Virus record (IMG/VR): IMGVR_UViG_3300015242_000001
Strand: one strand, 5' to 3'
DNA: 64,000 nucleotides
Source of the DNA: a virus
The notes beneath the pieces are model-generated. The model had not been told where the DNA came from. It ran no database searches and was given only the letters and a program-made list of their open reading frames with translations. A program made the position numbers and the translations under genes. This document shows positions 1 through 64,000 of the stretch, piece after piece (position 1 is the stretch's first letter; each line of letters opens with the position of its first letter).

Positions 1-1
1 A

Positions 2-748
2 ATGTACGAAGCTCCTGTAATGGGGGCACCCAGAGGTTTGTACGTGGCGGGAATTGATCCATATAAGCAGGACCAGGCTAAATATTCTGATAGCCTGGGT
101 GCCGTCTATATTTTTAAGCGTATCCATGATATTAAATCTGAGAAATATCAAGATATGATCGTGGCCCAGTATGTAGGTAGGCCGGAATCAATGATTACAT
201 GGTATGAAACTACTAGAAACCTATTAAAATACTATAATGCAATTGCCCTATGTGAAAATGAGGATTATGGTTTTATACAGTACATGCTCTCTAAACATGA
301 AGGACATTATCTATCAGATCAGCCGGAATGGTTGAAGGATGTAATCCCTAACTCGAAAGTAAACAGGACAAAGGGTATACATGCCAATATAAAAATAATC
401 AATTACATAAATGGATTATTAAAAGAGTATACAGAAGAGGTAATTTCTACAGATAGAGATGAATCTGGAGTAATAATAAAAGAAGTAATAGGGATGTCGA
501 AGATACTTGACATCATGTTACTTGAAGAAATTATAAAATTTGGAGAAGGAAACTTTGATAGAATCCGGGCTATAGCACTCGCGATAGCAATGGCAAGGCA
601 CCTAGATCCCATTTATAAAGTATCTGAAGAAAATGGTGATCCTCGTTACAAATCCTATTTTGAAAAGAATAAGAATAAACCTCAATTATTCAAGGAAACC
701 AGAACCCCAATAAGAGATAAAACAAGAATTAAGCGCTTATTTAAATAG
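2..748 (+). CDS. terL: Terminase large subunit, C-terminal nuclease domain (5'-truncated by window edge)
   Basis: RNase H-like motifs YVAGIDPY...DSLG, LCENE and NFDR; lies directly upstream of the portal as in crAss-like phages. Confidence 0.85.
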   Translation: MYEAPVMGAPRGLYVAGIDPYKQDQAKYSDSLGAVYIFKRIHDIKSEKYQDMIVAQYVGRPESMITWYETTRNLLKYYNAIALCENEDYGFIQYMLSKHEGHYLSDQPEWLKDVIPNSKVNRTKGIHANIKIINYINGLLKEYTEEVISTDRDESGVIIKEVIGMSKILDIMLLEEIIKFGEGNFDRIRAIALAIAMARHLDPIYKVSEENGDPRYKSYFEKNKNKPQLFKETRTPIRDKTRIKRLFK

Positions 749-754
749 TACTAC

Positions 755-3325
755 GTGGCTATTATAACCCATACTAAAGAACAACCTAATTACCTCCAAT
801 ACCTAAATAACTACCCCAATCAAAGAGTTTCTGATAAAGTGAAACAATCTGATGATTGGGTGAAGAATACAATGGATTACTTTGAGAGTGAAGGATTAAA
901 ACAATACTTCAGGAATAAGGAAACATTTGCAAAGAACTACAACCTAGTCAAAGGTATCCTCACCAGGGAAGATTTCTTTGAGGAGCCAGAGGTAAAATCA
1001 TTGGTTGATACAATACTTGCCGGAGAAGAACTTCCTTCATATGTAAAACACTACCCTATACTGAACCCTCCTATCAATTCCATGGTAGGAGAAATGTCTA
1101 AGCGTCCTGACAATGCTAAAGTAAAAGCAGTTGATAGTGATTCCCAAAGTCAGGAATTACAGTTTAAAACCGATATCCTTATACAATATGCAACTCAGGT
1201 AATTAAGCAAATCAATATAAATAAAGCAGCTCAACAGGGGTTGGATATCAATTCTCCAGAGGTTATGGATCAAGTTGATCAATTAACTTCTCAAAAAGTA
1301 CAGGAGGAAATAGATAATTATACATCAACAGCAGAAAAATGGGCCAATAAGATATTAGAATCTTGTAAGATAGATTTCAATATGAAAGAACTCTCAGAAG
1401 AAGGAATGAGAGATTTAACAATTGGCTCCAGGGAATTCTTCCACATTTTTGAAGATAATTCAAATCTTGGATTCAGTGTAGAGTGTGTAAACACTAAAAA
1501 AGTATGGGGTCTAAAAGTTCAGGATAAAAAATATAGTAGGGATTGGTATGCAGGTGGAATAGTGGATGTGATGGAATTGTCAGAGATTATTCACAAGTTT
1601 GATCTTACAGAAGAAGAGATAGATAATCTTGAAAATAAGGTAAAGGAAAATAATCTCATCTCCCCCAAAGAGTCCAATTTATTCAATGGTAAAAGTGGTT
1701 TAAGTTCAATTGACTATAATACTTATGACCCAACTGTAGTTAGGGAGAGGATGTTGGCAGAGGCTGACCTAATGGCAGATGGTCCTTCCATCGATGACTT
1801 CTTAGGGACAAATAGTCGTACTTCAGCTCATGGATCGAAATTCACTGTAAATCAAAACTATTGGATTTCTAAAAAGAAAGTAGGTAAACTTACCTATGTA
1901 GGAGAAAATGATCAAATTCAATCTCTACTTGTTGATGAAAACTATAAAAAAATAGATACTCAGATATCTATTGAATGGACATGGGAAAACCAGTGGTATA
2001 AGGGGGTCAAAATTGGCCCAGAGGTATATAAAGTAGCCCCATTCTATCTCCTGGACTACTTACCTATAATTGGAGTAATTCATGAAATAAAGAATGTCGA
2101 TGAGGCAAGATCCCTTGTGGACTTAATGAAACCTCTCCAAGTTATCTATAACATCTGCTGGAACCAGATATTCAGACTACTAGAGAAGGAAATTGGTAAT
2201 GTATTCTTGGGCTCATTGCGACATATCCCTACCGCAAAAGATGGAGATCCACAGGATTCTGAAGAAGTGTGGATGATGGAAGCCATGGAGAAAGGTATTC
2301 TTATGGTGGATGACTCTCCGGAGAACTTAAAAGCTCCTTCAGCATTTAATCAGTTCAAGAATATTGATTTAACTCGTTCTGCTGAAATTCAGTCAAGAGT
2401 CAATCTTGCAGTTCAGGTTAAGCTGGAATGTTGGGAATTAGTCGGCTTCTCTCAGCAACGACTGGGTAAAGTTCAGGCTACCGAGACAGCTACCTCTACA
2501 AATGCTGCCCTTGATGCGTCATATACTCAAACAGCTCCTTATTTCGTGCAACATGAGTATGTAATGAACCAAGTATATCAGGGTATTGTGGATGCAGCCC
2601 AGTATGTACAATCTCAAAATCCCCTGTCTACCCTATCTTATATAACGAATGAAGGTGAAAACTCTTTCATACAGGTAACTGGGGCAGAAATCCGTCTCCC
2701 TGATCTTAAAGTATTTGTTACCTCCCGTGCTGAAGATCAGAAATTCTTCCAGGATCTTAGAAATCTAAGTCAAAGTCTAGTTCAAAATGGAGCTACTCCT
2801 TATGAAATAGCAGAAGTATATTCTACTAATTCTGTCAGGCAGATAAAGAAGATTTTAAAATCTGTTAAAGAAAAGAATGAGCAACTCCAGCAACAAGATT
2901 ATCAACTAAAAGAAGCTCAACTCCAGCAGCAGCAACAACAATTCATTGCCCAGCAACAAGCCCAATCTGCCGAAAAACAACAAGATATCTTTAATGAAAA
3001 TTATCAAAAACAATTAGACAGAATTTCAGCAGAACGCATCGCAGTTATTCAAACATCAAAAAATCAAGGCTCTAGTGTAAATGCCTCAACGCCAGTATTG
3101 GATATAACTTCTCTAAACTCATTAAATCAGCAAGAAATCAATGCAACTAATCAATATAACCTCCAAACACAAAAATTGGCTGCTGATCAAAAGAAACAAA
3201 CAGAACAACATGCAACTGAAAGTGAGTATCTGAAAATAGAAAAAGAAAAATTAAAGTTAAAAGGTGAAGAAATAGCTTCTAAAGAAAGGATAGCCAAGGC
3301 CAACAAAAATAAATTTGATAAGTAG
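755..3325 (+). CDS. Portal protein (crAss-like, 856 aa)
   Basis: Position between terminase and capsid genes; size; YVKHYPILNPPINSMVGE-type N-terminal motif; Gln-rich coiled-coil C-terminus. Confidence 0.85.
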   Translation: MAIITHTKEQPNYLQYLNNYPNQRVSDKVKQSDDWVKNTMDYFESEGLKQYFRNKETFAKNYNLVKGILTREDFFEEPEVKSLVDTILAGEELPSYVKHYPILNPPINSMVGEMSKRPDNAKVKAVDSDSQSQELQFKTDILIQYATQVIKQININKAAQQGLDINSPEVMDQVDQLTSQKVQEEIDNYTSTAEKWANKILESCKIDFNMKELSEEGMRDLTIGSREFFHIFEDNSNLGFSVECVNTKKVWGLKVQDKKYSRDWYAGGIVDVMELSEIIHKFDLTEEEIDNLENKVKENNLISPKESNLFNGKSGLSSIDYNTYDPTVVRERMLAEADLMADGPSIDDFLGTNSRTSAHGSKFTVNQNYWISKKKVGKLTYVGENDQIQSLLVDENYKKIDTQISIEWTWENQWYKGVKIGPEVYKVAPFYLLDYLPIIGVIHEIKNVDEARSLVDLMKPLQVIYNICWNQIFRLLEKEIGNVFLGSLRHIPTAKDGDPQDSEEVWMMEAMEKGILMVDDSPENLKAPSAFNQFKNIDLTRSAEIQSRVNLAVQVKLECWELVGFSQQRLGKVQATETATSTNAALDASYTQTAPYFVQHEYVMNQVYQGIVDAAQYVQSQNPLSTLSYITNEGENSFIQVTGAEIRLPDLKVFVTSRAEDQKFFQDLRNLSQSLVQNGATPYEIAEVYSTNSVRQIKKILKSVKEKNEQLQQQDYQLKEAQLQQQQQQFIAQQQAQSAEKQQDIFNENYQKQLDRISAERIAVIQTSKNQGSSVNASTPVLDITSLNSLNQQEINATNQYNLQTQKLAADQKKQTEQHATESEYLKIEKEKLKLKGEEIASKERIAKANKNKFDK

Positions 3326-3326
3326 T

Positions 3327-4184
3327 ATGTCTATTATTTATAAAACTACAAATCTAATAAATGGTAAAATTTATATTGGACAATCGGTTAGTAATCATCA
3401 AAACTATTTAGGTAGTGGGGTAGCTTTAGAACTAGCTGTAAAAAAATATGGGAAACCTAATTTTTCAAAAGAAATTTTAGAAGAAGGAGATTTTTGTATA
3501 GAAAAGTTAAATGAGCTTGAAATACATTATATCGATATTTATAACAGTACTAATAAAAAAATTGGGTATAACATTTGCCGTGGTGGGGGAAACAACTATC
3601 AAAACCACTCCAATAGAAAAAAAGAAAAACCGCGTCCCCCTATGAGCGAAGAGAGAAAACACGCTATCGCCACTGGTATAAAAAAATATTGGAGTAATTC
3701 GGTAACAAGAGAAAGAGAAAGTTTAAATAGAAGCATCAGACTCAAAGGAAGAAAAGTTTCTGAAGAAACTAGACAAAAAATATCCAAAAGTAATAAAGGA
3801 AGAAAAGGAAGTCAAGAAAAAATACCAACATCTTTATATACAATAAAAGGAGAACAGCTATTAAATTTTGAAAGTATAGTGGAATGTGCTAGTTATTTAA
3901 ATGTCCACGACAGTAACATAGTAAATTGTATAAAAGGAAAGCATTCAAATTGTAAAGGCTATGTGATAGTTAAAAGAGGAGACCCTTTTAAATATAATGA
4001 ACCTGATCCCAGAAGTAGCGTAAAAATAGAAATGGTAGATCGAAGCGGAAATTTAATAACAAAGTTTAAATCGAAAAAAGAAGCCTATAATTATTTAGGG
4101 GTTAGTAGTCATACTTTTGATAGATACCTAAGCGGTAAACGTACGAGATTTAATACAGACAATATTTTTAGATGTTCAGAATAA
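3327..4184 (+). mobile_element. Free-standing GIY-YIG homing endonuclease with NUMOD3 and NUMOD1-like DNA-binding repeats
   Basis: IIYKTTNLINGKIYIGQS...YLGSG...ELEIHYI...GYNI; KGRKVSEETRQKISKSNKG (NUMOD3); two C-terminal F-x-S-x-x-E-(C/A) helical repeats; in-frame ATG at 3327 preferred over TTG at 3315. Confidence 0.9.
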
Positions 4185-4196
4185 AAACCATATTAT

Positions 4197-4514
4197 ATGT
4201 ATTTAGAAGTAAAAGCTAAAAACCTAAAAGTAGACGAATCTAACATTGGTAAGTTATATGATGAAGTAGACTCTCCAGTATTTTTATGGGGACCATTACA
4301 CCTTAAACCAGAAGATATCAATCGGGTATGGGGTACTTCTAAAACTACTTCAGTTATACTCCTATATAGTGGAGAATTAATATTAGCCAAGGAGTACCAT
4401 AGGGATTTAGTCAAAAAATTAGATGAATTAGAAAAGTTAGCAAGAGAACAAGGTGAAGAACCAGAAAGTCAATTAGAAGACCTGGAAGATGAAGATTTGG
4501 AAGAAGAAGACTGA
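4197..4514 (+). CDS. Hypothetical protein with acidic C-terminal tail
   Basis: 105-aa ORF filling the gap, ATG after an A-rich leader. Confidence 0.6.
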   Translation: MYLEVKAKNLKVDESNIGKLYDEVDSPVFLWGPLHLKPEDINRVWGTSKTTSVILLYSGELILAKEYHRDLVKKLDELEKLAREQGEEPESQLEDLEDEDLEEED

Positions 4515-4569
4515 GTTATCATCAATTAAATGAATGTAAATTTTCCCTTAGCTATATAATGGTTCATTT

Positions 4570-4586
4570 CTAATAAATTATATTAG
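4570..4586. promoter_or_regulatory. Palindromic box CTAAT-N7-ATTAG (also at 28514-28530, 52947-52963, 60795-60811; TTAAT variant at 41090-41106)
   Basis: Same spaced inverted repeat found at all five promoter regions identified. Confidence 0.6.
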
Positions 4587-4593
4587 TTTTTAC

Positions 4594-4624
4594 TTTGTAA
4601 AGTAATTAATTCACCATATCTTTG
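4594..4624 (+). promoter_or_regulatory. Bacteroidota-type primary sigma promoter for scaffold/capsid genes
   Basis: TTTG (4594-4597)-N19-TATCTTTG (4617-4624), a full match to the TTTG/TAnnTTTG consensus. Confidence 0.75.
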
Positions 4625-4669
4625 ATATATCGTTTGAAAAACCAACCCCCTATTTAACCCCAAATACAT

Positions 4670-5914
4670 ATGGCAGAAAGAAGAGGTTTTGAAACCACTA
4701 ATGAACTCCCTCTCAATTTAGGTATAGAAGAAACAGAACTAATAGACTCTTCGGATCTTGATTCTTTTCTTTCTGATGCAGACCCCAAAGAAGTAACCCC
4801 CGTTAACCTTGAAAAAGAAGAGTCTCCTAAAGCATCAGAAAAGAAGGAATCCCCTAAAGTTAAATCCATGAAACAATCTCCTATTGAAGAAGAGGAAGAA
4901 GTTGATGTGGATTCATTTTTAGATGATGAGGAAGTTGAAGAAGAGGAAGAAAAACCTAAAGAAAAGAAATCTAAAGAAGAAGAGAAAAAAGACCCCGAAG
5001 AAACTCCTACCACAGAGGATGAATACAATCCCTTCTCAGAATTCGGTAAAGAACTCTATAGTTTAGGTGTCTTAGCAAAAGGTGAAAATGGAGAAGAACC
5101 TGAAATACTTACAGGTGAGCAATTACTTGAAGCAATCCAGGAAGAAAAGAGGAGTGGTGCATATCAGGTATTAGATAGTTACTTAGGTAGGTTTGGTGAA
5201 AAACACAAGAATTTCGTACTGGCTGTATTAGAAGGGGTAGCCCCAGAAGAATACTTTTCTGCATATAGTAAAATAGAAGCCTTTAGCAATTTAGATATTA
5301 CAGTAGAGGATAATCAGAAAGCAATTTTCAGAGAATTTTATAAAGGTCAAGGACTGAAGTCTGAAAAAATTGAAAAACTGCTTCAAAAATCTATAGAAGA
5401 CGGTGATTTAAAGGAAGACGCTACCGATTATCACCAGATACTTGTTGATAAAGAATCTAAATCCCTGGAAGACATTAAAGCTAAAAAAGCTCAGGAATTA
5501 GGTCAAAAAGAACAACAGAAAAGAGTTTACGAAAATAGTATCCGTACCATTCTTACAAATAAAATAAAGGAAAAGGAATTTGATGGTATCCCTGTAAATA
5601 ATGATGTAGCTAATAACGCTTACGATTATCTCTACACTGAGAAATACCAACTGCCATCAGGAGAACTACTTACAGAATTTGATAGGTTTTTCTTGGACTT
5701 GAAACGTCCTGAAAATCATGAAATGAGAGTAAAAGTTGCTCTGTTGGCCTTGAACAACTTCAATTTAAGTGTTGTTAAACCCAGTATAATTACGAAAGAG
5801 ACTAACGAATTGTTTGCTAATCTTCAGAAGAAAAGTAAAAAATCCCAATCCCCTGCTACAAAACAAACTGCTTCAACTCCTACAAAGAAGTTCCAGTTTA
5901 CCCACCCCGAATAA
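4670..5914 (+). CDS. Acidic scaffold-like protein preceding the major capsid gene
   Basis: Very Glu/Asp/Lys-rich low-complexity N-half; conserved position upstream of the capsid gene in crAss-like phages. Confidence 0.65.
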   Translation: MAERRGFETTNELPLNLGIEETELIDSSDLDSFLSDADPKEVTPVNLEKEESPKASEKKESPKVKSMKQSPIEEEEEVDVDSFLDDEEVEEEEEKPKEKKSKEEEKKDPEETPTTEDEYNPFSEFGKELYSLGVLAKGENGEEPEILTGEQLLEAIQEEKRSGAYQVLDSYLGRFGEKHKNFVLAVLEGVAPEEYFSAYSKIEAFSNLDITVEDNQKAIFREFYKGQGLKSEKIEKLLQKSIEDGDLKEDATDYHQILVDKESKSLEDIKAKKAQELGQKEQQKRVYENSIRTILTNKIKEKEFDGIPVNNDVANNAYDYLYTEKYQLPSGELLTEFDRFFLDLKRPENHEMRVKVALLALNNFNLSVVKPSIITKETNELFANLQKKSKKSQSPATKQTASTPTKKFQFTHPE

Positions 5915-5948
5915 GAAAATAATTAAAAAATAAAATCTCTATACTAAA

Positions 5949-7499
5949 ATGGCTTTAAATACAATTGCCGGTTTTAATAATGGTTTTGTTGCCCGTAGAG
6001 TTTCCTCTATGGACAAACGTGTAGTCGGTAAACTGACCGATTCTAACCACTTGGAATCCCTTCATATGGAGTCCCCGACAAAATATGATAAAAATGTAAT
6101 ATCTATATACACCCAGTCTTCTCTGTTCTCAAATGATTTGACGGATATGATTAATAAATCACGTCCTTTTTATCTCAAGAGCAACTCTGATTACTGGAGC
6201 TGGGATGTAGATGTTCCGTTTGCATATCCTAAGATTATAGAGATCCCGGCAGAAACAGATAATCTAGCTAAACCTGGTATCGACGGTCAGGAATTTTCTG
6301 TGGTGTTGGATACAGGCTATTTTGTAGCAAATGATGTAATTACCTCCCATAGGATATATTCCCAAGAATGGAAAGTAATTTCTGATCCTGCTCCATATAA
6401 TACTGGCTACTTGTATAAATTCACTCTGTTGTCAAACAACCCCAAAGTAGAATTTGTTCCAAAGCAGTGGTTATTGGTAGGTCTTGAACTGGAAAAAATT
6501 AACCACATGACTGGTGAGTTTGATAAGAAGTTGTCAAGCCTTGGTCCTCTTGGTGATAAAATCACATTGTTTGAAAGCCTCTCCGCTGGTTATGGTGTAG
6601 AACATACCGTAACTAAAGCAGCCATGGCTCGTACTTTAAAAGATGATAAAGGCCAACCTTTGGATCTCATTGTGTACATGGAAAATCGCAGGAACGAACC
6701 TGGGAAGAAATATGACGGTCCTATTTTGTGGGAACCGTTTATCGAATCTCAGATGCGTAGAGAAATGCTCATGATGAGGAATAAGCGAAACATCTGGTCA
6801 AAAGGCGGTACTGCTAAAACCAATGGTAGCAAACAAGAAATTAAAAAGAATCCTAAAGGTATATATTATCAGATCCGTAACAACGGCCATCTGGTTCAGT
6901 ATAATCGTGGACAGTTCTCTATAGCATTACTTCGTGATGTATTTGGTGATTTGTTCTATCGTAGGGTTCCTGCTGCCAAACGTAAAGTTAAAATGTTTAC
7001 CAATGAAGCTGGTATGGAAGTTTTCCGTACAGCAGCTAAAAATGATGCTCTGGCGCAAGGTCTGACTATCATTGCCGATGAACGCTTTATTAAAGGTGGT
7101 GGTCAGAGGATGATTCTGGATTGGGGCTTTGATGGTGTCGTAACCGCAGAAACTGGTAATATTGAAGTTGTCCATCTGATGGAACTCGATCTGCCGCAGT
7201 TGAACGGTGAATTTAGCCGCAACAAAAAATCCCCCCCGGTATTCTTAGTATTTAACGTTTCTCCTGATTCTGATGGTACTCTTACAGATAATATCCGCGA
7301 AGTACGTCATGAAAAAGAAGCAAGTATGACTTGGGGTTATGTAGATGGTCGTATCCATCACTTAGGACATGCTGCATCAAAAGGTATGCAATCAGCTAAC
7401 TCCGATCCTTGGTATAAAATCTGGATGGAAGATCGTTCTGACCTGTTTATCGAAGATTTGTCAACCGCAGTATTAATAGAGGAAATTCCTCAGTTATAA
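5949..7499 (+). CDS. Major capsid protein (crAss-like HK97 fold)
   Basis: 516 aa; LTDSNHL N-terminal motif; codon bias typical of a highly expressed gene (cgt, ggt, ctg); synteny. Confidence 0.85.
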   Translation: MALNTIAGFNNGFVARRVSSMDKRVVGKLTDSNHLESLHMESPTKYDKNVISIYTQSSLFSNDLTDMINKSRPFYLKSNSDYWSWDVDVPFAYPKIIEIPAETDNLAKPGIDGQEFSVVLDTGYFVANDVITSHRIYSQEWKVISDPAPYNTGYLYKFTLLSNNPKVEFVPKQWLLVGLELEKINHMTGEFDKKLSSLGPLGDKITLFESLSAGYGVEHTVTKAAMARTLKDDKGQPLDLIVYMENRRNEPGKKYDGPILWEPFIESQMRREMLMMRNKRNIWSKGGTAKTNGSKQEIKKNPKGIYYQIRNNGHLVQYNRGQFSIALLRDVFGDLFYRRVPAAKRKVKMFTNEAGMEVFRTAAKNDALAQGLTIIADERFIKGGGQRMILDWGFDGVVTAETGNIEVVHLMELDLPQLNGEFSRNKKSPPVFLVFNVSPDSDGTLTDNIREVRHEKEASMTWGYVDGRIHHLGHAASKGMQSANSDPWYKIWMEDRSDLFIEDLSTAVLIEEIPQL

Positions 7500-7510
7500 A
7501 ATAAACAGAA

Positions 7511-7636
7511 CTCATCACCGCTACCCGTAAGAACAGCGTCCCAGGATGAGGCATTTAAAATCCCTCCTAAAGGATTGAGTATCCTCAGTCGCCAGGATCT
7601 TGGCAGATAATCACATCTTCTGCCAAGGTTTTCTGG
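7511..7636 (+). other. GC-rich multi-hairpin intergenic element after the capsid gene
   Basis: CTCATC/GATGAG (7511-16/7545-50) enclosing CGCT/AGCG; AATCC/GGATT; perfect CTTGGCAGA/TCTGCCAAG (7599-7607/7619-7627) extended by CCAG/CTGG. Confidence 0.5.
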
Positions 7637-7639
7637 AAA

Positions 7640-8629
7640 ATGAAAAACCAACAAACTAACTACATTATGGGTAAACAAGGTAAAATAAGTATCCTGAAGA
7701 AAGAATACGCTGATCCGAAGAGTATTGAAGGCTCACTTGCAGCACTTGGTCGTCACAAATTTCCTATGACCGCAGATCGTATCGTTCCTTATAAAGAGAA
7801 AGATGGTAGTTATAGAACTGGTTTAGATGAAAACGCTTTATATATTAAGCGAATGAAACCAGAAGAACAAGTTATTGAGAAGGCAAGAGCAAAGGCAGAG
7901 AGAAAAAGATTGGAGGATGCTACTGGTTTAGACTTGGGTCCAAAATCTGACTACTATGTAAAAATGTTTGATGAGAACTTTGGAAATGCTAATAGGGCAA
8001 TTATAGTAAGACTTCCAGGTAGTGATACAATATTTAATCTTGAAGATAACAGTGATGCTATCACATATGCATGGGTTAGTAGACATCCTTCAATAGCCAG
8101 ATCATTTGAACACTGGGAAAAAGGAGATGTTGAAGATCATAGAGTAAGGTTTTATGTAAATGACACCAATATCGAAGCTGAACTGGTTTATAAAAAGGAA
8201 CATAAGATCAATAAAACCGTTCGTAAAATGGAAGATCTTGATCCTGAAAAGAAACGTAAAGTAGCTCGTTTGTTAGGTCTGCCAGTATCAGACAATACAT
8301 CTGAAATTGTTATCTACAACGAATTAAATAAGTACATAAAAACTGGAGAAGTGCAATTTGGTGAACATAAAGGAAGCGATTCTATTACAATGTTCGAACT
8401 CTTTGCTGACATGCAAAATGAAAATTTGAGTCTCCATGATCTCGCTCATCAGTTACTTACACATTCTGTATACCGCAGGAAACAAGGTGGTAGAATTTAT
8501 GACGGTGAAGTAAAAGTATTTGACTCTCTGGAAAAACTTATTGAATTCCTTGCAATTCCTGAAAACTCAGAAGACTTGTTTGCCCTAAAAGAAAGATTGA
8601 AAGCTAAGAAATCAATATTACAAGACTAA
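7640..8629 (+). CDS. Conserved crAss-like virion protein downstream of the capsid gene (start may be ATG 7667)
   Basis: 329-aa ORF, synteny, TAATG coupling to the next gene. Confidence 0.65.
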   Translation: MKNQQTNYIMGKQGKISILKKEYADPKSIEGSLAALGRHKFPMTADRIVPYKEKDGSYRTGLDENALYIKRMKPEEQVIEKARAKAERKRLEDATGLDLGPKSDYYVKMFDENFGNANRAIIVRLPGSDTIFNLEDNSDAITYAWVSRHPSIARSFEHWEKGDVEDHRVRFYVNDTNIEAELVYKKEHKINKTVRKMEDLDPEKKRKVARLLGLPVSDNTSEIVIYNELNKYIKTGEVQFGEHKGSDSITMFELFADMQNENLSLHDLAHQLLTHSVYRRKQGGRIYDGEVKVFDSLEKLIEFLAIPENSEDLFALKERLKAKKSILQD

Positions 8630-9351
8630 TGATCCCTGCTGAGAGGCTTTATTATAAAACAACGATGAGGTTTAATAACCTAGCCTCCAATGTCCACCAA
8701 GATATTCCAAGAACAGATTGGGCCTTGGCAGCAAATGAAGCACAAATAAAACTTGTAAAAAAGAAGATTGGATTAAATAATAACTACGGATTAGGTTATG
8801 ACGGCTTCAGAAAGAGATATGAAGATTTGCAGGGTTTAGTGGTTCCTCATATTAAAGTATCTCTTTCAGATGACAAAACATTAAATAATAGATGGTCAAG
8901 TAGTGAAAAAACTACCGAACTCACCCCAGAATATTTAATGTACAGTGACATCTACATCACAGCAACGAAAGAAAAATGTGTTGATAGAGTGTTAACTGTA
9001 AATGTAATTAAACACGCTGACCTCCCAGTTCTCTTAAAAAATACCCACTACACCCCATCATTCGAGTATCAGGAAACATTAGGAACTATCTCAAATAATA
9101 AGTTTGAAGTTTATACTGACAGTTCCTTTACCCCCCAAGATTTATATATCTCCTACATAAAGTATCCTACAAAGATTGATATAGAAGGTTATACAGATTT
9201 TGATGGTAATGAATCTAAAAATCAGGATTGTGAACTCCCTGAATTTCTTGAAGATGAACTACTCGATTTGATTACAATGGAATTAGGTATGGATACTGAA
9301 AATTACAATGCCATACAAAACTCCCAAATAAGATCACAAACTAACGAATAA
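8629..9351 (+). CDS. Tail ring / tubular-type protein
   Basis: N-terminal helical motif (DWALAANEAQIKLVK) and C-terminal CELPEFLEDELLDL, resembling crAss ring proteins; distant paralogue of 29979. Confidence 0.6.
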   Translation: MIPAERLYYKTTMRFNNLASNVHQDIPRTDWALAANEAQIKLVKKKIGLNNNYGLGYDGFRKRYEDLQGLVVPHIKVSLSDDKTLNNRWSSSEKTTELTPEYLMYSDIYITATKEKCVDRVLTVNVIKHADLPVLLKNTHYTPSFEYQETLGTISNNKFEVYTDSSFTPQDLYISYIKYPTKIDIEGYTDFDGNESKNQDCELPEFLEDELLDLITMELGMDTENYNAIQNSQIRSQTNE

Positions 9352-9380
9352 TATAAAACTAACTTAAATCTAAGAATAAA

Positions 9381-10499
9381 ATGGATTTCTCTATTACAAC
9401 TGTATTTGTTGTACCTTCTGGTAACACTTTGCCGACCACTGGTTCCACGCAGGATTTGACAGCTGGGCAGTTTGGTGTATTCGATAACGCGTATGTTCCG
9501 GCTACTTCGGGTACAGTTGCTACCAAGCCTTATATTTATTTGGCACAAGGTAGGAGTATCGCAGTACCTGGCTTAGGTTCTAAAAGGTCTGATAAAATCT
9601 TCACAAAAAATATACGTCAGTGGTATAAAGTTATCGCTGAACCTCAGATTCCGACTGAAATACTTGAATTCAGTGCATTCAATGCTAAGTGCGAGGAAGA
9701 CCTGACTATCACATTGCGTTTGATGTCTAGTTACATCAATGTAGGTTTCTATAATGGCTTGACTGAATCTATTTGGTTGAAGGCTCCCTGCTGTGATTGT
9801 GGTGGTGATCCTTGTGATACTGTTGATGCAGCTGGTATTCAATCCATTGTTGATCAGTTTGCAGCTAAAATTAATGCACACGCATTACTTTCTCGATTTG
9901 TAACTGCAATCCGTGTTGGTACTGGTGCTACCTCTATACTCCGTGTATATGGTAAAGTACTGGACAAATATGGTAATGCTTGTGAACCTAACTCCTTCTC
10001 TTTTGAATATGATCGTTTGAGCTTCTGGGGTTATGCACATAAAGGCCCTGCAACTTCTCAGGATCTGGAAGTAGCTGATGCTTGTGATACCTTTGCAACT
10101 ATCACCTATGTACAACGTGCTCAATATGGCCGTGGTTCCAGTGATGAAATTGCTCAGTTAGAACATAACTTCTACAGCTTCCAGACTACCTACAAACATA
10201 TCTTCAATCAGACCGGCTTTAATGGTGCTTATGAAAGTTATGTAACTGCTGGTACCTATTACGATACCTACTATCTGAAATTTAAGGAAGAAGATAATAT
10301 CAGTTTTGAAGACGCATCAGATCAGGATGAGACAGTTATTATAGCTGTCCCTACTGGTACTGGTACAGCCTTAGAAGCAATACTGGTTGCATTTGCTGGA
10401 GCTGTAACTGATTACAGTGCTACAGATCGTACCACGACAACTACTACTTCAACTACTTCAACCACTACCACGAGTACCACGACAATTAATATACCTTAG
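9381..10499 (+). CDS. Probable auxiliary capsid (decoration) protein with C-terminal poly-Thr/Ser tail
   Basis: Capsid-like codon bias; DLTAGQFGVF motif; position equivalent to the crAss auxiliary capsid gene; followed by a terminator; 18-residue T/S tract at 10431-10484. Confidence 0.6.
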   Translation: MDFSITTVFVVPSGNTLPTTGSTQDLTAGQFGVFDNAYVPATSGTVATKPYIYLAQGRSIAVPGLGSKRSDKIFTKNIRQWYKVIAEPQIPTEILEFSAFNAKCEEDLTITLRLMSSYINVGFYNGLTESIWLKAPCCDCGGDPCDTVDAAGIQSIVDQFAAKINAHALLSRFVTAIRVGTGATSILRVYGKVLDKYGNACEPNSFSFEYDRLSFWGYAHKGPATSQDLEVADACDTFATITYVQRAQYGRGSSDEIAQLEHNFYSFQTTYKHIFNQTGFNGAYESYVTAGTYYDTYYLKFKEEDNISFEDASDQDETVIIAVPTGTGTALEAILVAFAGAVTDYSATDRTTTTTTSTTSTTTTSTTTINIP

Positions 10500-10528
10500 T
10501 AACTAATTGATTATCAACGTTTTAAATC

Positions 10529-10570
10529 AGCCAGAGGATTAAGGGGTTCGGTCCTCCTCTGGCTTTTTTA
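10529..10570 (+). terminator. Rho-independent terminator
   Basis: AGCCAGAGGA / TCCTCTGGCT 10-bp stem followed by a T run. Confidence 0.85.
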
Positions 10571-10593
10571 TTGAATAGAAAATATGAATCCAA

Positions 10594-11130
10594 ATGCCTT
10601 CATTAGATATTAACATTCAACCCACTCACAACCCAAAAACCATCGGCATCGCAGACGCCAGTATCTATGAAGTCAATTTTACTATTAATTCTCCAACAGT
10701 AGAAATCACTCCTCCAGGTTTTCCCAAAGTAGCAATTCCATTTATACCCAGATCTGTTAATATACTTAACAGCAATAACCTATTTATCACTGAAGTAGTA
10801 GATGAATCGTTTTTGACAATCCTCCCCGATGGAATTTACAAGGTAAAATATTCTATACAACCAGCAGTATCAACTTATGTAGAGAAGAACTTCATCAGGA
10901 TAGATGCTATTAAATGTTTGTACAGTAAAATAAGATTATCACTTCAGTTAGATGAATGTACAAATTGTTCATCATCTGAATTTAAGAAAAAAGAGAAAAT
11001 ACTTCAGAGAGTAAGGTTATTAATAGAGGGATCAGTAGCATCAGCAAATATATTCGATGATTTGGATGCAATGAAGAAATATAAACAAGCACAAGAACTA
11101 CTTAGATCGATATCAAATTGTGAATGTTAA
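10594..11130 (+). CDS. Conserved crAss-like virion protein (hypothetical)
   Basis: 178-aa ORF; LPDGIYKVKYSIQP motif; Cys cluster at C-terminus. Confidence 0.6.
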   Translation: MPSLDINIQPTHNPKTIGIADASIYEVNFTINSPTVEITPPGFPKVAIPFIPRSVNILNSNNLFITEVVDESFLTILPDGIYKVKYSIQPAVSTYVEKNFIRIDAIKCLYSKIRLSLQLDECTNCSSSEFKKKEKILQRVRLLIEGSVASANIFDDLDAMKKYKQAQELLRSISNCEC

Positions 11131-11142
11131 AACCAAATAATT

Positions 11143-11295
11143 ATGGGATGCGGATTAGTAAGTTGTCCTGTTCCGGCATGCGGGAACCAACTCAAACAAT
11201 GTCAATTAATTGAAGGAGTATGTCCTTCATGTCATGCAAAAGGTCTTAGACCAAGAATAAAAGCAATCATTAAATCATTCCTCTCTTGTTTTTAG
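11143..11295 (+). CDS. Small Cys-rich protein (50 aa, not in ORF track)
   Basis: Hand translation: MGCGLVSCPVPACGNQLKQCQLIEGVCPSCHAKGLRPRIKAIIKSFLSCF; ATG after an A-rich leader; fills the gap between genes. Confidence 0.65.
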   Translation: MGCGLVSCPVPACGNQLKQCQLIEGVCPSCHAKGLRPRIKAIIKSFLSCF

Positions 11296-11558
11296 ATTTT
11301 TACATATTAGATAAGAAGAAAGTCAAGCCACTATCTGTTTTATTACAGGAGATAGATAATAAAATTATCAAAATCTCATCAGTCGAGAGTAATAATATCA
11401 GGTTGGGGATGGATAACAAAGTCAATTATGATCTTTACGAAGATTTAACTTTTTATAAAGAAGTCTTAATTGAAAAGATATGCGACTCAGGTTGTATCCC
11501 TTATCCAATCGGTAAAATAATTTCAAAGATACATCAGTTACTAAATCAAAGTTGTTAA
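11286..11558 (+). CDS. Small helical virion-associated protein (TTG start)
   Basis: 90-aa ORF in a contiguous + strand operon; start codon uncertain. Confidence 0.5.
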   Translation: MFLDFYILDKKKVKPLSVLLQEIDNKIIKISSVESNNIRLGMDNKVNYDLYEDLTFYKEVLIEKICDSGCIPYPIGKIISKIHQLLNQSC

Positions 11559-11561
11559 TCA

Positions 11562-12695
11562 ATGGGATCTGGATGCACTCAAAATAATCCTTCCAAAAAC
11601 TGTTTAAATCCGGTTTCTTCCAATTGTGTAAAATACGAAGGAGATCCAGTTCCCGCATTAGGCATCTGTACGGGAGATACAATTACGGAAGTAGAAACTG
11701 CAATAATTAATAAGTTATTGGCAGCATTGGAAGGTACTGGTATTACTTTACCCCAAGTAACACTTGAAAATTGTCCCTATTTAAAAGTACTATTTGCTGG
11801 TAAAGATAAAACAATTACCAATTTAGTACAGCTATTAATAGATTCTGATTGCAACTTAAAAGCGTTAATTGATCAGATAAACAGTAAAATAAATCAAACA
11901 GGGAATAATACAATATTTGATTTAAAATGTTTAAGTGTCCCAGCTTCTCCCGTAACCGTCGATAAAATTATACAAACCCTCATTGATGCAAATTGTGTCT
12001 TAACAACAAGAGTTACAAACCTAGAAGGAGGAAATGTCGATAATACAATAATAAATCAAATAGTTAACACTCTCCTCAATGATCTAATTACTGGCCCTAC
12101 TGGTGTCAAAAAGACCGTTACAAATGGTGTTGCACATTATGAGATGCTGGGGATGGTTCCTATAGGTGGAGCTATTCCATACGATGGTCCACTATCAAAT
12201 TTTGACATAGATGGTCAAGGAAGGACTGGGACGGAAGTGGAAAATTGGCGTATATGTAATGGTAAAGGAGGAACAAAGGATTGGAGAGGTGTTACTTTAG
12301 TTGGAGCAATCCAAGGGGTAGGTGGCGATACATTATCTGGAAACGTTGATCCTTTAGCCAACCAAGATGCAACAATGAACTATGCTGTAGGTGATCGTGG
12401 TGGGTTTACGAAGGTAACAATAACAAAAGATCAACTACCCAACTATCAAATTACTACTACCGATGTAAAGGTAACTTCTAAAATAAACCTCATTAAGAAA
12501 TGGGGGAGAATGCAAGATTCTAACTCTAGGATTTACAGCTTAGGGGATGATTACACTGGCGGTAACCCCACTCCCATTTCAATAAACCTGGATAATGTTT
12601 TGGGGTCAGTGAAGTTTAATACTGGCGGTGGTGGTAAAGAACATGAAAATAGAATGCCTTATGAGGCAGTAATATATATTAAAAGAGTAAAATAA
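11562..12695 (+). CDS. Fibre/hub protein with C-terminal phage tail-collar domain
   Basis: MVPIGGAIPY...WRICNG...DWRG...GG..VTITKDQLP...HENRMPY collar motifs; N-terminal CVKYEG module. Confidence 0.7.
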   Translation: MGSGCTQNNPSKNCLNPVSSNCVKYEGDPVPALGICTGDTITEVETAIINKLLAALEGTGITLPQVTLENCPYLKVLFAGKDKTITNLVQLLIDSDCNLKALIDQINSKINQTGNNTIFDLKCLSVPASPVTVDKIIQTLIDANCVLTTRVTNLEGGNVDNTIINQIVNTLLNDLITGPTGVKKTVTNGVAHYEMLGMVPIGGAIPYDGPLSNFDIDGQGRTGTEVENWRICNGKGGTKDWRGVTLVGAIQGVGGDTLSGNVDPLANQDATMNYAVGDRGGFTKVTITKDQLPNYQITTTDVKVTSKINLIKKWGRMQDSNSRIYSLGDDYTGGNPTPISINLDNVLGSVKFNTGGGGKEHENRMPYEAVIYIKRVK

Positions 12696-14071
12696 TGCCT
12701 TGTACTAATACAAATAGTCAATCTCTAGGATATTACCCAAACACAACCGGATGTGTCAATTGCCCATCCCCTTGTCCTGAAGGGTGTGATGCAAAAGATG
12801 CTTCTTGTGTACTTTATACAGGAGCACCTTTGAATTGTATTGGAGCAGATTCTAATACAAATTTAGAGGTTATTTTACAATTAATAGATTCGAAGGTTTG
12901 CACTACTCTAGGGGATTTTAGCGGATACAATTTCTACTGTTTAATAAATTCTGGCCCTATAAATACTCAACAGCAATTTGTTGAGCGTATTTCTCAATTT
13001 GCTTGTCAAACAAGAACAGACTTTGATACTTTTACAAGTACGACTTATGTAAATGGTCTAAGTAATTTACAGACTCAGATAAACAGTCTGAATAATCCCG
13101 GTATAACTTCCTGTGCAGAATTAAATATTCAAAGTTCAGATGATCAAAATGTCGTTTTAACAAAACTTTCTAATGGTGCATGTGCTATTTATGATGCAAT
13201 TGATCCATCTTCAGCAAACTGGTCACAGTGTTTTACTTTAGTTGGGGATGCTCCAGCTAACATAGTAGAAGGGTTTAATACTGTATTGGATCAAATTTGT
13301 CAATTGAAGAATGGTGGAGCAAGTGCGTCTCTCCCTACCTTCAATAATGTGGGCAGTTGTTTAGCAACTCCTGTTACAGCAACTGACAGTCTAGTCGATA
13401 CTGTTAATAAAATTAAAATAAGACTTTGTCTATCCCCCACTTTCAATGCTGCAAATCTTACAGCAGCTACTTGTGTATCCTATAGTTCATCTTCCACTTT
13501 AGAACAGGTATTGAATGCTACTATATCACAAGTAAACACTTTAAGTACGGAAACAATACGGGGATTTAATAATTCACAATTTATAGTAACCCCCATAGAT
13601 TCCAGTCAACCTTGCCTGGGAAATAAAATATCACTTGCTGTCGCAAATATTGATAGACTGGTGGCTTTGAATTCAGCAGATATTACTCCAAGCACATTGG
13701 ACAATAAATTTGTAGCTGGTACTAATGTTACTTTAGATTTTGGAGTTGCGAATGCTGGAAAAGTAACCATTAATGCTATCGGAGGTTCTTCTGCTGATGA
13801 AAAGGTTAAAGTAAATAGCACTGATACTACCGCTGATTATTTACAAAATAAGATAGTGGGAAGTACAGATATGGTTTCTATCAATGTATTTCCCTTCAAT
13901 TCAGATTCTCAGTTAAAGGTTTCAGCAAACTTGGATTTGGAAGCAATAATAGATTCTATAATACAAGAACTTACAGATAATGAAGAACTTAAAATCAAAT
14001 TCTGTACACTAATATCATCTTGCCCCTCTCCTTGCGATCCTCCTACTAATGTACAAGTTATACCCGCATAA
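12695..14071 (+). CDS. Cys-rich virion structural (hub/fibre) protein
   Basis: 458 aa; CVLYTG module; coiled-coil segments; TAATG coupling at both ends. Confidence 0.6.
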   Translation: MPCTNTNSQSLGYYPNTTGCVNCPSPCPEGCDAKDASCVLYTGAPLNCIGADSNTNLEVILQLIDSKVCTTLGDFSGYNFYCLINSGPINTQQQFVERISQFACQTRTDFDTFTSTTYVNGLSNLQTQINSLNNPGITSCAELNIQSSDDQNVVLTKLSNGACAIYDAIDPSSANWSQCFTLVGDAPANIVEGFNTVLDQICQLKNGGASASLPTFNNVGSCLATPVTATDSLVDTVNKIKIRLCLSPTFNAANLTAATCVSYSSSSTLEQVLNATISQVNTLSTETIRGFNNSQFIVTPIDSSQPCLGNKISLAVANIDRLVALNSADITPSTLDNKFVAGTNVTLDFGVANAGKVTINAIGGSSADEKVKVNSTDTTADYLQNKIVGSTDMVSINVFPFNSDSQLKVSANLDLEAIIDSIIQELTDNEELKIKFCTLISSCPSPCDPPTNVQVIPA

Positions 14072-15417
14072 TGGCTTTTGTAACCAGGAATGTAACATTT
14101 AACCCGACTGCTGGGTCTACTGGTACTCTTATCGAATATAAGAAGTATGGGGAGACTATGTGGGTAGTACCAACCGTTCCATCGAATCCCACCTCTTTAA
14201 CTACATATCCGTTGAGTTTAGAGGAAGGATATAGTTATTATATAAGAGCTTCGGCGATTGGTCTAAACTGTTCAAAAGGATCAGTAATCACTACTGTAAG
14301 TATTCCTGCAATTACCACCACTACAACCACTTCTTCGACGACAACCACCACTACTACTGGTATACCAATTCCGGTACAGGAGATAATAAATCTGGGAACC
14401 CCCAATGGAATAGCATTTAATCAGAATAATAATAGAATGTATTATATAGACTTCGATACTATAGGTACGCTGTCTATAACTGATGGTGGAGTAGGGTATT
14501 ATAATCCGTTAACTGCAACTAGTATTTCCGATATCACTTATCCTGTATCTGCAAGAGGAATGATGCTTGAACACATGGCATATGATTCCACAAACAATAA
14601 GTTATTCATTCATGGTAGGAAGTCCGGAGGCATGTTAATTTATAATTGCGCTACAAATATTGTAGATACAACTATTGCATATGGTTCCAATGGGAATTCT
14701 GTAGCAACCCGCCAAAAGGTTTATTCAATAGGTAATAGAATATATGGAGGCTACTCTGCTATTGGGGGTTTCGTAGTGGTAGATCCTACAACTAATACAA
14801 GGTTGACTGATTTTATACCCCCCAATACAGGCTCATTTGCAACCTTTAGAATGGTAGTAGCAGGATCAGAGCTTTGGTTATTCGAAACATCTTCCGCATC
14901 AACCCCGTCTAGGGTACTGATATACTCAATGTCTGATCTCTCTTCCCCTATAGCAACAATTAATAATATTGATACTGTTCAGATACCAGGAGGCACATAT
15001 GAAATATCAGATAGTATTTATTATGATGCACCTACAAATAGTGTATGGTTTGTTTCTTTTGGAAGTTTGCAAATAATAGCAATAAGTGCATCATCCAGAA
15101 CTATAATTCACACTACAACTATTCCATCTGAAGGTAAGGCTATGGCTTTAATGAATCCAGTTTACAGACAAAGCAGCGATACTCTTTATATGAGTGGTAT
15201 ACTTGCTAATTCATTTACAGATTCCGGCTTACCAAGAATTTACCAAATAGATAAAACTACTGGTAATATCATCGCAACATTTACAACATTCTCAATCGGA
15301 TCATTAACATATTGTCCTCTGAATAATAGCAATTATGCTGTTGTACCCGGATTAGCCAGTTACAGTATCCCCAATACCGGATATGACACAGACGGTAAAA
15401 TAATAACTTATAATTAA
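14071..15417 (+). CDS. FN3/Ig-like domain, Thr linker and beta-propeller protein
   Basis: N-terminal EYKK..W...YYIRA; T/S tract at 14314-14358; repeated blades (IAFNQNNNRMYY, MAYDSTNNKLFI, IYYDAPTNSVWF). Confidence 0.6.
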   Translation: MAFVTRNVTFNPTAGSTGTLIEYKKYGETMWVVPTVPSNPTSLTTYPLSLEEGYSYYIRASAIGLNCSKGSVITTVSIPAITTTTTTSSTTTTTTTGIPIPVQEIINLGTPNGIAFNQNNNRMYYIDFDTIGTLSITDGGVGYYNPLTATSISDITYPVSARGMMLEHMAYDSTNNKLFIHGRKSGGMLIYNCATNIVDTTIAYGSNGNSVATRQKVYSIGNRIYGGYSAIGGFVVVDPTTNTRLTDFIPPNTGSFATFRMVVAGSELWLFETSSASTPSRVLIYSMSDLSSPIATINNIDTVQIPGGTYEISDSIYYDAPTNSVWFVSFGSLQIIAISASSRTIIHTTTIPSEGKAMALMNPVYRQSSDTLYMSGILANSFTDSGLPRIYQIDKTTGNIIATFTTFSIGSLTYCPLNNSNYAVVPGLASYSIPNTGYDTDGKIITYN

Positions 15418-15418
15418 T

Positions 15419-15664
15419 ATGCCCGACGCTTCAACAGGAACCACCACTATAAAATTTGGATCAGTGCTAAGGATAGGCTATAGACCCTTTGGCTCTACGG
15501 CCGCATTTACATATATTCTGAGTTATCCCGGACCAAATGATCTCCCTCATACTTTTTCAGTACCTACAGCAGGTACATGGGAAATAGAGTATACTGAAAT
15601 ATGTTCCTCATGTGCAAATAATAAATATTCTACCCCTATAGTCGAAACTATTTCTCTTTCCTAG
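15419..15664 (+). CDS. Small Ig/FN3-like beta protein
   Basis: 81 aa; alternating beta pattern (LRIGYR, WEIEY); precedes a terminator. Confidence 0.5.
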   Translation: MPDASTGTTTIKFGSVLRIGYRPFGSTAAFTYILSYPGPNDLPHTFSVPTAGTWEIEYTEICSSCANNKYSTPIVETISLS

Positions 15665-15708
15665 AGAACCATATTCGGGTTTTTGGTTTCCCTGAATAAT
15701 AGGTGAAC

Positions 15709-15741
15709 GAGGGGAAATTTCTACTTCCCCTCTATTTTTTT
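15709..15741 (+). terminator. Rho-independent terminator
   Basis: GAGGGGAA / TTCCCCTC stem followed by TATTTTTTT. Confidence 0.8.
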
Positions 15742-15761
15742 AAATACGTAATGTAAAATAT

Positions 15762-18700
15762 ATGCTAATCCCAACAAATGGTTGTTTGATCATAATGCCA
15801 GGACAATGTGTTAGATACACAGGTCCAGATACTCCCTTTTTACATATTCACAATGGGATGAATCTTAATGAGATAATTGGCATTATTGATGCAGCTATTG
15901 CGGCAGGGGGAATAACCACGACAACTACTTCCACTAGTACTACTTCAACTACCTCATCAACCACTACTACTACAACTACGATTAATACCATCCCTGTAAC
16001 AGTAAGTTATTTGGATGCAAGTAATGTTACTTCATATCAAGTACAATTGATACAGGGTAGTAACGTAATAGGTAACTATTTGGTAAATACCCCTACAGGA
16101 TCAGATTTCACGAATCTAAATATTCCTCCTGGTATATATGATGTAAGAGCTATTGTTAATCTTTCAAGTAATCAAAGAGTATTACAGTTTCAATCAAACT
16201 CCATTACTCCAGTAATTGATACAACATTTACTTCAAGTATAAACAGGCTGTTTTCTGGAAGGTTGATCACTAATCCAAGCCAATTGGTATTGAGTGATTT
16301 GGGTAATACTACAACGACATCGACTACTACCACAACGTCTACGACTCAACCTCCGACGACTACCACTACTACAAGTTCTTCAACCACCACTACAACTACT
16401 ACAGCTCCTCCAACAACAACGACTACTAGTACATCTACTTCCACAACCAGTACTTCTTCAACCACCACAACGAGTTCAACAAATTCACAAGGAGGTAATG
16501 TTTATACAATTGTCGGAACGAATAATACACTCTCTATAAATGGTGCTCAGTATGCTTGCGGTGATACAATAATTCTTTCTGGTTCATTTAAAGCCGTAGA
16601 GTTTGTAAACCTTAATGGATGTAATGGTAATTACATAACAGTAACAAACCCCGTTGGTCAGACAACTTTCATTGGAGATACAGCATGGAGCAGTGGATCT
16701 TGGTCAACAGCATTTGCATTTAGAAATTGTCATTACGTAAGACTTGTAGGTACTACCAAGAATAATTTCATAGTAAATGGTTCACTTACTGCTACCAGAA
16801 CTGCGTATTTCAATTTAGCAATTGTAGCCCTCTCTGATAATTTTGAAGTATCAAATATTACTATACAAGATGGTGGTACTGGATTGTATGCTAAAACTGA
16901 ACCAGTTCCTGGGGATGCAAATACATATGATCCTGTTGGCGGTCCTTATACTTATCTGAATAACTTCAAATTCCATGATGTAAACATCATAAATACTTAC
17001 AATGAGGCTACTTATATAGGTCACACTGGTCCGTATTGGGATTTAACATCTAATACTCAGTTTAACGGTACTCAGTCTCAATTTGTGCCCGGTCATAGTT
17101 ACGCCGAACCTAAACGTTTAAATAACGTAGAAGTCTACAATATTTATGCTGAAGGATCTGGAGCTGATGGTATTCAAACCGCAGCTGCTGAAAACATGGT
17201 TATCCACCATTGTGAAGTAAACACTTGGGCAATAAGACAAGATCCTAACCATTGCGGAGGTATATTAATAGGTGGAAAATGTAGAAATGTAGAAGCCTAT
17301 TGCAACTATGTACATGATGGATGGGGAGAATTACTGCAAATCTCTAGTGCAGATGGTACAGGTGGAGCTTTCATGAAAATCCACAACAACCTATTCAAAA
17401 ACAACTTTATAACAAATGGTGGAAATGATGGTTGTACATTTAAAGGAACCAATGGTTTAATTGTACAATTCTATGATAATACCGTTGTTCAAACTGGTGG
17501 AAACAATTTAAGATTCTATACTGGTAATGGACATTTAATAAACAGGAATGTACTTATTCAGCCGAGAATGGCAGGTGGTACGATTTCCAGTAGAGCATAT
17601 ATCTATGATGAACCTGGAGTAACCTGGATAGAAGGTACTGGTGCTAATTCAAATGGTAAATACCCCGACATCGCAACTGCAAACGTTGATCCGCTGAATT
17701 GGTATCAGCCGAATTCTGGATCTCCTGCTATTGGAAAAGGATATGTGAGAGGAGTATGTGATGGTACAGGTACAACAACTACCTCTACTTCCAGTACGAC
17801 TACTACAACTACTACATCAGGTGGTCCCACAACAACGACAACTTCAACCAGTACATCAAGCACTTCCACTACAAGTACTTCGTCTACTTCTAGTACGACT
17901 ACTACTTCAACAACGAATCCTCCCGGAACCGCATCGTTTACAAAAGTGAATGGCTGGTGGACTGGAGCACCTTCTGCACAATACGGATGGTTATACTTAC
18001 CGGCAGATTATAGTCCTGTAGGTCCGGCATTCCCCTTTGTGATATTCTTACATGGTCAAGGTGAAACTGGTACTGGTTCTGGAGCTGGTGGAGCAGATGA
18101 TTTGTTAGTAGCTGGTCCTCCTAAATTCCTCAATGCTGGAGATAGGCCAACAGGGGTTGTTATATTCTGTCCCCAAACGTCTATTAATACATGGGAACCT
18201 AACTGGGTAGAATCTGCAAGGCAGTTTGTATTGAGTCATTATAATGTAGACGTTAATAAGTTCTATTTAACAGGATTGTCATTGGGAGGATCTGGAACTG
18301 CTAAATATACAGGTCAGAATCCTGATAAAGTAGCTGCATTCCTTTGTGCCACTGCTGATACACAATACTTGAGAAACGGTGCTGAAGATGACGTGATAAA
18401 TGGAATTAGGGTAGCGGATGTACCTGGATGGGTATTGGCTGGCGTAGCGGATACTACCATATCATTCAATAACTGTTATGGTTATATGACTGCTGGTAAT
18501 TCTCTTGCAACTAAACCTACTTATCCTCCTTTAGTAAATACTTTCTGGGGAGTTACCCATAGTGCATCTTTGTGGGATACTCAAGTATATAATAGAAAAA
18601 ATAGAACGGATGCAACTGGTACAGCTGCTTTTGATTATATAGCATGGTTTAAGAGATTCAAATCAAATGATTTAGAGTTTGGTGCTACCTCACATGTAGT

Positions 18701-20126
18701 TGTCGCAGAAACTTCAGTTACAACAGACAAAACAATTGCTTGGAAAGATTACAGAATAGCAGCTGTTTTAGTAAATAAATTGAGTGCAGGGACAGTTAAA
18801 ACTGATCTCTTGAGTAGGTTAGCAGTAGTAAAATCAAGCATACAAGCTGATTGGAAAGTTGTTGAACTTAGTTTTGGTAGCACTGCAATAGCGGGTGTTA
18901 ACATATTAGCAAGTGTAAATGACAATCAGACAGTAAGTGATATGTTTGATATTAGCGCCAATGCAACTACTATAGATTTCACGTTGAATGCTACAGTGTG
19001 GGATGGTCAGGTAAATATTGGAACTGGTAATGAATATTTAGGTATGCCTACTGCCTTCTGGGCAAACGGATGGAGAATATACAGTACTTCAGCAAATACT
19101 TGTACCATTGCAGGTTTGAGTAGTACTTCAAGCAAAGTAGTGAGATTCATTTATGGTGATATGACCCAAGTGAATACTACCCATTACGGAGCCAGAGTTA
19201 CTATTAGTGCGACAACTAAGGATTTAGATAATGAAATTCAAAATACTAATAATTACGTAGATTTTACAATAGCTCCAGGCAGTACTACAATATCTGCAAC
19301 ACTTCAACCGATAGTTGCTGGTCAACAGGGTGATCTCGCAGGTATTATAATCTTTGAAAGCGTGGCCCCTGGTACTACGACGACTACCACTACCACCTCA
19401 TCTACAACCACTACTAGTACTACGGCTGGTCCAACCACGACAACTACATCAACCAGTAGTACGTCTACTACCAGTACTTCAAGTACTTCGTCCACTTCCA
19501 CAAGTTCTACTACGACGACTACCACAACGGCAAGTGCTTCTATAGCTCAGTTTAACTTCAACCTTACAGCACAGAGTGTTCCAGGTTGGGTAGATATCAC
19601 TGGTAATCCTAGTGATGCTATTAGAACTGGTACGCATGTTGGATCTGGTGTAACGGTTAGTTCTGTAGCAACAAACAGATGGGGTACGATCGGCGGTACA
19701 ACTGCAAATAATGCGAATGGTCCAGTTGGGAGTAATGCAGAATTCCCAGCAACAGTGCTTGTGAGTTTCTTCTTCAGTGGGTTCCTTGTTTCTGCAACTA
19801 CTGCAAATAATTTGGAAATTAGTGGTTTAACTCCTGGCTCTCTTTATGATATTCATTTGATCGGAGGTAGATCATCTACAGCAGGTGCAGGTATACCAGT
19901 AGGTCAAAATAGGTTAATGGAATGGGTATGTACTGACAATGTTGGTACAGTGAAAGTAGAAGACTACGCTTGTAGAGACAATACAACAAATATACAAGTA
20001 TTTAGTAATAAAGTGGCTAATGGTACGGGAAGGATAACCATTGGAGTATTCCAAGATCCTCAAGGAGATGGAACGAATGGTGATCAGGTTGGGTATATTA
20101 ATGGTATGAGGGTTATTCCTGTATAA
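15762..20126 (+). CDS. Multidomain fibre/depolymerase: docking module, Ig-like domain, parallel beta-helix, alpha/beta-hydrolase esterase and putative carbohydrate-binding domains, joined by four Thr/Ser linkers
   Basis: Beta-helix repeats (NNVEVYNIYAEGSGADGIQ); PFVIFLHGQGE and FYLTGLSLGG (GxSxG, Ser at 18279), with plausible Asp (AGVADTT) and His (GVTHS); T/S tracts at 15915, 16308, 17772 and 19374. Confidence 0.7.
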   Translation: MLIPTNGCLIIMPGQCVRYTGPDTPFLHIHNGMNLNEIIGIIDAAIAAGGITTTTTSTSTTSTTSSTTTTTTTINTIPVTVSYLDASNVTSYQVQLIQGSNVIGNYLVNTPTGSDFTNLNIPPGIYDVRAIVNLSSNQRVLQFQSNSITPVIDTTFTSSINRLFSGRLITNPSQLVLSDLGNTTTTSTTTTTSTTQPPTTTTTTSSSTTTTTTTAPPTTTTTSTSTSTTSTSSTTTTSSTNSQGGNVYTIVGTNNTLSINGAQYACGDTIILSGSFKAVEFVNLNGCNGNYITVTNPVGQTTFIGDTAWSSGSWSTAFAFRNCHYVRLVGTTKNNFIVNGSLTATRTAYFNLAIVALSDNFEVSNITIQDGGTGLYAKTEPVPGDANTYDPVGGPYTYLNNFKFHDVNIINTYNEATYIGHTGPYWDLTSNTQFNGTQSQFVPGHSYAEPKRLNNVEVYNIYAEGSGADGIQTAAAENMVIHHCEVNTWAIRQDPNHCGGILIGGKCRNVEAYCNYVHDGWGELLQISSADGTGGAFMKIHNNLFKNNFITNGGNDGCTFKGTNGLIVQFYDNTVVQTGGNNLRFYTGNGHLINRNVLIQPRMAGGTISSRAYIYDEPGVTWIEGTGANSNGKYPDIATANVDPLNWYQPNSGSPAIGKGYVRGVCDGTGTTTTSTSSTTTTTTTSGGPTTTTTSTSTSSTSTTSTSSTSSTTTTSTTNPPGTASFTKVNGWWTGAPSAQYGWLYLPADYSPVGPAFPFVIFLHGQGETGTGSGAGGADDLLVAGPPKFLNAGDRPTGVVIFCPQTSINTWEPNWVESARQFVLSHYNVDVNKFYLTGLSLGGSGTAKYTGQNPDKVAAFLCATADTQYLRNGAEDDVINGIRVADVPGWVLAGVADTTISFNNCYGYMTAGNSLATKPTYPPLVNTFWGVTHSASLWDTQVYNRKNRTDATGTAAFDYIAWFKRFKSNDLEFGATSHVVVAETSVTTDKTIAWKDYRIAAVLVNKLSAGTVKTDLLSRLAVVKSSIQADWKVVELSFGSTAIAGVNILASVNDNQTVSDMFDISANATTIDFTLNATVWDGQVNIGTGNEYLGMPTAFWANGWRIYSTSANTCTIAGLSSTSSKVVRFIYGDMTQVNTTHYGARVTISATTKDLDNEIQNTNNYVDFTIAPGSTTISATLQPIVAGQQGDLAGIIIFESVAPGTTTTTTTTSSTTTTSTTAGPTTTTTSTSSTSTTSTSSTSSTSTSSTTTTTTTASASIAQFNFNLTAQSVPGWVDITGNPSDAIRTGTHVGSGVTVSSVATNRWGTIGGTTANNANGPVGSNAEFPATVLVSFFFSGFLVSATTANNLEISGLTPGSLYDIHLIGGRSSTAGAGIPVGQNRLMEWVCTDNVGTVKVEDYACRDNTTNIQVFSNKVANGTGRITIGVFQDPQGDGTNGDQVGYINGMRVIPV

Positions 20127-20143
20127 AAAATAAGTTAATTTAA

Positions 20144-23100
20144 ATGCAAAAATGTAGCTCACATACTGGCTGTACTTTTACCGTACCAAGTAATTGTGTA
20201 ATATATACTGGTTCATATTTACCGAACTATGGAATATTAACTAGTACTACTTTAACCGATATTCTAAAAATAATTGATCTTGCTAAGGTTGATATATCGA
20301 GTGATGTATTAACAAATAACACAAATTCAATTCAATTTTTCGGTACAGGAAGTACCACTTCACCTTTATATGCAAATGTTTTAATTTCCACAGCTTCCAA
20401 TAACAACTTATCAATAGTTGCTGGGAATGGATTATTTGTACCCAAAGAGAATCTTCAACAAGTTACAACTACTGGGAATGTAACTAATAATGCCATTTTA
20501 GTAAATGGTCAAAACAATTTTTATAATTCAGAATCAGGTTTACAATTTTATTATAATTCGTTAGGTTACGGAGTTATTGAATCCAAGGATGATAATAACT
20601 TAAATAGACTTGATATACGTTCTAGTATAACAAATTTCTACAGTTCAATTGTAGGGGTTACTGAAGTACAATCTGAAAATTCAGGGAAGTTAGCCTCTAC
20701 CGCTTGGGTGAAGTTACAGAATTATATTTCAACTGAATCTGATCCTGTAGCATTATCCAGAACTGTATCTCTATCAGCAGGTACAGGGGTATCTATATTA
20801 GGGGCTACTCAAACAATTGGTAGTAACCCGTCATTTACCATATCTGCTACTAATGATGCTGCAATATGGAATGCCGGTAAAATACAAAGTATTACTGTAT
20901 CTAATACTACCCCTACAAATGGACAAGTACTAGTATTTAATGGAACGCAATGGACACCTGGAGCAGGTAGCGGTGGAGTAAGCTCCGTAGGTATTACTTC
21001 TTCAGATATTACGGTATCTGGATCTCCTATTACAGGTAGCGGCACAATAACGCTTTCTTTACCAAATGTCGTAACTGCTGGTAATTATAATAATGTAACT
21101 GTTAATTCAAAAGGATTAGTAACTGCTGGGACACTTCAAAGTTATATAACTACTGAAACTGATCCAACTGTCCCCACAATTGTTAAAAATATCACTCAAA
21201 CTGATATCGACAATTGGAATAATGCTTTTGATAAATATACTTCTGCATTAAGTGTAACAGGAACCACTACAAAAACCATTACGATTACTTTAAATGACAC
21301 CTCTACAGTACAAGGTGCGTTTACCGATGATAATAACTACCCTACCTCTATTAGCTTTAATAGCTCCACTGGAGACTTTACCCTTAATAGAAATGGACTT
21401 TCCGCACTAACAGCAAATTTAACTGATAATAGATATGCGCTTAAAACCACCACTATTCTACCATCTGGTAATGGAATATTGGGAGGGGGCGATTTATCTG
21501 CTAGTAGGACATTTTCTCTGGATTTTACCTACTTAGATAACAGGTATCTTGGGGGGTATAAACAACGTGCAGCAGTACGGGTAGCTACAACTGCTAATAT
21601 TACTTTATCAGGATCACAAACTATTGATGGAGTAACTTTAACGAATGGGGATAGGGTTCTGGTAAAAGATCAGACTGCTGGTGCAGAGAATGGTATTTAC
21701 ATATACAATAGTGGTGGAGCTTGGACTAGAGCTACAGATTTTGATCAAGCGACTGCTGATGAAGTATCTCAAGGTTCTCAAATATTTGTACAAGAGGGGA
21801 CACTGAATGCTAAAACTGGATGGTCCTTATCTTCTCCTGAACCATATACTATTGGGACCACTGCGTTATTGTTTATTCAGTATGCAGGTGCAAATTCATA
21901 CACAGCTGGTACAGGGTTAACTTTAACTGGTAGTCAGTTTTCAGCTCAGACTACTACGGCTCTATGGAATGCAGCTCAAATAAGAGGGGTAACTGTATCC
22001 TCTACTGCTCCTACATCAAATCAGATATTATTGTATGATGGAAGCAACTGGATTCCTTTCACGACTTCGATAGGGGTAACAATGCCTTCTATCTTCTCTG
22101 TCTCCAGTTCTCCAATTACCAATCTTTCAGGGACTATAGGGGTAAGTTTAACTACTCAAAACGCAAATCTTATTTTTGCTGGCCCATCTTCTGGATCAGC
22201 AGCCACTCCAACTTTCAGGGCATTAACTACTACAGATATCCCTTCTCTGGATACCTCTAAGATTACAACCGGCACACTCCCTATTGCAAGAGGAGGTACG
22301 GGTTTATCTGCTTTAGGTACAGCATTACAGTTAATTAGAGTAAATTCTGGTGCAACAGCACTTGAGTATTTCACTCCTACCTATCTTACGTCTAATCAAA
22401 CAATCACTTTATCAGGTGATGTTACAGGAAGTGGAACCACAGCAATTACCACTACTATTGCAAATAATGCAGTAACGTATGCAAAGATTCAAGATGTAAC
22501 TGCCAGTAGGTTATTGGGAAGGTATGCTGCTACAAATGGAGATGCTCAGGAAATTACTTTAGGTAGTGGTTTGTCTTTAGACAGTTCAACTGGGATATTG
22601 ACTGCAACTGCTTCTGGTACAGGTACTGTAACCTCCGTAGGTTTAGCACTTCCAAGTATTTTTACAGTAAGTGGTAGTCCTGTTACAACTTCCGGTACAT
22701 TAACAGGCACACTAGCAAGTCAGAGTGCAAACTTATTTTTTGCATCACCTAACGGATCATCGGGTACACCAACGTTCAGGGGAATCTTAAACAATGACTT
22801 ACCAGATTCTGGTGTTACAGGAGGCTCTTATAACACACTAACAGTAAATAGTAAAGGGGTAGTTACTTCTGCGAGTAATACTACTTATGTATTACCTACA
22901 CGTACAATCTCAATAATAGCTAGTACAGGAATATCAGTAAGTCCTACAGGTACACAAGACCTTTCTGCTAACAGATCTTGGACAATTACTAACACTGGTG
23001 TAACAACAGTGAATGGTAATGCTGGAGATATAACCATTCCTATAGATGGTGGATTGAAAACCGGATCATTTACTTTCTCTGGTACTGGGACTACTTTAAC

Positions 23101-23293
23101 TTTTGATATTATTCATACATTAACAGGCACACCTTCATATATAAATGTACAAGCAGCATCTCCGGATGCTAGGGGTATTTCCTACATCCAAGCATTGAAT
23201 AATGGAACCAACGATGTAATAAGAGTCTATTATGATATTGGACCTACTACAGGATCAAGCAATGGTATATTAAAATGGGCAGCTAGATTATAA
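20144..23293 (+). CDS. Long tail/head fibre protein
   Basis: Thr/Gly/Ser-rich fibre repeats (VSGSPVTTSGTL; ALWNAAQI/AIWNAGKI pair); VRVATTANITLSGSQTIDG...GDRVLVKDQ motif; N-terminal CVIYTG module. Confidence 0.7.
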   Translation: MQKCSSHTGCTFTVPSNCVIYTGSYLPNYGILTSTTLTDILKIIDLAKVDISSDVLTNNTNSIQFFGTGSTTSPLYANVLISTASNNNLSIVAGNGLFVPKENLQQVTTTGNVTNNAILVNGQNNFYNSESGLQFYYNSLGYGVIESKDDNNLNRLDIRSSITNFYSSIVGVTEVQSENSGKLASTAWVKLQNYISTESDPVALSRTVSLSAGTGVSILGATQTIGSNPSFTISATNDAAIWNAGKIQSITVSNTTPTNGQVLVFNGTQWTPGAGSGGVSSVGITSSDITVSGSPITGSGTITLSLPNVVTAGNYNNVTVNSKGLVTAGTLQSYITTETDPTVPTIVKNITQTDIDNWNNAFDKYTSALSVTGTTTKTITITLNDTSTVQGAFTDDNNYPTSISFNSSTGDFTLNRNGLSALTANLTDNRYALKTTTILPSGNGILGGGDLSASRTFSLDFTYLDNRYLGGYKQRAAVRVATTANITLSGSQTIDGVTLTNGDRVLVKDQTAGAENGIYIYNSGGAWTRATDFDQATADEVSQGSQIFVQEGTLNAKTGWSLSSPEPYTIGTTALLFIQYAGANSYTAGTGLTLTGSQFSAQTTTALWNAAQIRGVTVSSTAPTSNQILLYDGSNWIPFTTSIGVTMPSIFSVSSSPITNLSGTIGVSLTTQNANLIFAGPSSGSAATPTFRALTTTDIPSLDTSKITTGTLPIARGGTGLSALGTALQLIRVNSGATALEYFTPTYLTSNQTITLSGDVTGSGTTAITTTIANNAVTYAKIQDVTASRLLGRYAATNGDAQEITLGSGLSLDSSTGILTATASGTGTVTSVGLALPSIFTVSGSPVTTSGTLTGTLASQSANLFFASPNGSSGTPTFRGILNNDLPDSGVTGGSYNTLTVNSKGVVTSASNTTYVLPTRTISIIASTGISVSPTGTQDLSANRSWTITNTGVTTVNGNAGDITIPIDGGLKTGSFTFSGTGTTLTFDIIHTLTGTPSYINVQAASPDARGISYIQALNNGTNDVIRVYYDIGPTTGSSNGILKWAARL

Positions 23294-23299
23294 GAAACT

Positions 23300-25558
23300 A
23301 TGGCATATAACGGTTCAATAAGAACATTCGACACTATAGCAGAAATAAAGTTGCAGAAGGGTTCCCCCAGTGCAAATATAAATGTATTAGGTTATAACAC
23401 ACCAGGAGATGGCGGTGGAGGTGAGTTTTATTGGGATGATGTTTCAACTCAGTCAGACAATGCCGGTACAATTATCCAGGTAACTGGTCTTTCAACTGGT
23501 AGATGGAAAAGGATATATCACGGTGCTGCACTCAATGTAAGGTGGTTTGGAGCAGTATCGAATGGTACAAATGGAGAAATGGATACAACAGGGTTTGAAA
23601 AAGCAATTGCAGTGCAAAGGAGTGTTTTTGTACCCAATGGAGTTTATCAGATTATACGTACTCTAAACCTATTTAGTGGATACAATGTAACAGGCGAATC
23701 TTGGAATACACTCATAAGAACGGCTTTAGATATCCCCATATTTAAAAACACCCCAATATCTTTTCAGTTCTTACAGAGTGTTAAAATAGAAAATTTAAGG
23801 TTACAAAATACTTTTCCCGTAACTGCTACTGCCGGATGTACAAGCTATCATATTCATTTTGTTGATCCGACTTATTGTTCTGTCAATAAAGTATGGTTCA
23901 CAACTGCTTTCCCAAATACTATTTACAACACTGTCAATAGAGGAGGTATACGATTTGAAAAGACCGGGACTGTAACATCTTTTGTAAATACAGTTGAAAA
24001 TTGTATTATAGAAGGTGGTTCTGTAAGAATGGAAACAAGTGATTCAAAAATTAGTTCTTCTTATATATGGGGGTATGCAATAGGGACACCGACTGTAGAT
24101 ATACAAACTGGAAATGTTTCAGTTACAAATTGTGATATAGTTCCCAATAGTACTCATGATGGTGTATTGCTAGGTAGTAATACGGCAAACTGTAGAATAG
24201 TTGATTGTTTTTTTGATGGTAGTTATGATACTATTACAACTGGATATGGAGTAGTTGTAAATGGTAGTACCAATCATACAATAACAGGAAATACATTTTG
24301 GAATATTGCAAAAGGTGCTATTCATATAACTGACGGAACTCTGATTTCTATATCTGCAAATACTTTCCTTAACAATAATAGAGCTAATAACTTCTTCTCT
24401 GATATTACAGTACAAGGTAATTCGTTTTCTCCCGGTCAAATTACAGCCACTGGGAACTCCTTTTACATGCAATTTGCTAGAAGTAATAAAGGGTATGCAA
24501 TAGAAGAGAAGAGTACAGCAGGATTCCCTCCAGGTGGAAATAATTATTCAAATAATAGAATATTTGGTAATTACACTTCACCCTCTATACTAAATATGGT
24601 TGGTACAAGTTCTACTTGGGGAAGTTCAGGAGCAGGGGTTGCTTCTACAATGGGGATAGGAGGAGAAAGATTTGATTTAAAGGGAAGAGTTAATATAAAT
24701 GGAGCGACTGATATTTCCACTACAGCATTAAATGTTAATGGAACAAGTAGAGTTGGAGCCGGAAACGGCGTAACAGCTATTCAGTTTAGAGCAGGAGAAC
24801 CAGCATATGGTTATTGGGAATTTGTAAATGCAGGTACTACTACAAATAGAGTATTACTTAGATCGTTCGATAATACTGTTACAGAGAAAATAAGAATAGA
24901 TCCTCTAAGTGATAGTTTTATTATTAATAAATTTGGTATTGGTACTAATTCTCCAGCAACCTTACTCGATGTAAATGGTACAGCTACGATTAGAGGGAAT
25001 GCTACTTTCGCAGCAAACGGCACTCCAGGAATATCAAAAGTTCCCACAGGTACAGATACCGCAGGTAATTGGACATGGCAAACGAGTAGTCCAACATCAT
25101 TTATTACTGGAGTATTGAGTGCGGGAACAAATTGGGGATTTTTAACATCTTGGGATAATAACTCAAGTACGTGTGTTAGCCCAGATCCTATTAATCGAGT
25201 GTATGCAGTTACTTCTAATAACAGTTCAATTGTTACAATTGAGGCCTCATTGATAATAAATAATACAAGTAACTTCGCAGATAACAGCAGACAAGCAATT
25301 GCAACTGTTCCTGTAGGATTTCGTCCACAAAATTATATTAATTTCAGTGCTTGTCAATTAGTCGTTGGGAATGATTATTGTTTAAGTGGTTCTTCATTAA
25401 CAGGCACACAGACAATATCATTTTTGAGCGTCACGATAACCCCAGCCGGAACAATTTTGGTATATAAAGGCACAACCACTTCAAACATAAGCGTTAGTAG
25501 TGTAAATAGAGTAGTAATTCCTGTACACATTACATATACTATTTCTCCAGTTAGTTAA
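23300..25558 (+). CDS. Tailspike-like protein with pectate-lyase-like beta-helix
   Basis: N-terminal GDGGGGEFYW domain, then NVRWFGA...D..GF..AI, then Asn-rich beta-helix repeats. Confidence 0.75.
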   Translation: MAYNGSIRTFDTIAEIKLQKGSPSANINVLGYNTPGDGGGGEFYWDDVSTQSDNAGTIIQVTGLSTGRWKRIYHGAALNVRWFGAVSNGTNGEMDTTGFEKAIAVQRSVFVPNGVYQIIRTLNLFSGYNVTGESWNTLIRTALDIPIFKNTPISFQFLQSVKIENLRLQNTFPVTATAGCTSYHIHFVDPTYCSVNKVWFTTAFPNTIYNTVNRGGIRFEKTGTVTSFVNTVENCIIEGGSVRMETSDSKISSSYIWGYAIGTPTVDIQTGNVSVTNCDIVPNSTHDGVLLGSNTANCRIVDCFFDGSYDTITTGYGVVVNGSTNHTITGNTFWNIAKGAIHITDGTLISISANTFLNNNRANNFFSDITVQGNSFSPGQITATGNSFYMQFARSNKGYAIEEKSTAGFPPGGNNYSNNRIFGNYTSPSILNMVGTSSTWGSSGAGVASTMGIGGERFDLKGRVNINGATDISTTALNVNGTSRVGAGNGVTAIQFRAGEPAYGYWEFVNAGTTTNRVLLRSFDNTVTEKIRIDPLSDSFIINKFGIGTNSPATLLDVNGTATIRGNATFAANGTPGISKVPTGTDTAGNWTWQTSSPTSFITGVLSAGTNWGFLTSWDNNSSTCVSPDPINRVYAVTSNNSSIVTIEASLIINNTSNFADNSRQAIATVPVGFRPQNYINFSACQLVVGNDYCLSGSSLTGTQTISFLSVTITPAGTILVYKGTTTSNISVSSVNRVVIPVHITYTISPVS
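25043..25085 (+). repeat. 43-bp perfect direct repeat, copy 1
   Basis: CCCACAGGTACAGATACCGCAGGTAATTGGACATGGCAAACGA, identical to 56193-56235. Confidence 0.9.
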
Positions 25559-25577
25559 AACCAATAATATTATTTAA

Positions 25578-28463
25578 ATGTCTTTTAACGGAAGTACATA
25601 TACATTCGACACTATCTCTGACCTTAAAGTACAGATTGGCAATTCAAATGCCAGAGTAAACGTATTGGGTTACGCTACTCCTGGGGACGGCGGCGGGGGT
25701 CAATTCTATTGGGATACTACATCAACATCTGCTGATAATGCAGGAACAATTTTTCAAGTTACAGGAGTAACTACGGGTAGGTGGAAAAGGAGTGTTAGTG
25801 GTACAAGTCTTAACGTGCTATGGTTTGGTGCAGTTGGAGATGACCTAACGGTGCATTCTTCATCTGGAAATAATGGAATAATAAGAACAATAACAGCAGC
25901 CCAGTCATTACAAGCATCTGGAAATACTGTTTCAATATATTTTCCTAATTCAAAGGGGTTTGTTATTGGGGAAACTTTAACCATCCCTGCAAATATTGGT
26001 GTTATATGTGATAGTATAATACGTTATACAGGTGTAAATACTACCCCTGCAATAATTTGTGGAGAAACCAATACAATTTCAAACAGAACAGATTACAAAC
26101 TAAGTGTAATAAATTCTACATTAGCAGATTGGAATATTGAGACATATATTGGAATAAAATTTATAAACTTACAATTTTGCACTATAGAAATTGTAAGGGT
26201 GGAAAGTTTTACTATATTAACTCAATTTATTGGTGATACAAAAGGTTTTTCATATAATCAAATTAAAGTAAACTTTCTCATCAATGGAAAAATAGGGGCT
26301 GATTTAACGAATAAAGCAAATGGTTGGTGTAATGAAAATATATTCTACGGAGGGAGATTTGCAGGTATTACGGGTAGTAAAAATGGATTGACCCGGTATG
26401 GAATAAGGATAACCTCACAAGACGGAATATATACCGGAAATAATAACAACAACTTTTATAGTCCCGCGTTTGAATTAGATGCTCCTCATGCATCACCAGG
26501 AGAAGCTATTCCAGTTTTGGTAGAACATGGTGTCGGCAATCGAATCATGAATTGTAGAAGTGAGGATAATAGCCCTATTCAAATAAGGACACAGAATGGA
26601 AGTTGGGGGAATATTGTTGAAGTTGGTGTAGGGACTAATAATGCAGTGGCAGATGATCAAGGGACAGTACCTTCTAGTATAGCCAAGGCAAGATTGTCTC
26701 AAATCACTTCGGATGTATATCAGCCAGTTTATCAAAGTGGCGCTTTAACTAGTAAAGTATGTCCATATAATAGTACGGAAGCCTATATAGGGGATGATTT
26801 ATTTTTTGCAATAACTACGGATGGAAATGTGTATTCTCATACAACAAGCATTACTTTAAATAGTGGAGATATACAATGTCCAAATTCCAGAGCTATTGGG
26901 GTACGAATAGATACTTCTTTAAGAAAACGTTTTGTAGTAAAGACAGAATCGGTATCTGGGTTTTCCGGAAGAGTAAGAATAAGATGTTTTGATTCAACTG
27001 GAGCAATATTGTCTGGAAGTTCACCAGCTTATGTTACCTATCTCCCTTCTTTTACGTTATCTCCAAGTACAGGTTTTGGCGGTTCATATGTAATTGGCTC
27101 AGATACCCCCATACCCATCTATTTTACTGTAACTTCAAGTGTCGCTTATGTAGATGTTCTTATATGCGGAGGAGGTACGAATCCAGTTAAATTGAAGTCT
27201 TTTGAAGTTCAATGTATTGATGGGCACGGGTCTGTAATAAAGGTGAAGGACAAAAAAGGGTTGTTTGCTACCCAGGCTCCTACAACAGGTACGTGGTCCC
27301 AAGGTACAGTAATACTTAGCGATACACCTTCTACAGGTGCTCTATTCGCATGGAGGTGCACTACTGCCGGTTCACCAGGAACATGGGAAACATTAAATTA
27401 TGCTCCTTCAGTAGGATCTGTAAATTATTTACAAAATCAAGCACTATCTCCCCAATCAGCCAGTTACAACATTAGCGGTACAGCCATAATAGGAGGAAAT
27501 GTAGGTATTGGAACAACGAACCCCACTCAAAAATTAGAAGTGAGTGGAAATATATTAACTAACGGTGGTACTTATTTGGTTGTCAATAACGTCGAAACAT
27601 TTAGAGCAATAAATGACAGCGGCTATTTCTCTTTTTACAACACTGCAAATATTACGAGAACGGGGTATATTCAATTTAATAATAATTCATCTGGAGCCAT
27701 AATTAATATGGAACAGAATTATCCCATTGATATCAGAACAAATGCATTAAGTAGGTTATTTATTGCAAATACTGGTTCAGTAGGTATTGGTACATCCACC
27801 CCAAACACTAAATTAGAAGTATCGGGTACTATCAGGACGGTAGATCTAGAATGTACAGATGGCGCCGCCCCAGATACTATATCATATGGACCATTAGGGG
27901 TAACAAGAATTGCAAACGCTAACGATAATTCTTATATTGCATTAACAAGATCAGGGCAAGTTGCTCATTCAATAGGGATAGATGCTAATAACGCTTTAAT
28001 ACTTGGGCCTTCTGCTGGAGGTGCTAATAGAACCATGTCAAAAGCTGTTTCAATACTTCCGAACTTAAATGTAGGTATAGGAGTAGCGATACCCAGCTCA
28101 AAACTAGAAGTAGCCGGGCAAATAAAAATAACTGGGGGATCGCCAGGGGTCAATAAAGTGTTAGTAAGTGATGCTGATGGCTTAGCATCTTGGGGGAATG
28201 TTACTCCTGCACCAGCAACTATTCAAGGCAATGGAAATCTTTCAGCAATACCAGCAGATTGGGTTACAGTAATATTAAACCACACCAGCAACCTTGGTTT
28301 TACAAGTCTTGCAAACTATCCAGGAGGATACACAGGTAGGGTTGTAACTATTATAAATCCCACTAATTTTACATTTCAAATAAGTAGTGTGGTATACCCA
28401 GCCCAGTCCTTGGTGTTTATAACATGGACTTCTCCAAGTACGCCAGCATTTACAAAAGTGTAG
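25578..28463 (+). CDS. Second tailspike-like protein (paralogous N-terminus, different receptor domain)
   Basis: GDGGGGQFYW domain, NVLWFGAVGD, and three VGIG(T/V)xxPxxKLEVxG fibre repeats. Confidence 0.75.
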   Translation: MSFNGSTYTFDTISDLKVQIGNSNARVNVLGYATPGDGGGGQFYWDTTSTSADNAGTIFQVTGVTTGRWKRSVSGTSLNVLWFGAVGDDLTVHSSSGNNGIIRTITAAQSLQASGNTVSIYFPNSKGFVIGETLTIPANIGVICDSIIRYTGVNTTPAIICGETNTISNRTDYKLSVINSTLADWNIETYIGIKFINLQFCTIEIVRVESFTILTQFIGDTKGFSYNQIKVNFLINGKIGADLTNKANGWCNENIFYGGRFAGITGSKNGLTRYGIRITSQDGIYTGNNNNNFYSPAFELDAPHASPGEAIPVLVEHGVGNRIMNCRSEDNSPIQIRTQNGSWGNIVEVGVGTNNAVADDQGTVPSSIAKARLSQITSDVYQPVYQSGALTSKVCPYNSTEAYIGDDLFFAITTDGNVYSHTTSITLNSGDIQCPNSRAIGVRIDTSLRKRFVVKTESVSGFSGRVRIRCFDSTGAILSGSSPAYVTYLPSFTLSPSTGFGGSYVIGSDTPIPIYFTVTSSVAYVDVLICGGGTNPVKLKSFEVQCIDGHGSVIKVKDKKGLFATQAPTTGTWSQGTVILSDTPSTGALFAWRCTTAGSPGTWETLNYAPSVGSVNYLQNQALSPQSASYNISGTAIIGGNVGIGTTNPTQKLEVSGNILTNGGTYLVVNNVETFRAINDSGYFSFYNTANITRTGYIQFNNNSSGAIINMEQNYPIDIRTNALSRLFIANTGSVGIGTSTPNTKLEVSGTIRTVDLECTDGAAPDTISYGPLGVTRIANANDNSYIALTRSGQVAHSIGIDANNALILGPSAGGANRTMSKAVSILPNLNVGIGVAIPSSKLEVAGQIKITGGSPGVNKVLVSDADGLASWGNVTPAPATIQGNGNLSAIPADWVTVILNHTSNLGFTSLANYPGGYTGRVVTIINPTNFTFQISSVVYPAQSLVFITWTSPSTPAFTKV

Positions 28464-28535
28464 AATATTTACATCACGTAATTAGTTAATTTTAATCATT
28501 TTAATGAACAATTCTAATTAATTTAATTAGTTTCG

Positions 28536-28567
28536 TTTGGAATTTATTAGTTTTATATGTATCTTTA
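28536..28567 (+). promoter_or_regulatory. Bacteroidota-type promoter (near-consensus)
   Basis: TTTG (28536-39)-N20-TATCTTTA (28560-67). Confidence 0.55.
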
Positions 28568-28604
28568 CTCCCCAGATAGCATACTGTAATAGAAATATCT
28601 ATGA

Positions 28605-29972
28605 ATGAGTAACAAACAGAATCTGATTAACTACTTACTTCAGAATGGGAAAAGTGAGACAATGTCATGGGCAGATTTGGCAACTGGGTTTAGTTTAAAG
28701 AGTGCAGAAGTAGCAAGACATACCTGGAGAGATTATAAAAAACAAGTTAGCAAATATCCTACATTAAAAACATCAGTGCAAACTTCTTGGGGATTTTTAT
28801 CAAAAAATGATCCAAATTACAAGTTAACTAAAGATAATCCCTGGCCTGGAACTATAGCTGAAACTGGAAACTACATAGCGGATCTTGAAAATGAGATTGT
28901 AGAGCATATCCAAGATAAAGAAAAAGGAACAGCTAAAGTTAGTTTTACACATACACTGGAAGTTCTCTCAGACGAGGAAATTTATAAAGAATGTAAAATT
29001 GATAAAAGCAACTGGAAACTTGTACAGATATGGCAAAAGAAGCGTAGTAATGGATTTGTTTATTCTGCCAACTTTAAGTTAATTGAACAAAATTCAGTTG
29101 AGGAAAAATTAAATAGATTTGAATCCTTCCTGGAAAACTACACCTCTAAATACACCCCACTTAGAAAAGCAGACATTTTAGTTAATGATGTCTATGCTAG
29201 ACCTTGTTCTGCATTGATTTCACTTACTGATGTCCATCTTGGAAAGTTAGCTTTAAACAATAAGAATATTCATAAGCATGTAGAAGATTATAAAAAGGTT
29301 TTGGAAGGATTGTTATATAAGGCTTACAAATCCCACTATATAGATGAAATAGTATTTGTCATTGGAGGGGATTATTATCATTCAGATACTATTGATATTA
29401 AAACTACAGCAGGAACTCCTTTAACATCCTCATCCACTTGGGATCAAGAATATGAAATTGGGTATGATTTAATGGTAGAATCTATAAATAAATTGAAACA
29501 ATTTTGTAATACCCTTCATGTAATTTTGATTCAAGGAAATCATGCCAGAACTAAGGAATATTATCTGGCACATGCGTTAGAAACTTATTTCAGTTCTGAG
29601 TCAAATATAAAATTTGACAGATCACCAAAGTCCCGCAAGTCCCATGTTTATGGTTCCACCGTATTATTTTTCCATCATGGCAATTGTAAGGATGTAAAAT
29701 TACCATTAGTGTTTGCCACAGAATTTGGAGAGGAATGGGGTAAATCAAAATATAAAGAAATTATACTGGGTGACAAACATTATAACAAGGAAATCTCATT
29801 TAAGTGGAATCAAAATGAAGCGAATGGGGTTAGAATGAGACAACTTCCAGCTATAAGTGAAACGGATTTGTGGCATGATGATAATTTATTTTGCGGCGCT
29901 CTACAGGCGGGTATTTGTGTAATATACGATTATAAAGCAGGAAAAGTTACTGAGTTTGAAGAAAGAATATAA
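28605..29972 (+). CDS. Calcineurin-like metallophosphoesterase with a possible N-terminal HTH
   Basis: LTDVHLG, GGDYYHSD, IQGNH, FHHG and GDKH motifs in the expected order. Confidence 0.8.
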   Translation: MSNKQNLINYLLQNGKSETMSWADLATGFSLKSAEVARHTWRDYKKQVSKYPTLKTSVQTSWGFLSKNDPNYKLTKDNPWPGTIAETGNYIADLENEIVEHIQDKEKGTAKVSFTHTLEVLSDEEIYKECKIDKSNWKLVQIWQKKRSNGFVYSANFKLIEQNSVEEKLNRFESFLENYTSKYTPLRKADILVNDVYARPCSALISLTDVHLGKLALNNKNIHKHVEDYKKVLEGLLYKAYKSHYIDEIVFVIGGDYYHSDTIDIKTTAGTPLTSSSTWDQEYEIGYDLMVESINKLKQFCNTLHVILIQGNHARTKEYYLAHALETYFSSESNIKFDRSPKSRKSHVYGSTVLFFHHGNCKDVKLPLVFATEFGEEWGKSKYKEIILGDKHYNKEISFKWNQNEANGVRMRQLPAISETDLWHDDNLFCGALQAGICVIYDYKAGKVTEFEERI

Positions 29973-29978
29973 AATAAC

Positions 29979-30656
29979 ATGTCAACTGTCAGAAATTTAG
30001 TGTCTCAAGTTAGAAGTTCTCCAAAATTAATATCTGCCGATACGATAATATCGGACAGGGTCATCCTAGATTTACTTAGGACCGGAAATATTAAATTCGT
30101 AGTTCAACGACTCGATACTAGACAAGGATGGACAGATCCAAATCTTTTTAGTTTATTTTCTTGTATACCATTGAAAGATGTTCCGATTGCTGAATGTTGT
30201 GATGTGGAATTAGATTGTAAAATAAGTAGATCCGTAAACAAACTACCTAAAATAGTAGGTACGAAATTTAACTTAGCAGTACAAGGAGTTTGGGGCATTA
30301 ATAGGAAGAGTAGGTTTATAGAAAGCAATCCCAACAGATATGCCAATTCTGTAAAATTAAATAATAAAAAGGAGCATAAGTCTTTTTGGATATTAAATGA
30401 TTATTTGTACCTATCTAAATCAGGAATAGAACTTGCAAGCATGTCAGCTTTTACAGAGCAGTTTGTTGACCCATCTTTATATTCCTGTGATGCAGATAAA
30501 TCAAAATGTCCTATTAACCCTCTTGATTTAGAATTTAAAACACTTAAAGGATTAGAGGACGATGTAGTTACTTACACTACACAAAAGATTTTAGAGCGTT
30601 ACTATCAGATACCTGTAGACAAATCCACGAACAACATAGACGAACAAAGTAGATAA
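29979..30656 (+). CDS. Tail ring / tubular protein
   Basis: Synteny (ring-IHF-ring-muzzle) as in crAss-like phages; size 225 aa. Confidence 0.6.
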   Translation: MSTVRNLVSQVRSSPKLISADTIISDRVILDLLRTGNIKFVVQRLDTRQGWTDPNLFSLFSCIPLKDVPIAECCDVELDCKISRSVNKLPKIVGTKFNLAVQGVWGINRKSRFIESNPNRYANSVKLNNKKEHKSFWILNDYLYLSKSGIELASMSAFTEQFVDPSLYSCDADKSKCPINPLDLEFKTLKGLEDDVVTYTTQKILERYYQIPVDKSTNNIDEQSR

Positions 30657-31168
30657 TGAAAGTAAGTACGGGAAAAAGAAATAGAATCGCCCCTGAATAC
30701 TTCACTACTGCAAAATCAGTATACGAAGAATTTTGCAGAGAAAACCCCAAAGAAGTAGTCTCATTTGCAGACTTTAAAAAGATATCCCACACCTCCAATT
30801 CTATTTATGCTCATTATATTTTAGAAGGTGAGAAAGTAAAACTTCCCCAAGGATTCGGCTCATTAGCTATTAGTAAGAAAAAACAAGTTCATAAATTTAC
30901 AGTTGGCGGTGTAGAAAAAATATCCTTAGCAGTAAACTGGGTCGAATCTAAAAAGAAAGGTAAAAAAGTATACCACGCAAATCTTCACACAAATGGTTAC
31001 AGATTTAAATGGCTGTGGTTTAAACATGAAGCATTTCTAAATCTCACATATATCTGGCAATTCAATGCTACAAGAGTTAATTCCAGGAAAGTAGCACAAC
31101 TCCTCAAACAAGAAAACTCCCCTTATATTGATAGATATCGAGAATGGGGAGCCAATTCATTCCTTTAA
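30656..31168 (+). CDS. IHF/HU-like DNA-binding protein
   Basis: ILEGEKVKLPQGFGSLAISKKK matches the HU/IHF V-x-L-x-GFG-x-F/L motif; crAss-like synteny. Confidence 0.7.
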   Translation: MKVSTGKRNRIAPEYFTTAKSVYEEFCRENPKEVVSFADFKKISHTSNSIYAHYILEGEKVKLPQGFGSLAISKKKQVHKFTVGGVEKISLAVNWVESKKKGKKVYHANLHTNGYRFKWLWFKHEAFLNLTYIWQFNATRVNSRKVAQLLKQENSPYIDRYREWGANSFL

Positions 31169-31170
31169 TA

Positions 31171-32082
31171 ATGTCTGCTTACTATAATTACGAGTTTGTT
31201 TCCCCAGAACCCATTTTCGCTCAAGTTAAAGAAGAATTACGTTCTTACTTTGATACAGGTGTAGTGGATGACTTATTATTTGAAACATATCTAAGTCATT
31301 GCTTGAGTAAACTAAGCAAAAGTGCTTATAAGATAGATGAAACTATCCTACATCTAAAGGATTTTGAGGCAGATCTTCCTGATGATTTCAAAGCCGTAAG
31401 AGAAGCATGGTTGTGTACTAGCGATGGTCATGTAAGATACCCAGATCAATCTTCTTTTTATTATCAACGAGATTGTAGAGTAACCAGGATAGATGATAGT
31501 TGTAATGAGTGTTTTACTCCACAAGATCCATGTTGTACTACTGTTCCTGTATACAATTCTTGTGACCCCTGCGATACTTGTGGTATTCCTGAAAAGTTCA
31601 GGGTTACACATAAAGTAACTGGGGAAACGGTATTTTCATTTCAGAGGCATTTTCTACTCAAGCCAGGGAACATCAGTAAGTTAAAAGATTGCAATCTTCA
31701 TTGTAGGAATTTTGGATCAACTGCTAAGGATACATTTGATGTTGCCGACTGTGTATTTAGGACAAACTTTTCTACGGGAGTAGTCCACCTATTATACTAT
31801 GCTGAAGGATTTGATGATACCGGATATCAATTAGTCCCTGATAATTTTAGAATAAAGGAATACGTAAAGTCATATATAACATATATGGTTTTTGATCAAT
31901 TATACAAGCAGTCTTCAACTGAGAATTATGCTCAACGTAAAGATATGTGGTTACAATATGGTCAAAAATACGATGAAGCCTTTATACTAGCAGATATAGA
32001 AACAAAGAAATCTACACTGGATAAAAAGGTTCGTGAGATCAAAAAGTCTTATAAAAGGTTTAGAAGGTTTAACATTCGTTAA
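31171..32082 (+). CDS. Tail ring protein with Cys-rich insertion
   Basis: In-frame ATG at 31171; synteny before the muzzle gene; CNEC..CC..CDPCDTC insert. Confidence 0.6.
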   Translation: MSAYYNYEFVSPEPIFAQVKEELRSYFDTGVVDDLLFETYLSHCLSKLSKSAYKIDETILHLKDFEADLPDDFKAVREAWLCTSDGHVRYPDQSSFYYQRDCRVTRIDDSCNECFTPQDPCCTTVPVYNSCDPCDTCGIPEKFRVTHKVTGETVFSFQRHFLLKPGNISKLKDCNLHCRNFGSTAKDTFDVADCVFRTNFSTGVVHLLYYAEGFDDTGYQLVPDNFRIKEYVKSYITYMVFDQLYKQSSTENYAQRKDMWLQYGQKYDEAFILADIETKKSTLDKKVREIKKSYKRFRRFNIR

Positions 32083-35000
32083 TGGCCCAAGAGCAAAATA
32101 TAAATAATAGTATATCTCAACCTGTAGGTGGGATGGACCTTGTTTCAATACCTTCTCAGATTAAGAAAGGGTTTACTTCATTCTCATTAAATTCCGTGAT
32201 TGAGAATTTTGATGGGAAACAAGTAGCTATTCAAAATGAAGGAGCTAATGTAATCTGTGCTTATCTGCCAGCAGGATTTAAAGTCATTGGTGTAAAACCC
32301 ATTTATGAAATAAAGCAAACATTATATTGGGTTGTCAATCCATTAACAGGAGCTTGTGAAATAGGTTATGTAAATGACGGAATGTGTACTTATAATACAT
32401 ACATTTCCTCTCCGTGTTTAGGATTTGATAGAAACTTTCCAATAAAGACCATTGAAGTAAAGACTACAAATTGTTCTACTCAAGTATATTGGACAGATGC
32501 AAATAATGATAGGAGATTCATAGACTTGAACGATCTTCCCTGGAAAGAAGAAATTGACCCTAATAATGATTTCAAAAGAATTAAAATTGAAGGTGTAGTA
32601 GATTGTAATAAATTACTTGTACAACCTAAGTTCACAGTTCCTGTAATAAAACCAATTTCTGTAGATATTGGTGGTTCCTTGATTTATGGAACTTATCAAT
32701 TCTTCTTCCAATATTCAAATGCTTTGGGGGAAGGAGCCACTTCATTTTATTCAAATACTAATGGAGTATCTATTAAAGATAATAAAATCACTCCAAATTT
32801 TAATGAAACTACTAGTAAATCTATTAATGTTAATATTGATAATATAGATACTTCTGGTCTGTATGATCATTTCAATTTAGTAGTTCTTGAAACAATAAAT
32901 TTAATCCCCACACCAAAGCTAGTTGGAACCTTCCCCATTACTGCAAGAACTTTTTCATATAACTATACTGGGAATACCAAAACACAAATCAACCTCGCAA
33001 TAGCAGATTTATTTGAGAAATTCCCTTACTACGATATTGCAGCTGGTGTTACTTCCGCAGATAATTCTCTTATTTTTTATGGGCTGACCTCTAGAAAAAA
33101 AGATATTTATCAGTCAATCTGGAGTAAAGTAAAATTTGTCTGGGAGACTTGGAAAATACCATATAATGAGTTTGAAGCGTACAATAACGGAGTCAATACT
33201 GCTAATATAAAAGGACATTTTAGAGATGAAGTATATGCATTAGAGGCAATTATTACTCACACTGATGGAAGTGAAAGTATGTCATTTCCTCTCGTAGGAA
33301 GAAAATCCACTTCTTATGATACAGAGATTATCTCCATACAGAACCTAGATGCAGCAGCAATAAAAAGAAACCCCTGCGAAGATCCCCAACCAACTGTTAG
33401 ATGGAAGGTTTACAATACCGCATCTCGTACAGGGTATTCAGAGCAATACCTTTTATCAGGTCAAGGTAATGATTGTTACGTTGGTCCATATGAATATGGA
33501 GAATTTGCTTACTGGGAATCCCAAGACCCCTATCCTAATAATCCTTTAATATGGGGAGCATTGGCCGGAAAACCAATCAGACACTTTAAATTCCCGGACT
33601 GTGCAGTATCTCCTATACATGACAATAACATAAATAATGATCCTAATTTTATACATTCTATATATCCAATAGGTATAAAAATAGACCTTCCTTCCTTATA
33701 TAGAGCAATAGAAGAGTCGGATTTGACCGAAGAACAAAGAGGAAGGATTGCAGGGTTTAAAATTGTTAGAGCAAACAGAGCTAATAATAAATCTGTAGTA
33801 GCGAAAGGATTGTTATATAATGTGGGTAAATATGAAAAAAACGAACAAACCTACCTCTACCCCAACTACCCATACAATGATTTAAATCCGGATGTTTTTA
33901 TATCTAATACCAAAGTATCAAATCATAGTGGTAATAACAGCGATAAACGATTAGATGGATTTAATACTGAAGATAGTAAACAACGATTTACTTTCCATAG
34001 TCCAGATACCCATTTCTATCAACCTAATTTTGTTGATTCAGGATATTTGAAATTAGAGACAGTTGAATATGGCAAAACCAGATCTCATTTTATAGAAGTA
34101 CAGGATAATGCAAAATACAAGTTCTTAACTTCTCAATCATTATTTATTGCTTATGCACTTGGTTTGTCGTCTGCGTTAAACCTGGATTCAGGTGGGGGTT
34201 TTTTAGGAATAGCACCATCGGTTACTGTGGATATTGGTCCCATAGCATCAGTTTTTACAGCCAGTCTTCAGATACTTAAAGATATAGCACAGGCTAAAAA
34301 TTATGGATATCAGTACAATTCAATAGGGAATTATAATAATTCTCTACCAGTACCCAATGAGCAAGGTATAAAGAATAGACCAATAGAAACTGGAAGATAT
34401 TTAATTGAAGGAGTACAATCAGTAAATGATATTTACCAAGTAAACAATAAATTCAGAGAAAGTTCTGTCTACTTAAAAACATCAGAAACGTTCCCTTTCC
34501 CACATGAAGTTGATACCTATCTAATTCCTGAAGATAACTCAAGATATATATTATCTGATTCATCAACTTGTGATTCTCCCGAAACAGTTATAGAAAGGAA
34601 TATTAGTTCATTTTATGGAGCAATTAAGAGATATGTGCCAGACCAATACGGAAGGATATTTTCATACGAAGTTGTAGATACTGGTTTCCTAACTCCTCTT
34701 TATGATGAAAAAGGAGCAAAACTAAAATCAGTTCCTACTATATTTGGTGGAGATTGTTTTATAAATAGAATCGGGTTAAAAAGAAAGCATTCCTTTTTTC
34801 TGGCGAGTACTGTTAAAAAAGATAATGAATACGATATAAGTCTGGATCAAATTCCAACCGTAGGCTATCCAACGTTTTACTACAGCACTAGTAAAATTGA
34901 CACCGATGTTGATTTTAGTAATCTTCAGGGATATATAAATAATATTATCGATACAAGTGCTGGGACTATTATAATAAATATTCTAAGTGGTGGAGTAAGA

Positions 35001-36752
35001 CCTCTTACTTCCGGACTGATGATATTCACAACAATATTAAAAGCATACGTAGAATCATTAGGTGTAGCAAATGTAAATCTCGATTGTCCAGCTTCTCCTA
35101 AGAATTTAACTGAAGAAGGGAAGGTATATTTGTTTGCATATGGGATTCCATATTTTTTCTGTGAGTCTGAAGTGAATGTTGATTACAGGCAAGCCACCAA
35201 CTCAAAAGAAGGTAATTTCTTCCCAAATGTCGCTACTGATATCCCCGATGATTGGTTACAAGAAGTAAATGTCCCTATATTACTTGATAATAGTTATACT
35301 TATAACCAAACATATTCAAAGCAGAATAAAGAAAATGTTTTCACACATCTCAGAGAAGATTATGATCCTTCTAAAACTTGCTTGTTTGAATTTCCTAATA
35401 GGGCTATTTACTCTGATAAATCAACCCTGGAAGAAACGAAAAACAATTGGTTAGTTTATAGACCAGTTTCTTTTTTTGATTTCCCCAAAGAGTATGGTCC
35501 TCTGGCAGCCTTAAATGGATTTGAGAATAGACAAGTACTCGCAAGGTTTGAGAATAAATCCCTTATATATAATGCACTCTCTACTGTTAATACATCTACA
35601 TTAACAGCATATTTAGGTAATGACCAGTTCTTTAAATCCTCTCCTCCATTGGATTTTGCAGAAACAGATTTAGGATTTGCAGGATCTCAGCATAAGTTCT
35701 TTATTAAAACCGAATTTGGTCATATCACTATTGATGCAAAAAGAGGTCAAATATTTATATTAAAAGGGAATACAATAGATACCTTATCAAATCAGTATAC
35801 GGATAACTGGTTTCAAGAATATCTCCCCTTCAAAATTACAAACTATTTTCCAACTGTAGATATTGATAACAATTTCAAAGGGTTGGGTTTACATGGAACC
35901 TATGATGCCAAGTATAAACGAATATTAATAACCAAACTAGATTATGAACCACTTAATACTGAAATTAAATATATTGATTCTAAGTTCACTCTTGATGGTA
36001 CAGAAGTTTCATTGCAAGATTCAACTCTTTTCTGCAACCGATCTTGGACGCTTTCTTATTCATTTATCCCAGGGATAAACAACTGGGTAAGTTTCCATTC
36101 ATATCAACCCAATTATTATATTTCCCAACCTACCTATTTCCAATCCGGATTAAATTCAGATGGTAGTATTTGGAGTCATAACACGGTTTACAATAAGTTC
36201 AATAATTTCTATGGTAAAATATACCCATACATTATAGAACACCCTTACTTCTTTGAGAATCCTAATGATCAAATATTGCAGTATGTGAAGGATTACACTA
36301 CGGCTTTAAAGTATACAGATTTTTATACTTATACAGAACCTGATAAAACTATCTATTTTAATAAAGCCATTATTGATAATGGGCAACAGTGTACTGGATT
36401 ATTGAATCTTGTACCTAATGATAGGAATAACCTCTCTCAAAAATTGAAGTACCCCAAATATAACTCCATATCAAAAGATATTTTGGTTACAAAAGTGAAG
36501 AATTATTTTAACTATAATACATTCTGGGATATAGTGAAAAACAATGATCAACCTATCTATTTAAAATCTTGCGACTTCTCACTTACAAATAAGGAATTGA
36601 ATTCCTCAAATCTGGATTATGGTAAGAAGGATTTTGCAAAAGCTAAGATAATGGGGAAAGATTTAAAAGTTCGTCATATTCTTGATAATCAAGATAACTA
36701 CAAATTAATTACACATTTTAATTTGGTACAAACCCAAACCTCATTTACATAA
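32082..36752 (+). CDS. Tail stabilisation / muzzle protein (1556 aa)
   Basis: Size and position; GGMD N-terminus; WTLSYS...WVSFHSYQPNYY C-terminal motif typical of crAss-like muzzle proteins. Confidence 0.75.
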   Translation: MAQEQNINNSISQPVGGMDLVSIPSQIKKGFTSFSLNSVIENFDGKQVAIQNEGANVICAYLPAGFKVIGVKPIYEIKQTLYWVVNPLTGACEIGYVNDGMCTYNTYISSPCLGFDRNFPIKTIEVKTTNCSTQVYWTDANNDRRFIDLNDLPWKEEIDPNNDFKRIKIEGVVDCNKLLVQPKFTVPVIKPISVDIGGSLIYGTYQFFFQYSNALGEGATSFYSNTNGVSIKDNKITPNFNETTSKSINVNIDNIDTSGLYDHFNLVVLETINLIPTPKLVGTFPITARTFSYNYTGNTKTQINLAIADLFEKFPYYDIAAGVTSADNSLIFYGLTSRKKDIYQSIWSKVKFVWETWKIPYNEFEAYNNGVNTANIKGHFRDEVYALEAIITHTDGSESMSFPLVGRKSTSYDTEIISIQNLDAAAIKRNPCEDPQPTVRWKVYNTASRTGYSEQYLLSGQGNDCYVGPYEYGEFAYWESQDPYPNNPLIWGALAGKPIRHFKFPDCAVSPIHDNNINNDPNFIHSIYPIGIKIDLPSLYRAIEESDLTEEQRGRIAGFKIVRANRANNKSVVAKGLLYNVGKYEKNEQTYLYPNYPYNDLNPDVFISNTKVSNHSGNNSDKRLDGFNTEDSKQRFTFHSPDTHFYQPNFVDSGYLKLETVEYGKTRSHFIEVQDNAKYKFLTSQSLFIAYALGLSSALNLDSGGGFLGIAPSVTVDIGPIASVFTASLQILKDIAQAKNYGYQYNSIGNYNNSLPVPNEQGIKNRPIETGRYLIEGVQSVNDIYQVNNKFRESSVYLKTSETFPFPHEVDTYLIPEDNSRYILSDSSTCDSPETVIERNISSFYGAIKRYVPDQYGRIFSYEVVDTGFLTPLYDEKGAKLKSVPTIFGGDCFINRIGLKRKHSFFLASTVKKDNEYDISLDQIPTVGYPTFYYSTSKIDTDVDFSNLQGYINNIIDTSAGTIIINILSGGVRPLTSGLMIFTTILKAYVESLGVANVNLDCPASPKNLTEEGKVYLFAYGIPYFFCESEVNVDYRQATNSKEGNFFPNVATDIPDDWLQEVNVPILLDNSYTYNQTYSKQNKENVFTHLREDYDPSKTCLFEFPNRAIYSDKSTLEETKNNWLVYRPVSFFDFPKEYGPLAALNGFENRQVLARFENKSLIYNALSTVNTSTLTAYLGNDQFFKSSPPLDFAETDLGFAGSQHKFFIKTEFGHITIDAKRGQIFILKGNTIDTLSNQYTDNWFQEYLPFKITNYFPTVDIDNNFKGLGLHGTYDAKYKRILITKLDYEPLNTEIKYIDSKFTLDGTEVSLQDSTLFCNRSWTLSYSFIPGINNWVSFHSYQPNYYISQPTYFQSGLNSDGSIWSHNTVYNKFNNFYGKIYPYIIEHPYFFENPNDQILQYVKDYTTALKYTDFYTYTEPDKTIYFNKAIIDNGQQCTGLLNLVPNDRNNLSQKLKYPKYNSISKDILVTKVKNYFNYNTFWDIVKNNDQPIYLKSCDFSLTNKELNSSNLDYGKKDFAKAKIMGKDLKVRHILDNQDNYKLITHFNLVQTQTSFT

Positions 36753-39082
36753 TGGCAACAAGTAAAAAGAAAATGCCAGATGGAGGAAAGATTAATCCTA
36801 AAGATGCAGCTGTTAAAAAATGGATGCAGGGGTATGTCCAATCCCCAAAGTATAAGGAAAGACTATCCAACTTCTACCAGTATCCAGATTATGTTCAAGG
36901 TCAACGTTCCAAACGTATTGAAGGAACACAGGTTCAAGAAGTACCAGGGAGTACTCTTCAATATTCTTCAGAAGATAACACTTTAAATATATCTCCAACT
37001 GAAATAGCCTTAAAAGCGCTTAATAGACAAGAGGTAGTTGCACACGAACTAGGTCATGCTATTAACTCAAATGAAACTAATCCAGCCTTGGGTTTATCTC
37101 CCAAAGAAGAGTCTTTCATATTTAATAGATCAAATCTTGATCCTGGCACAAAGAAGGATATAACCGGAGATGCACAAAGAGAAGAGATGGGGATTTCAAG
37201 GTATATGAAAATCAGACCCTCCCTTCATGACTTCTATCCTACTGAAAATAAGAGTGATATAGATACATTCAGATATTTATTAAATCAGCAAGGGATATAT
37301 GATGCTGGTACACAAGATATCACACCAGAAATACTTCAAAAAGCAAAACAAAATCCAGTAATCAATAAGTCCCTCTCTACAAAAAGATTGTTTGATAATT
37401 ATCAAGATAATAATTTAATTGATGTAATGAATAAGGTTGCATCAAATCAACAATCAGCAGAAACAACTTATGCAGCTGATGGAGGAAAAATTTCAAAATA
37501 TGTATCTCCTAATAAAAATAGCCTTAAAAATCCTTCATTTTCAAATGATGAACTTTCAAGACTATATAACCCCGACGAAGCCGTAAGAAACTGGTATACG
37601 GATTATATAAACTCTCCAAAGTATAAAGAAAGGCTAGGAAAATCTGGATACAATGATGTGAATGGAACTATTAGAGATAGGAGACAAAGGATACAGAATA
37701 CAGTTATTACACATCCGGATTCTAAGGGAGAGATAGGATCTTATTATGATCCTGGGGACAATATGGTATTTATAGATAACAAACAAGTTAAAAAGTTATC
37801 AACAACAAGAGATGATATTCTTTCACATGAATTGGGTCATGCTGTTAATTATACTAATGAATATATAAGAAATGAAAATGACCCCAATAAAGGAATAATA
37901 ACAGCCCCTGCTAATTTAAGACTCAGTAAAGATGAAGAAAAATATATAGGAAGTAGAAATAAAGGAGTTGATGAAGGGTTGTTATTAAAAGCTCAAAGGT
38001 TAGCCTCTGAACAAGGACAATCCGTAAGTCATATATTAGGTCTACTTGATCATAATTTATCACCATCTGAAAATAAAAGTGATGTTGATGCATTTAGATA
38101 CATACTTAAAAAAGAGGGGATATATGATTCCGGTAACCAAGATCTTACACCAAAATTATTAGAAAAGGCAAGAGGTAATAAGAATATTAAAAATACTTAT
38201 AATTCACAAAGGCTACTGAAGAACTTTTCTGATAAAGATATCATTGATATAATGAACAATATTGCTTACAATAATGAAAATAATAATACTACTATGATTG
38301 CCAAAAATGGAGGATCTTTAAATTTCTCTTCAAAACCAGCCTATAACCGATGGATTGGATATATACACGCAAAAGGTTTAGCTGAATCTACTCCCGGTAA
38401 TCAAAAGATTTCTATCAATGGAAATTCTCATAAGGTAAAACATGCTTATGGTGGACCAATTGATTCAAATATTCAAGGTTATAATCCATATGCAGTATCA
38501 AGTGAGCTACAGAATGATACTCCGTATTTACCATATAAACCCGTAGGATCTCCATTGAATCAAGCATCAGCAAATGTTAACAATTATTTTGCCACAGAGC
38601 AAAGTAATATGATCCCCAATGATGCTTCTTTGGATGGTCCGGCCTTCGATCAGCCGGAGTATTTATTAGATGCAAATACAGATCAAGTATCTCAAAGTAA
38701 TTATGAACCACAAAGTTCAGAAAAAGGCTCAAGTAAAGGATTAAATGTAGCAAAAGCAATTAAAGGAAGTTTACCTAGAATAAAATTTAACACAGCTGGA
38801 CCAATATTAGCATTAGCAGGTTTAACTGGACAAATGGCGCAACAGAAGAATTTCAATGATAATCAAGCAAGGAGAATAAATAGGCAGTTCAATCGGGAAA
38901 CTTATAATCCAAATCCCTATGGGACAGGCAGTAGTGCAATATACAAGAACGGTGGTAAAGTTTCTTCAAAAGAGAGTAAAATGGCTAATGGTGGATATAT
39001 GTTAGGGGAGACTTACAATTTAACCCCGGAAGAAATTAATTTACTTTCAGAATCCGGTTACAGCTTTGATATAATTAGTTAA
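36752..39082 (+). CDS. Cargo protein with two tandem zincin-like metallopeptidase domains
   Basis: HELGH at 37043-37057 and 37826-37840 inside two clearly homologous repeats (SPKYKERL...SP(T/S)ENKSD.D.FRY...GIYD.G.QD.TP). Confidence 0.7.
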   Translation: MATSKKKMPDGGKINPKDAAVKKWMQGYVQSPKYKERLSNFYQYPDYVQGQRSKRIEGTQVQEVPGSTLQYSSEDNTLNISPTEIALKALNRQEVVAHELGHAINSNETNPALGLSPKEESFIFNRSNLDPGTKKDITGDAQREEMGISRYMKIRPSLHDFYPTENKSDIDTFRYLLNQQGIYDAGTQDITPEILQKAKQNPVINKSLSTKRLFDNYQDNNLIDVMNKVASNQQSAETTYAADGGKISKYVSPNKNSLKNPSFSNDELSRLYNPDEAVRNWYTDYINSPKYKERLGKSGYNDVNGTIRDRRQRIQNTVITHPDSKGEIGSYYDPGDNMVFIDNKQVKKLSTTRDDILSHELGHAVNYTNEYIRNENDPNKGIITAPANLRLSKDEEKYIGSRNKGVDEGLLLKAQRLASEQGQSVSHILGLLDHNLSPSENKSDVDAFRYILKKEGIYDSGNQDLTPKLLEKARGNKNIKNTYNSQRLLKNFSDKDIIDIMNNIAYNNENNNTTMIAKNGGSLNFSSKPAYNRWIGYIHAKGLAESTPGNQKISINGNSHKVKHAYGGPIDSNIQGYNPYAVSSELQNDTPYLPYKPVGSPLNQASANVNNYFATEQSNMIPNDASLDGPAFDQPEYLLDANTDQVSQSNYEPQSSEKGSSKGLNVAKAIKGSLPRIKFNTAGPILALAGLTGQMAQQKNFNDNQARRINRQFNRETYNPNPYGTGSSAIYKNGGKVSSKESKMANGGYMLGETYNLTPEEINLLSESGYSFDIIS

Positions 39083-39083
39083 T

Positions 39084-41036
39084 ATGCCAAAAGTAAAAAT
39101 AAATAAAGTTCCTCTTAAACAAGTTAGAATAAAATCTCTCCCTAAAGCAGCAAATGGTTTAGAGGTATTAAATGGTGGAGTTGCAGGTAACTTATCAGAT
39201 AATCCTATTGATGGTGGGATGGGAATTTTCCAGGGTAATTCTCACAATCAAGGCGGGATCGATATAGCCTATGGAAACAAGCAAGCCGAAGTGGAAGGAA
39301 ATGAACCGTTTTTCACAGATCAACAAGGAGCTTTGCAGATTTTTGGGAAATTACGTGTTCCCACTATGAATAAAACTTTCAAAGCGGTTGCAAAGGACAT
39401 AGCCAAAGAGGAGGATAAGTATTCTAAAATATTAGATAAATCCACCGCGCTTATTAATAGTAATGATCCATATAATAGGTATGAACAATTAGCATTTAAT
39501 TCTGGAACGGTAATGGGGAATCATGCTAAGAATAAGCAAATGGAATTAGCAGCACAAAAAGAACAGCTGGCAGCACTTCAGAACGTTATGTTACAATCAA
39601 TACAGAATTCAGATAAAGCTAAATGGGGGAAGAAGATGAACTTTGCTGAAGGCGGTGATATTAACTCAGATGAAGATCCGTTTACTAAATTAATCAAGCA
39701 ACGTTTAGCTGGAGTTGAATCCGGAGGGAATTATAATGCAATTCCTAAAAACAAAGAAGGTAAGTTACTTTCTTCCGCATATGGTAAATATCAATTTTTA
39801 AAAGGTACTAGAGAAGGAGTTTATAATAAGCATTTTAAAAACCAGTATAAATCTTTTGAAGCATTTGATAGCGCCTTTAAAAATAATACAAATAATTTGC
39901 AGGAAGATGTGATGAATTCCCACATTTCAGATTTGAAGAAGAAATATGGAGAAAACCCAACCTATATAGCTGCTGCGCATAGAATTGGTGAAGGGGCAAC
40001 CGATCAGTTAATTAAAACAGGAAAAGCAAAGGTAGGAAATCGACAAATTACTTGGGATAGCCCAATTGGAACATCTCAAGATCCAACAGCTCAAGAAACG
40101 TTGAACCAGTATATTGGTAAAGTAATTGGGAATACTCTTCCAACTGTTGACGTAACAGCACCTAGATTAAAGCCAACTGTCCCTGCTCCAGATGAAAAAT
40201 TACCCTTTCCTACTGTTCCTAGTAATAATACATCTCAACCTGATATAACGGGCAATTATCCGACTGCGCCAATGGGAGATTTAGATATCCCTAATAAAAA
40301 AAGACTTCCTTCTTTAGCTGATCAGAATAAGTTATCCCTTGGTCAAATTGCTCCAGAGTTACTTACTTTAGCAACTGAAAGAAGGCAAGCAGTACCCAGC
40401 TTAAATTATACCCCTACTTTATACACTCCATACCAGGTATCATTCCAGGATCAGCTGAATCAAAATCAGGCTACATTTTCAGCCGTTGCAAGACAAGCGG
40501 GTAGTAGTAATCCTTCAGCTCTTGGTACTTTAGCTGCACAGAAGTATAATGCTGACTCTGAAGTACTAGCTAATCAATTCAGGACCAATCAGGGTATATC
40601 CAATGATATTACCAATAAGAATGTAACTCTCTTAAATCAGGCAGAATTACAGAATCTTCAATTTGATGATCAACAAGCAGTACGACAAGCCCAGGCTGAT
40701 GCAAATACCAGAGCAAACATCAGAGGAGCAGTAGGTTCAATAGCAAATAAATCATTACAAAATAGAGCTGAAAACAACAGTATCAGATTGTATGAAAATA
40801 TGTTTAATTACAGACCAGATGAGAACTTAAATCTTAATTATATGGGTCCAGATGCAGTATTCACAGCTAACGGCCTCCCAATTGGTAATAGTAATCAAAC
40901 AAGTAAAACAACTTACGATAAGAACGGTAATCCCGTTAGAACTTCAGTAACTACACCCTCACAATTAAAAACAAATCAAGATATCCTAAATTATAATACT
41001 AATCAAAGGAGAGCTGCTAGAAAGCCCTTTGGTTAA
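39084..41036 (+). CDS. Cargo/ejection protein with a lysozyme/lytic-transglycosylase-like domain
   Basis: AGVESGGNY...SSAYGKYQF...IAAAHRIGEG; N-terminal GNSHNQGG...EVEGNE motif. Confidence 0.65.
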   Translation: MPKVKINKVPLKQVRIKSLPKAANGLEVLNGGVAGNLSDNPIDGGMGIFQGNSHNQGGIDIAYGNKQAEVEGNEPFFTDQQGALQIFGKLRVPTMNKTFKAVAKDIAKEEDKYSKILDKSTALINSNDPYNRYEQLAFNSGTVMGNHAKNKQMELAAQKEQLAALQNVMLQSIQNSDKAKWGKKMNFAEGGDINSDEDPFTKLIKQRLAGVESGGNYNAIPKNKEGKLLSSAYGKYQFLKGTREGVYNKHFKNQYKSFEAFDSAFKNNTNNLQEDVMNSHISDLKKKYGENPTYIAAAHRIGEGATDQLIKTGKAKVGNRQITWDSPIGTSQDPTAQETLNQYIGKVIGNTLPTVDVTAPRLKPTVPAPDEKLPFPTVPSNNTSQPDITGNYPTAPMGDLDIPNKKRLPSLADQNKLSLGQIAPELLTLATERRQAVPSLNYTPTLYTPYQVSFQDQLNQNQATFSAVARQAGSSNPSALGTLAAQKYNADSEVLANQFRTNQGISNDITNKNVTLLNQAELQNLQFDDQQAVRQAQADANTRANIRGAVGSIANKSLQNRAENNSIRLYENMFNYRPDENLNLNYMGPDAVFTANGLPIGNSNQTSKTTYDKNGNPVRTSVTTPSQLKTNQDILNYNTNQRRAARKPFG

Positions 41037-41079
41037 TCATTAATTTAGTGAAGATATTTTCATTAGTTTAGTTATATAA

Positions 41080-41111
41080 CTTGCTAAAGTTAATAATTTT
41101 AATTAGCTTTG
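41080..41111 (+). promoter_or_regulatory. Bacteroidota-type promoter for the large cargo genes
   Basis: CTTG (41080-83)-N20-TAGCTTTG (41104-11), with ATG at 41123. Confidence 0.55.
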
Positions 41112-41122
41112 TACATCATATC

Positions 41123-43810
41123 ATGGCGAATTTTCTCGAAAATAATCCCACCTCATACCCTGGTTATGTTACTCAATTTAACCCAGAGCAATACGCCAAC
41201 ATAGGCGTCATAAAGCAGCAGCAGTACGATCAAGGCTTGCAAAATGTGCAAGGGTATATTAATTCTGTTGCAGGAATGCAAGTTGCGCGTCCTCAAGATC
41301 AGCAATATCTACAAAATAGATTGGGAGAGTTAACTAATAAAGTTAATTCTGTAGTAGGCGCTGAATGGGGTAGTCAAGCATTGGTAAATCAAGTTGGTGG
41401 GTTGGCTGCACAAATCGGTAACGATAGAAATGTGCAAAATGCAACCGCAGGGACTCAGAGATTGATTAAAATTCAATCTGATATTGAGGAAGCTAAGAAG
41501 AAAGGGGACACATACGCTGTACAGAATGAGTACCGACCAACGAAGCAATTGAATGAATGGTTTAATAACCCCAATGCGGGTGCAGAACTTTCCAGAAACG
41601 TTTCGTATACTCCATACATAGATGTAAATAAAAGAATAAATGAACTGTGGAAAGATGCTCATCCAGACAGTATTTTAAGGCAATCCACGAATGGAGATTA
41701 CTATGCTTATGTAATGACTGAAACCGGATTGAAAGCACTTCCCCCCGATCAAGTACGTTCACAGATTGAAGGAATGCTCGATCCTAATTTAGCAAATCAA
41801 TTAGATATAAATGCAGAATACAATTACAGAAACTTCAACTCAGATAATTTAAAAACTGAAATAGATTCAGTATATAAAGGACGTGAAGATTCTTACGATA
41901 ATTATATTAAAAAACTTCAACTAGATAGGTTAAGTAAAGCCAATGATCCAAATGCACTTAATGAGATAGATTTAGCTATTGGACAAACAAATACAAAGTT
42001 AACTGCATTACAAAGAAGTAAGTTAGAGATCTCAAATGCTTCCATACAAAATCCAGATGCTGTAAAATCCTACCTATACAGAAATAAGTGGTTAGATAGT
42101 ATGGCAGGAATGATCGGATATACTGAACAGTCTCAGAAAATAGTAGAAAATCCCATACGTAAACAAGCATGGGATGAATACATGGATTGGAATAAATTCC
42201 AGTTGGATCAGGATAAATTTAAACTGGATCAACAGAAATTAGCTTTAGAATCCATAAAGGCAGCAAATAAAGGTAAAAAGGGGGAAGGGGATGGAGATAA
42301 CTTGGGTGATTTAGGTACAATAGCTCCGGCTGATTTAAATGCTAATAAAGCATTAACTATTGATCAGTTTAATGATAAAGCAATTAGTATGTACAGTAAT
42401 GCCAATGATGCTTTCTTGGAGCTGATCTGGAGGAAAAACCCAGAGTTATATAAAGATCCTCAAACAGTTCCCAATTCTGATGGTACAATGAAAACTAAAT
42501 ATGTACCTAAAGATAAAAATACCTTAATACAGATAATGGCTAAAGGTGCGGAGTTGAAGACATTATATGAACAGGGTGCTGACGGCCTCGATCCGATGGC
42601 GAAGACCTTTTTTGATAATTATTTGCCCCAGTTGCAGTTATCTGATAAAATGAAGAATGTCTCTCAAAAAGTACAAGCAAATGCAGAAAAATATATAAAG
42701 ACTCAATCTGAATACTCACCAAAATTTGAAGAACTGGATAGAGTTAAAAAAGCATTAGGTAGTGCTGCTCCCTTTACGGCAGTTACTAGAAATGGTAATG
42801 TTAACATAGCTGGAAGAGATTTGAAAAATTATGCTGCATTAATAGCAAATGAAAAAGCATCTTCCCCGCAAGCGGGAGGTACAGCAGGAACTCCCTCTAC
42901 CCCGTATCAAGCCTATTCAGATGTAACTCTGAGCAAGTACAATTTAACCAGAGAAGAGTACAATGCTATTAGTACACATGCTCCTCAGCAGTATAGAGAA
43001 GCCATTCAAAGAATAGATGCCTTAACCAGTACTTTAAGACCCTCCATAAACACAAAGAACGATTATATAAACCAGCAACTTCGTCCGTATCAAGATTTAG
43101 GGTTGAACACTGAAATACAAATCAATACTGCAAAACCAGAACAAGCAAAGCAATGGGCAAGTGTTATAGGTACAATAGCTAACCAAAGATCAGGAACCAC
43201 ATTGGCCGGAGATACAAAATGGGATAGAATTAACACTATGTTAAATTCTAAAAACGTTGGTTCTGTAGTGCTATCATATTCTCAACCTTCAACTGGAGAA
43301 AATCCAATTCTATATGTCAGTAATCCTAATGTAAAAGGAGGAGATAGGCAAGCAATAGAACTCGATATCCCAACAGCTACATCTCTTGGTTTATATCAAG
43401 AAGATAGTTTAGGATTTGCTAAAAACATGCTTGCTTTAAATGAGGGGAGAACTACTGGTAAACTGAAATTTGGAAATATAGGTAAATACAATGTTCAATA
43501 TGAGGTACAACCTTATTTGAATAACTATACTACTACTATGTATGTTACTATTCCTGGTCAAATGGAAACACCTCAACCCGTTGTAGTACTTGGGGGCAGA
43601 TTAAATAGTTTAGAGGCAGTAAGTGAATTTTTACGAAAGCCAGCTACCGAATCGTATATTGACTTAAATTTAAAAGAAACATTAAAGAGGTTGGGCATTC
43701 AATCCAATAGCACTTCTCCAGCTAATCCTTTTATTCAATCTAATCCATTTTTTCAACAAGCCCAGGCAGCAGGAATAACACCACAAAACCCCGTAAATGC
43801 TGGTAGATAA
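41123..43810 (+). CDS. Large cargo/ejection protein (start ATG 41123)
   Basis: Long helical ORF in the cargo cluster; no catalytic motif recognised. Confidence 0.6.
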   Translation: MANFLENNPTSYPGYVTQFNPEQYANIGVIKQQQYDQGLQNVQGYINSVAGMQVARPQDQQYLQNRLGELTNKVNSVVGAEWGSQALVNQVGGLAAQIGNDRNVQNATAGTQRLIKIQSDIEEAKKKGDTYAVQNEYRPTKQLNEWFNNPNAGAELSRNVSYTPYIDVNKRINELWKDAHPDSILRQSTNGDYYAYVMTETGLKALPPDQVRSQIEGMLDPNLANQLDINAEYNYRNFNSDNLKTEIDSVYKGREDSYDNYIKKLQLDRLSKANDPNALNEIDLAIGQTNTKLTALQRSKLEISNASIQNPDAVKSYLYRNKWLDSMAGMIGYTEQSQKIVENPIRKQAWDEYMDWNKFQLDQDKFKLDQQKLALESIKAANKGKKGEGDGDNLGDLGTIAPADLNANKALTIDQFNDKAISMYSNANDAFLELIWRKNPELYKDPQTVPNSDGTMKTKYVPKDKNTLIQIMAKGAELKTLYEQGADGLDPMAKTFFDNYLPQLQLSDKMKNVSQKVQANAEKYIKTQSEYSPKFEELDRVKKALGSAAPFTAVTRNGNVNIAGRDLKNYAALIANEKASSPQAGGTAGTPSTPYQAYSDVTLSKYNLTREEYNAISTHAPQQYREAIQRIDALTSTLRPSINTKNDYINQQLRPYQDLGLNTEIQINTAKPEQAKQWASVIGTIANQRSGTTLAGDTKWDRINTMLNSKNVGSVVLSYSQPSTGENPILYVSNPNVKGGDRQAIELDIPTATSLGLYQEDSLGFAKNMLALNEGRTTGKLKFGNIGKYNVQYEVQPYLNNYTTTMYVTIPGQMETPQPVVVLGGRLNSLEAVSEFLRKPATESYIDLNLKETLKRLGIQSNSTSPANPFIQSNPFFQQAQAAGITPQNPVNAGR

Positions 43811-46800
43811 GCAATTATTACAACAGAGTAGCACACCAGAAGATACTTTAAGTGATTTCCCTCAAATAGGAAGTCAACCAACTGCATTTACACCTATCCC
43901 TACAAATGAGAATGATCCTACGAGGCCACAACAGTCATCAAGTTTAGGTGCTCAATTAATAAACCAAGCTAATAAATCAGCCAGTAAACTATCTCCTACC
44001 AATGGTCCCAGAGTTTCATATTCAGAACTCCCCACAAATGGTAGATTTCCTACCTATTCTCCTTTCTTAAGCAATGAAGAATTAGCAGCTCAGTCACAGC
44101 CCTGGTATTTCAAGGCTGGCAATGCTATTACTAAAGGTCTTGGTTTAGCGACTTCTACAGCATTACAGGGAACTGTAGGGGCAGTATATGGTGTAGGTAA
44201 ATGGCTGGAAGATGGGAAATTCTCATCATTCTACAATAATGAATTCAGTCAAGGATTAGATAAGTGGAATCAGCAAATGGAGAACCAGTTCCCTAACTAT
44301 TATACTCATGCTGAACAATCTGCCAATTGGTATTCCCCTACAAATTTCCTTTCTGCTAATTTTTTGTTCGATAAAGTAATAAAGAATTTAGGGTATGCAG
44401 CAGGTGCTTATATTTCAGGTGCTGGATGGGCGAAGGCTTTCACTTTATTAGGAAGTGTATCAAAATTATCAGCCGCAGGTGCGTTAGTTGATGCTTCAAT
44501 TGCGTCAGAAAATGCTATTGCCTCAGTTGCGAATACAAATAAAATAGGGGCTTTAGAAGGAGCATTTGCAAATATAGGTAACAAGTTTGCAGCTAACTAT
44601 AATCTTCTGAATACTACTCAGAGAGCAATGTATGCTGGTCTGATGACTACCGGAGAAGCTGGTATGGAAGCACTTCAAAATGCAAATCAGTTCAGGCAGA
44701 AATTAATAGATAATTATTACAACACAAATGGTCAACTCCCCACAGGAATCGATTTAGATGCCATTAACAAGCAAGTTGATCAAGTTGGAAATACTACATT
44801 CCTATTAAATACAGCCCTCCTCTCCCTTACAAACTATGTACAGCTCCCTAAAATAATGGGTTCTTCATACAACCTTGAGAAAAGGGAGTTTGTAAACGCT
44901 ATAAATAATATAGAAGACATTTCATTGAAAAATGAGGCTGGTGAAACTTTAAATACTTTAGGGAGGACAGCAAAAGATCAATTTTACAAAAGTGCAAAAG
45001 CAACTACTAAATTTGGTAGAATTTCATCTTTGGGAGAATACTTCTTTTCTCCATCTGAAGCATTTGAAGAAGGTGCTCAAAATGTCATTTCTGTAGGTAC
45101 TGAAAATTATTGGAATAAAAAGAATAAAGAAGGGAGTGCTGATGTTTTAAATGACTTATTTGGATATGGTACAAAACAGACACTCACTACTAAGGATGGT
45201 ATTGAACAAATATTGATAGGTGGATTGTCTGGAGCTATCTCTGAGATAAGAGGTAATTTCAAATCTCGTAAAGAACGCGCTGCAAATACTGAATCAGCTG
45301 TACAGGCTTTCAACTCTACATATTTAGGATCTTTCCTTAAATCTGCAAATGATTCAGTAAATAGGCATGATAATTTAGAACAACAGAGAGTAGAGGCTAT
45401 AAAAGGTGGAGATATACTTCAGTCAAAAGACTTGGAGACAGACGAATTAATAAACTATCTTACTCCACGTATTCAGTATGGGAAATATGAATTATTCTTA
45501 AATGATATAGGTCAATTTAAACAAATAGCTTCTACAGATGAGGGTTTAAAGCAGTTACAAGCACAAGGGTTAATTTCTCAAGACGCTACTCAAACGCAAG
45601 TATTGTCTCATTTAGATAGATTACAGCAGTTTGGTAATACTATCAAGGCCCAGTATGAAGCATTGAATATAAAGTATGCTGGATTAAAAAATAAGGGAGG
45701 AGATAGGGTCTACACAGATGATGTCATTAATAAGATGATTTATGCATCTGGTAAAGTAGATGATTATAACAGACGTATCCCCCAAGCCTCTCAAACTGTT
45801 TTAGCAGCTGGTGTACTCACACAACCAATTGTAGAAGCTGTAGTAAATAACACGGAAGATAAGGATGAGTTAATAAAACAAGCAGTTTCTCATATTGAAT
45901 CTCTCCCTATACTGCAAGATGCGAAGGATGAAATAAGGCAAAACTTAGCTGATATTATTGAGATGTCAGTTAGGAGAAAGCAATTTCTGGATGAATACAA
46001 AGATATCAGAGAGAACCCAGTTAACTACCAGGATAAGAATGAATTGAAAGATTCAGAACCCGTTGAGTCTATTCAGATTGGGGATAGAGAGTTGAAAATA
46101 GGTCGTTCTTACACTCCTAGTAATCCCATACAGATAGTAAATAATCAACTTGAATTATCTCCACGTACACAAATCCTCGGTAGAAATTATCTTGATGAAA
46201 TATCTATCACTACAGGTAATGGTGTAAGAAGCGTACCTTTATCACAGGTTCAATCTCAAGATTTCATAGATCAACCTTTAACCAGGAATCAAACAGAATT
46301 AAATAATAGGTTAAATAAAACTATTGAAGATTTCTTCATTAAACAACCTCAACAAAACCCTACATTAACTGATCCTACTTCTACTTTGGAAGAAAAAGTA
46401 CAAGCTGTAAATGATCTCCCCAATAATCTTAATTTATTAAACGATCTCCAAGTTGAGCTTCGTAAAACGTTAGATCAATTCTTAGAAGAGGAACGTTTAG
46501 AACAGGAGAGATTGGATAAATTAGCTGACGAACTTTCCAAAACACAGGATGAAATAAGTGGAGAGTCAGAAACTGATAAACCTGAAGATCTCCCTGTACC
46601 TGAAGATGTAACAAAGGAGCCACGTAAGCCTATTGAAATTAACTTTAAGTCTTCTCGTCCTGCTTCTTACTACGCTCCTTTAAAAGAAGAAAATAATCAG
46701 TATCATAAAAGAGAACAGGAATTTCTTAATCGTATAAATCTATCTTCATTCCCACTAGATAGAGATAAGTTGCGTATTATACCTGTAACAATTAATAACC

Positions 46801-49800
46801 AAGACACTATAGGTCTTAAACATCTTATACCAGAAACCTATGAGGTAAACGGCAAGGAAATAAATAATAACAAAAATATAGATCGTGCAGCCATAGCCCT
46901 TGTTTATGCTTATGAAACCTCTGATGGATTACGTCTAGTAGATAAAGAAGGAAATTTATTAAATAAAATAGGAGAAGAAAATGATCCCACCTCTTATGTG
47001 TATACTTATCTTGCCACAACTGATTTTTCTTATACTGGTGGTGAGAATAAAGATTATACAGGCAAAGTCAACTTTTCCAATCCAAATAAGATTTCTGATG
47101 CTCAAATTAAAGAGATTCAAAAGAAAGCTAGAGAGGATAGGAAGTACCTTTTGTCTTTAAAGGATGCACAACCTTATTCTTTTACTGTTAGTGCTGGTAT
47201 ACCTAATATCATTAGAGATGAAAGTGGTAGTGTAAGACCTTTAAATAATTCCGTTGTTGATTCTCAGATTATTGCACAGTCTGATTTGTCTGATAAAAAA
47301 CTATTATCTTCCAGATTTCCTCTCTCGGATACCTATTTAAAACTTGGAGAGAGTTTCTATAAATTAAATTCCCATAAATTTACTGAGCAAGAAGCTACTA
47401 AAGTGTACGAACTGTTGAGGATAATGTCCAAACAGATCCAGGATAGTTTTGCTTCAACCGGAGCAGTTTCAGTAGATCCTACTTTGCGTAAATATCTTTC
47501 AAGGATTATCTATTTTGACTTCCCAAGAGGTAAAGCCCCACGTCCTCAGCAAGTATGGTTTGATAAGGCTGGCAAACTGCATTTAGGTACATCTTTAGTA
47601 GTTCAACCAGTACAGGAAAATATAGAAGCTAATAAACAAGATATTATTGATTTCTTTAACGGAAAACAGCAAAATGTAAATCCATATCAGGTTAATAATG
47701 ATGGTATATTTACAGAAATTACTTCTGTAAATGGAGATACATATGAAACAGTAAAATGGAAATCATATCAGCATTACCTCCTCTCCCCTATTTATGATCT
47801 CCAGGGAAAGAGTAAGGTAAATGGTACTACCAGAAATGCTATCCTAACTACTAATACGATTGTTCCTCAAATGGTAGATGGTATCCAGGAAGCACCTCTT
47901 ATTAGTAAGTACGTAACTATAGTTGGAGATATAAGTACACAAGCTACTCCCAACACTCCAGCTGAACCTGTAGATACCACTGATCAACCTGAAGTATCAG
48001 AAGAACCAGTTACACCTCCTCTAGATGAATCAATTCCTGAAGAATTACCTGCTGAAGAAGATGTACAGGTAATAAACGAACCTGAAGAAAAGCCTGTTAT
48101 GTATGTATCTTTTATAGATACTATGAACCGGATGAAACCATTAGGTTACACAGAGACTCAGATTGTAGGGATGAAATTGAAGGATCAGGAGAAAATTCTT
48201 AGAGAAAATAATCTATGGTATGAAATTGAAGGATATGATACAGAATTAACTTCATCTGAAGATACTTTAAACAAAGTTAAAGAATTCTTAAAAAGAGTTG
48301 GTACAACAATTGAGCATGTGGAGTCCATTAAAATAAATGGAACTTCACTGTCTGCTGTAGGAGTTGCTGATACAGTGAACAATCTGATACAAGTAGTTGA
48401 TGGAAAGGAAAATGTAGCTTTGACTGAAGAAGCGATGCATATTGCAGTAGATTTAATTGCTACCAATAATCCAGAACTTTATAATCAATTAAAATCTGAA
48501 GCAAAGAAGTATAAACTTTATGATGATGTTGTAAAATCTCCAGAGTATCAAGCTGCTTACGATAACCCCAGTAATCTACAAAAAGAAGCAGTTGCAAAGA
48601 TCCTTACTGAATATGTAATCTACAAAAATGAAAGTACTGAAAAGCCAGAATTGATTGCGGAAGCACAATCTTGGTGGAAACGAGCTTTGGAATTTATAAA
48701 GTCTATCTTTAGTATTGCAAACTTCAATCCTTTTGAAAATGTAGCTACTAAAATATTAAAAGGTACAGAGGATTTTTCTGGTAGTACTATAGAGGATGGT
48801 GGGTTATATTACAAAATCCCATCTTCCCAGGAGTCTACAAAACTGTTTGATAAATTAAAATCCGTAGCTGATAGTATCACTAAGGTAATTAAAGAGAATG
48901 GTAAAGTTAGCTACATTAAAAAAGATAGCTCTCCGGTAAGTAAAACTTTACAGCAAAGAGTAGATGATTATTATAAAGAGAAACATGCAAATAAGGAAAT
49001 TTCAGATACTCAGTTAAAGGATTCTAAGAAAAGGTTAGCAGATGACAATGCAGCACATCAGGATATTTACGATATTTTAGATAGGTATATTGACAGTAAT
49101 ACAGGTTGGGTTAGGAGAAATGAAGGAGGAGAAATAACCCCTTTGGATAAAACAAACATCTCTCAGCTTGATCCTACCAATAGTGAATACTATGATACCA
49201 TAGAGGAGTATTTAAAGGAGACTATTGAATCATATCCTGAAGGTACTCAGTTCCTATTTAATCAAACTGTATATGATGAACAAAATGATGAAGCTGGGAC
49301 ACTTGATTTTGTAGCAATCAAACCTGATGGAACACATGATGATTTGAACTTTAAATTTCTGAATGTAGATACTGAAAAAAGATTTGATGTCCCTTACTAT
49401 GACAAAAGGGCATATAATTTAGAGTTATCCAGGTTATCAAAGACTCTCTCAGATAAGTATGGTTTAAAGAAACAAGGTCTAAGTAGAGCAATTCCTATTG
49501 TCCCTAAATATACTAGAGGTACAGATAACGATCTTACCCTCCAGGATATGGAGATCGGAGATACTACCGTGGAAAGAATTAATAAACGTTACTTACTTCC
49601 AGTACCTTCTGAAGTCGAACCTCCTGTTACAAAAGGAGTAAAAACTTTGATAGATAAACTAAATGAAATACTTTCAGAATTAGAGAAAAATAATACAGAA
49701 AGTAGTACAAAATATGAAGTACAGAAACAGATAAACAGTATTACTTCTGCCATTAGGGTACTGCAAGTACAGGGTAACGTAAATCCTTTAATAAAAACTG

Positions 49801-52800
49801 TTTCAAATCAGGTAGATAATATCAGAAAAACAATAGATCGTTATAATTCAATATACCAATCTGGAAATACTGATTCAATAGCAGAAATAAACACTGAGGA
49901 AGTATCCAAACAATTAGTAGATTCTTATACTGATCTTACTGTGTATACTACTCTTGGAGTAGCATTCAAAGATGTATATTCAGCAGATACTGTAGAATAC
50001 AAGAAATTACGTAACCTCTCCGCTAAAGCAAGAAATATCCAAGAAGATTTGGTGGATATCTCCAAACTACAGGTTAACTCTATTGCTAATAGGTATGGAG
50101 TACAGGGAGTATTATTTGAAGAGAAGAATGTACGTTGGTTAGCGAAGAACTTCATGAGCTTATCTGATGCTCGTACAGCGTCTACCCAAACCTTAAATAA
50201 GATAGTAAACAGAGCTAGGCAGGATAGGGAGTTTGAATTTGAGGGAGAGATTAAAAAATTGAAGAAGCTACAGGATAACTTAAACAAGTCAAATTTAACA
50301 GACAAAGCTCAGGATTTACTGTTTGAGAAACAAGATGGTAAAAAGACTGGATTACTTACTCCCAAGTATAAGAAAGAATTCTATCAAAATTTGAATGAGG
50401 CTTTAACTACAGGGAATAAGGCATGGGTTGAAGAAAATGTAGATATTTCTAAGTACAATGAAGAGTATGAAAAATCTTATACTTCATTTAAAGAATATCT
50501 GGAACAACAGTATGCAGACTATGAAGGTGATGAAAAAGAGGAATTAATAAGTACTCCTCTTGAGAAGTTCGCCAAAGAGTATGACTTTAAGAATCACCCA
50601 GAGACTGCTTTAAATGATCAAAACAATAGATTTCTTAGATTCCCTAAAGGAGATCTTTGGTACAGTGATCAATATAGTCAACTTATACAGAAAGGGAATG
50701 AACCAATCCTTGCTTTATACGACTACATGAAGTCAAAAAATGATGAAGCATATGAAACTGGTTTGTTTAAAACTTACCATGCTACATTCTTTGCTAATGT
50801 AAGGAAGTCATTTTTGGAAAATTTAACATTTGGTTTAACTGAAGACGGTACTTCAGCTATTAGGAACCAGATAGAAAATATCTTCAATTTCAAACTTAAT
50901 CCAGAAGATGATGTTTATGGGTACATTGACCCCATCACTCACCAGCCTAAAGATAAGATATTTGCATATTACACTTCACAAATAAGCGCTGATGAAAAAT
51001 CTTATGATATTTTCAGAGTATTGACTCTGTGGAATCATGAACTGATTAAGTATAAATATCTTTCTCAGGTAGAGAACCAGGTTAAACTACTCCATTTAGT
51101 AGAGTCCAATAAAAACCACTTGGAAACAGATAAGTTCGGCAATATTAAGGCAGAAACTATTGAAGAGGCTATTGCAGCTGGCAATCAAAACAATGCTAAA
51201 TATCTGAAGGAATTTATTGATGCTACTATTTATGGTAAAAGGTTTTCTACAGATCAGCCAGATATGGGGTTGACCGTTGGAGTTGGAAAGATAGCAAAAG
51301 CAATTAATAAAGTATTGGGGGCTGAAATACTCCCTATGCCAGATCAACAGAAGACACAGGTTTCAGTAGTGAAATTTGTAGATGCTATGAATCGTTGGTT
51401 CAGGTTGAAAGCCATGGGGGTAAATCCTCTGTCCGGTATCTCTGCTTGGTTTGGGGGTACTGCAAATGCGGCTCTTAATGCAGGTACATACGGCTCAAAA
51501 AATAATTATTTAGCAGCTCAATTTCGTCTTGCTGCTGGTAAATTTGGTGGGAATGAAGGGAAGAGGTATGCTGCTAATATACAGTATTTCATGCCATTGG
51601 TGGATAATATCTCCGGAGAGAAAGCCAGAGAAATGAGTATAAATAAAGCTCAAAAATACCTCACTTCTGGCTCATTGATGGTATTCCTTAAAACTGCCGA
51701 TAAAATAGTACAATATACCAATATGGTATTTTTTGCAGAAAACCATACTATAGTAGATGGTAAAATTGTGGGGATTCAGCAGTATGTGAAAGAGCAGAAC
51801 ATCTACGATAGAGTACTTGATACATCTGTCCCTTCTCAGGAACGAAAAGCCCTGCAAAAAGATATCAATACAAAGATAGCAGAAAGGAAACGTACTAAAT
51901 CTCTTATTCAACTGGTAAAGGTTGATGGGGAAGATATTTCATTTGAAGGTGTAGAAAGGAATTCAGAAACAGTTAAAGATTTCAGGGATAAAATACAGCA
52001 ATTTACTAGGGAAGCAATTGGTAATTCTACCCCAGAGAATATTTCACAAATTAATAGGACTATAGTAGGACAATCCCTCATGATGTTTAAGTCTTGGATT
52101 CCTCCATTGGTTACAACCCGTTTTGGAGGTTTGAGGTATGTTTCAGGTAAAGATGCTTATGATTATGGTAGAATGAGGATAATGGGGACTGTTATTCGTG
52201 ATCATGGTCTAAAATCCATTAGTACCCTTCTCTCCTACTATACTAGTGGAACAGCTTCTCAAGGTCAGGATAACCTCATTGATACTGCTAAACGCATATA
52301 TCAGCAGAAAGTAGAAGCATTCAGGAAACAAGGTGCATTTGTAACTGATGTTACTGGACAATTGATTACTGATCCATCTACAGGTGAAAATCTGACAGCA
52401 TTCGAGACTAAAATGACAGAGGCTGAATTTGTGGATATGTACTTAAAGGGGTTCGATGCTGCTGTTAAAGATATGTTAGTATGGCTGAGTATGGCTGGTA
52501 TTCTAATATCCATGCGAGTGTATGCTCCAGATAAGGATGAAGAAGATCCTCAAACTAAAGGATATTTTAGACATGGGTTGAGAATGCTGGATAAACTACA
52601 GGATGAAGTAGGGTTTTTCTATAATCCCCTATCTTGGCAAGATGTAATTGGTGGTAAAATATTCCCATCCATAGCTGTATTAACAGACATAAAAAATGTA
52701 ATATGGAATTCCACTATGAATACATTTTTATGGTTAAACGGTGATGAAGATGCTGGTGATAAGAAAGTTGCAAAATACCTGTTTAAAAATATCCCTGGTG

Positions 52801-52892
52801 TTAACCAAGCTATCTATTACATGGCTTTATTTAACTCCGATTTAGCCACTGAATTAGGTATAAAAATACAGTCCAGTTCAGGAGGTAGATAG
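43797..52892 (+). CDS. Giant (3031 aa) polyvalent cargo protein with zincin-like and PD-(D/E)xK-like domains
   Basis: N-terminal Gly/Ala-rich membrane-like helices; LTEEAMH at about 48426-48440; AGTLDFVAIKPDG...NFK at about 49290-49355. Confidence 0.65.
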   Translation: MLVDKQLLQQSSTPEDTLSDFPQIGSQPTAFTPIPTNENDPTRPQQSSSLGAQLINQANKSASKLSPTNGPRVSYSELPTNGRFPTYSPFLSNEELAAQSQPWYFKAGNAITKGLGLATSTALQGTVGAVYGVGKWLEDGKFSSFYNNEFSQGLDKWNQQMENQFPNYYTHAEQSANWYSPTNFLSANFLFDKVIKNLGYAAGAYISGAGWAKAFTLLGSVSKLSAAGALVDASIASENAIASVANTNKIGALEGAFANIGNKFAANYNLLNTTQRAMYAGLMTTGEAGMEALQNANQFRQKLIDNYYNTNGQLPTGIDLDAINKQVDQVGNTTFLLNTALLSLTNYVQLPKIMGSSYNLEKREFVNAINNIEDISLKNEAGETLNTLGRTAKDQFYKSAKATTKFGRISSLGEYFFSPSEAFEEGAQNVISVGTENYWNKKNKEGSADVLNDLFGYGTKQTLTTKDGIEQILIGGLSGAISEIRGNFKSRKERAANTESAVQAFNSTYLGSFLKSANDSVNRHDNLEQQRVEAIKGGDILQSKDLETDELINYLTPRIQYGKYELFLNDIGQFKQIASTDEGLKQLQAQGLISQDATQTQVLSHLDRLQQFGNTIKAQYEALNIKYAGLKNKGGDRVYTDDVINKMIYASGKVDDYNRRIPQASQTVLAAGVLTQPIVEAVVNNTEDKDELIKQAVSHIESLPILQDAKDEIRQNLADIIEMSVRRKQFLDEYKDIRENPVNYQDKNELKDSEPVESIQIGDRELKIGRSYTPSNPIQIVNNQLELSPRTQILGRNYLDEISITTGNGVRSVPLSQVQSQDFIDQPLTRNQTELNNRLNKTIEDFFIKQPQQNPTLTDPTSTLEEKVQAVNDLPNNLNLLNDLQVELRKTLDQFLEEERLEQERLDKLADELSKTQDEISGESETDKPEDLPVPEDVTKEPRKPIEINFKSSRPASYYAPLKEENNQYHKREQEFLNRINLSSFPLDRDKLRIIPVTINNQDTIGLKHLIPETYEVNGKEINNNKNIDRAAIALVYAYETSDGLRLVDKEGNLLNKIGEENDPTSYVYTYLATTDFSYTGGENKDYTGKVNFSNPNKISDAQIKEIQKKAREDRKYLLSLKDAQPYSFTVSAGIPNIIRDESGSVRPLNNSVVDSQIIAQSDLSDKKLLSSRFPLSDTYLKLGESFYKLNSHKFTEQEATKVYELLRIMSKQIQDSFASTGAVSVDPTLRKYLSRIIYFDFPRGKAPRPQQVWFDKAGKLHLGTSLVVQPVQENIEANKQDIIDFFNGKQQNVNPYQVNNDGIFTEITSVNGDTYETVKWKSYQHYLLSPIYDLQGKSKVNGTTRNAILTTNTIVPQMVDGIQEAPLISKYVTIVGDISTQATPNTPAEPVDTTDQPEVSEEPVTPPLDESIPEELPAEEDVQVINEPEEKPVMYVSFIDTMNRMKPLGYTETQIVGMKLKDQEKILRENNLWYEIEGYDTELTSSEDTLNKVKEFLKRVGTTIEHVESIKINGTSLSAVGVADTVNNLIQVVDGKENVALTEEAMHIAVDLIATNNPELYNQLKSEAKKYKLYDDVVKSPEYQAAYDNPSNLQKEAVAKILTEYVIYKNESTEKPELIAEAQSWWKRALEFIKSIFSIANFNPFENVATKILKGTEDFSGSTIEDGGLYYKIPSSQESTKLFDKLKSVADSITKVIKENGKVSYIKKDSSPVSKTLQQRVDDYYKEKHANKEISDTQLKDSKKRLADDNAAHQDIYDILDRYIDSNTGWVRRNEGGEITPLDKTNISQLDPTNSEYYDTIEEYLKETIESYPEGTQFLFNQTVYDEQNDEAGTLDFVAIKPDGTHDDLNFKFLNVDTEKRFDVPYYDKRAYNLELSRLSKTLSDKYGLKKQGLSRAIPIVPKYTRGTDNDLTLQDMEIGDTTVERINKRYLLPVPSEVEPPVTKGVKTLIDKLNEILSELEKNNTESSTKYEVQKQINSITSAIRVLQVQGNVNPLIKTVSNQVDNIRKTIDRYNSIYQSGNTDSIAEINTEEVSKQLVDSYTDLTVYTTLGVAFKDVYSADTVEYKKLRNLSAKARNIQEDLVDISKLQVNSIANRYGVQGVLFEEKNVRWLAKNFMSLSDARTASTQTLNKIVNRARQDREFEFEGEIKKLKKLQDNLNKSNLTDKAQDLLFEKQDGKKTGLLTPKYKKEFYQNLNEALTTGNKAWVEENVDISKYNEEYEKSYTSFKEYLEQQYADYEGDEKEELISTPLEKFAKEYDFKNHPETALNDQNNRFLRFPKGDLWYSDQYSQLIQKGNEPILALYDYMKSKNDEAYETGLFKTYHATFFANVRKSFLENLTFGLTEDGTSAIRNQIENIFNFKLNPEDDVYGYIDPITHQPKDKIFAYYTSQISADEKSYDIFRVLTLWNHELIKYKYLSQVENQVKLLHLVESNKNHLETDKFGNIKAETIEEAIAAGNQNNAKYLKEFIDATIYGKRFSTDQPDMGLTVGVGKIAKAINKVLGAEILPMPDQQKTQVSVVKFVDAMNRWFRLKAMGVNPLSGISAWFGGTANAALNAGTYGSKNNYLAAQFRLAAGKFGGNEGKRYAANIQYFMPLVDNISGEKAREMSINKAQKYLTSGSLMVFLKTADKIVQYTNMVFFAENHTIVDGKIVGIQQYVKEQNIYDRVLDTSVPSQERKALQKDINTKIAERKRTKSLIQLVKVDGEDISFEGVERNSETVKDFRDKIQQFTREAIGNSTPENISQINRTIVGQSLMMFKSWIPPLVTTRFGGLRYVSGKDAYDYGRMRIMGTVIRDHGLKSISTLLSYYTSGTASQGQDNLIDTAKRIYQQKVEAFRKQGAFVTDVTGQLITDPSTGENLTAFETKMTEAEFVDMYLKGFDAAVKDMLVWLSMAGILISMRVYAPDKDEEDPQTKGYFRHGLRMLDKLQDEVGFFYNPLSWQDVIGGKIFPSIAVLTDIKNVIWNSTMNTFLWLNGDEDAGDKKVAKYLFKNIPGVNQAIYYMALFNSDLATELGIKIQSSSGGR

Positions 52893-52937
52893 TAGCTATA
52901 TAATGAGAACTCCGTAAGATAATAACTCCCCTAATGC

Positions 52938-52968
52938 TTTCATAAACTAATTATTTTCATTAGTTTTG
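52938..52968 (+). promoter_or_regulatory. Bacteroidota-type promoter for the glycosyltransferase operon
   Basis: TTTC (52938-41)-N19-TAGTTTTG (52961-68), with ATG at 52986. Confidence 0.6.
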
Positions 52969-52985
52969 TATAATAAAACCAACCT

Positions 52986-53747
52986 ATGTCAGATTTGAAA
53001 ATAGTGTGCCTTTGTCTTTCGGCAGGTAGACATTTTTGTTTAGAAAGATCTGTATCATTTTTCTTAGATCAAGACTACCCAAACAAGCACCTAATTATAT
53101 ATCAAAACTCATCAGTACCTCAAAAGCTGGATGACTCTATAGATACATCTTTAGTAACTCTGATAAATAATAATATTTTTAGTGAAACTGGAGAACCATA
53201 TACAAATTTAGGAGATATTCATAACGATGCGATAAAACATATCCCTGAAGATGCTGATGTAGTGAACTTCTTCGATGACGACGACATAAATGCAAAATAT
53301 TTTATATATGAAGGTATACAGGGGTACAAGAGAGCAGTAGAAGCCGGTAAAAAGGCATTTAAACCCCGCACTTGCATTTTTAGGAGTATGGGAAAGATGG
53401 AGCCAGTACAAAATATCTTAGAGGGATCTTGGTTTGTGAGTGCAAAATACATTAAAGAATCGAAATTTATTTCAGGAGTAAATGTTAGCCACCATCACGG
53501 TTGGTGTAATGGTTTAATAGCTGCTCAAGATTTTTTATCTGATGATTTTTCAGAACCCGATTATGTGTACTGCTGGGGAGAAGAAGAAGTCCCCGTTTAC
53601 AAAACTTCTGGTGCTGGTGAAACTTGGAATAATTTTGCAAATTATCATAGATTTTCACAAGATCATGGTGATGGAGTAATCTCCAGAATGAATGTTGACA
53701 AATATTACAAGGAAATAGAAGAGTACAAAAAATCCAGAGGTGTTTGA
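52986..53747 (+). CDS. Glycosyltransferase, GT-A fold (GT2-like)
   Basis: IVCLCLSAGR...SVSFFLDQDYPNKHLII...FFDDDD; no transmembrane segment. Confidence 0.75.
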   Translation: MSDLKIVCLCLSAGRHFCLERSVSFFLDQDYPNKHLIIYQNSSVPQKLDDSIDTSLVTLINNNIFSETGEPYTNLGDIHNDAIKHIPEDADVVNFFDDDDINAKYFIYEGIQGYKRAVEAGKKAFKPRTCIFRSMGKMEPVQNILEGSWFVSAKYIKESKFISGVNVSHHHGWCNGLIAAQDFLSDDFSEPDYVYCWGEEEVPVYKTSGAGETWNNFANYHRFSQDHGDGVISRMNVDKYYKEIEEYKKSRGV

Positions 53748-54399
53748 TATCCCTGTTATTATAAACAATTTTAATAGAGTCACAACCACTAAGAAATTAG
53801 TAAGTGATTTACAAAACTTAGGATATACAAACGTTATCATTTTAGATAATCAATCTACATATACCCCACTTCTTGAATGGTATAAAACAAATCCCTGTAG
53901 AGTAGAACATTTAGAGAGGAATTTTCAGAGTTTAGCTGTGTATGACTGTGGCATTATAAAAGAATTTAAAGACCTCCCTTGGGTAGCCTATACAGATTCA
54001 GATATTGAACTTAACCCAAATACTCCAGCTGATTTTGTAAATACTCTTATTGAGAAAGCTGAGAAATACGATTACCCTAAAGCTGGCCTATCCATTCGTA
54101 TTGATGATCTCCCAGATACTAATTTTGCAAATGAATATAGAATTTGGGAAAGAAAATACTGGGAACATCCATTAGAAGAGAATGTATTTGATGCGCAGGT
54201 TGATACTACATTTTGTATAATAAAACCATCTCTTAGATTCGACTATAGAGCGTTAAGAGTAGCTGGAGATTTAACCTGTATTCACCGTCCCTGGTACGTA
54301 GATTTTGACAATTTGGATGAAGAAGAACTTCACTATATAGAAAAATCCCTCGACTATTCTACCTATAAACGATACTACTACACCCATAAGAATAAGTAA
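53740..54399 (+). CDS. Glycosyltransferase, GT-A fold (GT2-like)
   Basis: IPVIINNFNR...VIILDNQST...YTDSDI (DxD motif); GTG start overlapping the previous stop. Confidence 0.75.
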   Translation: MFDIPVIINNFNRVTTTKKLVSDLQNLGYTNVIILDNQSTYTPLLEWYKTNPCRVEHLERNFQSLAVYDCGIIKEFKDLPWVAYTDSDIELNPNTPADFVNTLIEKAEKYDYPKAGLSIRIDDLPDTNFANEYRIWERKYWEHPLEENVFDAQVDTTFCIIKPSLRFDYRALRVAGDLTCIHRPWYVDFDNLDEEELHYIEKSLDYSTYKRYYYTHKNK

Positions 54400-57209
54400 T
54401 GAAATTAATTAAGGATTTCCTCCTGTTAACCCCAAAAGCATTTTATAATGCTACCCGTTCAGAGCTTTGCCGTCAAGCCTCTGGATGTACCTCATCTGGC
54501 GGCCTTACTCAAGTATATAGAACGAATTCAGCTACTGTTACCTGGACTGGAGATGGTACACAAGCTAATCCGCTTGTAGCCACTGCTGCCGGAGGAACTA
54601 CCCCAACACTTCAACAAGTAACTACAGTAGGATCTACCACTAATCAAAATATGACTATTAACAGTGCTGTTCCTCAAATGAGAGTGGAGAGTACTGGATC
54701 AGGATCTAGCTTAGTCCTAACTACATCAACAAATTCAAATTCAGCATCAATAAATAATGATGCAAATAGTTCACTGATAATCCTTAATGGGGATTCAGGT
54801 TCTAGTATAAAAATTAACAATGCTGCTGGCAATACTGGAAGAGATTTAACTTTTGTAAGAGGAACAAACACAGTTACTAATACTTTCTTTACTGATGGTA
54901 GAGTTTCAGGTACAGCTGCTACAAATGCTGGAGAGTTTACGATCAAAAGTCAAGTACCCACTTTGGCTCTTGGTGCTACACTTACGGGGTTCGTTCCTAC
55001 CACTAATACCCCCGTTGCTGATACTGATACTTTATCTGACGCTTTGGGGAAATATCAAGCTCAAATTGATGCTTTAGCTGCTACTGGAACAGGTACAGTT
55101 TCATCTGTATCCCTTACAGCTCCGTCAGTGTTTACAGTATCTGGATCTCCGGTTACAACTACTGGAACCCTAGCCGTTACATTTGCAACCGGACAAACTC
55201 AAAACTTAGTACTCGCTTCTCCAAATGGTAGTAGTGGCGCAGTAAGTTTACGTGCTTTAGTTACAGCAGATATCCCGGTTTTAGATGCTGCTAAAATAAC
55301 AACAGGTACATTAGGTACTGCTCGTTTAGGATCTGGTACAGCAGACAACACAGTATTTTTACGAGGGGATGGTACATGGACAACAACCGGAATGTTGATT
55401 TCGCTGAATGCCCTTACAGCATCAACTCAAACATTCGCTGTAAGTACTACTGGTACGGATTTTACTATATCTTCAGCAACTAGTACTCACACTTTTAACT
55501 TACCCACAGCCAGTGCTTCTAATAGAGGTGCTTTAGCGTCTGCTGACTGGACAACATTCAATGGCAAACTTGGTACATTAAATACACTCACCGGAGCCAC
55601 CCAAACCTTCGCAGTGGGTTCGGCAGGAACTGACTTTGCAATTTCATCTACAGGTACTACCCATACATTTAACATTCCCGATGCCTCAGCTGCAAACAGA
55701 GGAGTAGTAACAACGGGTACGCAGACATTTGGAGGTAGTAAAACATTTAGCGCAATTACAGCGACCACTTCTATTCAAATTACCTCAACCAGCTCTAATT
55801 TATACGTACCTCTTGCTAATACAGCTCAAACTATTACTGCTGCAACACAATACCTTTTCGGTGGAGCCTCTACTATATTTTTGAGGGCCGGATTTAGAGG
55901 TTCAACATCTACAACTCTTACAGCCAATACTAGTTCAGCTAATGTGGTGATGGGGAAAGTAGATATTACAACTGCTGCAACAGGAACTCATGCAGTTTTA
56001 GCAAATCTTGTAGTAACAGCCCCTACTTTTACATCAGGAGGCGCTGCCGTCACAAATTTTGCTTCATTATATATTGATGCTGCTCCAACAGGTGCTACTA
56101 ATAACTGGGCCTCTTATGTTGCAGCAGGTGCATCTTATTTTGGTGGAAATACAGTATTTGCTTCAAATGGTACTCCAGCTGTAGGTTCTGTCCCCACAGG
56201 TACAGATACCGCAGGTAATTGGACATGGCAAACGAATGTACCTTCAGTGAATGCGTTAACTGGAGCTTTGACTATAGCCGTTGGTACATCTGGTACTGAC
56301 GTGGCTGTAAGTGCGGCTAGTACGACTGTTACAATCAACATTCCAAGTGCAAGTGCTACTGCTAGAGGAGTAGTTACTACAGGTGCTCAAACGCTTACTG
56401 GTGTAAAAACCTTTGCGAGTGATTTGAATGTTCCTGGTATCGCAATGTCAGGAAAATTGGGTATCGGTACTGGTACGACTGTCCCCACAAGTGCAAACCT
56501 CTATTCTATTAGTACTTCATTACCACAGTATAAAGGCGCGTATGATGCATCCAATTATATATTACTTACTACAGCAAGTAATGGTACAACTACTTTTGCT
56601 TTAACAGGTACTTCTCCAATTTTCATCTTTAGTCAGCAAGTTAGATTATCAGCAGGAACTCCTGGTACTGGTAAAGTACTGACTGATTCAGATGGTAGTG
56701 GATCAGCTGTATGGAGCACCCCCACTGCAAACATTCCCCTGTTTGATCATATAAGTACAGTAGGTAATACAGGTACTAGTGAAACAGATCTTTACACTGA
56801 TACTACAGCTGCCAACAGATTAAACGCTAATGGTGAAAAATTAAAGGCTAGTTATGGTGGATCTTTTGTTGGTTCAGCTACAGCTAGTAGACAAATGAGA
56901 ACATACTTTGGTGGAACTCTCATATTCGATAGTGGAGGATTAACAATGTCTCTAGCAGGAGATTGGGAAATGGACGTGTTAATTATTAGGACTGGTACTA
57001 CCACAGCAAGGGCTGTTGTTACATTTAATACCCCTGGAGCATCAACTGCTGTTTATACAACTACAACATTACTTACGGGACTTACGCTCTCAGGAACTAA
57101 TATTTTGAAAATAACCGGAACCGCAGCAGGTGCAGGAGCCGCTACAAATGATATCACAGCAAAGTTAGGGACTGTATCATGGATTCCCGCTTCAGCTAGT
57201 GTTAGTTAA
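54399..57209 (+). CDS. Thr/Gly/Ala-rich fibre protein
   Basis: Shares VSGSPVTTxGTL...ASPNGSSG...RALxTxDIP repeats with 20144 and PTGTDTAGNWTWQT with 23300; internal LNxLTxxTQTFAV repeats. Confidence 0.7.
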   Translation: MKLIKDFLLLTPKAFYNATRSELCRQASGCTSSGGLTQVYRTNSATVTWTGDGTQANPLVATAAGGTTPTLQQVTTVGSTTNQNMTINSAVPQMRVESTGSGSSLVLTTSTNSNSASINNDANSSLIILNGDSGSSIKINNAAGNTGRDLTFVRGTNTVTNTFFTDGRVSGTAATNAGEFTIKSQVPTLALGATLTGFVPTTNTPVADTDTLSDALGKYQAQIDALAATGTGTVSSVSLTAPSVFTVSGSPVTTTGTLAVTFATGQTQNLVLASPNGSSGAVSLRALVTADIPVLDAAKITTGTLGTARLGSGTADNTVFLRGDGTWTTTGMLISLNALTASTQTFAVSTTGTDFTISSATSTHTFNLPTASASNRGALASADWTTFNGKLGTLNTLTGATQTFAVGSAGTDFAISSTGTTHTFNIPDASAANRGVVTTGTQTFGGSKTFSAITATTSIQITSTSSNLYVPLANTAQTITAATQYLFGGASTIFLRAGFRGSTSTTLTANTSSANVVMGKVDITTAATGTHAVLANLVVTAPTFTSGGAAVTNFASLYIDAAPTGATNNWASYVAAGASYFGGNTVFASNGTPAVGSVPTGTDTAGNWTWQTNVPSVNALTGALTIAVGTSGTDVAVSAASTTVTINIPSASATARGVVTTGAQTLTGVKTFASDLNVPGIAMSGKLGIGTGTTVPTSANLYSISTSLPQYKGAYDASNYILLTTASNGTTTFALTGTSPIFIFSQQVRLSAGTPGTGKVLTDSDGSGSAVWSTPTANIPLFDHISTVGNTGTSETDLYTDTTAANRLNANGEKLKASYGGSFVGSATASRQMRTYFGGTLIFDSGGLTMSLAGDWEMDVLIIRTGTTTARAVVTFNTPGASTAVYTTTTLLTGLTLSGTNILKITGTAAGAGAATNDITAKLGTVSWIPASASVS
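56193..56235 (+). repeat. 43-bp perfect direct repeat, copy 2
   Basis: Identical to 25043-25085. Confidence 0.9.
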
Positions 57210-57236
57210 TTGAATTATAAATACAAAAAATAAATT

Positions 57237-57827
57237 ATGGCATTCTATCAATTCGGAGCAGTAGCAATTGTAGCTGGAGATTTGCAGTATACATTATTTA
57301 ATATCGAGGAAGGACCGGCTGTATTCCTTATGGGTTACAGTACCGTTGGTGATGGTGGAGGTGGATTTTTTAAGTGGAAGAAATATGAATTTAGTACTCC
57401 CCCAGTTCCAGATTCTTCAGTTACTTATCCATTGGGTTATAACATTATTGCTGGTAATCCAGTATTTCCTAATTGCAGATTTGAACGAATAAATAATTAT
57501 GATATACCACATACCCCACTTACTATCACGCAGTCAACGGCCTCTAGAGCAGTAAATGGTTCATATGTAATATCTACTATTAAAAATTGTATTGCAACTT
57601 ATTCTTTTAGTGTTAACTCACTGTTAACAGCAGGCACAGTATTCTTTGAAATATCTCCAGATAATAGTACTTGGCAAACTGTATCACAATTCGGAGTAGG
57701 AGCAGGTCTTACATTAACTACAATGGGGTGTGTTCATGGTTTTGTACCAAAATCATATTATACCCGACTTAGAACTACAGGATTGGCAATACTTACTATA
57801 CTAAATCAACAGGAAGTACTTATCTAA
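57237..57827 (+). CDS. Short protein with a tailspike-type N-terminal domain
   Basis: GYSTVGDGGGGFFKW resembles the N-termini of 23300 and 25578. Confidence 0.55.
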   Translation: MAFYQFGAVAIVAGDLQYTLFNIEEGPAVFLMGYSTVGDGGGGFFKWKKYEFSTPPVPDSSVTYPLGYNIIAGNPVFPNCRFERINNYDIPHTPLTITQSTASRAVNGSYVISTIKNCIATYSFSVNSLLTAGTVFFEISPDNSTWQTVSQFGVGAGLTLTTMGCVHGFVPKSYYTRLRTTGLAILTILNQQEVLI

Positions 57828-57855
57828 TAGAATTAAAAACCAAAAATAAATACAT

Positions 57856-58485
57856 ATGGATAGATTAAGTATAATCAATTATTTGATTAAAAATAATAAT
57901 TATACAAGTTATTGCAATTTGGGTGTTTTCACGGGGTACACACTTGATAGTGTACTCTGTATACACAAAGTAGGAGTTGATCCTTCACCTGAACATTACA
58001 GAGGTAATTGTATCATAAAGAGTAAAACTTCAGATGATTATTTCAAACAATTGGATGAGGAAAAGTACTCTCACAAATTTGACCTCTTTTTTGTGGACGG
58101 TATGCATTTAGAAGAATACGTTTTAAGGGATATATCTAATTGTTTAAGATATTTATCAGACAATGGTAAAATAATTCTCCATGACTGCCTTCCAAGTAAG
58201 TGGGAACATGCACAAGAGCAATGGCTAGAACCAGAATGGAATGGTACAGTTTATAAAGCAATTCTTAGGTTCATGCGAGATGATATTTTCGGAAGTTATA
58301 CAGTAAGAACAGTGAATACAGATTATGGCTGTACTATAATTGAACGAAATGAAATCCCCCTGGAAAAGAATATTGATTTTGAAATGTATGATAAAGCCAT
58401 TGAAGACTTCAATTACTTCTTAGAGAATAAAGAAAAGCTATTCAACATTATAACCCCAGAAGAGTTTTATCAACTTTATAGCTAA
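57856..58485 (+). CDS. Class I SAM-dependent methyltransferase (Methyltransf_24-like, possibly a sugar O-methyltransferase)
   Basis: YCNLGVFTG; FDLFFVDGMH...D..N....L..NG.IILHDC. Confidence 0.8.
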   Translation: MDRLSIINYLIKNNNYTSYCNLGVFTGYTLDSVLCIHKVGVDPSPEHYRGNCIIKSKTSDDYFKQLDEEKYSHKFDLFFVDGMHLEEYVLRDISNCLRYLSDNGKIILHDCLPSKWEHAQEQWLEPEWNGTVYKAILRFMRDDIFGSYTVRTVNTDYGCTIIERNEIPLEKNIDFEMYDKAIEDFNYFLENKEKLFNIITPEEFYQLYS

Positions 58486-58518
58486 AATATCCCCAACTAC
58501 ATATTGAAAAACCAACCT

Positions 58519-59541
58519 ATGAAAGACCTTATATTTTTATCAGCAATTCCTGATGATCACTACTTCATTTTTCAGGTAGAAACTCAAATTAATTCATTTC
58601 AAAAATTTGGGTATAGTGAAAAAATGCACATCCTTCTTTATCGTGCGCCGGATAGACCCGAATGGAATAAAGAATGGGAAATTTTAGAACAGAGATACCC
58701 AGAAGTAAAGTTCTTTAGATATGAAGATAGGGGGATATTCAATATTCTAAGAAATGTTTACCTCCCTATATTAAGACCTCATATTATCTGGCAGCATTTT
58801 GAAAAATATACAGAATTATCTGAAAAAGCTATATTCTATCATGATAGTGATATAACGATACATTCCACTATCCCATTTGAAAAATGGTTAGATGACGACA
58901 TTTGTTACATGAGTAATACAAATAGTTATATAAATGCATCATACTGGGACTCTAAAGTAAATGATGTACTTCCTTCAAAATTGGAAGAGTATAAAAAAGT
59001 AGATGTGTTAGATGAGGCTTGCAAATTAGTAGGAATAACGAGAGAAATTGCAGTTAAAAATAATGAGCATTCGGGCGGCGCTCAAACCCTCTTTAAAAAT
59101 ATTGATGCGAACTACTGGAAGAAAGTTGAAGAAGATTGTATAAAGATTAGGATCTATTTATCTGGTATTAATTCAAAGTATTTTGAGTCTGAAGACAGAG
59201 GATTACAAGGATTTTGCTCAGATATGTGGAGTTGCTTGTGGAATACTTGGCTTAGAGGAACTGAAACAAAAATAGTTCCAGAACTTTCTTTTGTTTGGGC
59301 TACTGATCACATATCTAAATGGGATTCCTCTTCAATTTTTCATAATGCTGGAGCAGGTCCGCAGCCAATGAGAGTGGGGGATGTAGATCATCAGATATTT
59401 TTTAAAGGTCACTACGCATCAAATCAAAAATCCCCATTTGATGATAAAGAACAACCCTATTTAGATGCAACCTCTCCTGATTTTTGCACATACAATTATG
59501 TACAGGAGATTAAAGAAGTTAGAAACAAATATTATAAATAA
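58519..59541 (+). CDS. GT-A glycosyltransferase resembling peptidyl-serine galactosyltransferase / HPAT (GT96/GT95-like)
   Basis: Ordered motifs YFIFQ...NSFQKFG, YLPILRP, FYHDSD (DxD), GGAQ, GFCSDMW and IFHNAG; ATG at 58519 preferred over TTG at 58504. Confidence 0.65.
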   Translation: MKDLIFLSAIPDDHYFIFQVETQINSFQKFGYSEKMHILLYRAPDRPEWNKEWEILEQRYPEVKFFRYEDRGIFNILRNVYLPILRPHIIWQHFEKYTELSEKAIFYHDSDITIHSTIPFEKWLDDDICYMSNTNSYINASYWDSKVNDVLPSKLEEYKKVDVLDEACKLVGITREIAVKNNEHSGGAQTLFKNIDANYWKKVEEDCIKIRIYLSGINSKYFESEDRGLQGFCSDMWSCLWNTWLRGTETKIVPELSFVWATDHISKWDSSSIFHNAGAGPQPMRVGDVDHQIFFKGHYASNQKSPFDDKEQPYLDATSPDFCTYNYVQEIKEVRNKYYK

Positions 59542-59559
59542 CCCCTTAAATTTTAAAGA

Positions 59560-59943
59560 ATGCCGAGCGCTAGACACAATCTAAAGGCTTATGTCTTGTA
59601 TAAAAATGACAAGCTGGTCCCCGGAGTACTGGTATTAAGAACAAAGAAACCTACTGGTAATAATTGGTCAGAGGTACCTGCAAGATGTTGCTCAGATGTA
59701 ACAATTCCAGGATTTTTCAGGTCACATGGTCCCTTAAAGGGCTATATAAAGTATGCTAAAGATGGATATGTAATCTCTAGTTCTACTATTTTACGATCTA
59801 AGAAGCCCTCTCAAGGTCGCTGGGTAGAATTGCCAATACATCTCTGCTGCGAGTATTCCACCACGAGCACCACAACTACTTCCACCAGTACCTCAACCTC
59901 TACTACTTCATCCACAACTACCACAACAACTACCATCCCATAA
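59560..59943 (+). CDS. Small protein with two tandem ~45-aa repeats and a poly-Thr/Ser tail
   Basis: LKAYVLY...LRTKKP...W.EVP..CC and LKGYIKY...LRSKKP...W.ELP..CC; 26-residue S/T tract at 59857-59934. Confidence 0.7.
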   Translation: MPSARHNLKAYVLYKNDKLVPGVLVLRTKKPTGNNWSEVPARCCSDVTIPGFFRSHGPLKGYIKYAKDGYVISSSTILRSKKPSQGRWVELPIHLCCEYSTTSTTTTSTSTSTSTTSSTTTTTTTIP

Positions 59944-60000
59944 TATCAGTTAGGAAATTGTTTGTTAGCCAATTACCCACCCTCAAACCTAACTAATGCA

Positions 60001-60264
60001 ATGGCAAATCAACTGCAAGAATTTAAATCATTCGGTATACCTGTATGGATGCGTAAATATCTATATGGATCAATACTTACTGGCCTAATTACTTTTAATG
60101 TTATTCAATACGTTGAAAATAAAAAATGTAAAGATAAAATGTATCAAGAAATGAAATCAATTTTAGATAGAGAGCTTAAATTCGCTGAAGAGAGAGTAAG
60201 TGCTAAAATAGATAATACACAGAAGAAAGTAGACAGCCTAGATAACAAAATAAATAAGAAATAA
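60001..60264 (+). CDS. Membrane-anchored coiled-coil protein (possible lysis/spanin component)
   Basis: One hydrophobic helix (YLYGSILTGLITFNVIQY) followed by a coiled coil; ATG at 60001. Confidence 0.4.
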   Translation: MANQLQEFKSFGIPVWMRKYLYGSILTGLITFNVIQYVENKKCKDKMYQEMKSILDRELKFAEERVSAKIDNTQKKVDSLDNKINKK

Positions 60265-60548
60265 TGGAAATAATAAAAGCCGGACTAGGCTGTATCACAT
60301 TCTTATTTATTATGGTGGGGTTTACCTCCCCTAAGTCGTTATCAGGGAAGTGTGACGGATGTGACGCATATCTCTCTCAAAAAGATTCTATCACAATAAG
60401 TAGAGAATTTAAAAAGCCGATTGACTCCTTTACAGTCAAAAACCTGAAAAAAGTTGATCAATTAAACGATTCAATCAACAAAATAGAAACCAAGATAAAT
60501 GAAAATAGAAACCAAAGATCTTCCCCCCATACTAAGGGAAAACGATAG
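60264..60548 (+). CDS. N-terminally anchored coiled-coil protein (possible lysis/spanin component)
   Basis: Hydrophobic N-terminus, coiled-coil C-terminus; TAATG coupling. Confidence 0.4.
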   Translation: MEIIKAGLGCITFLFIMVGFTSPKSLSGKCDGCDAYLSQKDSITISREFKKPIDSFTVKNLKKVDQLNDSINKIETKINENRNQRSSPHTKGKR

Positions 60549-60792
60549 TTCTTACCTTCACTTTATAGAAGATTCTATTAATCATGCTGACCCCAGTGCA
60601 AACCTGTTTATAAGGCAGAATCTTGAAGGTTTGGTGTTCTCTATCCAACCGTCCCTGGAATCCACTAAACAGCCTTTAATTGATAATCTCTTACGTTCCC
60701 ACAGTAGACTTTTTCTGAAGATAAAATTCAGTTCATCTTTATCAATTCAGAAGCAAATTATTTTTTCAATTAAGTTCGATGAGATTTGGTAA
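60499..60792 (+). CDS. Hypothetical protein
   Basis: 97-aa ORF with ATG after an A-rich leader; overlaps the previous ORF. Confidence 0.55.
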   Translation: MKIETKDLPPILRENDSSYLHFIEDSINHADPSANLFIRQNLEGLVFSIQPSLESTKQPLIDNLLRSHSRLFLKIKFSSSLSIQKQIIFSIKFDEIW

Positions 60793-60816
60793 ATCTAATG
60801 ATATTTATTAGTTTTG
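60785..60816 (+). promoter_or_regulatory. Bacteroidota-type promoter
   Basis: TTTG (60785-88)-N20-TAGTTTTG (60809-16), full consensus. Confidence 0.75.
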
Positions 60817-60841
60817 CAGTATAAAATAGTAAAACCACAAT

Positions 60842-61153
60842 ATGGCAATAGTTAAAAAAATGGAAGAAAACCAACCAGTACCAGAAGTAGTAAAACCAAG
60901 TTTCCAGCCTGGAAAGCAGTACAGCTGGGGAGAAGGAGATAAATCTCAATGGACATTTAATGGCAATGAATTTGCAATTCTCTATAATGGGTTAGCTGCA
61001 TTTGTAAATACTCCGGAAGTAGTGAATACCTTACGAGTAGTGGATGCTTTTAAAGTACTTCAAGATGCGTTTATAAATGGCATTGCTGAAGGTGTTGTAA
61101 CAGAAGTACAGAATGATATTCCAATAGAACTCCCCACCACAGAAGAAGATTAA
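60842..61153 (+). CDS. Hypothetical protein (monocistronic, own promoter and terminator)
   Basis: 103-aa ORF between a consensus promoter and a terminator. Confidence 0.7.
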   Translation: MAIVKKMEENQPVPEVVKPSFQPGKQYSWGEGDKSQWTFNGNEFAILYNGLAAFVNTPEVVNTLRVVDAFKVLQDAFINGIAEGVVTEVQNDIPIELPTTEED

Positions 61154-61179
61154 TTCCCTGTCCTTATGAAAATCTGAAG

Positions 61180-61204
61180 GGTAGCCGTAATGGCTACCTT
61201 TTTT
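61180..61204 (+). terminator. Rho-independent terminator at the convergent strand switch
   Basis: GGTAGCC-GTAAT-GGCTACC followed by TTTTTT. Confidence 0.85.
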
Positions 61205-61391
61205 ATTTGTACCAACTTTCAAATACTTCCTTTATATCAGAAGTACACATAACCATACCAAAAACGAAGATAAATAGTGAAGTAGCAATAAGGTGTTTTA
61301 AAGAGAAGAAATTCTTGTAGTGTTCAGCTACTAATTGGGGACTTTCTATCATTGTAATGATAGCTGCGAGAATGTATAAGAACAATATCAT
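61203..61391 (-). CDS. Small two-helix membrane protein
   Basis: Two hydrophobic stretches; ATGA coupling to the upstream HNH gene. Confidence 0.5.
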   Translation of the reverse strand: MILFLYILAAIITMIESPQLVAEHYKNFFSLKHLIATSLFIFVFGMVMCTSDIKEVFESWYK

Positions 61392-61807
61392 GGAGAGGAT
61401 TTTAACAGGGATAAGTATCTTTCATGGGTTTTAGGGGTCTTAGTTATATCAGTTTCAACTTGAGAATGTACATCAGGGTGTAATAGGGCAATGTTCCATT
61501 TTTCATACTTGTATTGAGGATATTTTGACTTTGCCAGTATATGGTGCATCATTGTACTTAGAGGTACTTGTCCGAGATATAAACCAGTTTCTTCACAATA
61601 GTGTGGTCTTTCCTCCCAGATCTCCAGGAACATATTCCACATTCGTTCTATTGCTTGTTTATTCTCCTCGATTTCTTCCTTGGATTTCTTCCTTGGAGAT
61701 AGTTTCCCCCCAGATTTTAATGGTTTCTTTAAGGTATGATATTTGCAGAATTTACCAAAAGAGGGGTTATTACAGCCATCTAAGGCACACTTTTTATTAT
61801 TTTTCAA
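61388..61807 (-). CDS. HNH-family nuclease-like protein with N-terminal Zn finger
   Basis: CALDGC...FCKYH; YCEETG...MHHILAKSKYP...NIALLHPDVHS. Confidence 0.6.
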   Translation of the reverse strand: MKNNKKCALDGCNNPSFGKFCKYHTLKKPLKSGGKLSPRKKSKEEIEENKQAIERMWNMFLEIWEERPHYCEETGLYLGQVPLSTMMHHILAKSKYPQYKYEKWNIALLHPDVHSQVETDITKTPKTHERYLSLLKSSP

Positions 61808-61985
61808 TGGGTTTTAATTCGTATACTAATTCTTCCATAGCGGAAAGTATGCCCTCTTGTCTATATCCTAGAGTAATCATCAACCCTATAACAGAACGAA
61901 GAACATCATTTGTAGTAGAATCTTCATCAATGGTGCAATTTACTTTTGTACTGTATTGTTCAAAACTTATATTCATTTTATACAT
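61797..61985 (-). CDS. Hypothetical protein
   Basis: 62-aa ORF contiguous with the HNH gene. Confidence 0.5.
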   Translation of the reverse strand: MYKMNISFEQYSTKVNCTIDEDSTTNDVLRSVIGLMITLGYRQEGILSAMEELVYELKPIEK

Positions 61986-61990
61986 TTAAG

Positions 61991-62061
61991 CACGGATACA
62001 AGGAATCGGACCTCGACTAAATCTTTTGGAGAGATTTGTTCTACCATTAAACTATACCCGT
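61991..62061 (-). tRNA. trnW: tRNA-Trp (CCA)
   Basis: Cloverleaf ACGGGTA/TATCCGT-G; D arm GTTT/GAAC; anticodon loop CT-CCA-AA; T loop TCCGATT; 3' CCA not encoded. Confidence 0.85.
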
Positions 62062-62071
62062 ATATTAGTTG

Positions 62072-62142
62072 AACCAGCACCTCGTAATGATCGAGGATAT
62101 TCAGAGTCAAAATCTGACGTATTGCCATTATACTATACTGGT
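62072..62142 (-). tRNA. trnQ: tRNA-Gln (TTG), atypical T loop
   Basis: ACCAGTA/TGCTGGT-T; D arm GTAT/ATAC; TCAGA-TT-TTG-AC-TCTGA; T arm CCTCG-ATCATTA-CGAGG; 3' CCA not encoded. Confidence 0.8.
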
Positions 62143-62154
62143 AGATAAGCAAAA

Positions 62155-62307
62155 TTAGTTGTTTACCCAGCTTACAGCTTCTGTTTTCCTATTAGTGTAA
62201 AACGTAACGCGCTTACCGTTCACTGTCTTTCTTGCACGATACTTGTTCTTTTTACTGTTTACTATCTGCACTCCAGGTGCTACAGTGTTCTGTTGAAAAT
62301 TATTCAT
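62155..62307 (-). CDS. Small basic protein, AP2/Arm-like DNA-binding candidate (50 aa, not in ORF track)
   Basis: Hand translation: MNNFQQNTVAPGVQIVNSKKNKYRARKTVNGKRVTFYTNRKTEAVSWVNN. Confidence 0.55.
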   Translation of the reverse strand: MNNFQQNTVAPGVQIVNSKKNKYRARKTVNGKRVTFYTNRKTEAVSWVNN

Positions 62308-62319
62308 ATTTATTGGTTT

Positions 62320-62625
62320 TTATACTTTAGCAATTCTGATTCCGGTTCGTGGATGGTATGCATATTTAAAATATGCAGTATTAAATAAAGATGACATTTC
62401 ACATGTAAAAATGTCTATCTCCTTTTCTTCATCTATTACTTTATATCCACGCATTCTATTAATGTCAATTTGATCAGGGAGCATGGATATTGCAGTACCC
62501 CAATTTGCTATTGGTATCCAGATATCATAATCTCTTGGCTCTATATTTTCAGGGCACGCCGCACTACCTACAATCCACCCATCACAATAAGTAGTTAATC
62601 TTGAAACCAATCCAGGATATTTCAT
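62320..62625 (-). CDS. Minimal nucleotidyltransferase-like protein (Pol-beta superfamily)
   Basis: WIVGSAA-x7-RDYDIW...EIDIF fits hGS-x-DhD...hD. Confidence 0.55.
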   Translation of the reverse strand: MKYPGLVSRLTTYCDGWIVGSAACPENIEPRDYDIWIPIANWGTAISMLPDQIDINRMRGYKVIDEEKEIDIFTCEMSSLFNTAYFKYAYHPRTGIRIAKV

Positions 62626-62635
62626 TATTTAGTTT

Positions 62636-63082
62636 TTATAGTCTCCAAGTGTTATCCGAACTACCGAAGCCATTTGCACCGCGTCCAGTTTCTTCTAATT
62701 CATGTGTTTCCTCAAATTCAATATCTTCCAATTTCTCAATAATAATTTGCATAATTCTATCTCCAGGAGCATATAAATTTGGTTTATCTACCATTGAATA
62801 GAATACGGCTTTTATTTCACTAGAATCTTCAGCATTAATCCTTCCTACCGAATTAGCTAATACTAACCCACGCTTATAAATACTACTCCTTGGATAGATA
62901 TTCCCTACATATCCTACAGGTATCTGAATAGCCACCCCTGTACCACAAGTAAGGGTTTTAGCTGACTTATCATATACACTGGATATAGCAGTTAAATCAA
63001 ATCCAGCATCATTTTTATGAGCTTTAATTGGCTTTGCTGCGTTAGAGTTTAGTTTTTTAAAGTTGACTTTTAACATATTCAA
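62636..63082 (-). CDS. dut: Trimeric dUTPase-family protein with degenerate motif III
   Basis: AGFDL, PRSS, GDRIMQ and RGANGFGSS are intact; motif III reads GRINAEDSSE instead of G.ID.(G/D)Y.GE. Confidence 0.8.
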   Translation of the reverse strand: MNMLKVNFKKLNSNAAKPIKAHKNDAGFDLTAISSVYDKSAKTLTCGTGVAIQIPVGYVGNIYPRSSIYKRGLVLANSVGRINAEDSSEIKAVFYSMVDKPNLYAPGDRIMQIIIEKLEDIEFEETHELEETGRGANGFGSSDNTWRL

Positions 63083-63362
63083 TTAATAATTCTTTATGTT
63101 GTAATATAAGATCTGCTAATTTTGATTTTGCGCTATGTACAGTATCTACTTTGTTTGGGGATTTAGAAAAGTCCTCCCCATCAGCTGAGAATTTTATTCC
63201 AGATATTTTTAAAGGATTTGTAAAATTTTCTCCAATATAGGCGTATGTGATAATTCCAGAAATACCCGAATCATCTTCAAGAAAGCGTCTAGCATCAGGA
63301 AACGTCCGAGTATTCACATATACATAACAATCTTCACCTAAGTAAAAACTATCAGTATTCAT
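63057..63362 (-). CDS. Hypothetical protein, tandem paralogue family member
   Basis: Shares C-terminal AKSKL..LI...(K/R)ELL.EY.K with 63675. Confidence 0.6.
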   Translation of the reverse strand: MNTDSFYLGEDCYVYVNTRTFPDARRFLEDDSGISGIITYAYIGENFTNPLKISGIKFSADGEDFSKSPNKVDTVHSAKSKLADLILQHKELLIEYVKSQL

Positions 63363-63691
63363 GAGTTTTGTTTTATAATTTCTATTAATTGTTCTCTCTT
63401 TGATATTACTGCTTTTCTGAAGCTCGTTTCGGATTCCTCTCCCGCACTTTCATATGTTTTGTACCAGTTGCTATTAACTGGTACTCCCCAAGAAGTTAGT
63501 GTTATATCCTTCATAGTAAACATATGATAATTACATAACCCCAATGTAGCTTCATCATATGATTTACCGACATACATTATAATTTCCCCTTCTTCTCTAT
63601 CAGGTGTTATAATGGATTTGTACTCTATAGTATAATTCACATAATATCCATCACCAATGTCTATTACATCTTTTCTATCGAATGGAGTCAT
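63359..63691 (-). CDS. Hypothetical protein, tandem paralogue family member (more diverged)
   Basis: Similar length; ends KREQLIEIIKQNS. Confidence 0.55.
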   Translation of the reverse strand: MTPFDRKDVIDIGDGYYVNYTIEYKSIITPDREEGEIIMYVGKSYDEATLGLCNYHMFTMKDITLTSWGVPVNSNWYKTYESAGEESETSFRKAVISKREQLIEIIKQNS

Positions 63692-63974
63692 TTTTAAAGT
63701 ATTCTAGTAAAAGTTCTCTATTGTCTTTGATGAGGATTTCTAACTTTGATTTAGCATCTCTAAGAGCAATTTCACTTGAAATAGAGTTTACCGTAGATTC
63801 AATAAAATATACTCCATTAAGTATGAGTACTTTATTTTCTAACCCTATCCAAGCATTGGTCATAAATGTTAATGTTCTTTCAGTGGTTTTAGATTCAATA
63901 ACTCCAGAAATCGAGATCCAAAAAACATGTAAATTTATTCCCTCCTCTAAGTAATATGTATCATTCCCCTTCAT
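63675..63974 (-). CDS. Hypothetical protein, tandem paralogue family member
   Basis: Starts D(T/S)(Y/F)YL(E/G)E like 63057; ends AKSKLEILIKDNRELLLEYFK. Confidence 0.6.
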   Translation of the reverse strand: MKGNDTYYLEEGINLHVFWISISGVIESKTTERTLTFMTNAWIGLENKVLILNGVYFIESTVNSISSEIALRDAKSKLEILIKDNRELLLEYFKNDSIR

Positions 63975-64000
63975 GCTTGATCTTCCATTTTAATGAATTC

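Follow-up and report, generated by a model that had tools for sequence, protein, structure and literature searches.

Whether a phage can equip its own structural proteins with O-linked sugars is the question raised by a late operon on the plus strand of the window, i.e., the complete 64,000-nt stretch of viral DNA analyzed here, where glycosyltransferase genes are found next to genes for threonine-rich proteins. The operon spans 52986-60792 and the cluster sits directly after a 3031-aa gene that closes the virion block, within the late plus-strand block; from size and position only, this gene is read as encoding a virion RNA polymerase. In the 93-nt gap behind it, a pattern search located the palindromic box CTAATTATTTTCATTAG (52947-52963, no strand assigned), which heads the operon and is overlapped by a Bacteroidota-type -7-like element, TAGTTTTG (52959-52966, from sequence inspection). 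Matches to CTAAT-N7-ATTAG occur four times in the window (4570, 28514, 52947 and 60795) versus 0.29 expected, all of them intergenic, and the box is indeed common to the capsid and glycosyltransferase operons, as had been proposed from a reading of the sequence alone. The gene order given in this sequence-only reading likewise agrees with the ORF coordinates of the seven genes at 52986-59943, and its statement that the enzymes lack transmembrane segments holds, as the highest 19-residue hydropathy in any cluster enzyme does not exceed 1.09. Downstream of a 103-aa gene, the late block is closed by a strong terminator-like hairpin on the plus strand (61176-61202, terminator scan) with a stem of 12 pairs and a run of T behind it.

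The central enzyme candidate is encoded at 58519-59541 (plus strand) and was assigned by a PHROG match (1e-42) and by its fold to the soluble GT-A glycosyltransferases of the phrog_4417 family. It comprises 340 aa, or 345 aa if an alternative TTG start at 58504 is used, and bears the DxD motif D109-S-D111 as metal site, with both aspartates as well as H275 and G278 being invariant in its homologues. The best Swiss-Prot fold match of its AlphaFold model (pLDDT 91.5) is the Arabidopsis peptidyl-serine alpha-galactosyltransferase SGT1 (TM 0.63), followed by HPAT1 (TM 0.61), and SGT1/HPAT remain the top named matches when Swiss-Prot and AFDB clusters are taken together, the latter also including matching algal HPAT-like clusters. 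Hence, the fold search agrees with the GT96/HPAT assignment previously made by eye, and weak matches to the HPAT family PF23452 were obtained for 2 of 37 family members (best E 2e-4), while the Pfam search with the protein of the window itself did not return PF23452. Enzymes of GT8, such as glycogenin, galactinol synthase, the LPS enzymes WaaO/RfaJ and Bacillus subtilis YfnD/YfnF, resemble the 340-aa protein (GT96-like in the following) in the GT-A fold, the DxD motif and a C-terminal histidine, and glycogenin is a protein (tyrosine) glycosyltransferase; however, structural scores are lower (TM 0.41-0.49, e.g., for glycogenin) and the Pfam model Glyco_transf_8 matches neither the 340-aa protein nor any of 36 homologues. 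Among solved structures, the top matches belong to GT8 and the closest ones to GT8 and GT6, and since such structures act on many acceptor types, the acceptor cannot be fixed by fold alone. The best-matching plant and algal enzymes, SGT1 (CAZy GT96) and HPAT1-3/RDN1/PLENTY (GT95), start O-glycans on extended, repetitive low-complexity tracts of extensins and small peptides. In contrast to the phage protein, which is predicted to be a soluble cytoplasmic enzyme with poly-Thr instead of Ser-Hyp motifs in its paired acceptors, they are Golgi type II membrane proteins modifying serine or hydroxyproline by proline-rich repeats, and sequence identity is only 12-15%. The 340-aa enzyme is put forward as a candidate for the initiating poly-Thr O-glycosyltransferase, with catalysis on threonine and the identity of the sugar being inferred.

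Possible acceptors were looked for by a tract scan of the window, revealing 11 pure S/T runs of at least 7 residues, whereas residue shuffles gave a mean of 0.45. These runs are distributed over seven regions of four proteins, encoded at 9381, 14071, 15762 and 59560, and employ ten different codons with the same codon used at most three times consecutively, thus confirming the seven mixed-codon tracts in four proteins noted before. Three of the genes belong to the virion block (all features on the plus strand): a 372-aa protein (9381-10499), encoded in the head/virion block with the genes for portal and major head protein upstream, has an 18-residue C-terminal S/T tail (10431-10484), a 448-aa protein (14071-15417) contains a 15-residue tract (14314-14358), and a 1454-aa appendage protein (15762-20126) shows nine tracts between 15915 and 19529, located in four linker regions (15915-15980, 16308-16481, 17772-17915 and 19374-19529). 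The fourth gene (59560-59943, plus strand) encodes a 127-aa protein, identified by an HMM of its repeated domain and by homologues in related loci, with a 26-residue S/T tail (59857-59934) that is followed by IP-stop. Its N-terminal-type domain of about 45 aa is present twice, at about 59572-59691 and 59731-59850, both repeats ending with W-x-E-x-P-x3-CC and being matched by the domain HMM (2e-8 and 6e-10); a structural match to this domain was not found. This protein is a candidate for a dedicated glycan acceptor whose location on the virion is inferred. The operon also encodes a Thr/Ser/Gly/Ala-rich, fibre-like protein of 936 aa (54399-57209, plus strand) with weak BppL_N and DUF4225 matches and partial homologues in 6 of 80 related loci. 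Its composition of 19.6% Thr and 10.6% Ser fits the earlier description as Thr-rich, a fibre function being only putative, and it is devoid of pure S/T tracts. No function can be assigned to the 196-aa ORF following it (57237-57827, plus strand), which has no significant Pfam, PHROG or NCBIfam match and no homologue among the 80 related loci, and the label of a spike-type adaptor given to it in the sequence-only reading is not supported by any search.

Of 80 related viral contigs, 77 encode a 127-aa-protein homologue near the GT96-like gene, mostly 3-22 nt downstream, and 132 of the 140 S/T-tract genes in these loci belong to the 127-aa family, all on the strand of the GT96-like gene. Only this pair of GT96-like gene and poly-T protein is conserved in the relatives. 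At the level of whole genomes, runs of (ACN)7 are present in all 18 complete GT96-like-positive crAss-like genomes, on one strand only in each, as well as in all five GT96-like-positive isolates, but in none of six GT96-like-negative crAss-like or related isolates. Thus, the co-occurrence of enzyme and poly-T/S tracts, a check that had been named beforehand, was seen in 23 of 23 positive versus 0 of 6 negative genomes (Fisher p = 2e-6, presence/absence, not corrected for phylogeny, with all 18 crAss-like positives representing one clade). This strict comparative linkage is directly observed, as are the genes, folds and tracts described above.

The linkage is not confined to crAss-like phages but extends to sipho- and myo-type phages and across two host phyla, with GT96-like genes beside poly-Thr capsid, tail-tube or baseplate-module proteins in phages of Enterococcus, Lactobacillus, Lactococcus, Staphylococcus and Chryseobacterium. 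In Lactobacillus phage iLp84, capsid and tail-tube proteins terminate with VPTTTTTTTSK and GETTTTTTTSK, respectively, and immediately before the GT96-like gene lies an ORF for 129 aa that contains five poly-T tracts. Lactococcus phage CHPC836 has T-tailed capsid and tail-tube proteins, with the GT96-like gene directly following the capsid gene. A T10 run is found 3 residues before the stop of the tail tube in Enterococcus phage VPE25, where a small poly-T ORF adjoins the GT96-like gene, while in Staphylococcus phage PMBT8 an S-T16 run lies 5 residues before the stop of a tail-protein ORF adjoining the enzyme gene, and in Chryseobacterium phage MA9V-3 two poly-T/S proteins precede it within the baseplate module. 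For the lactococcal capsid, 80 close relatives were compared: all five with an intact GT96-like gene are T-tailed on capsid and tail tube, whereas among those without the gene 60 are tailless and in four the tail is limited to a short T5-7 run; no T-tail is found in two relatives keeping a 168-nt remnant of the gene. From the opposite direction, random IMG/VR poly-T loci contain a GT96-like gene in 8 of 96 cases, always directly adjoining the poly-T ORF, and whole poly-T contigs of a random viral sample in 5 of 34, most of them being without it, compared with a rate of about 463 GT96-like-positive contigs among 2.9 million.

The cluster is accordingly interpreted as a phage-encoded cytoplasmic O-glycosylation system for poly-Thr tags on virion proteins, for which a probability of roughly two in three is assumed, biochemical data being absent. 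This had also been the core inference of the sequence-only reading, and physical linkage, presence/absence patterns and the lactococcal tails speak in its favor. In other phages, virion glycosylation has to our knowledge so far been demonstrated only for those infecting mycobacteria. There, the phages encode soluble glycosyltransferases that act on the C-terminal ends of capsid and tail-tube proteins, with Che8 gp108-110, Corndog gp38 and Myrna being the cases of virion glycosylation (Freeman et al., 2023, Cell Host Microbe 31:1216; cited in PMC12363180, PMC12619734, PMC11256854). In the Che8 cassette, gp108 is a fusion of GT2 and Methyltransf_24, gp109 is GT2-like and gp110 belongs to GT25, and GT2 and Methyltransf_24 domains are thus found in both this cassette and the operon of the window. 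Likeness to Che8-type systems is also seen in the three GT-A-type genes without transmembrane segments and in acceptor tails and linkers of poly-Thr co-varying with the GT96-like enzyme. However, gp110, the essential enzyme of Che8, is unlike the 340-aa protein (hhalign probability 0.05%), and no significant pairwise or profile similarity exists between the enzymes of the window and gp108-110; because only the Pfam families GT2 and Methyltransf_24 are in common, the systems are analogous and not orthologous. Moreover, host phylum and phage group differ from Che8, the tag serving as putative acceptor consists purely of poly-Thr/Ser and is carried, in crAss-like phages, by a dedicated family of small proteins. 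Cytoplasmic O-glycosylation is also known from the serine-rich-repeat adhesins of Gram-positive bacteria, where initiation by GtfA/GtfB, a GT-B (GT4) pair, is followed by extension by GT8 and GT2 enzymes and by export via the accessory Sec system. Common to both are soluble cytoplasmic enzymes which, in the phage by inference, decorate long low-complexity tracts rich in Ser/Thr prior to display of the protein, and genes for initiating and extending transferases beside the acceptor gene, whereas the putative initiator of the phage is of GT-A type and its products would become part of the virus particles or be set free together with them.

Less certain is the assignment of the remaining enzymes to the same pathway. 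The first gene of the operon (52986-53747, plus strand) encodes a 253-aa protein with a DDDD motif (residues 97-100) which has no Pfam match but is classified as GT2-type enzyme with GT-A fold by its structural matches in the Atlas, namely a viral GT2 cluster (TM 0.84) as well as GT2 and GT2-Methyltransf_24 fusion proteins from bacteria (TM 0.68-0.70), and has homologues with 30-39% identity in related contigs. The second (53740-54399, plus strand), encoding a GT2-like, GT-A protein of 219 aa for which 11 of the 80 related loci have a homologue, narrowly misses the PF00535 cut-off (22.7 versus 23.3 bits, E 1e-4) and reaches a score of 0.99 to viral 'Glyco_tranf_GTA_type' clusters in the Atlas feature search. 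Both GT2-like assignments made previously are therefore backed by the Atlas searches with sub-threshold or absent Pfam evidence, and homologues of the GT2-type enzymes in relatives exceed the cut-off (36.9-38.4 bits). The SAM-dependent methyltransferase proposed earlier (209 aa, 57856-58485, plus strand) belongs to Methyltransf_24 (PF13578, 9e-10, 39.8 bits with a cut-off of 26.3 bits). While the 253-aa enzyme is a candidate for extending the glycan and the methyltransferase, judged by context only, for O-methylating sugars, these inferred roles are challenged by a split pathway, in which the GT96/95-like enzyme glycosylates poly-Thr but the GT2 enzymes and the methyltransferase act elsewhere, e.g., in modifying host envelope polysaccharide during infection or in methylating another substrate, their presence in the operon being a rearrangement peculiar to this phage. 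In relatives, the Methyltransf_24 gene, with a weak match to rhamnosyl O-methyltransferase/CmcI (RMNT_CmcI), is flanked by GT2 genes, and this cassette (GT2b-like, Methyltransf_24, GT2) forms a separate transcription unit on the opposite strand, adjoining PhoH and RecA and away from the GT96-like gene; in addition, the five GT96-like-positive isolates (Firmicutes and Chryseobacterium phages) have neither GT2 nor Methyltransf_24. Because of this, these enzymes could serve another pathway, and the PHROGs label of the methyltransferase families, 'DNA methyltransferase', is likewise in line with the split. On the other hand, of the 18 GT96-like-positive crAss-like genomes 14 carry GT2 and 8 Methyltransf_24 genes, both of which are absent from all six negative crAss-like or related ones, the virion-glycosylating cassette of Che8 has a like make-up, GT2 enzymes coupled to polymer export usually possess the membrane segments lacking here, and gene order and box indicate co-transcription with the GT96-like gene in the window. 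The split is hence regarded as unlikely while still deserving attention, and the earlier proposal of extension and methylation has indirect support only, resting on the Che8 make-up and the restriction to enzyme-positive genomes, without being backed by conserved linkage.

Another possibility is that glycosylation of the poly-Thr tails takes place while the 127-aa family stays outside the virion, its members acting as lysis-released or intracellular decoys, adhesives or carriers of adhesin domains. Indeed, structural or proteomic evidence placing the family on the particle is missing, and some members carry BspA-type LRR, Fib_succ_major, DUF285 or PKD domains typical of secreted and cell-surface adhesins. 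However, the family joins exchangeable payloads at the C-terminus to an N-terminal module that is conserved, which is how phage fibre and decoration proteins are usually built, its genes come last in the late virion block, signal peptides and transmembrane segments are absent from the proteins, and in the other lineages capsid and tail-tube subunits are tagged, which makes a non-virion role rather improbable.

Even less probable is that the tracts are unmodified flexible linkers or spacers, with the GT-A enzyme acting on capsule, LPS, teichoic acid or a small molecule and its adjacency to poly-T genes merely reflecting common late expression. Surface proteins with several domains often have S/T-rich linkers, the tracts of the 1454-aa protein do fall between domains, GT8-like folds include LPS glycosyltransferases, and the majority of poly-T contigs in the random sample is without the enzyme. 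Nevertheless, the sequences tracking the GT96-like gene in near-identical lactococcal phages, including the remnant cases, are C-terminal tails and not linkers, the pairing is seen again in virions of three morphotypes and with hosts from two phyla whose envelopes differ, and GT96-like-negative crAss-like or related genomes are without any poly-T runs. Finally, hypermodification of hydroxymethylated or hydroxylated pyrimidines in phage DNA for restriction evasion is scarcely tenable: phage glycosyltransferases are classically DNA-modifying (PMC13326640, 10.1101/2023.12.21.572611) and the window encodes a methyltransferase, but 0 of 18 complete related genomes contain the thymidylate-synthase-family (ThyA-type) enzyme needed for hmC, hmU and 5hoC or Tet_JBP matches (the latter searched without positive control), GT96-like genes lie between capsid and head-tail genes in temperate siphophages of 36-39 kb, and the enzymes listed in the DNA-glycosylation paper as transferring arabinose or glucose to DNA have their matches among GT-B-type proteins (sucrose-phosphate synthase, BshA, PimA), whose fold is not that of the 340-aa enzyme.

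A literature search did not find any paper or any biochemical or proteomic evidence for an enzyme of the phrog_4417 type or its carriers. In the favored reading of the cluster as an O-glycosylation system for virion proteins, the 340-aa GT-A enzyme would attach the first sugar, drawn from a host nucleotide sugar, to threonine or serine of the tracts late in infection, with the predicted acceptors being the 127-aa protein as well as tails and linkers in the three virion-block proteins (genes at 9381, 14071 and 15762). The glycan would then probably be extended by the two GT2-type enzymes and O-methylated by the Methyltransf_24 enzyme. As the pairing of enzyme and poly-Thr tail recurs in very different phages, virus particles carrying it are probably sugar-coated, and the resulting mucin-like glycan brushes may confer shielding, stability or adhesion, a benefit that is inferred.

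The window corresponds to the late half of the genome of a crAss-like phage. It has genes for the portal (755-3325; phrog_6547, 5e-94) and the major head protein (5949-7499), followed by those for tail and cargo proteins and for a giant protein of 3031 aa (43797-52892); size and position alone, without family evidence, suggest that the giant protein is the virion RNA polymerase. The 93-nt gap 3' of the giant gene contains the palindrome CTAATTATTTTCATTAG (52947-52963), overlapped by TAGTTTTG, a Bacteroidota-type -7-like element. In a pattern search, four CTAAT-N7-ATTAG palindromes were found in the window versus 0.29 expected, all of them intergenic and located in promoter regions of the late block (4570-4586, 28514-28530, 52947-52963 and 60795-60811). 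One of the four boxes precedes the capsid operon, which bears out the sequence-only reading that both operons share this element. The motif is probably the binding site of a late regulator. Behind the 52947 box, seven genes are tightly packed on the + strand, followed by three more small genes that reach as far as the box at 60795; a terminator scan placed a strong terminator at 61176. At the end of this late operon, a 94-aa protein (60264-60548) shows a strongly hydrophobic N-terminus (19-residue hydropathy of 1.99) and may be a lysis protein of the holin or spanin type. Nucleotide comparison of the operon with deposited phages revealed no similarity.

Four of the seven genes encode enzymes. 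Comparing these with the PDB by sequence yielded nothing useful, and none possesses a membrane-like segment, as had been stated from sequence alone, while the label of a spike-type adaptor for the 196-aa protein found no support in any library searched. By structure, the 253-aa protein resembles GT2 enzymes (TM 0.84 with a viral GT2 cluster), the 219-aa protein scores just below the cut-off for PF00535 (22.7 versus 23.3 bits) and groups with viral GT-A clusters, and the 209-aa protein belongs to Methyltransf_24 (9e-10). The 340-aa glycosyltransferase (GT; 58519-59541, + strand) was assigned to phrog_4417 (1e-42), a family whose function is unknown. In an alignment of 37 homologues, 45-60% identical, D109-x-D111, H275 and G278 are invariant. 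The reviewed protein closest in fold to the structure model built from this alignment (pLDDT 91.5) is Arabidopsis peptidyl-serine alpha-galactosyltransferase (GT96, TM 0.63), followed by hydroxyproline O-arabinosyltransferase 1 (GT95, TM 0.61), whereas GT8 enzymes reached TM values of 0.41-0.49. Among AFDB clusters, uncharacterised relatives rank on top, then algal HPAT-like proteins. Hence, the GT96/HPAT assignment previously made by eye is right for the fold, which matches SGT1/HPAT1, but weak for the sequence, as Pfam PF23452 (HPAT) was matched by only two of the 37 homologues (best E 2e-4). The only other recurring family, DUF3417, was hit by two members at chance level (best E 0.058).

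In the relatives, homologues of the two GT2 genes are grouped with a Methyltransf_24 gene in a conserved cassette that neighbours PhoH and RecA on the opposite strand (GT2b-like, Methyltransf_24 and one or two GT2 genes, - strand, L011:15860-18362 and equivalents); in the window, these genes have relocated to the late operon on the + strand. GT-positive crAss-like genomes carry GT2 in 14 and Methyltransf_24 in 8 out of 18 cases, and both are absent from all six GT-negative genomes and all five GT-positive isolates. As they are missing from these isolates, the predicted minimal system is the GT95/96-like enzyme plus poly-Thr tags, the remaining enzymes being optional. In the virion-glycosylation cassette of mycobacteriophage Che8, gp108 is a GT2 fused to Methyltransf_24, gp109 is GT2-like and gp110 belongs to GT25. 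The domain inventory of GT2 and Methyltransf_24 is thus common to Che8 and the window, whereas the third enzyme differs (GT25 versus GT95/96-like), and the enzymes of the two systems show no sequence similarity. Because the validated Che8 cassette has this matching inventory, extension and methylation of the glycan is a reasonable but unproven role for the GT2 and methyltransferase proteins, inferred by analogy; that their genes serve another pathway instead remains a minor possibility.

At least 463 IMG/VR contigs bear a relative of the 340-aa enzyme, and the best 80 of these loci, mostly from crAss-like genomes of 105-118 kb, were compared. In 77 of these 80, a homologue of the 127-aa protein (59560-59943, + strand) is present, usually starting 3-22 nt past the GT stop codon. 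Homology is confined to a domain of about 45 residues that is not repetitive and has the consensus ..LKAYVRFDGTGRIV.GSLILRRKKPKVGKW.EI.AYECC, of which the window protein has two copies. The family comprises about 3.6 genes per locus, with the domain N-terminal in every case and the C-terminal part consisting of poly-Thr blocks (T7-8 with AAP/VAP spacers) or adhesin-type modules, including BspA-type LRR, Fib_succ_major, DUF285 and PKD. To this family belong 132 of the 140 S/T-tract genes in the 80 loci, all on the GT strand. The domain was modelled with three short strands (pLDDT 81) and had no match among PDB folds at E ≤ 0.001. Complex prediction for the 340-aa enzyme and the 127-aa protein gave a score of 0.00, which counts neither for nor against their pairing. 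That the 127-aa family is absent from the particle remains a slight possibility.

Members of the 45-aa-domain family were found across loci L003-L162 (e.g., L010:13209-17090, L043:11010-13001, L127:5833-7029 and L137:11079-12077), and another payload behind the domain is an LCIB-type beta-carbonic-anhydrase-like domain. An anchor-gene search yielded a single related locus that has enough flank but no GT96-like gene, L110 (IMGVR_UViG_3300028025_002503), where three 45-aa-domain genes are present and S/T tracts are not. Immediately 5' of the GT96-like gene, 16 of the 80 loci have a NUMOD4/HNH homing-endonuclease gene (cluster 25; e.g., L011:9393-9995), which may help the module move. A conserved DUF5856 protein of His-rich, four-helix appearance follows the poly-Thr genes in 72 of the 80 relatives (cluster 2; e.g., L011:11479-11886); the window lacks it and has two unrelated small genes in its place (59962-60548).

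Seven regions of pure S/T tracts with mixed codons are found in four proteins of the window, as originally described, and the underlying observation of the sequence-only reading is confirmed. The window proteins contain eleven pure S/T runs of at least 7 residues, compared to a mean of 0.45 and a maximum of 3 in 200 residue shuffles. Replication slippage as the source of the tracts is rejected, since ten different codons are used with never more than three identical ones in a row. In each of the 18 GT-positive crAss-like genomes that are complete or nearly so, 3-26 (ACN)7 runs were counted, on one strand only and, as in the window, partly far from the GT, versus 0-2 for the reversed-pattern control. 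In contrast, no such run was found on either strand of six GT-negative crAss-like or related genomes (Lbo-JY46, cr118_1, Cellulophaga phi14:2, Flavobacterium Fpv1, Azobacteroides ProJPt-Bp1 and crAss001). Among these, the cyanophage Leptolyngbya phage Lbo-JY46 is the closest cultured relative of the window by portal comparison (30% identity over 80%), and its genome lacks the GT96-like gene, GT2, Methyltransf_24 and poly-Thr runs altogether. As the window major capsid protein has no close relatives in IMG/VR, an enzyme-negative control inside the same clade is not available.

Among deposited phage genomes, 75 encode a member of the 340-aa enzyme family, most of them from phages of Firmicutes, and all five GT-positive isolates have poly-Thr runs. 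In Lactobacillus phage iLp84, the GT gene separates the capsid gene from the head-tail connector; capsid and tail tube end in ...VPTTTTTTTSK and ...GETTTTTTTSK, respectively, and a 129-aa protein with five poly-Thr blocks is encoded immediately before the GT. Lactococcus phage CHPC836 has the GT immediately 3' of the capsid gene, its capsid ending in ...APTTTTTTQATTTTTSHA and its tail tube in ...ASTTTTTTTHA. In Enterococcus phage VPE25, the GT is found between unannotated capsid-region genes and genes before the major tail protein, the tail tube shows a T10 run 3 residues short of the stop (...TTTTTTTTTTAGK), and an unannotated 52-aa ORF beside the GT (L002:5587-5745) has three poly-Thr blocks. 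The GT of Staphylococcus phage PMBT8 adjoins a tail-protein ORF with an S-T16 run 5 residues short of the stop (...QSHIL); in the deposited annotation, the major tail protein is given as a 105-aa piece with this run (L281:6600-6935). Finally, the myovirus-like Chryseobacterium phage MA9V-3 (Baseplate_J, Gp10_C) encodes the GT inside the baseplate module, directly downstream of two proteins with long T/S tracts.

Overall, poly-Thr runs are present in 23 of 23 GT-positive and none of six GT-negative genomes (Fisher p = 2e-6, uncorrected for shared ancestry), so the co-occurrence suggested earlier as a check holds. For a finer comparison, 80 IMG/VR relatives of the CHPC836 capsid were inspected. 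All five with an intact GT have T-tails on capsid and tail tube, while among those with no GT gene 60 are tailless and four show a short T5-7 run; the two in which just 168 nt of the GT gene are left also lack the tail. These two contigs (L298 and L312) are lactococcal-type prophages with the remnant 3' of the capsid gene at about 6272-6439 and the capsid poly-Thr tail lost. In the reverse search, 96 random (ACN)10 loci had in-frame poly-Thr ORFs, and the GT was found in only eight of them, always abutting the poly-Thr ORF, and in five of 34 whole contigs. Hence, the enzyme predicts poly-Thr almost perfectly, whereas poly-Thr predicts the enzyme only partly. That the tracts are plain linkers and the GT acts on another acceptor is unlikely.

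Likewise, glycosylation of phage DNA by these GTs is an unlikely explanation. As the window covers only half of the phage, DNA-modification genes were sought in 18 complete relatives, none of which had a thymidylate-synthase-family gene or a Tet_JBP match, the latter in a search without positive control; moreover, the same enzyme is encoded in the head-tail module of temperate siphophages of 36-39 kb. If the GT modified the host envelope, the tracking of C-terminal tails with the GT across hosts with different envelopes would be left unexplained.

The boldest reading still tenable, at a probability of about 0.5 for the whole jointly, is that poly-Thr is a portable glyco-tag read by one soluble phage GT family related to plant GT95/GT96, which would sugar-coat any virion protein gaining the tag. 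The module would have spread over phages of podo-, sipho- and myo-type that infect Bacteroidota and Firmicutes, with one crAss-like clade adding an expanded family whose common 45-aa N-terminal anchor domain displays glycosylated mucin-like tails or adhesin domains, and with GT2 and methyltransferase genes diversifying the glycan. The initial interpretation as a phage-encoded O-glycosylation system is supported as far as computation reaches, that is, by comparative genomics and predicted folds only. As far as can be judged from papers citing Freeman et al. (2023), phage-encoded enzymes have been shown to glycosylate virions in actinobacteriophages alone, where the glycans shield particles from antibodies. 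While this mycobacteriophage system is the closest known by function and plant GT96/GT95 are the closest enzymes by fold, the system proposed here differs from the former in its presumed initiator (GT95/96-like versus GT25), the pure poly-Thr tag, the host phyla and, in the crAss-like clade, the dedicated family of anchor-domain carriers. Full-text searches turned up no paper on the 340-aa enzyme family, poly-Thr tags in phages or glycosylated crAss-like virions.

The prediction is directly testable in phages already cultured. If the family does glycosylate poly-Thr tags, virions with a sugar coat would be common, given that the enzyme is encoded on at least 463 viral contigs and in isolates from Enterococcus, Lactobacillus, Lactococcus, Staphylococcus and Chryseobacterium. 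Such a coat would have a bearing on how stable phages are, how they adhere to mucus or surfaces, how the immune system recognises them in phage therapy, and how virion proteomics and cryo-EM maps are interpreted. The system would also provide a simple genetically encoded pair of tag and enzyme with which bacteria could O-glycosylate proteins in the cytoplasm, and the phage enzymes would be evolutionarily tied to the plant families glycosylating extensins.

Follow-up and report, generated by a model that had tools for sequence, protein, structure and literature searches.

The open reading frame at positions 58519 to 59541 of the window, by which we mean the whole 64-kb stretch of viral DNA that was analysed, is real: it runs on the plus strand from an ATG to a stop codon and encodes 340 amino acids. 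A TTG at 58504 offers an alternative start; homologues nonetheless align with residue 1 of the ATG form. All six motifs that an earlier note had picked out, YFIFQ...QINSFQKFG, YLPILRP, IFYHDSDITI, GGAQ, GFCSDMW and IFHNAG, are found in the translation and in the order claimed. In an alignment of 95 family members, whose mean identity to the query is about 36%, Y81, D109, D111, Q230, H275 and K296 are invariant, and conservation reaches 90% or more at R86, G186, G187, Q189, D235, A277 and G278, so the motifs are not chance strings. The protein matches over its full length phrog_4417, a large uncharacterised phage family of 902 clusters at 50% identity (E 1e-42, residues 8–335 on profile positions 5–292 of 293). 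Its own sequence has no Pfam match, and searches of the PDB and of sequence databases returned nothing useful. Two PDB profile matches to designed thioredoxin-like proteins were dismissed (E 0.06–0.25).

The surrounding genes are listed in Table 1. The methyltransferase encoded upstream of the enzyme resembles the N-terminal domain of natural methyltransferase–glycosyltransferase fusions (P0134 and P0171; 34% identity to residues 1–240 of P0134, E 5e-31), and the same pair of genes occurs in L014, the closest relative. The methyltransferase probably modifies the glycan. Relatives of the enzyme are themselves joined, in Rosetta-stone fashion, to second domains from the family of this methyltransferase or from GT2, GT6, GT7C and GT25. 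Directly downstream of the enzyme, the 127-aa protein ends in a pure Thr/Ser tail of 26 residues with a final IP; L014 has a homologue in the matching position (65% identical), and similar small tailed ORFs adjoin the enzyme gene in IMG/VR loci.

On the other side of the methyltransferase gene, the 936-aa fibre-like protein is missing from L014, and the 219-aa GT2-like protein is a candidate for either a glycan-extending enzyme or a rival initiator. The 253-aa protein is 58% identical to a 256-aa protein at the matching place in L014. It had earlier been called GT2-like, which we could not confirm, as neither Pfam nor PHROG gave a match. The tight same-strand spacing of the genes, and this feature only, suggests that the module is co-transcribed; a promoter and terminator scan of 52800–61000 found nothing above chance.

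Table 1. Genes of the 64-kb window discussed in the text
Feature	Position	Strand	Remarks
HPAT/SGT1-like GT-A glycosyltransferase (phrog_4417), predicted	58519..59541	+	340 aa; DSD residues 109–111, His275, Gln230, Lys296
SAM-dependent methyltransferase (Methyltransf_24)	57856..58485	+	Pfam E 9e-10
127-aa protein, candidate acceptor	59560..59943	+	two repeats each ending Cys-Cys, then tail
GT2-like glycosyltransferase, 219 aa	53740..54399	+	PF00535 E 1e-4, 22.7 bits vs cut-off 23.3
Unknown-family protein, 253 aa	52986..53747	+	conserved, head of module; no Pfam/PHROG match
Fibre-like protein, 936 aa, Thr/Ser/Gly/Ala-rich	54399..57209	+	weak BppL_N
Head-module protein, 372 aa, further candidate acceptor	9381..10499	+	Thr/Ser tail, then INIP at end
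448-aa protein, candidate acceptor	14071..15417	+	internal Thr/Ser tract, 21 residues
1454-aa protein, candidate acceptor	15762..20126	+	four interdomain Thr/Ser tracts, ~29–65 residues

Fold and remote kinship of the enzyme

The AF2 model of the protein (pLDDT 94, pTM 0.91) has a retaining-type GT-A fold. A DxD and a downstream His, as in GT8-clan retaining GT-A enzymes, are present in the sequence and invariant in the family (D109/D111/H275). The first strand, beta-1, already occupies residues 4–11 (pLDDT about 96), and inspection of sequence and model found no N-terminal hydrophobic segment; as modelled, the enzyme appears soluble, with neither a type II membrane anchor nor a Golgi context.

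The nearest solved structures are Skp1 alpha-GalT (6mw8, Z 14.6), glycogenin (14.2), LgtC (14.1), WbbM, UGGT and GlyE, with XXYLT1 also among the neighbours; those of GT8 type score Z 13–14.6 at 5–12% identity. The earlier note, which took the protein for a relative of the plant peptidyl-serine galactosyltransferase SRGT1, had counted best matches of GT8 type against that idea. Such matches are literally what we found, and they do not discriminate, because a model of a genuine HPAT domain (PF23452) returns the same list of PDB neighbours. Nor does the fold settle the acceptor, since protein-directed enzymes as well as glycan-extending ones occur among the solved neighbours. A structure search on the predicted model, as the note had proposed, does place the fold nearer to HPAT-bearing models, with TM scores of 0.71 against an algal (Chlorophyta) HPAT+ShK protein and 0.69 against a bacterial PqqD+HPAT protein, than to GT8 (0.56–0.58). 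The best match is reciprocal: in a search of BFVD, the model of the HPAT domain finds a phage-family protein first (E 3e-10). By language-model features and by structure, no named clusters lie nearer to the 58519 protein than those bearing HPAT.

The relationship to PF23452 is visible only at the level of profiles and structures. Pfam HPAT, which the note had proposed as a check, did not match the 58519 protein even at E<=10 (gathering threshold 23.9 bits), nor did it match the Pedobacter, Sediminibacterium and Chryseobacterium-phage homologues, and BLASTP of the 58519 protein against the HPAT–PqqD protein gave nothing significant. Weak HPAT matches were obtained for 5 of 133 relatives (2/38 and 3/95; best E 2e-4). 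Pfam Glyco_transf_8 (PF01501, GT8) matched neither the 58519 protein nor its tested relatives. When the profile of the 95 phage-family sequences was aligned with 28 bacterial domains, all PF23452-positive, hhalign matched the two end to end over 271 columns (Prob 86%, E 5e-6). The family also matched a single bacterial PqqD–HPAT protein, P0269, at E 1.7e-5; P0269 scores 34.4 bits for Pfam HPAT (cut-off 23.9 bits). GT6 and GT2 control domains aligned with the phage family at the DxD only, over 13–24 columns and with Prob <2%. Such full-length profile–profile support argues moderately, not overwhelmingly, for the kinship, the probability being 86% and not above 95%.

In this alignment the bacterial motifs YPIYNKP, LIDPDCVF, WESDMF and IIHYCQ fall column for column with those of the phage proteins. 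The collinearity described earlier therefore stands, in register, against bacterial PF23452 motifs, with the exception of GGAQ, which has no clear counterpart in these domains. On the combined evidence of hhalign, structure and reciprocal best match, kinship with SRGT1-type enzymes is supported as far as the HPAT/SRGT1-like domain (PF23452), a level at which GT96 is not separable from GT95, and the 58519 enzyme most likely forms a remote branch within the HPAT/SGT1-like protein O-glycosyltransferases. Its earlier description as a possible prokaryotic or viral relative of a family known mainly from plants and algae is supported as to the kinship and wrong about the family, as PF23452 is not mainly plant and has many bacterial members.

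Among these bacterial members, P0269 and about 120 relatives, for example, carry a peptide-binding PqqD domain at the C-terminus, and in a Myxococcales MAG a PqqD–HPAT gene and one of the phage-type family form a tandem pair. The PqqD fusions, together with a bacterial member encoded beside a 2OG-Fe(II) oxygenase, speak for peptide substrates in the wider family. These uncharacterised fusions are the nearest relatives of the phage family above the Pfam HPAT threshold; they differ from it in their C-terminal peptide-recognition domain, in belonging to cellular genomes and in having no linkage to phage structural genes.

Poly-Thr/Ser tracts beside the enzyme gene

We compared the density of poly-Thr/Ser tracts around the enzyme gene in related viral loci, gathered with alignment A1 rather than the broad alignment A2. 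Across 80 loci, which are mutually related so that the counts are not independent, density was 0.46/kb in the first kb downstream and 0.23/kb in the first kb upstream, against 0–0.07/kb in the remaining 18 bins within 10 kb on either side (about 0.016 pooled); tract density in the kilobase on either side of the enzyme gene is thus roughly 10–25 times that in the rest of the 10-kb flanks. A stringent tract lies within 1.5 kb of the enzyme gene in 38 of the 68 eligible loci (56%), and 33 of the 51 tracts lie at the C-terminus of their protein.

The same association is seen in isolate phages. In nine of ten lineages a poly-Thr tag sits on a tail or capsid-side gene adjoining or near the enzyme, and in eight of the ten poly-Thr occurs in the gene directly upstream; bIL285 carries its tag on the major tail protein, encoded 1.3 kb from the enzyme gene. 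Tail-protein homologues from four phages that have no enzyme all lack the tag (4/4). Enterococcus phage 9183 has the enzyme, yet no run of eight Thr codons anywhere in its genome. Homologues of the enzyme lie inside head or tail morphogenesis modules, and in phages of Enterococcus, Lactobacillus, Lactococcus, Staphylococcus and Clostridium the gene directly follows major capsid or major tail genes. Because the enzyme adjoins virion proteins with Thr/Ser tails both here and in unrelated phages, it probably sugar-coats the particle.

Candidate roles of the enzyme

Our computations show the GT-A fold, a conserved site of DxD, His, Gln and Lys, the distant homology and a link in the genomes between the enzyme and poly-Thr tags, and the comparative genomics is consistent with initiation of O-glycosylation on Ser/Thr tracts. 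Our preferred reading, in which we have moderate confidence, is that a soluble GT-A enzyme of HPAT/SGT1-like type starts the Thr/Ser O-glycosylation of the phage's own virion proteins and that neighbouring enzymes extend the glycan into a mucin-like coat. For the enzyme we infer a Thr/Ser acceptor, an initiating role, a retaining chemistry and a nucleotide-sugar donor. It would be a cytoplasmic, metal-dependent, retaining GT-A enzyme of the GT8-like clan, active during infection, which would transfer the first sugar from the nucleotide sugar to Thr/Ser hydroxyls of poly-Thr/Ser tails and linkers; the nearest candidate acceptor is the tailed 127-aa product of the next gene downstream. Modification or extension of the glycan would then fall to the methyltransferase and the GT2-like enzyme or enzymes encoded nearby, and a mucin-like coat on the phage particle would be the outcome.

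The enzyme might instead extend a glycan in a virion pathway initiated by the GT2-like proteins (52986–54399) or by a host enzyme, in which case the later sugar would probably be alpha-linked. The one or two GT2-like genes of the window lie upstream of the enzyme and could take the initiating step, its solved neighbours include the glycan-extending GT8-type Skp1 alpha-GalT, LgtC, GlyE and XXYLT1, and fusions join relatives to a second glycosyltransferase domain. We nevertheless consider an extending role unlikely. In five small Firmicutes phages no GT2, GT1 or GT8 protein was detectable and the enzyme is the sole detectable glycosyltransferase beside the tagged protein; the HPAT-domain model, which represents a family of known peptide initiators, has the same PDB neighbours; and kinship in both sequence and predicted structure is nearest to HPAT, not GT8. 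It is more doubtful still that the acceptor is no protein at all, whether a host cell-envelope polymer (blocking superinfection or changing the receptor) or the bases of phage DNA. Both kinds of acceptor are well known among phage glycosyltransferases (for DNA glycosylation, bioRxiv 10.1101/2023.12.21.572611), and the fold defines neither donor nor acceptor. We rank DNA glycosylation and host-envelope modification low on gene context: homologues sit within morphogenesis modules, directly after major capsid and tail genes, and track poly-Thr tags, and no base-modification genes of 5hmC type were seen among the genes adjoining the enzyme. There is no hint, in the model or at the N-terminus, of a membrane segment that would serve work on the envelope.

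Kinship with HPAT also raises the prospect that, like a true HPAT, the enzyme acts on hydroxyproline, formed at the Pro residues flanking the tracts (IP, AAP, TTVKP), and not on Thr/Ser. Pro is found within or at the end of many tracts, and one bacterial HPAT member is clustered with a 2OG-Fe(II) oxygenase of Pfam family PF13640, which includes prolyl 4-hydroxylases. It is the Thr run, however, that co-varies with the enzyme, several tags have no Pro (those of phages 1706 and PMBT8, for example), and no prolyl hydroxylase was found in the part of the window's protein set that was scanned; action on hydroxyproline seems to us very improbable. We give next to no credence to a catalytically dead protein that uses its GT-A fold for structure or scaffolding. 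The position of the gene among structural genes would suit such a role, but the DxD, His, Gln and Lys are invariant in 95 members as divergent as those aligned here, and relatives are fused to other sugar-pathway enzymes.

Known systems and significance

Plant and algal HPAT1-3 (GT95) and SGT1/SRGT1 (GT96) attach the first sugar directly to repetitive, hydroxyl-rich protein tracts (PMC8012813, PMC4908140). The phage protein shares with them a GT-A domain and collinear motifs, a likeness traced through the bacterial PF23452 alignment and predicted-structure neighbours rather than plant sequences; common to the phage family and PF23452 are an N-terminal WQ helix, Y-P-x-x-[RK]-P, DxD, [CE][AS]DM[WF] and H-x-x-[GQ]. 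The plant enzymes are type II-anchored in the Golgi lumen, whereas the phage protein falls below the Pfam threshold and is apparently soluble; at about 340 aa it has extra insertions relative to the domain of about 290 aa, and its probable acceptor is poly-Thr/Ser as opposed to the Ser-Hyp4 of plants. Among protein-acting GT8-clan enzymes, glycogenin, Skp1 GlaT1 and GlyE, which belongs to the pneumococcal pathway for serine-rich-repeat proteins, are its best solved neighbours and share the metal site of DxD and downstream His, but the 58519 protein has no GT8 Pfam match and aligns with them at 5–12% identity; its TM scores are 0.56–0.58 against GT8 models and 0.7 against HPAT models. Chlorovirus PBCV-1 offers another parallel in A64R, a cytoplasmic GT-A enzyme that the virus encodes and that adds sugars to its capsid protein (match Z 11.4); this is a eukaryotic virus with atypical N-linked glycans, and the fold match is far more distant.

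To our knowledge, experimental evidence for glycosylation of phage particles comes almost entirely from mycobacteriophages, whose virions were reportedly found to be O-glycosylated by Freeman et al. in 2023. Virion O-glycosylation of Che8 and other mycobacteriophages is also relayed in PMC11256854. There, as in phages with the phrog_4417-type enzyme, phage-encoded glycosyltransferase genes lie beside capsid or tail genes. In the mycobacteriophages, extra stretches at the C-termini of capsid and tail-tube proteins are the acceptors, giving a sugar-coated virion; here such a coat is predicted. The hosts are Actinobacteria as against Bacteroidota and Firmicutes, and the phrog_4417-type system has a recognisable, portable poly-Thr/Ser tag as its candidate acceptor. 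The mycobacteriophage glycosyltransferases belong to a different family. A literature search for poly-threonine or HPAT in combination with phage found no paper on the phrog_4417-type enzyme, and the literature searched yielded no experimental data on virion glycans for any phage that carries it.

Our evidence leaves us evenly balanced on a broader proposal, namely that a poly-Thr/Ser 'glyco-tag' and a cytoplasmic HPAT-like initiator form a widespread, portable pair in phages of Bacteroidota and Firmicutes, and that the diversity of the lineage is mostly prokaryotic and viral, not plant. Under this proposal the mucin-like coat would reach capsids, tail tubes, fibres and small decoration proteins, and the enzyme would share an ancient lineage with the plant enzymes that glycosylate extensins. 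If this is true, a simple device of tag plus enzyme would give an O-glycan coat to the virions of hundreds of phage lineages, among them phages of Enterococcus, of Staphylococcus and of the dairy bacteria Lactococcus and Lactobacillus. The enzyme is carried by the cultured phages 1706, bIL285, phiFL1A, iLp84 and PMBT8, which opens the idea to direct test. A short poly-Thr tag with one soluble enzyme would also make a compact tool for cytoplasmic O-glycosylation. Such a coat would matter for the stability of phages, their adherence to mucus, receptor masking and the immune recognition of therapeutic phages, and the HPAT/SGT1 lineage, plant and algal in the literature, would reach deep into bacteria and viruses.

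The enzyme and its gene neighbourhood

The enzyme, a predicted glycosyltransferase of 340 aa, is encoded by an ATG-initiated ORF, and although an in-frame TTG at 58504 could serve as an alternative start, homologues match the product of the ATG start from its first residue. The six motifs that the earlier note had likened by eye to plant SRGT1 were all found in the translation, in the order listed. We aligned 95 family representatives (mean identity to the window enzyme ~36%) and found Y81, D109, D111, Q230, H275 and K296 to be invariant, with R86, G186, G187, Q189, D235, A277 and G278 at least 90% conserved. The PHROGs search placed the enzyme in phrog_4417, function unknown (E 1e-42). Its family forms 221 clusters at 90% identity and 902 at 50% identity (497 of these at E≤1e-30), and occurs in 465 IMG/VR stretches, in 77 deposited phage genomes (Chryseobacterium, Enterococcus, Lactobacillus, Lactococcus, Staphylococcus, Clostridium and Arcanobacterium phages) and in a small number of genomes or MAGs from Bacteroidota and Myxococcota. 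None of the members among these clusters and genomes carries a functional annotation.

The window's structural gene block, which also encodes large fibre-like proteins, has the enzyme gene at its end. The local gene order is a 3031-aa protein, a conserved 253-aa protein, a GT2-like protein (PF00535, E 1e-4), a 936-aa Thr/Ser-rich fibre, a 196-aa protein, a Methyltransf_24 methyltransferase, the enzyme, and a 127-aa protein with a 26-residue pure Thr/Ser run within its last 30 residues. The closest relative contig, L014 (enzyme 60% identical), keeps a core of a 3006-aa protein, a 256-aa protein (58% identical), the methyltransferase, the enzyme and a tailed 130-aa protein (65% identical). Its stretch from the conserved 253-aa gene to the methyltransferase lacks the GT2-like, fibre and 196-aa genes, a segment that in the window has the look of a fibre cassette gained by insertion or exchange.

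The window methyltransferase resembles the N-terminal domain of natural methyltransferase–enzyme fusions (34% identity, E 5e-31), and in other natural fusions the enzyme's partner is a GT2, GT6, GT7C or GT25 domain. As read from sequence, these neighbours and fusions are what would be expected of a glycan-building module. The window's module is unusually complete, with the enzyme, the methyltransferase, one or more GT2-like genes and at least four tagged proteins.

Features of the window and of two related loci
Sequence	Position	Strand	Feature	Remark
Window	755-3325		Portal	Structural block
Window	5949-7499		Major head protein	Structural block
Window	9381-10499		Thr/Ser C-terminal tail protein	Structural module
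Window	14071-15417		Thr/Ser tract protein	Structural module
Window	15762-20126		Protein with four Thr/Ser tracts	Structural module
Window	36752-39082		776-aa protein, zinc-metallopeptidase-like N-terminal region	Zn_peptidase_2, E 2e-10; within structural block
Window	53740-57827		GT2-like gene, fibre, 196-aa protein	Absent in L014
Window	58519-59541	+	Enzyme	ATG to stop
Window	59560-59943		127-aa protein	Two W.E.P..CC repeats
L015	10437-12449		670-aa fusion	NDP-sugar epimerase/dehydratase/RmlD-like and methyltransferase domains
L015	13017-13772		GT2	Within 5 kb, as is the fusion
L012 (JABSQW010000487.1)	129-8160		Gene cluster	PF13640 2OG-Fe(II) oxygenase, HPAT-PqqD, phage-type enzyme, methyltransferase, GT25

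Thr/Ser tags beside the enzyme gene

The enzyme gene is coupled to genes for Thr/Ser-tagged proteins. In 80 IMG/VR loci we scored tracts (12 residues with 10 or more Ser/Thr) in both flanks of the gene, out to as much as 10 kb; these loci are related to one another, so the counts are not independent. Tract density was highest in the kb directly downstream of the gene (0.46 per kb), followed by the kb directly upstream (0.23 per kb), while the remaining 18 one-kb bins held 0-0.07 per kb (~0.016 pooled). A same-strand tract lay within 1.5 kb of the gene in 38 of the 68 loci with both flanks. C-terminal tails, mostly on proteins of 44-100 aa, made up 33 of the 51 tracts, and 25 of the 51 directly followed a Cys-Cys pair (CCxP/CCxY, then a T-run). 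The carriers of Cys-Cys tails beside the enzyme gene are mostly 44-100 aa and belong to no known family.

Independence comes instead from isolate phages, whose morphogenesis modules differ considerably. In these phages the enzyme gene directly follows a major capsid, major tail or small head-side protein gene, and its immediate upstream neighbour encodes a poly-Thr tract in 8 of 10 lineages (Clostridium phiCTP1 gp18, Lactobacillus Bacchae, Lactobacillus 521B with (TTVKP)n repeats, Lactococcus 1706 orf13, the major tail proteins of Enterococcus phiFL1A and Staphylococcus PMBT8, Lactobacillus iLp84 gp8, and Chryseobacterium MA9V-3). In Lactococcus bIL285 it is the major tail protein, encoded 1.3 kb downstream of the enzyme, that bears the tag. 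Homologues of this tail protein number ~200, chiefly from phages of Streptococcus and Ruminococcus, and the enzyme occurs in none of those phage groups; none of the four homologues read (Ruminococcus phiRg507T2_3, Javan569, Javan499 and Exiguobacterium EauS-123) ends in a Thr run. Enterococcus phage 9183 (MT939241.1), where the enzyme directly follows the major capsid gene, lacks any stretch of eight Thr codons across its 86 kb and is a true exception to the pairing.

Fold and kinship to HPAT/SGT1

The AlphaFold2 model of the enzyme, built from an alignment of 38 sequences, was very confident (pLDDT 94.1, pTM 0.91). PDB sequence searches gave nothing meaningful; by structure (Foldseek and exhaustive VIA-align) the PDB matches were retaining GT-A enzymes of the GT8-like clan, namely Skp1 alpha-galactosyltransferase 6mw8 (Z 14.6), glycogenin (14.2), LgtC (14.1), WbbM (13.8), UGGT (13.7), GlyE (13.2) and PBCV-1 A64R (11.4), together with GT6 enzymes. 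The invariant DSD (109-111) and His275 form what we take to be a DxD-plus-His metal site typical of this clan. No HPAT or SGT1 structure was among the solved-structure matches. The earlier note had counted GT8-type best matches among the findings that would speak against its reading. Such matches were indeed found, yet a confident model of a bona fide HPAT domain (pLDDT 93.7) retrieved very nearly the same set of PDB entries (6mw8, glycogenin, BoGT6a, LgtC, UGGT and WbbM; Z 14-15.7), so that such matches do not discriminate between HPAT-like and GT8-like enzymes.

The Pfam search that the earlier note proposed gave no match for the window enzyme itself. PF23452 (HPAT) was matched by 2 of 38 and 3 of 95 relatives (best E 2e-4), and was the sole recurring Pfam family among them. 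In the ESM Atlas, HPAT-bearing clusters ranked with the closest named neighbours when sequence features were compared, and by structure the enzyme scored TM 0.71 over 298 residues against a Chlorophyta HPAT+ShK cluster, 0.69 against bacterial PqqD+HPAT clusters and 0.56-0.58 against GT8 clusters. L012, a Myxococcales MAG locus, encodes an HPAT protein with a C-terminal PqqD domain (34.4 bits against a cut-off of 23.9) in tandem with a phage-type family member. We compared the profile of the 95 phage-family sequences with one of 28 catalytic domains from relatives of this protein, all PF23452-positive, and they aligned end to end over 271 columns (Prob 86%, E 5e-6), pairing YxPxxRP/YPIYNKP, DSD/DPD, CADMW/ESDMF, HNAG/HYCQ and FxKGxY/WxKxxY. 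Controls with a GT6 domain and the window's GT2-like protein aligned only 13-24 columns around the DxD (Prob <2%). The best viral match of the HPAT-domain model was the uncultured-phage protein A0A6J5SW30 (E 3e-10), also the top match of the window enzyme (E 1.5e-30, TM 0.83-0.88); as judged from predicted models, the best match between domain and phage family is reciprocal.

Direct sequence evidence for HPAT kinship is thin, and the indirect evidence is consistent. The proposed viral relative of plant SRGT1 stands as a divergent sister branch of the HPAT/SGT1-like family, in which GT95 and GT96 are indistinguishable here, and falls as a Pfam-level member. Plant HPAT/SGT1-type enzymes are type II Golgi membrane proteins (PMC8012813), whereas the phage enzyme begins at the first Rossmann strand and appears soluble.

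The L012 cluster looks like a pathway for peptide hydroxylation and O-glycosylation, reminiscent of plant extensin or Skp1 modification; its PF13640 oxygenase belongs to a family that includes prolyl 4-hydroxylases. Its phage-type enzyme bears two discoidin-like C-terminal domains. In another bacterial PF23452 relative, P0326 (528 aa), the fusion partner is an FkbM-family methyltransferase domain, paralleling the methyltransferase fusions of the phage family.

Proposed activity

We propose that, before or during virion assembly, the enzyme would take a hexose-type sugar from an NDP-sugar and attach it to Thr/Ser hydroxyls in the disordered poly-Thr/Ser tags of virion proteins; the reaction would be cytoplasmic, metal-dependent and probably retaining. 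In the window phage, the neighbouring GT2-like and Methyltransf_24 enzymes would then extend or O-methylate the product. In this scheme, whose acceptor, donor, stereochemistry and biological effect we infer, the enzyme would hold the initiating role. Bacterial fusions to PqqD, which recognises peptides in RiPP pathways, and the L012 gene cluster support the view that the wider family handles peptides. Some of these phages may make their own modified nucleotide sugar, as suggested by the 670-aa sugar-domain fusion and GT2 of L015, a more distant relative (enzyme 48% identical).

The enzyme might instead extend glycans in the same pathway, which we consider rather unlikely; no GT2, GT1 or GT8 gene was detectable in five small phages with the enzyme, and there it therefore acts by itself or together with host enzymes. 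That the acceptor is no protein but, for instance, the cell envelope or DNA is improbable. We give still less credence to a hydroxyproline-directed activity, and scarcely any to a dead structural protein: the enzyme's motifs are under selection, with the residues listed above invariant or at least 90% conserved across the 95 representatives.

In streptococci, disordered Ser/Thr-rich protein regions are known to be O-glycosylated (PMC12041528), and glycosylation of the virion is known from mycobacteriophages (cited in PMC11256854, among others). Our literature search found no paper that connects phages with poly-threonine tags or with an enzyme of HPAT type. Compared with the mycobacteriophage system, phage self-glycosylation here would rely on another enzyme lineage and on a recognisable tag.
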